From positions 11,842,001 to 11,906,000 of the forward strand of contig NC_090359.1 of NCBI RefSeq assembly GCF_035084215.1: 64,000 bases of DNA, read 5' to 3'. The translations under genes were made by a program, and so were the position numbers. The notes under the pieces were generated by a model that did not search any database, was not told the DNA's origin, and worked only from the letters and a program-made list of their open reading frames with translations. This DNA is from Heptranchias perlo (Eukaryota). The stretch's first letter is position 1. Every line of letters starts with the position of its first letter. This document shows, one piece after another, positions 1 to 64,000 of this stretch.

Positions 1-22806: not shown

Positions 22807-24850
22807 CTAATGCGCGGAGGGAGCGGGGCCGCTAGTCGACCGCCACTCCCTCAAGAGCCCGGTGAGGAGGGATCTGAGCCGACGCAGCCCGACCCCGCCG
22901 CCGTCCCCTTCCGCGGCCACGGACGCGACGGCGGCCAGGACCGAGCGGATTAACTGCGCCGGCTCCGACCAACGGTCGAGGGCCAGCCGGACGCCATCGC
23001 GACGACGGCTCCAACCGGACGCAAAATCCCGGAGTTCCTCAACGGGGATGAGGGGAGACTCGGTGCAGGGCACGAGGGCGTCCACCACCTCACTGGCGGC
23101 GAACTCCAAATCCTCCCCAGTGCCCACCACCGAGTCCCCGTCCTCCTCCGGGTCATCGTCGCCCGCGGCCGACCCGCTCCCCGCACAAAGCGCGGAGAAC
23201 GAGACGGCCGCGCCGGCCAGACCCGCCTCTGTCACGATCCCACCCCCAGGATCGTCGGCAGAGGAGTCCTCCCCGGGCTCCACCGGGGGGTCCGAGTCAG
23301 ACGGCGGCGCCGGGCGGGGACCCTCCCCAGCCTCCGAGCGGTGAAAAACCGGCACCCGGATATAAGGGGAACCCGGGGAAACCGGGGAGAACGTGTACTC
23401 AAGTTCTCCCACCTCCCCCGGCTCCGAGCCCAGAGACTGAGAGGAGGGGGTCTCCCCACCCACGTCGCCACCGACCGACCCGGCCGGTGAGATATTTTGA
23501 TTAAAACCCACCACCAGGTCGAGCAGGTCCTGGGAGAGGTCGAGCCGGGGGCAGACGAATTTGGCCGCAACGGCCTCGCCCACCCCGACACCCAGGACGC
23601 CCGACCCGGTGAACAGGGTCGTGTCGGGTAACTGCGGAGCCGCGACCCCCCCCTATCGGCGGGGTCTCTCCATCCCCCCCGGGAGGCACGGGCACGATCT
23701 CCTCCCCCCGAGAGGTGGATGACCCCCGCCGCTGTTCGGATGTCACGGGCGGGGCCGCAGGATCCGCGACCGGCACCGACTCCCCTTCCACGGGGGGCCG
23801 TCCCTTAGCAGGGAGCCCGTTCGCTTCCGGGGAGTGGTGCCTCTTTTTCTTCCAGGAGGGTCGCGGAGGGAGGGGGGACTCCATGTCTGCTGGGACCCCC
23901 GCCTCCGCACCCTCCTGATCACCCGCCAGCCCGGGCTCTGTCGCGACCGCGAGATGTTGACTGGCCGCGGTCACGGCCTCGGGCTGACTGAGATCTTCTC
24001 TGTCCCGGGGACCAGCCTCTAGATTCTTCCTCTTTCTCCGCGCCTTTCTCTGGCGAGGGTTCCCCTCCTCCCCCCTGGCGGAGGCCTCGACGCCAACCTC
24101 CACCCGCGCAGTTGACTCTCCCGACGCGGGGGCGGGGTTGGGGGGAGGAGCGGTGGCGGCGCCAGCCCCGGCCGCCGTAGCTGTTTTGGCGGCCTGAGAG
24201 GCAGGGCAGTTCCTCTTCAGGTGCCCCACCTCCTTACAGGCATGGCACCGCCCACCCTCTGCCGTCCAAAAGACGCGGTAAGGGGTCCCCTCGTGGAGGG
24301 CGTTAAAGCCCCCCTCCGTAACCTCCTCCCGTGCCAGCTTGACGAATGCCTGGCGACGGAAGGAGTAAACATGCCGGAGGCTGTTCTCCCTGAGTCCGAG
24401 CGGCAGCGGCGTTACCCCCGACCTCACCTCCCCCAGTTGACGTAGGTGGGGGAGGAGGAGCTCGTCCGACAGGAAAGGCGGGACGTTGGATAAAATGACT
24501 CGCTGCGCGGTGGCCTCCAGCGGGTCCACCGGCAGGAAGGTCCCGCCCACCGTGAGCCCCTTACTAAGGGCCAGGGACACCGCCCGCTCGGACCTCAGGA
24601 AGAACACCGCCCTCCCGTACATTTTTGAGGCCGCGACGATGGCCGAGGGGCCGACAACCTCGGCCATGGCCTTAACGCAGGCCTCAATGGTCATGTTGGG
24701 GTGGGCGTAGCTCTTCACCCCATGCTTCCTCGTAATGAGGCGGAAAGGCGCCGGCCCAGCAGGAGCGGCACGAACTGTAGGAGCGGCCCCCGAGGTAACC
24801 GCGGCATACGTCCTGCTGGGTCCCGGCACCGGCGAAGATGGTGAAGCCAT
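22807..24850 (-). CDS. Tx1 copy C ORF1, single homopolymer frameshift
   Basis: ORFs 23501-24850 and 22807-23583 join across a C-run one base longer than in copy B. Confidence 0.85.
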
Positions 24851-25528
24851 GACCTAAAGAGCCACACCCACCCCAAGTCTCGGGCCTACTGATGATTTTA
24901 GGCCTTTTTTTTTAAAAGAAGCCCTGAGGAAACCTCTCTCCCCGAATCCCAGAGCTTGGTTGGGAGAGGGGCCCCTTTGCTGGTTTTATTTCCCCCAGAA
25001 TATCCGGGAGAGCAAGAGAAGGTGGGAGGGATTAATGGTGGAATGGGAAGGAGGGAGTCTGCAGGGGTAGGCTGCTGCAGAAGTGGGTGGAAGAGGGGCG
25101 GGGTTGCACCTTAAAAGGTGGATCTTATTCTGCCTGTCTTCCAGTGGGCAGGGGGAGGAGATGTCTTCCCCGAGACAGCTGGAGCTGCCTAGGCTCAGTC
25201 CTCCAAAGATTTGAAAAGGAAAGTAACTTCAACCAGGCAGCTCCAGCTGTCCTGGGCCAGACACTTGGGGGGGACCCCTGTCCTCTGAAGTCCTCTTCCT
25301 CCCCCTACCTTCAGCCGACACACCTCACTGCACCGACCACCTCTTCCTCCCACTGGTTGGTGCTCTTTTTCTCCTTCTCCCTCCCTCCTTGTTGATGGTG
25401 GTTTCTCCTTCTTTCTCCTTCTCCTTCTCCCCAAGGGACCCAGGCAAGGGCCTGCTCTCTCTGCTCTCTCTGCTCTCCACTCCACTCAGTGGCAGTCCAG
25501 CCACAAACACCTCCAAGGCCTTGCTGGT

Positions 25529-25781
25529 CTGTATTGCAAAGCTCTGATTGGCTCTGGATATCAATCTCTCCCCCAGAGCCCTGTCCTTTGTTAATTGGTG
25601 CCTGGATTCATGGAAGATTCCTGATTGGCTATCAGGGATTGTCAATCATCATTGGTGCTGTCCATTCCTGGTTTCAATGCAGGCTGTCCCAGTAGTAGAA
25701 ATACAAGAGCTTGGATCAGAAGAAAATAGTTCCAGAACTTTCTAGGCAATAGAAATTAGTCCCAATATATAAATAGTGAAG
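25529..25781 (+). promoter_or_regulatory. Ferritin 1 promoter and 5' UTR
   Basis: Four ATTGG (reverse CCAAT) boxes shared with the promoters of ferritins 3 and 5; TAGAAATA where paralogs have TATAAATA. Confidence 0.75.
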
Positions 25782-31323
<5,542 letters not shown>

Positions 31324-33520
31324 CTGGGGTTCGATAACCATTAGTTCTAGACTTGGTGAATGCTTTGGTTGTGGTTATTTCCCAGTTTTCTCATCTGTTA
31401 TACATGGAAATAAAAGTTATTCATTGAACTGGTTTCTCTTTGTTGTATAATTAAGTAGCTGATCTGATTATCCGGATCACCAAGATCTCCACTGCACCAC
31501 ACCCAGCTGAGTAACTTATGATCCAAGTTAGAACTTTTTCCAGGCCAAAAAATATAAAAAGCCCCTCCTGGTCCAGTTTCCTCACTTGACTCTGTGCCAA
31601 TCCAGGATGGTTATGATTACATCTCCAAATTGTTACTGGGATGTCTGAAATACATAATTTCTGCAACTATAACCTCAGTAACAATTCCTGCAGAAAAGGG
31701 ATTTCATAACATCTGCAAGCAAAGCATCATCAATATGTTGTGCTTTAAAACAATAAAGTGGGAGGGGTGCTGTATTAGTGGCTGGAGAATGATGAGTATT
31801 GGTTAGGACAAGGGAGGGGATCCCTGCAATTTAGCTGCCCTCGCATTAGGCTGATGCCACAAATCACTCACTGGGGTGCTAGAGTTGTAGCCTGTGTAGA
31901 GTACACAATTAACAACCTGAGACTCTTCCTTCGGGCAGACTGTTCTGTTTAACGTCCCCTCATTCGGGGCAATATTTGCCCATTCTTTGTGATTGAGTAA
32001 ACCAGCTATCTGTAGAAAACATCAAACTGCAGTCTGTCCTGTGTGGTGTTTGCTGTTGGTTAACCTGTACTGGTAGAGGAATCATTTGCTTTAATTTCAT
32101 TTCGATCACCCAACAACTTAAACTGCCTTCCTTTTGATTATTGCATCACTAACTGTTATAAGGAGCCACAAGTGAATTGTAATCCAATAGTTTCTGTACA
32201 TTATCTTCCATATTTCATGTATTCTTTGCAACCACCTCAACTTGCACAAAAAGGCTGCCCTTAACCCACAAATATTGTGGTGATTTTTTTTCACCCTGAA
32301 GATATCAGAAATGAAACCATCAAGTTTGTGAGCCCACTACATAAATATTCTCTTGGGCTGAGGTTGCAGACAAAGGGAGCTGTTATACATGGTTACACTA
32401 CCGACAAATTAAATATTGGCTCGACTGTCAGGGGATGGAGGATGTCTGCATGAGCAAGACTGGATAACAGGGTAGGCCTATGGGATTAAGACTACTGCTT
32501 GTGTGAAGGATAAACACCAACATGAACTTGTTGGGCCAAACAGCCTGTTGCGATGTAAGTTTTATGCAATTCACTCTTCTCTGTTCTTGAGGCTTTGTGG
32601 TCCTTCTGTTCAATGCCTGGTAGTTGCACCAGAGATACAACAGGATAGGAACAAAATACTGAAGATACTGGAAAACTCAAACACAAACAAAAAATGTTGG
32701 AGATACTCACCAGATCAGGCAACATTGGTCTAGAAAACACAAGACAGTTGACATATCAGATATAAAACCTTTCCTCACAACAGACTCGAGATTTGCAGGA
32801 GATGAATAAACAGTGCAAACTAAACACTGGACTTTACAGGTTCTAAATTTCATGGGGATAAAACTCCACATCGCACTTTACAGTGATGGAGCAACAGAGT
32901 TCTGTTTGACGATCCCAACTGATCCACTTTCCATTTCCCCAACTCGTTGTCGGTTGGTTTGCGGACTCACTGCGGACTGTCTGGTGAAGGTCAGTCTCCT
33001 TCAATCTATTGTGGTGATCAACATTGTGAATCTTGGTATAATGGACTCTTTCAGGACACACCGAGATGCCCATCAATTGTCCAAGAGTTGCGATAACTTA
33101 GAAACGATTGTGCTCGACACCATCTACGGGATGGGATTTCCATTTGTAAACTCATCGATCTCTTTGAGAAATGTTGTGAAGCTCTGATTCTGGAAACAGA
33201 GATGTTATCAGATTCCGTCTGAGGAAAATCAAAGAAACCAACAGCAATGACATCACAGAATAATTCTCCAATCCCACCTGTATTCCAAAGCTCTGATTGG
33301 TTCTGGGAATCACACCCCACCTTCTGTCCTTTGTTAATTGGTGCCTGGATTCATGGACGATTCCTGAGTGGTTGTCAGGGATTGTCAATCATCATTGGTG
33401 ATGTCATACCCTGTGTAAATGCAGGCTGTCCCAGTAGTATAAATACAAGAGCTTGTGAGGGAAGAGGTTAGGTTGTTTTTGCAGTTTGAAGTGTGATTGT
33501 GGTTAATAGTAAAAGTTAAA

Positions 33521-36254
<2,734 letters not shown>

Positions 36255-38480
36255 CTGGGATTCTATAACCATTAGTTCTATACTTGGTGAATGCTTTGCT
36301 TGTGGTTATTTTCCAGTTTTCTCACCTGTTGTACATGGCAATAAAAGCTATTCATCAAACTGGTTTGTCTTTGTTGTATAATTAAGTATCTGATCTGATT
36401 ATCCAGATCACAAAGCTACCCACTGCACCACACCCAGCTGAGGAACTTATGATCCAAGTTAGAACTTTCTCCAGGTGTAAAAATATAAAAACCCCTCCTG
36501 GTCCAGCTTCCTGACTTGACTCTGTGCCAATCCAGGATGGTTATGATCACATCTCCAAATTGTTACTGGGATGCCTGAAATACATAATTTCTACAACTAC
36601 AATCTCAGTAAACAATTCCTGCAGAAAAGGGGTTTTCATAACATCTGCAAGCAAGACAACATCAATATGTCGTGCTTTAAAACAACAAAAGGGGAGGTGT
36701 GGCTGGAGAAAGATGAATATGTCAGGACAAGGGAGGGGATCCCTGCAATTTTGCTGTAGTCTGATGCCATAAGTCACTCACTAGGTTGCTCGAGTTGTGG
36801 CCTGTACAAAGTATACTGTTGACAACCCTAGAGTCTTCCTTTGGGCAGACTGTCCTGTTTAACGTTCCCTCATCCAGGGCAATATTTGCCCATTCTTTGT
36901 GTTTGAGTAAACCAGCTGTTTGCAGAAAACACCAAACTGCAGTCTGTCCTGTGTGGTGTTTGTTGTTGGGTAACCTGTGCTGGTAGATGAATCATTTGAT
37001 TTCATTTCTATCACCCAACAACTTGAACTGCCTTCCTTTTGATCATTGCATTACTAACTGTTAAATGGAGCCACAAGTTAATTGTAATCCAATAGTTACT
37101 GTACATTATCTTCCATACTTCATGTATTCTTTCTAACTACCACAACCTGCACAAAAACACTGCACTTAACCCACAAATAGTGTGATTTTTTTTTTCCTGA
37201 AGGTATCAGAAATGAAACCATAAAGTTTGTGAGCCCACTACATAAATATTCTCTTGGACTGAGGTTGCAGACAAAGGGAGCTGTTATACATGGTTACACT
37301 ACCTACAAATTAAACATTGGCTTGACTCGCAGGGGATGGAGGATGTCTGTATGAGCAAGACTGGATAACAGGGTAGGCCTATGGGATTAAGACTACTGCT
37401 TGTGTGAAAGATAAACACCAACATGAACTGGTTGGGCCAAACAGCCTGTTTCGGTGTAAGTTTTATGCAATTCACTCTTCTCTGTTCTTGAGGCTTTGTG
37501 ATCCTTGTATTCAATGCCTGATAGTTGGACCAGAGATACAACAGGAGAGGGACAAGATACTGCAGATATTGGAAAACTCAAACACACAGAAAATGCTGAA
37601 CATACTCACCAGATCAGGCAACATTGGTCTCGAAAACAGGAGACAGTTGACATATCAGATATAAAACCTTTCCTCACAACAGACTCGAGATTTGCAGGAG
37701 ATGAATAAACAGTGCAAACTAAACACTGGACTTTACAGGTTCTAAATTTCATGGGGATAAAACTCCACATCGCACTTTACAGTGATGGAGCAACAGAGTT
37801 CTGTTTGACGATCCCAACTGATCCAATTTCCATTTCCCCAACTCGTTGTCGGTTGGTTTGCGGACTCACTGCGGACTTTCTGGTGAAGGTCAATCTCCTT
37901 CAATCTATTGCGGTGATCAACATTGTGAATCTGGGTATAACGGACTCTTTCAGGACACACCAAGATGCCCATCAATTGTCCAAGAGACAGGATAACTCAG
38001 AACCAAATGTGCTCGACACCATCTACGGGATGGGATTTCCATTTGTAAACTCATCGATCTCTTTGATATATGTTGTGAAGCTCTGATTCTGGGAACAGAG
38101 ATGTTATCAGATTCAGTTTGAGGACTCAATAACTGGGATGACATTGGAGGCCATTGTTGGATCCAAGGAGCCGATCAGTCCTTTGAGGAAAACAACAGCA
38201 ATGACATCACAGAATAATCATCCAATCCTGCCTGTATTCCAAAGCTCTGATTGGCTCTGGGAATCAACTCGCCCCCTCTCTCCTTTGTTAATTGGTGCCT
38301 GGATTCATGGAAGATTCCTGATTGGCTATCAGGGATTGTCAATCATCATTGGTGATGTCATACCCTGTGTAAATGCAGGCTGTCCCAGTAGTATCAATAC
38401 AAGAGCTTGTGAGGGAAGAGGTTAGGTTGTTTCATGCAGTGGTGTTTGAAGTGAGGTTTCTGTTAACAGTAAAAGTTAAG

Positions 38481-40707
<2,227 letters not shown>

Positions 40708-42699
40708 CTGGACTGTTGTCCATGTTGCAGATATTCAACTTGTGTCTTGAAGTTTTATGTTGCCATCTCTCTGAACTGGGAATGGAATTCAAAGTCTAAG
40801 ATTAACTTCCAAACATTGTAGTTGAGTGTTCTTGCAGCTGAAATAAAACATTTTGATGTTGAACTGGTTCCTTTTCTTCAGTAATTGAGCACATTCTAAC
40901 AGCAATGCACGTGGCCTTGCGTCAAACAAAAAAAAATTCTAAGAAATAGGTTGTCACCGTGATAAAATCTGATTTGTTTGGGCACATGGATGTTTTAACC
41001 CCTTCCCCTCCAGAAGGCTTAATTTGGTTTTGTAGCAGCCGAGGATGGCCATCAGGCCAAAATTAGATTTGTACCTAACAGCTTTCAATATTTGGTGTTC
41101 TGTAGTAGAGATTAAAGTGTAATCTGATTACAGTAAGACCTCTTCCTCCACATAGGCTTGAATCCCTTTTGGAGAGTGTGCATTTTTTTATTACTATTCG
41201 TTCATGGGATGTGGGCATCAATGGTGATTACAGTAGTTAACCTTCTGAATAAACAACCCCACACATTGCTGCTGACTTGTCCATTGTAGGACATGAGGGA
41301 AGTGTTCCCTGAAGCAGGTATTCAAATTTAAGTAGTTACAAAAATCCTGGAGCAAAGTAAGACCAAATCTCCAATTGTTCCTGCTAGGGTTACCTGGCTC
41401 TTTCCTCCTTCTCTTCAGCCCATCTTTTTCTTCCTGTGCAGAACTTTGGTCCAGCTCCTGCTATTTGTTTCAATCTCAATTTTTATTTTCCAGTCTCTGT
41501 TCACCTCATGCACCTTTTATATCCTGGACCCCATAGCCTCTAAAATACTTCCATTTGCTGTTGCAAATCTAAGAGCCCCTCTAAGTTTCCCTTGCTGGAT
41601 TCTGTTTCATTAAACAGTTCTTGCCCCATTCCCCTCTCCTTGCGAATACAATCTTTGTGTAATCTTATTTGGCCTGGAACCAAATAACACTAGATCCCAA
41701 TTGCCAAAACTGCCACTTGTAAGTCTACTGAAGAGTTGGAGAATAGAGCCATCTAATTAAAGGCTAAACCACCAACTACTTGGTCTGTTTAAAGCTTTAA
41801 CTGAGTTTGCACCAGTGATGTTCAGGTTATTCTCACACAGGGATCATATGATCAGATCAGTCCATCGACCCCACTTTTCGTTGCTTCATCTTTCCTTCAC
41901 TAGGTTCCACCTTTGATTTTTTAGCCTGCTGTTTGTTGTTGATCCGACAGTATTCTGATGTGATCTGGAACACAAAATATCCACGGGGCCCCATCCTTCC
42001 CTGACCGGATTTAGGGAAATATCAGTAACTCCCCTTTCTAATGAGAAAATTCACCACTCGACTCTTTCCACTTGGTGTTTGACTGTCCAAAAAGTACAAG
42101 AGATTAATCATTGAAACAAGGGATTAACAAACCCAGGAAATACCAGATAGTCTGTTCACCACTGTCGCTCACTGTATATACAACCAACACTACACACAGT
42201 GTTTGCCTCTCACCGCAATCCCTCCCAACACCAAACCCCCCACCCCCCAAATCCCTTCAGTCAATGGTCCACAGTCTCTTCCCCGTGGAGTGCTCTGCAT
42301 TTTATTGTTTGTAAAATGTCATGATGACAAAACAAGAACTCAACATGCCGTGGCCCCCTTCACTTTCCAGCCGATGTGTGTACAGATGCTCACTGACCCT
42401 AGAATTGATGGAGTATTGAAGGACTTGTGTTTAACACGTTCATCACACCCACTTTCCATTCGCCTGACTCGCTGTTGGTTGCTGTTCACAGGCTCTGATC
42501 TGTTTGGATGTTGCCTCAAACCCGCAGCTACTTGCCAAATAACCAACTCACGGATCCATCCAGAATTATTCAAAGACACTGACCCGCAAACAACAATTAA
42601 ACCTGTGGTTCTGGATCTTTGAACCGTCACGATCAGTGACCATAACCGATGGGATGGGGGCAGATCCACCAATTGACAATTTGGTCCATTATGGTCAAG

Positions 42700-42993
42700 T
42701 GCCCGGGTGGCCCCGGAGAGGGAGCATGTGGTGTCCACCGTTACGCTTGATGCCTTCCGCGACCGCTGGGCACCGCAGGGTATAGACTGTCTTTCAGACA
42801 TCAATAATAGAATCCTGATTTAATTGGGAAAGTATCCTGTTGTTTTTGGTGGCACTTGATGCTTATTTTGGTATCTTTTCAGTTTGATTGGACCATCCAA
42901 TATTAGTGGTGCCCTGAGAGGGCCACTTGTGATGGTTTATGTTTGGTGACCCTGGGGCAACCCAGAGTCTCCCTTATTGGTCCATCAAAGAAA
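42700..42993 (+). mobile_element. Divergent Tx1 3' fragment (different subfamily) with 17-bp target-site duplication
   Basis: Encodes ARVAPEREHVVSTVTLDAFRDRWAPQGIDCLSDINNRILI* (stop 42821-42823), homologous to the ORF2 C-terminus. Flanked by ggtc(c/g)attatggtcaag at 42683-42699 and 42994-43010. Confidence 0.85.
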
Positions 42994-43029
42994 GGTCGAT
43001 TATGGTCAAGAATATGGTCACGATCAGAT

Positions 43030-43244
43030 TTGTTTTTCTTTGGAGTGTGGGATGGAAGAGCAGCCATGGTTTTTTTGCTTTTCCTTTTTTTGTGTTTTAG
43101 GCCCCCCTTTTATAAGAAGGGGAGGGGGGTTGGTTGTGTTTATGTGCAGTAAATCAATAAACCCAAAATAAGTGTCAAATTATAATTTTATTACATCGAT
43201 CCAGGATGCACTCCAGTCCCTGCGGTGCCCACCGGTCACGGAAA
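43030..43244 (-). mobile_element. Heavily 5'-truncated Tx1 3' fragment upstream of ferritin 4
   Basis: T-tract(s), the same ccccccttttataagaagggg 3' UTR hairpin and ORF2 end (FRDRWAPQGLECIL); CAGATTT on both sides (43025 and 43245). Confidence 0.88.
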
Positions 43245-43539
43245 CAGATTTTACAGTTTGAGGAAAGTCAAAGCAATTGGATCTTTATTGAATTGTCAGC
43301 CAATGATGCTCCTCCTTCAAAGTTCTGACTGGCTCTGGGTGTCATCTCCCCTCCTCCCTTTTCTTGATTGGTGTTCTGAGAGAGGATGTAATTTCTGATT
43401 GGGTATTGCCAACTGTCACTCATCATCTAGGCTGCCACGCCCAGGATTAACCAGCAGTATAAATATGGAGCTTTGGGTGGCTGTTTTTCAGTTTCTTGCT
43501 TCAATAGAACTGTTTAGTTTTGTTAAAGTTAATTTAAAG

Positions 43540-46092
43540 ATGGCTTCCCAAGTGTGTCAGAACTATCACAAGGAGTGTGAGGATGGTGTCAACAAGCAGA
43601 TCAATATGGAGCTCTATTCCTCCTATGTTTATCTTTCTATGGTGAGTTTTGTTTCTTTGACGCCTTCACATTGGAGATTCTAATGTGACATTACAAAATT
43701 CTGTTTTCTCCAACTCATCTATTGCCTTTTCTCTAATCTGCACCCCCTCCCCCCAATTGATGGATGGTGAGTGTCTTTTTAAAGCTGTAATATAATGTGA
43801 TTTATTGTACAGTCATTATCAAAATGTCTCCCTCTTCCTTGCAGTAGTTGCACCACATTCTATATCTTAAATCTCAATTGTTCACTTTCCTGGTGTCTGA
43901 GCTTTCTATTGAAGTTGTGTTTTGCAGTACACTCTGCATTCAATGCCTGGGATTCATATTTCTTACCCTCTATTCTACATCTCTCCACAGTCTTTCCCCA
44001 CATTCTCCTTGCAATGGTGGGGGTCATAATCTTAAATTAGAGCTAGTCCATTTAGGAGGTAAGTGAGGAAGCACTTTTCCCCTCAAAGGTACTGGAAATC
44101 TAGAACTCTCTCCCTTGAAAGTCTGTGGATGTTGGGGATTAATTGGTGCTTTCAAGACTGAAATCTTTTGTTGGGTCAGGGTATTGAAGGATGAGTTGAT
44201 GTACAGATCCATGTTCCAATTAAATCATTGAGTTGGCTCAAATGGCTGTATGTCCAACTTCTGTTTCCATGCTCTGAACCTTCACTTTTAAGTACCAGCT
44301 TGTCCCTGTCTGTCTTCTCTCTCTGCCTTTGCTCTATTGGTGGTAGGGCCTTCAGCCATTTTGGTCCTACTCAGTGTAACTGTTAATCCCTTTGCCTTCC
44401 TACCTCTGTCTGTCTCTCAAAGCATTCAAATGCTAACAGTTTCTAGTCATGCAACTCTTACTGCTTGGTATCTGTTTCTCCTCTGAAATGCCTTGATGTT
44501 TAGTGTTGAAGGTGCTAAGTTAATGCTGTTTGTGGTAGTTGTAGAAAGGGGTTTGTTTCAAATTTCAGTCATGAAAAGGATGTAAGCTTTTATGTTCCTT
44601 CACTAATTTCTAGACATATAATTCAGTCTTGGGTGTGAAGATTAAAGTGAAATATTGTGTTGAGCATGTTCAAGGCTGAATTGGTAATTTTCCATTGGCC
44701 AGCTTCCCTATTGCCAGGAGTGAGATTATCTCACTGCCAGGTTAGTGAAGCAAGTCAGCCTGTGCTGGTTTTCAGAACCATCTGCCTACAAGCTCAGTGA
44801 GACTTGAACCCTTGACAGAAAGCAAAATATTGAGGTTGGCTTTATGTACAATACCCATGATGATAATTCTGATACCCAACTACTTTTGATCTCACCAGTC
44901 CTATTACTTTGACCGGGATGATGTTGCCCTGCGTCACTTTGCTGAGTTCTTCAAGGAGCAGTCGCATGAGGAATGGGAGCACGCTGAGAAACTGCTGAAA
45001 TTCCAGAATCAGCGTGGGGGCCGAGTCATCTTGGAGGATATCAAGGTTAGATTTAATGGAGTGGCCTTCTGAATGGCTCCCCTTAAATGGACAATTTTAA
45101 ATATTTCTAAAGCAATTTGTTCTAATGCACATAATTACATAGAATGTCCAGCACAGAAACAGGACATTTAGCCCAACTGGTCTATGCTGGTGTTTATGCT
45201 CCACATGAGCTGCCTCCCACCTTCATCTTGCCCTATCATCACATCCATCTATTACTGTCTCCCTCAGTACTTCTCCTTAAAGACATTTATACTATTTGAC
45301 TCGTGGTTGTGGTGGTGTAATTCTATATTCTTGGGACAATTGGTTCATGGCAACATGGACATCTGATTGCTTTTCACCCCTATTTTCCTTCAGTACTTTC
45401 TTGTGTATTTTGTTTAATCCATTAAGTGAACTGGCTGAGACCTGATTCCCTTTTCAGAAGCCAGAGCAGGATGAGTGGAGCAATGGTCTGGAGGCGATGC
45501 AGAGAGCTCTGCAGATGGAGAAGAATGTGAACCAGAGTCTGCTGGATCTGCACAAACTCTCCACTGAGAGGACAGACCCTCATGTAAGTTTTTAATGTGG
45601 GCCTTTGGGTAAGTTCGAGGTGGTGGAAATTTACTGTCCTTGAGCCTATTCAAAAGATCTTCATACCCAATAGCTTTGTTGGTGTCATGCTCAAATTTTA
45701 TTGGGGAGGGGAGACAGGAAAGGGAGATTGCCCTACTGTCTGCATTAGAAGTAAATGTATCTGATCCCAGGATCTAAGCACTTAATAGAGCAAAGTTACT
45801 GTATAAAATGCATCAATCTGAAGTGCACCACTTGACTATCCTCCAGACCAAGAAGATTAAAATCCAAACCCTTGGAGAAGCTCAGATCTTCCTCCATCTC
45901 TTGCTGGACATAACTATTTTCCATCTTTTCTTCCAGTTGTGTGACTTCCTGGAGACCCACTACTTGGATGAACAAGTGAAGATGATCAAGAAGCTTGGAG
46001 ATCACATCACCAACCTGAAGAGACTGGGAGCCCCTGAGAATAGCATGGGAGTGTACCTGTTTGACAAGCACACCCTGGGGGATAGTGATTGA
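43540..46092 (+). CDS. FTH1: Ferritin heavy/middle-chain-like gene 4 (176 aa)
   Basis: Exons 43540-43641, 44899-45045, 45458-45583 and 45937-46092 (ends TLGDSD*); diverged promoter with ATTGG boxes and TATAAA near 43458. Confidence 0.93.
44020..44272 (+). mobile_element. CR1 3' remnant in ferritin 4 intron 1
   Basis: ggtcataatcttaaattagagctagtccatttagg...gaagcacttttccc...; resembles 905-1195. Confidence 0.6.
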
Positions 46093-47022
46093 ACTGACTG
46101 CAGGGATAAAGCTTATTGTTCAGTACTCCTGTTTATAGTCTGAAGAACCCCTATCCTGTAGCAATGGTGACTTTGTACTAAGAGCTGCGAGACCTGGGCT
46201 CTTGATGTGAAATGTAATAGTAACTGGAAATAAACTGTTACAGAAGACTGGGTTTTGGCTCCTTGTAAATTGAGTGATTGCTTATTTTTCAGATTAACAT
46301 AATTCAGCTGTTGTAACAAATTACATTGGGCTATGTATTGGCTTTAGGGTGAGATTCTGGCCTATGACATTTTTTCTTCTGGGGTCATATCAATGTAGTG
46401 ACTTGGGTGTTGAGGGCCAATGTGTCTGCCTTGAGTGTAAATTGTATTTATGCAGTAAAATGATTACTGCTGATTTCAATGCAAAGAACAATACAGTAAT
46501 GAGTTACTGTTCCTATTAGTACTGCATATTATCAACTGTTTAACTCATTAATGATGCAAAATCAGCTGCTGTAACATTTTGTTCCAATAAAACACAAGGA
46601 AAGTAAACTAGTAATTTCAGTCCAATAGGCAATTTTTTAAAGAATAGTATCTGCCTGGGGAAGAACAATCCAGATGCTTTTTTTCAAAGATGCTACAGAC
46701 CTCAGTAGGTCGTTGGGGTAGCTTATGAAATCACTCACTATTACTCCTAATAAACTGTTTGTTTGGAGTCAAATAGGTCTCATATGGGGGAGTGCAGGTT
46801 CCCTGTTTGTCTATTTCCCTTCATTTTCATCTTCTGCCCCCCAACCCCCTGTTAATCTCTCCCATGAATAATAAATTGGGTATGGTACAGAAAAAATACC
46901 TCGAACTAAACTCCAGCAAACAAAATCATCCTTCTGGGAGACGGAGTAAATGCACCAAACAACTAACTTGAACCATTAAGTTGAATAGATAAGGCTCCTA
47001 AACTCTTCCATACCACTACTGT

Positions 47023-47312
47023 TCCATCAATTCATAAACCCAATATAAGCAGCTCATCCATAAATCTATCAATTTGTATTTATCCCATTGTGCAGTTAAT
47101 ACTAGATTACAATTCTAAATTCTACTGGATCACCATTTCATTTAAACCAAGTTAAATAGATATTTTGCCTGAAACTCCACATCCCAATGCCATCAATTCA
47201 TAAACACAATACAATCAGCTCCTCCATAAATGTGTCGATTTGCCTATAGTCCTATTGTGCGTTCCATACCAAATTGTAATCAACCTTTCCAAATCCTATG
47301 GGTTCTCCATTC
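47023..47312. repeat. Diverged two-copy tandem repeat, ~166 bp period
   Basis: ccatcaattcataaac(c/a)caata...cagctc(a/c)tccataaat at ~47024 and ~47190. Confidence 0.7.
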
Positions 47313-47454
47313 ATCTCCTTCACCCCTATGAATGGATTCAAATGTTGATGCTGTATCTGTAATTATCCAGTGTTTCCAAGTGAAGTTTAGGAACTTGTGA
47401 CTTGCACTGGGTGTGATAGAATTGCCGTCTTCAGTCAGTCCATGTTAATATCTT

Positions 47455-47750
47455 TATATTGATGGAGTAAATAAGGGGAAACTGATTCCAGTAGCAGACC
47501 GGTTAGTAACCAGCAAACACAGATTTAAGGTGATTGGTAAAAGAACCAGAAGTGACACGAAACTTTTTTCAGTGTTCTGATCTGGAATGCATTGCCTCAT
47601 CGGGTGGTGGAAGCAGATTTAATAACTTTCAAAAGGAAATTGGATAAATACTTGAAGGGGGAACGAGCAGGGGAGTGGGACTAATTGGATAGCTCTTTCA
47701 AAGAGGCAGCATATGCACAATGGGCTGAATGGCTTCTTTCTGTGCTGTAA
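47455..47750 (+). mobile_element. CR1 3' remnant
   Basis: aaccagcaaacacagatttaaggtgattgg...tctggaatgcattgcct...gggctgaatggcttctttctgtgctgtaa. Confidence 0.65.
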
Positions 47751-47869
47751 TAGGATATTATGATCTCTAAAGGCACTTTTGGGATATCAATGTCACCACA
47801 TTTCATACGTTGTTGAGCCATAATTTTACGAGTCAGTGTGGATTATCTGGTAGCTTTGACTGCTGCATA

Positions 47870-48250
47870 GTTCGCACCTTTGAGGTGTAGTCACTGTTGT
47901 AAGGTAAGAAATGCGGCAGTCAATTTGCCTCCAGCAAGGACCCAAAAACAGCAATGAAATATTGACCTGATAATCTGTTTTAGTGATGTTAGTTGAGGGA
48001 TAAATATTGGTCCAGATATTGGGGAGAACTCCGCTGCTCTTCCTCGAAATAGTGCTGTGGGATATTTTACGTCCACCTGAGAGAGCAGATGAGGCCTCGA
48101 TTTAATATCACATCCAAAAGACGGCACCTCCGACAGTACAGCACTCCCTTAGTCAGCCGAGATTATGTGCTCAAGTCTCTAGATGATAATTGAACCCACA
48201 ACCTTCTGACTCTGAGGTGAGAGTGCTGCCACTGAGCCACAGCTGACACA
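47870..48250 (-). mobile_element. tRNA-headed SINE
   Basis: Minus strand shows Pol III A box (tggctcagtgg) and B box (gggttcaat) at 48190-48240, followed by a body shared with 35328-35716. Confidence 0.75.
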
Positions 48251-48710
48251 AATGGAGATGTTTGTGTGGGTGACATTGCATTCAGTAATCTTCACTGCCT
48301 CTCATTCTCGCTGAATATCCTGAATTTTACCAAACAACATTTCATGAGAATCAAAACTAAAAATGATGCATCCCACAATGCTTTGCCCAGTTGATGCCCC
48401 CATGCTGCCAATCCTCAGACACACCCATTCTCTATATTAGAACTGGGGACGATTCACACCATCCATGGGATGGAATTTCCATTTCTCTGACCAATGGATG
48501 GTTTGCAAATTCACTCAAGACAACTTGATTGCTTTGAATATTGTCTCAACATCACAATCACCAACAAGTAATAAACTTGACCAGATTATGAAAAGCCACT
48601 TCAGTGAAAATATCAAATTATTATCAAATAATTCAAAATTATGATTCCAAGAGATTGAAACAAAGAGAAACTTTCAGATTTTTTTTTTTCATATTTTTTT
48701 CACTTTCAGA

Positions 48711-51700
48711 TTTTTTTTTTTCCTTTTTTATTTTTTTTTATTTTGTTAGGCCCCCCTTTTATAAGAAGGGGGGTGTGGGGTGTGCTTAAATACTAAAACC
48801 AAACAAACCAAAACCAAGTGTTCAAATTAAAATTTTATTCTCCTCGTCCAGGATGCACTCCAGCCCCTGCGGTGCCCACCGGCCGCGGAAAGCCTCGAGC
48901 GTACCGGCAGACACCGCGTGCTCCATCTCCAGGGCCACCCGGGCGCGGAGCATTCCGCGGAAGAGAGGCAGACAGGCCGAGCGACCGCCCCCACGGACCA
49001 CGATCATCCTAGACCTGTGGATGGCCACCTTGGACAGGCCCAGGAGCAGGCCCACGAGAACGTCCACCGACCTGCCCGCCCCCCTCCTCACCGGTCGGCC
49101 AAAGATCAGGAGCGTGGGACTGAAGTGCAGCCAGAACTTGAGGAGCTGACCTTCGGCAGGTCCTCCCACAAAACTCTGCGCGCCTCCTCGCTGGACGGAT
49201 CCGGAGAGAACAGAGCCTCGTAGTAAGATCGAGCCCGGGCCCTGACTCCCTCCGGGTCCGAGACGAGGGACCCGTCGTCGGCCAGCAGCGTAAGGAGCTG
49301 ATTACGAGCCCCCCGCCGCTTTTCCAGCGAGTAGAAGAAGGGAGAGCCGCGGTCCAGGTCCCGAAGGAGCTGGAGCCGCGACCTCACGTACGCTCCTCGG
49401 GACCCGACCAGTTGCAGGTCCCTCAGAGCGTCCATCCTCTCTTCGTACACCTGCCGCAGGGCCGGATCCTCGGCGGCCTGACCGAGACAGGACTCCAGGC
49501 CAAGCACCTCCTGCTCCAACCGCCTGACCTCGGACTCCCGCCTCTTAGTCGACCCCCTCGCGTACTCTTGACAGAAGAGGCGGACGTGAGCCTTGCCCAC
49601 GTCTCACCATAGCCTCAAGGAGGAGAAGCCTCCCCGCTTCCCTCTCCAGTCGCTCCAGAACAGACGGAACGAGTCCCGGAACCGCGCGTCCTCCAGCAGC
49701 CGGTTGTTAAAGTGCCAGTACGCGGACCCCGACCGGGCGCGGAGCAGAGCGAGCTCCATCCACACCAGGTGGTGGTCCGAGCACGACACCGGCCGGATGG
49801 AGGCCGACGGGACGCAGGAGGCGTACGCCCGCGAAACGTACAGGCGGTCGATTCTGATGCTCCCTCCTGCAGCCCTCACAAAGGTGAACTGGCCGGAGTC
49901 GGGATGGAGATTCCGCCAGACGTCCACCAAGTCGAAGGACCCGACCAGGTCCCTCAACTTCTCCGTCGCCGTTCGGGCACGCGCGGGACCGGAGCGGTCC
50001 CTCGCCTCGAGGGTACGGTTAAAATCCCCCCCGAGGATAATGCACTCGCCGGCGTCGACGGAGTTTAGGTAAGTAGACACTTCTTCAAAGAAGCTCACTT
50101 GCTCGCCCTCGGACCAGGGGGCGTACACGTTCACCAGGTGAAGCGGCACGTCCCCGTGGCGAAGGGCTACGTGGAGCAAGCGGCCCGGCACCGGCTCCTT
50201 GACCCCCAAGATCTCCGGCTGAAAAGTCGGGGCCAACAAGATGGCCACCCCGCTCGAAACGCTGGCGAGGTGACTCAAGTAGACCCCCCCTCCCCATTCC
50301 AGGATCCACGTGGCCTCGTCTCCCGGAACGGTGTGGGTTTCCTGCAGAAAGCACACCGCATACTTCCCGTCCCGCAGGACCGAGAACTTGTCAAATCTAC
50401 GGCGGGCGTCTCTGCCGCCGTTGATGTTGAGGCTGGCTATGGTTATCTCCATGGCAAGAGCACAGCGCAACCTACTTAAACCTAACGCGCGGAGGGAGCG
50501 GGGCCGCTAGTCGACCGCCACTCCCTCAAGAGCCCGGTGAGGAGGGATCTGAGCCGACGCAGCCCGACCCCGCCGTCGTCCCCTTCCGCGGCCACGGACG
50601 CGACGGCGGCCAGGACCGAGCGGATTAACTGCGCCGGCTCCGACCAACGGTCGAGGGCCAGCCGGACGCCATCGCGACGACGGCTCCAACCGGACGCAAA
50701 ATCCCGGAGTTCCTCAACGGGGATGAGGGGAGACTCGGTGCAGGGCACGAGGGCGTCCACCACCTCACTGGCGGCGAACTCCAAATCCTCCCCAGTGCCC
50801 ACCACCGAGTCCCCATCCTCCTCCGGGTCATCGTCGCCCGCGGCCGACCCGCTCCCCGCACAAAGCGCGGAGAACGAGACGGCCGCGCCGGCCAGCCCCG
50901 CCTCTGTCACGATCCCACCCCCAGGATCGTCGGCAGAGGAGTCCTCCCCGGGCTCCACCGGGGGGTCCGGATCAGAGGGCGGCGCCGGGCGGGGACCCTC
51001 CCCAGCCTCCGAGCGGTGAAAAACCGGCACCCGGATATAAGGGGAACCCGGGGAAACCGGGGAGAACGTGTACTCAAGTTCTCCCACCTCCCCCGGCTCC
51101 GAGCCCAGATACTGGGAGGAGGGGGTCTCCCCACCCACGTCGCCACCGACCGACCCGGCCGGTGAGATATTTTGATTAAAACCCACCACCAGGTCGAGCA
51201 GGTCCTGGGAGAGGTCGAGCCGGGGGCAGACGAATTTGGCCGCAACGGCCTCGCCCACCCCGACACCCAGGACGCCCGACCCGGTGAACAGGGTAGTGTC
51301 GGGTAACTGCGGAGCCGCGACCCCCCCTATCGGCGGGGTCTCTCCACCCCCCCGGGAGGCACGGGCACAATCTCCTCCCCCCGAGAGGTGGATGACCCCC
51401 GCCGCTGTTCGGATGTCACGGGCGGGGCTGCAGGATCCGCGACCGGCACCGACTCCCCTTCCACGGGGGGCCGTCCCTTAGCAGGGAGCCCGTTCGCTTC
51501 CGGGGAGTGGTGCCTCTTTTTCTTCCAGGAGGGTCGCGGAGGGAGGGGGGACTCCATGTCTACTGGGACCCCCGCCTCCGCTCCCTCCTGATCACCCGCC
51601 AGCCCGGGCTCTGTCGCGACCGCGAGATGTTGACTGGCCGCGGTCACGGCCTCGGGCTGACTGAGATCTTCTCTGTCCCGGGGACCAGCCTCTAAATTCT

Positions 51701-53253
51701 TCCTCTTTCTCCGCGCTTTCTTCTGGCGAGGGTTCCCCTCCTCCCCCCTGGCGGAGGCCTCGACGCCAACCTCCACCCGCGCAGTTGACTCTCCCGACGC
51801 GGGGGCGGGGTTGGGGGGAGGAGCGGTGGCGGCGCCAGCCCCGGCCGCCGTAGCTGTTTTGGCGGCCTGAGAGGCAGGGCAGTTCCTCTTCAGGTGCCCC
51901 ACCTCCTTACAGGCATGGCACCGCCCACCCTCTGCCGTCCAAAAGACGCGGTAAGGGGTCCCCTCGTGGAGGGCGTTAAAGCCCCCCTCCGTAACCTCCT
52001 CCCGTGCCAGCTTGACGAATGCCTGGCGACGGAAGGAGTAAACATGCCGGAGGCTGTTCTCCCTGAGTCCGAGCGGCAGCGGCGTTACCCCCGACCTCAC
52101 CTCCCCCAGTTGACGTAGGTGGGGGAGGAGGAGCTCGTCCGACAGGAAAGGCGGGACGTTAGATAAAATGACTCGCTGCGCGGTGGCCTCCAGCGGGTCC
52201 ACCGGCAGGAAGGTCCCGCCAACCGTGAGCCCCTTACTAAGGGCCAGGGACACCGCCCGCTCGGACCTCAGGAAGAACACCGCCCTCCCGTACATTTTTG
52301 AGGCCGCGACGATGGCCGAGGGGCCGACAACCTCGGCCATGGCCTTTACGCAGGCCTCAATGGTCATGTTGGGGTGGGCGTAGCTCTTCACCCCATGCTT
52401 CCTCGTAATGAGGCGGAAAGGCGCCGGCCCAGCAGGAGCGGCACGAACTGTAGGAGCGGCCCCCGAGGTAACCGCCGCATACGTCCTGCTGGGTCCCGGC
52501 ACCGGCGAAGATGGTGAAGCCATGACTGAGAGAGCCACACCCACCCCAAGTCTCGGGCCTACTGATGAATTTAGGCCTTTTTTTTTAAAAGAAGCCCTGA
52601 GGAAACCTCTCTCCCCGAATCCCAGAGCTTGGTTGGGAGAGGGGCCCCTTTGCTGGTTTTATTTCCCCCAGAATATCCGGGAGAGCAAGAGAAGGTGGGA
52701 GGGATTAATGGTGGAATGGGAAGGAGGGAGTCTGCAGGGGTAGGCTGCTGCAGAAGTGGGTGGAAGAGGGGCGGGGTTGCACCTTAAAAGGTGGATCTTA
52801 TTCTGCCTGTCTTCCAGTGGGCAGGGGGAGGAGATGTCTTCCCCTAGACAGCTGGAGCTGCCTAGGCTCAGTCCTCCAAAGATTGAAAAAGTAACTTCAC
52901 CCAGGCAGCTCCAGCTGTCCTGGGCCAGACACTTGGGGGAACCCCCTGTCCTCTAAGGTCTTCTTCCTCCCCCTACCTTCAGCCGACGCACCTCACTGCA
53001 CCGACCTCCTCTTCCTCCCTCTGTTCGGTGTCGCAAACCACCAGCAGCAGCAGCACAACCCCTCCCGGCTGCTGTTTGGTAGTATTCTTCTTCTCCCTCC
53101 CTCCTTGTTGATGGTGGTTTCTCCTTCTCCTTCTCCTTGACTCAGAGGGACCCGGGCAAGGGCCTGCTCTCTCTGCTCTCTCTGCTCTCCACTCAATGGC
53201 AGTTCAGCCACAAACAGCTCCAATGCCGAGCTGGTGTGTCTCAAAGACAACCC
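48711..53253 (-). mobile_element. Tx1 copy D, internally deleted non-autonomous derivative
   Basis: Both ends intact. ~2.3 kb of ORF2 including the RT domain is deleted at ~49147; TGA at 49604; ORF1 (50482-52523) frameshifted near 51345. Confidence 0.93.
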
Positions 53254-53283
53254 AACAGAGATGTTATCAGATTCAGTTTGAGG

Positions 53284-53416
53284 NNNNNNNNNNNNNNNNN
53301 NNNNNNNNNNNNNNNNNNNNNNNNNNNNNNNNNNNNNNNNNNNNNNNNNNNNNNNNNNNNNNNNNNNNNNNNNNNNNNNNNNNNNNNNNNNNNNNNNNNN
53401 NNNNNNNNNNNNNNNN
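53284..53416. other. Assembly gap (N run)
   Basis: Run of Ns between the 5' flank of copy D and the 3' end of copy E. Confidence 1.
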
Positions 53417-56400
53417 AAAATTTTATTTTCCTCGTCCAGGATGCACTCCAGCCCCTGCGGTGCCCACCGGCCGCGGAAAGCCTCGAGCGTACCGGCAGAC
53501 ACCGCGTGCTCCATCTCCAGGGCCACCCGGGCGCGGAGCATTCCGCGGAAGAGAGGCAGACAGGCCGAGCGACCGCCCCCACGGACCACGATCATCCTAG
53601 ACCTGTGGATGGCCACCTTGGACAGGCCCAGGAGCAGGCCCACGAGAACGTCCACCGACCTGCCCGCCCCCCTCCTCACCGGGCGGCCAAAGATCAGGAG
53701 CGTGGGACTGAAATGCAGCCAGAACTTGAGGAGCAGCCCCTTCAAATAATGGAACAGGGGCTGCAGTCTCGCACACCCAGTGTACAGATGGAACACGGAC
53801 TCCTCCAGGCCGCAGAAATCACAAGCGGCCTGGGTGTCCGTGAAATGGCGTAACCGCCGGTTGCACGCGACTGCTCCGTGCGCCACCCTCCACCCCAGAT
53901 CCCCAAAGTAACACGGGAGGACCCCTGTATAGAGAGCCTCCCAATGGGGACCCCCGTCTCCGCCGGACGGCAGGATGGTACGCCAGGGCGTGTCCGGCCG
54001 AGAGACGAGGGCGAGGAAGTGGATGGTGTGCAGGAGCAGCCCGTACAGGAAATCCCTCCGCGCGGTGTGAAACGGCACGGAGGGAATTTCCGAGAGACGA
54101 CTCAAGTTGTGAGGCGCGGCCCCCCGAGGGAGGTTCCGGGGTTTGGCGCCGAGGAGGAACTCCGTCCGAACGGGGGTCAGGTCGGACGGGATGGCTCCGC
54201 ACGCCTGAGCCGCCTCCACATCCCGAGTGGAGTCAGGGCCGAGCGCCGATTTCAACGCCCGGATGGCGATGGCCGCGTCCCCGGCACGCCACGAGGACAT
54301 CCGTGCGGCGAGCGCCCACGGCTCCAACCAACCCGACCCACCGCCATCCAGGACGTCCCTGACTCTGGTCACCCGACCGGCCACGGCCCTCCGCACCGAC
54401 AGCCGCGAGTGGCCGAAGCCGATATCGCGGAGGAACGGATTCCCGAGCAGCGGCTCCTGCAGGACGGCCGCTACCCCTGACGGGCGAGAGCTCCGACCGG
54501 AGGCGACCATGTTCCAGACCCTGAGCAGATCCTGGTAAAAGACAGGCAGCTCCTGCAAAGACGTGCGGCCGCCCACCAGCGAGATGAACAGGAGCTGCGT
54601 GTCGTAGTTCAGGCCGTGCAGCTGGCGGAAAAAATACGTCGCCAGTGCACGCCATCTAAGAGGACGCTCAACGTACAGGTATCGCCGCAGCGTCCGAAGG
54701 CGGAAAGTTGCCACCTGGGTGCGGACGCACACCAGCCCCTGACCGCCCTCCCTAAGCGGGAGACTCAGGACCGCGGCAGCGACCCAGTGTATCCCTCTGG
54801 CCCAGAAGAAGTCGACAAACTTCTTCTGAATTTTGGCGACAAACTCAGGGGGGGGGATCAAAGTGACCAACCGGTACCACAACATGGCGGCCACCAGCTG
54901 GTTTATGACCAGCACACGACCCCTGTAGGATAACACTCGGAGCAGTCCTGTCCAGCGCGCCAGGCGAGCGGTGACTTTGGCCTCCAGCTCTTCCCAGTTC
55001 GCCGGCCAGGCTTCCTCGGCAGGGCCGAGGTAGACTCCCAGGTACCGGAGGTGCGTGGTACTCCAGGCGAAAGGCCTGAGCTCCTCCGGCAGGGAGTCCA
55101 CCCGCCACTGACCCACCAGGAGTCCGGAACATTTCTCCCAGTTGATCCTTGCGGAAGACGCCGCAGAGTAGACCTCTTGGCACTCGCGCATCCTCCGCAA
55201 GTCAAGGGGATCCGTGACCACGAGGAGCACGTCGTCGGCGTAAGCCGAAAGGACGACCTCCACGTCCGGCTCGCGCAGAGCCAGTCCCGACAACCTCTTG
55301 CGCAAGAGGCGCAGGAAAGGCTCCACGCAGACGGCGTATAATTGGCCGGACATGGGGCACCCCTGACGCACTCCTCTCCCGAAGCGAAGGGGCGCCGTCA
55401 AGGATCCGTTAACCTTAATCAGACACTCCGCGGCGGCGTACAGAAGTCGGATCCGGGCGACGAAATGCGACCCGAACCCGAAAGCGCGCAGAGTCCCGAA
55501 TAGATACTCGTGATCCACCCTGTCGAACGCCTTCTCCTGATCTAAGGAAAGGAAGGCGACCGACAGACCAGCCCTCTGGGAATGGTGGATCAGGTCCCGG
55601 ACCAGATGGATGTTATCGTGGATCTTCCGGCCCGGGACCGTGTAGGACTGGTCGGGGTGGATCATGTGGGCCAGCACGGTGCCCAGGCGAGCAGACATCG
55701 CCTTGGCAAAGACCTTATAATCCGTGCTGAGGAGGGAGACCGGGCGCCAGTTTTTAAGGTTGCGGAGATCCCCCTTCTTAGGCAGCAGGACCACGACCGC
55801 CCTGCGCCACGAAAGGGGCATCTCCCCGGTCGCCAGACATTCCCCCAGGACCCGCGCGTAGTCGCCCCCCAGGACGTCCCAGAAGGCCCTGAGGAACTCC
55901 ACGGTCAGCCCGTCCAGCCCCGGGGACTTGCCCCTGGAGAGCTGGTGGAGGGCGCCGGTCAGCTCCGCCAAACTGAGCGGAGCGTCCAGACGCTCGGCGT
56001 CCTCCGGGCCGACCTTCGGCAAGTCCTCCCACAAAACTCTGCGCGCCTCCTCGCTGGACGGATCCGGAGAGAACAGAGCCTCGTAGAAAGATCGAGCACG
56101 GGCCCTGACTCCCTCCGGGTCCGAGACGAGGGACCCGTCGTCGGCCAGCAGCGTAAGGAGCTGCTTACGAGCCCCCCGCCGCTTTTCCAGCGAGTAGAAG
56201 AAGGGAGAGCCGCGGTCCAGGTCCCGCAGGAGCTGGAGCCGCGACCTCACGTACGCTCCTCGGGACCCGACAAGGTGCAGGTCCCTCAGAGCGTCCTTCC
56301 TCTCCTCGTACACCTGCCGCAGGGCCGGATCCTCGGCGGCCTGACCGAGACGGGACTCCAGGCCAAGCACCTCCTGCTCCAACCGCCTGACCTCGGACTC

Positions 56401-57315
56401 CCGCCTCTTAGTCGACCCCCTCGCGTACTCTTGACAGAAGAGGCGGACGTGAGCCTTGCCCACGTCCCACCATAGCCTCAAGGAGGAGAAGCCTCCCCGC
56501 TTCCCTCTCCAGTCGCTCCAGAACAGACGGAACGAGTCCCGGAACCGCGCGTCCTCCAGCAGCCGGTTGTTAAAGTGCCAGTACGCGGACCCCGACCGGG
56601 CGCGGAGCAGAGCGAGCTCCATCCACACCAGGTGGTGGTCCGAGCACGACACCGGCCGGATGGAGGCCGACGGGACGCAGGAGGCGTACGCCCGCGAAAC
56701 GTACAGGCGGTCGATTCTGGTGCTCCCTCCTGCAGCCCTCACAAAGGTGAACTGGCCGGAGTCGGGATGGAGATTCCGCCAGACGTCCACCAAGTCGAAG
56801 GACCCGACCAGGTCCCTCAACTTCTCCGTCGCCGTTCGGGCACGCGCGGGACCGGAGCGGTCCCTCGCCTCGAGGGTACGGTTAAAATCCCCCCCGAGGA
56901 TAATGCACTCGCCGGCGTCGACGGAGTTTAGGTAAGTAGACACTTCCTCAAAGAAGCTCACTTGCTCGCCCTCGGACCAGGGGGCGTACACGTTCACCAG
57001 GTGAAGCGGCACGTCCCCGTGGCGAAGGGCTACGTGGAGCAAGCGGCCCGGCACCGGCTCCTTGACCCCCAAGATCTCCGGCTGAAAAGTCGGGGCCAAC
57101 AAGATGGCCACCCCGCTCGAAACGCTGGCGAGGTGACTCAAGTAGACCCCCCCTCCCCATTCCAGGATCCACGTGGCCTCGTCTCCCGGAACGGTGTGGG
57201 TTTCCTGCAGAAAGCACACCGCATACTTCCCGTCCCGCAGGACCGAGAACTTGTCAAATCTACGGCGGGCGTCTCTGCCGCCGTTGATGTTGAGGCTGGC
57301 TATGGTTATCTCCAT
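53417..57315 (-). CDS. Tx1 copy E ORF2, intact up to the last residues before the gap
   Basis: MEITIASLNING...YADD...CDFC...DEENKI; the final codons fall in the N run. Confidence 0.93.
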
Positions 57316-57344
57316 GGCAAGAGCACAGCGCAACCTACTTAAAC

Positions 57345-59387
57345 CTAACGCGCGGAGGGAGCGGGGCCGCTAGTCGACCGCCACTCCCTCAAGAGCCCGG
57401 TGAGGAGGGATCTGAGCCGACGCAGCCCGACCCCGCCGTCGTCCCCTTCCGCGGCCACGGACGCGACGGCGGCCAGGACCGAGCGGATTAACTGCGCCGG
57501 CTCCGACCAACGGTCGAGGGCCAGCCGGACGCCATCGCGACGACGGCTCCAACCGGACGCAAAATCCCGGAGTTCCTCAACGGGGATGAGGGGAGACTCG
57601 GTGCCGGGCACGAGGGCGTCCACCACCTCACTGGCGGCGAACTCCAAATCCTCCCCAGTGCCCACCACCGAGTCCCCGTCCTCCTCCGGATCATCGTCGC
57701 CCGCGGCCGACCCGCTCCCCGCACAAAGCGCGGAGAACGAGACGGCCGCGCCGGCCAGCCCCGCCTCTGTCACGATCCCACCCCCAGGATCGTCGGCAGA
57801 GGAGTCCCCCCCGGGCTCCACCGGGGGGTCCGGGTCAGAGGGCGGCGCCGGGCGGGGACCCTCCCCAGCCTCCGAGCGGTGAAAAACCGGCACCCGGATA
57901 TAAGGGGAACCCGGGGAAACCGGGGAGAACGTGTACTCAAGTTCTCCCACCTCCCCCGGCTCCGAGCCCAGAGACTGAGAGGAGGGGGTCTCCCCACCCA
58001 CGTCGCCACCGACCGACCCGGCCGGTGAGATATTCTGGTTAAAACCCACCACCAGGTCGAGCAGGTCCTGGGAGAGGTCGAGCCGGGGGCAGACGAATTT
58101 GGCCGCAACGGCCTCGCCCACCCCGATACCCAGGACGCCCGACCCGGTGAACAGGGTAGTGTCGGGTAACTGCGGAGCCGCGACCCCCCCTATCGGCGGG
58201 GTCTCTCCATCCCCTCCGGGAGGCACGGGCACGATCTCCTCCCCCCGAGAGGTGGATGACCCCCGCCGCTGTTCGGATGTCACGGGCGGGGCCGCAGGAT
58301 CCGCGACCGGCACCGACTCCCCTTCCACGGGGGGCCGTCCCTTAGCAGGGAGCCCGTTCGCTTCCGGGGAGTGGTGCCTCTTTTTCTTCCAGGAGGGTCG
58401 CGGAGGGAGGGGGGACTCCATGTCTGCTGGGACCCCCGCCTCCGCTCCCTCCTGATCACCCGCCAGCCCGGGCTCTGTCGCGACCGCGAGATGTTGACTG
58501 GCCGCGGTCACGGCCTCGGGCTGACTGAGATCTTCTCTGTGCCGGGGACCAGCCTCTAGATTCTTCCTCTTTCTCCGCGCCTTTCTCTGGCGAGGGTTCC
58601 CCTCCTCCCCCCTGGCGGAGGCCTCGACGCCAACCTCCACCCGCGCAGTTGACTCTCCCGACGCGGGGGCGGGGTTGGGGGGAGGAGCGGTGGCGGCGCC
58701 AGCCCCGGCCGCCGTAGCTGTTTTGGCGGCCTGAGAGGCAGGGCAGTTCCTCTTCAGGTGCCCCACCTCCTTACAGGCATGGCACCGCCCACCCTCTGCC
58801 GTCCAAAAGACGCGGTAAGGGGTCCCCTCGTGGAGGGCGTTAAAGCCCCCCTCCGTAACCTCCTCCCGTGCCAGCTTGACGAATGCCTGGCGACGGAAGG
58901 AGTAAACATGCCGGAGGCTGTTCTCCCTGAGTCCGAGCGGCAGCGGCGTTACCCCCGACCTCACCTCCCCCAGTTGACGTAGGTGGGGGAGGAGGAGCTC
59001 GTCCGACAGGAAAGGCGGGACGTTAGATAAAATGACTCGCTGCGCGGTGGCCTCCAGCGGGTCCACCGGCAGGAAGGTCCCGCCAACCGTGAGCCCCTTA
59101 CTAAGGGCCAGGGACACCGCCCGCTCGGACCTCAGGAAGAACACCGCCCTCCCGTACATTTTTGAGGCCGCGACGATGGCCGAGGGGCCGACAACCTCGG
59201 CCATGGCCTTTACGCAGGCCTCAATGGTCATGTTGGGGTGGGCGTAGCTCTTCACCCCATGCTTCCTCGTAATGAGGCGGAAAGGCGCCGGCCCAGCAGG
59301 AGCGGCACGAACTGTAGGAGCGGCCCCCGAGGTAACCGCCGCATACGTCCTGCTGGGTCCCGGCACCGGCGAAGATGGTGAAGCCAT
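57345..59387 (-). CDS. Tx1 copy E ORF1, intact, 680 aa
   Basis: ATG at 59387 (MASPSS...), CCHC knuckle, stop at 57345. Confidence 0.93.
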   Translation of the reverse strand: MASPSSPVPGPSRTYAAVTSGAAPTVRAAPAGPAPFRLITRKHGVKSYAHPNMTIEACVKAMAEVVGPSAIVAASKMYGRAVFFLRSERAVSLALSKGLTVGGTFLPVDPLEATAQRVILSNVPPFLSDELLLPHLRQLGEVRSGVTPLPLGLRENSLRHVYSFRRQAFVKLAREEVTEGGFNALHEGTPYRVFWTAEGGRCHACKEVGHLKRNCPASQAAKTATAAGAGAATAPPPNPAPASGESTARVEVGVEASARGEEGNPRQRKARRKRKNLEAGPRHREDLSQPEAVTAASQHLAVATEPGLAGDQEGAEAGVPADMESPLPPRPSWKKKRHHSPEANGLPAKGRPPVEGESVPVADPAAPPVTSEQRRGSSTSRGEEIVPVPPGGDGETPPIGGVAAPQLPDTTLFTGSGVLGIGVGEAVAAKFVCPRLDLSQDLLDLVVGFNQNISPAGSVGGDVGGETPSSQSLGSEPGEVGELEYTFSPVSPGSPYIRVPVFHRSEAGEGPRPAPPSDPDPPVEPGGDSSADDPGGGIVTEAGLAGAAVSFSALCAGSGSAAGDDDPEEDGDSVVGTGEDLEFAASEVVDALVPGTESPLIPVEELRDFASGWSRRRDGVRLALDRWSEPAQLIRSVLAAVASVAAEGDDGGVGLRRLRSLLTGLLREWRSTSGPAPSAR

Positions 59388-60117
59388 GACTGAGAGAGCC
59401 ACACCCACCCCAAGTCTCGGGCCTACTGATGAATTTAGGCCTTTTTTTTTAAAAGAAGCCCTGAGGAAACCTCTCTCCCCGAATCCCAGAGCTTGGTTGG
59501 GAGAGGGGCCCCTTTGCTGGTTTTATTTCCCCCAGAATATCCGGGAGAGCAAGAGAAGGTGGGAGGGATTAATGGTGGAATGGGAAGGAGGGAGTCTGCA
59601 GGGGTAGGCTGCTGCAGAAGTGGGTGGAAGAGGGGCGGGGTTGCACCTTAAAAGGTGGATCTTATTCTGCCTGTCTTCCAGTGGGCAGGGGGAGGAGATG
59701 TCTTCCCCTAGACAGCTGGAGCTGCCTAGGCTCAGTCCTCCAAAGATTGAAAAAGTAACTTCACCCAGGCAGCTCCAGCTGTCCTGGGCCAGACACTTGG
59801 GGGAACCCCCTGTCCTCTAAGGTCTTCTTCCTCCCCCTACCTTCAGCCGACGCACCTCACTGCACCGACCTCCTCTTCCTCCCTCTGTTCGGTGTCGCAA
59901 ACCACCAGCAGCAGCAGCACAACCCCTCCCGGCTGCTGTTTGGTAGTATTCTTCTTCTCCCTCCCTCCTTGTTGATGGTGGTTTCTCCTTCTCCTTCTCC
60001 TTGACTCAGAGGGACCCGGGCAAGGGCCTGCTCTCTCTGCTCTCTCTGCTCTCCACTCAATGGCAGTTCAGCCACAAACAGCTCCAATGCCGAGCTGGTG
60101 TGTCTCAAAGACAACCC

Positions 60118-64000
<3,883 letters not shown>

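Follow-up and report, generated by a model that had tools for sequence, protein, structure and literature searches.

Repeated insertion of a Tx1-clade LINE near ferritin, ZP4 and ZP3 gene starts in Heptranchias perlo

The window, a 64-kb stretch of Heptranchias perlo DNA analysed here as a whole, carries part of a ZP3-like egg-coat gene, ferritin genes 1 to 5 and LINE copies A to E. The ZP3-like gene is present from intron 1 onward (1934..4464, minus strand); it matches a ZP3-like locus at 88% and has a Pfam ZP-C match at 2979–3248 (one ZP3 exon gave no Pfam match), and an array of copies A–C stands in place of its promoter and exon 1. Copy A (4465..11516, minus strand) has a frameshifted ORF2 and a composite tail, made of a tag from the 5′UTR of a sister element plus a short 3′ fragment, that starts after 4464 in intron 1 of the ZP3-like gene, at an unrelated site; the same junction is found again at C38:13.85 Mb. 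Copy B (11727..18507, minus strand; ORF2 interrupted) has its tail at a −44 site, and copy C (18718..25528, minus strand) has an ORF2 of 1301 aa with APE endonuclease and RT domains (Pfam). Copies B and C show 218-bp duplications: duplicated ferritin promoter pieces lie on the plus strand between A and B (11517..11726, type-1 head to gttccagaac) and between B and C (18508..18717), the latter identical at 218/218 positions to the piece right of C. There the ferritin 1 promoter and 5′UTR (25529..25784, plus strand, to the ATG at 25782; ferritin exons by Pfam) contain four ATTGG motifs and an empty gttccagaac/ttt site at 25729–25741. The preliminary description had grouped this left-array site with insertions about 290–370 nt upstream of ferritin ATGs; gttccagaac is indeed present at 11717, 18708 and 25729, but it sits at −44 in the 5′UTR, not at −290 to −370.

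Farther right, the 20-mer aacagagatgttatcagatt is found empty on the plus strand upstream of ferritin 2 (33195..33214; ATG 33521) and ferritin 3 (38094..38113; ATG 38481), with CAGA/TT at −309 and −370, respectively, and it directly follows the 5′ ends of copies D (53254) and E (60118), as had been reported. The tails were likewise correctly placed after atcaga (43023–43028) and actttcaga (48670 and 48702). The first belongs to an older (~80%) 3′ fragment (43029..43244, minus strand) upstream of ferritin 4 (ATG 43540), which carries a transduced tag at 43042–43065 and also occurs upstream of many ferritin paralogues on C38. The others belong to copy D (48679..53253, minus strand), which has a double tail (inner actttcaga 48702–48710) and an internal deletion of ~2.3 kb. 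Its 3′ flank (48658..48678, plus strand, ending actttcaga) is a ferritin-upstream paralogue, as proposed: an empty version, L088 on C43, has its ATG 316 nt after CAGA, and this empty allele rules out an unrelated transposon target. Copy D, contrary to what was proposed, has no target duplication, its left flank and right head coming from different paralogues. Nor is the D junction repeated independent evidence, since segmental duplication has multiplied a single insertion: the same double tail is present in 26 of 28 paralogous loci inspected, out of 30 retrieved, and the 1.5-kb flank is matched at 96–99% by 13 other loci, and separate insertion at each D-type locus is thereby ruled out. The ferritin-3-type head after D (53254..53283, plus strand, read directly) continues beyond CAGA/TT for at least 12 further target bases (53272–53283) with no T-tract; the nick of copy E (visible body 53417..60117, minus strand, both ORFs open in the visible part) therefore lies further right, and its tail does not start at CAGA/TT as had been supposed. 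Copy E is followed by the ferritin 5 promoter (60118..60507, plus strand, from the 20-mer head to the ATG at 60505), which is 99.5% identical to that of ferritin 3. Pfam gave no match for two short ferritin pieces.

The element is a Tx1-clade non-LTR retrotransposon. Its ORF2, which has an N-terminal APE endonuclease and an RT (Pfam Exo_endo_phos and RVT_1), is 50% identical to Xenopus Tx1L ORF2 (YTX2_XENLA) over 1299 columns of a full-length alignment and thus closer to Tx1L than to L1, the placement being made on this identity to Tx1L. L1 endonuclease structures match the endonuclease domain, and ORF1 has a CCHC knuckle (CX2CX4HX4C) read directly from the sequence; Pfam gave no match for ORF1 or for two upstream ORFs. 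Poly(A) tails, 5′ truncations and target duplications are traits shared with Tx1 non-LTR elements.

The genome's ferritin clusters comprise no fewer than 107 ferritin genes interleaved with ZP3-like genes, an expansion that is unusual in itself. A 5′UTR marker of the element matched 58 times, 56 of them inside these clusters, nearly all antisense and head-to-tail; 55 of 57 copies examined bear a ferritin-derived head, the other 2 being cut by the next tail. The 3′UTR marker is dispersed, with 394 matches. One flank type accounts for 55/58 of the 5′ ends and, counting only the cluster DNA examined, for at least 57/394 of the 3′ ends; PMC4494074 sets the threshold for sequence specificity at over 20% of flanks sharing a sequence type. 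The link to ferritin upstream DNA made in the preliminary description is real, and stronger than the window alone reveals.

Among 82 cluster junctions (2 with N left unscored; at least 2 nicks, C38:9325074 and 16148776, misplaced by the script), 54 of the 80 scored map antisense to −480..−43. Orientation at ferritin genes is 54 antisense against 2 sense, plus one sense event seen twice. The promoter nicks fall at no fewer than 13 distinct positions from −380 to −43 (hand-counted), and none of the 54 lies inside the TGA|TTGG box. A set of 48 site-plus-tail signatures overcounts events and is left out of the results. Because the stretches taken from C38 centre on full-length 5′ ends, junctions counted there are a biased sample, and only C43 gives a fair within-cluster control. 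Promoter windows make up 7.6% of the DNA of the C43 cluster and contain 10 of its 12 independent insertions (events hand-collapsed; p=4e-10), and promoters without a resident full-length copy received 5 of 7 events (p=5e-5), where the rate on C1–C9 would give 0.002.

These last events bear on the proposal that a few chance founders spread by attraction to resident copies, through homology, unequal crossover and segmental duplication, with no promoter targeting. Such processes clearly operate: D stems from a single event now found in at least 26 copies, three tandem tails on C43 are identical, some joins to resident 5′ ends are seamless, two tandem fragments are truncated at the same base and some nicks lie inside resident elements. 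As a full account it is nonetheless improbable, since the 5/7 C43 events lie outside existing arrays and are still at promoters, several naive CAGA|TT insertions occupy different paralogues, and copies with ZP4 heads or tags sit in ferritin promoters that have no homology to their heads.

The preliminary description proposed (T)CAGA/TT as the recognition site of the APE domain, by analogy with the Tx1L endonuclease and its target, and the closest characterised relative is described as site-specific (PMC1919474). Inside ferritin promoters some observations speak for it: 11 of the 54 junctions end in CAGA and 30 in GA (duplicated copies included), and at C38:13868864–13875640 a clean 20-bp duplication, of the 20-mer in its GTGATC variant, flanks a full-length copy in an otherwise empty promoter, which makes CAGA|TT a genuine hotspot locally. 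It is only one of the positions used, with at least 12 others, and the hairpin loop of the endonuclease is 3 residues shorter than that of Tx1L. Dispersed insertions were drawn from 89 marker matches on C1–C9, of which 84 were retrieved, 54 gave duplication calls and 46 were used (8 being duplicate, miscalled, repeat or T-run). Neither CAGA|T nor RGA|TT occurred at any of the 46 nicks, and the dispersed tails that do show CAGA|T (L018, L055, L058, L256) are transduced tags inside unrelated duplications. A logo of generic T preference alone had been named in advance as the result that would speak against the motif, and that is the logo these junctions gave. The (T)CAGA/TT nuclease model is largely refuted by it, a motif valid for the whole family being ruled out by the 0/46; recognition by the APE domain is now very hard to credit, while a weaker local GA bias remains inside ferritin promoters. 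The accompanying proposal, target-primed reverse transcription that starts at a nick before T and leaves a short duplication, holds for the 5′-truncated copies (42/46 nicked before T, duplications mostly 9–19 bp and chiefly 12–16 bp). Full-length copies duplicate 80–240 bp of target, against ~14 bp in short copies.

If the endonuclease asks for so little, promoters might simply be the most open and most transcribed DNA of the oocyte, struck by a T-cutting enzyme with no tether. The weak nick preference and an effect common to three unrelated promoters suit this account, and ferritin and ZP transcripts are reported among those highly expressed in fish ovarian follicles (PMC1488847). We regard it as unlikely, for the strong orientation bias and the repeated use of single positions exceed what openness alone predicts, and dispersed sites show no CpG-island enrichment. 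A general preference for CpG promoters was rejected on the same finding; near the 46 dispersed nicks neither CpG nor GC rises. A further point against mere access is that CCAATCA ranks first among 140 same-composition 7-mers near dispersed nicks. It occurs 15 times within 150 bp against 18 far away (4.2-fold, p=9e-5), is nearby at only 11/46 sites, and was suggested by inspection of part of this same set; in the later-fetched sites the count was 3 vs 2 (p=0.034, resting on 2/16 sites), and in 25 copies without a called duplication it was 2 vs 3 (p=0.17).

The RNA records are contigs from one sample, of guessed library type and inferred ovarian origin, and give neither strand nor level. Spliced ZP4 contigs occur in run X3 only, the source also of 6 of the 7 contigs that span the ferritin exon 1–2 joint. 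The element–promoter junction had no match in the RNA records searched; one X1 contig spans such a junction and shows neither strand nor RNA origin.

Sister subfamilies insert likewise at ZP4 and ZP3 promoters (gene identities of both ZP and ferritin by Pfam). A ZP4 array on C49 shows repeated poly(T)-only insertions at a single site, and ZP3 copies are nicked at the TATA box in sense orientation, whereas ferritin and ZP4 copies are almost all antisense. This difference in orientation, together with the few reversed ferritin insertions, is an observation that counts against promoter recruitment. Shared homology among the three promoters was rejected as a cause: no extended homology was found, alignment scores of 16–20 being no better than shuffles (95th percentile 22–23). 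Copies move between the ferritin and ZP families and take promoter-derived heads, and tail tags, with them: on C38 a ZP4-headed copy occupies a ferritin nick site, and on C43 tails at ferritin sites contain ZP4 tags. Of the dispersed tails, 15 of 83 include ferritin, ZP4 or ZP3 sequence, against 5 of 68 in an imperfect control.

Both dispersed full-length copies have long duplications (~200 bp on C30, with a 9-nt ferritin head, and 136 bp on C9), and nine longer dispersed copies on re-examination comprised one with a long duplication (C9), a tandem pair with 49 bp, three with short duplications and four ambiguous. Neither reading all long duplications as RNA leaders nor reading all as target duplications fits alone. 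Donor-to-target switches are seen inside promoters, and target-derived 5′ sequence travels with the element, an R2-like trait, conversion being possible in single cases. D-type copies have different 5′ ends; the arrays have been remodelled by unequal crossover and conversion as well, and some chimeric heads may therefore not be RNA-borne. Since a long duplication restores the promoter on each side of the insertion, arrays grow head-to-tail.

On balance, we favour the reading that the LINE, which inserts repeatedly at distances of no more than a few hundred bases from ferritin, ZP4 and ZP3 starts, is led there by factors that occupy these CCAAT/TATA promoters during their activity in the oocyte rather than by a CAGA/TT nuclease, and the sequence patterns make promoter-directed integration through CCAAT-box factors in oocytes likely. 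The endonuclease needs little beyond a T at the nick, and the promoter windows of three gene families unrelated to one another show a more than 1000-fold enrichment of insertions, at many positions. Recruitment would be by a promoter-bound factor, for which NF-Y at CCAAT boxes is the best candidate. Full-length copies carry a piece of host promoter, visible in their structure and presumably present in their RNA, as a travelling 5′ head, and their long duplications, unlike those of short insertions, regenerate the promoter on either side. Promoter-linked copies may then be the transcribed sources whose 3′ tags are left in dispersed 5′-truncated daughters. In its fullest form, offered tentatively as a possibility, this reading has the lineage home by way of a CCAAT-box factor to Pol II promoters of the oocyte's amplified gene families, capture those promoters as swappable 5′ leaders and rebuild its target with the long duplications, and so ride maternal expression while reshuffling ferritin and ZP arrays. 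If this is true, concentrating on the Pol II promoters of redundant protein-coding families that are active in the oocyte would amount to a new safe-haven strategy among vertebrates, giving germline expression and tolerance together. The element would offer a natural system for LINE targeting without a specific nuclease, for the gain of new 5′ promoters and for the control of duplication length, and its serial 3′ tags allow single lineages to be traced from locus to locus.

A literature search that covered neither most subscription journals nor Repbase entries and supplements found no Tx1 element or LINE targeting ferritin or ZP promoters. The sites favoured by the target-preferring LINEs known so far are rDNA, small RNA genes, microsatellites, telomeres and other transposons. 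Annealing of the R2 5′ leader and the long target duplication of R9 are parallels to the heads and duplications described here; R2 and R9 are rDNA-specific and use another endonuclease type, whereas in the present element the size of the duplication depends on the length of the insertion and gene families exchange heads. Tf1 of S. pombe is directed to Pol II promoters by a DNA-bound factor, again a region-specific integration, but it is an LTR element with an integrase that uses single-copy promoters and forms no tandem arrays. Tx1L, Keno, Kibi, Koshi and Tx1-Mar share with the present element APE and RT domains, a poly(A) tail and multicopy targets. Sequence-specific Tx1 elements of the Tx1L/Keno type have one nick site and one target, in contrast to the many positions used here. 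The targets described for target-preferring Tx1-clade LINEs are transposons, small RNA genes, microsatellites and satellites, and a partner element, SINEU-3, makes tandem insertions around a duplication (PMC4494074); here the targets are promoters of protein-coding families that share no motif, nicks fall at many positions and dispersed copies form a large population. TRE5-A of Dictyostelium is an APE-type non-LTR element that is described as inserting upstream of multicopy tRNA genes in opposite orientation, with an ORF1 protein that contacts TFIIIB and a promoter that benefits from its neighbour (PMC5911963). Insertion upstream of a gene class, orientation bias and the absence of a shared target motif are common to both, but TRE5-A uses Pol III genes within a 44–54 bp window, and the present element uses Pol II promoters within a window of ~340 bp, its nicks keeping to no such narrow fixed distance.

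Five ferritin genes lie on the forward strand of the window (ATGs at 25782, 33521, 38481, 43540, and 60505; exons confirmed by Pfam). The reverse strand carries five copies (A–E) of a 6.75-kb element that are 96–98% alike. A domain search finds APE endonuclease and RT domains in ORF2, which over its full length shares 50% identity with the ORF2 of Xenopus Tx1L. The top-identity named match to ORF2 is a shark protein (66% over part), which makes a cartilaginous fish the likely host; judged by its sequence, the element is a Tx1-clade member. A ZP3-like gene at 1934–4464 has lost its promoter and exon 1 to the array of copies A–C, so that these elements read into its remaining exons; the tail (3′ end) of copy A begins inside intron 1 of a ZP3-like gene.

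Throughout the 3.25 Gb searched, a 26-mer from the element's 5′UTR has 58 matches, 56 of them in ferritin clusters (38 on contig C38, 9 on C43, 7 on C725, and 2 on C1048), where most of the at least 107 matches to a ferritin exon-1 marker also lie. The ferritin expansion spans C38 9.6–17.7 Mb, C43 4.27–4.77 Mb (63 ferritin start codons in 470 kb), and C725; on C38 it is interleaved with a ZP3-like family, whose 5′UTR/ATG marker has 168 matches, some being transduced tags. Of 57 5′UTR-marker copies examined, 55 are followed directly by a ferritin promoter of one of three head types (host promoter pieces adjoining the element's 5′ end), and the other two are cut by the next tail. Within the clusters, as many as five copies stand head-to-tail in one array, directed away from the ferritin ATG. 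Cluster DNA totaling 940 kb yielded 82 young 3′ junctions, of which 80 were scored; 54 lie upstream of ferritin in array orientation, counts that include duplicated copies and, on C38, stretches picked around 5′ ends. For C43, almost the whole cluster was retrieved. Collapsing its 18 junctions by hand leaves 12 events, and 10 of these fall in promoter windows, which cover 7.6% of non-element DNA (p = 4e-10); the rate on C1–C9 predicts 0.002. Once events adjoining a resident copy are set aside, 5 of 7 still fall at promoters (p = 5e-5); it is rather unlikely that founder copies and self-attraction explain the concentration. Many ferritin genes have older Tx1 3′ fragments (72–88%) in ferritin-sense orientation 400–900 bp upstream, at 42690–42830 of the window and in the C43 cluster, a hint that the association is an old one. 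In type-1 heads (C38, C725, C1048) the ferritin TATA box bears many differing mutations, which could favor antisense initiation in these element-adjacent promoters.

The preference extends beyond ferritin. Tail tags (transduced pieces) led to a trefoil+ZP-N family, ZP4-like, in which C49 has both an array in antisense orientation and stacks of poly(T)-only insertions; at loci L332–L333 (C49 ~27.815 Mb) about six such insertions are stacked at a ZP4 promoter, most with a duplication of ~14 bp at the same nick. This ZP4/ZPB-like family is expanded on C23 (L301–L315; 33 of 59 promoter-marker matches), C1594, and C49, and no young element lies within 1.5 kb at the 15 C23 loci read. In the ZP3-like family, sister copies are inserted in the sense direction with the nick at the TATA box. 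A ZP4-headed copy occupies a ferritin nick site, and on C43 the tails of insertions at ferritin sites include ZP4 tags. The ferritin, ZP4, and ZP3 promoters are, with very little doubt, targeted regionally. Chimeras at L340+L328 (C38 ~10.0 Mb) and L316–L320 join young ORF2 to diverged ORF1/5′UTR (78–84%), every 5′ type being tied to its own promoter head. At L326 and L327 (C1020, C1146) a RING-finger (TRIM-like) gene has older sister copies ~260 bp upstream, in divergent orientation.

The preliminary description attributed insertion to a (T)CAGA/TT motif upstream of ferritin ATGs, and every motif it quoted was found in place. Ferritin promoter nicks occupy at least 13 positions from −380 to −43, assigned by hand; the 54 junctions include CAGA (11), GG..TGGA (15), and −44 (11) classes, 30 end in GA, and none falls inside a TGA|TTGG box. 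The target duplication proposed around D is absent: its left flank and its head derive from different ferritin paralogues, the former having an empty allele on C43 whose ATG lies 316 nt past CAGA. The tail of E does not start at CAGA/TT, because at least 12 further target bases are seen there. The left array does have a similar motif, but at −44, in the 5′UTR, with 218-bp duplications. Of 30 paralogous loci fetched, 28 were displayed, and 26 of these repeat the D junction with its double tail; the 1.5-kb flank of D has matches of 96–99% at 13 loci. Separate insertion at each locus was therefore rejected, and the junction is a single insertion in many segmental copies. A genuine 20-bp duplication at CAGA|TT occurs at C38:13868864-13875640.

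Dispersed copies were surveyed with an exact 3′UTR 28-mer (394 matches genome-wide); on C1–C9, 84 of 89 matches were fetched; duplications were called at 54, of which 46 were retained. Neither CAGA|T nor RGA|TT occurs at any of these 46 nicks; N|T occurs at 42 and N|TT at 28. The duplications measure 9–19 bp (mode 14), apart from a single one of 178 bp. Where dispersed tails do show actttcaga|T (L018, L055, L058, L256), it is a 3′-transduced piece that has T-tracts on both sides and is enclosed in an unrelated duplication. The endonuclease hairpin loop has three residues fewer than in Tx1L; for TRAS1 and R1Bm, this loop is implicated in recognizing sequence (available text of PMC1919474). Given the missing CAGA|T, the transduced tags, and the shorter loop, a family-wide CAGA/TT motif is unsupported, and a motif-reading nuclease is very improbable. 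The motif as proposed is not the explanation; it marks a real promoter-directed LINE system.

Array copies carry seamless duplications of 79–242 bp, several 100% identical, and the two dispersed full-length copies seen have long ones as well (~200 bp on C30, 136 bp on C9); a long duplication restores the CCAAT-bearing piece on both sides. Heads move together with the element, and the C30 copy retains 9 nt of ferritin head. At C43:4580894 the donor head switches to target sequence within the promoter and a variant private to the left flank is repeated, resembling the target-derived leader annealing postulated for R2 (PMC3774820, in part). Three tails on C43 are identical; unequal crossover also acts in arrays, and therefore not every chimera need be RNA-borne. 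Ferritin (6), ZP4 (4), or ZP3 (5) sequence is present in 15 of 83 dispersed tails, compared with 5 of 68 control windows, which suggests that promoter-linked copies gave rise to the dispersed ones. Tails at C725:363813, C725:370909, and L058 hold four or five serial promoter tags with T-tracts between, recording either successive hops or repeated nicking.

Alignments among ferritin, ZP4, and ZP3 promoters are no better than shuffles; CCAAT/ATTGG boxes are common to all three. CCAATCA within 150 bp of dispersed nicks is enriched 4.2-fold (15 vs. 18; p = 9e-5) and ranks first among 140 permutations, with 3 vs. 2 at 16 later-fetched sites (p = 0.034) and p = 0.17 at 25 further copies; only 11 of the 46 dispersed sites have it nearby. 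Spliced ZP4 contigs come from RNA run X3 only, as do 6 of 7 contigs joining ferritin exons 1 and 2; all these contigs belong to a single sample and carry neither strand nor level. X3 is presumably ovary; zebrafish follicles highly express ferritin and ZP transcripts (portion of PMC1488847 available). Dispersed nicks of the C1–C9 set show no CpG enrichment. Shared expression would suit passive accessibility, an account that is possible, if doubtful. Targeting through a bound factor, for which NF-Y is the best candidate, is modestly favored. One truncated copy (L020/L338, C29:41.6 Mb) sits at a CpG-rich, promoter-like single locus with CCAATCA ~80 bp from its tail.

A search of the openly accessible literature turned up no description of a LINE that targets ferritin or ZP promoters; the system is real and, within that scope, apparently undescribed. 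Tx1-clade targets named in the accessible part of PMC4494074 are transposons, small RNA genes, microsatellites, and satellites. Closest in mode of action is TRE5-A, an element with antisense insertions upstream of tRNA genes and an ORF1 protein that contacts TFIIIB (PMC5911963, as far as its text is available); unlike TRE5-A, the element described here inserts at Pol II promoters and over a wider window.
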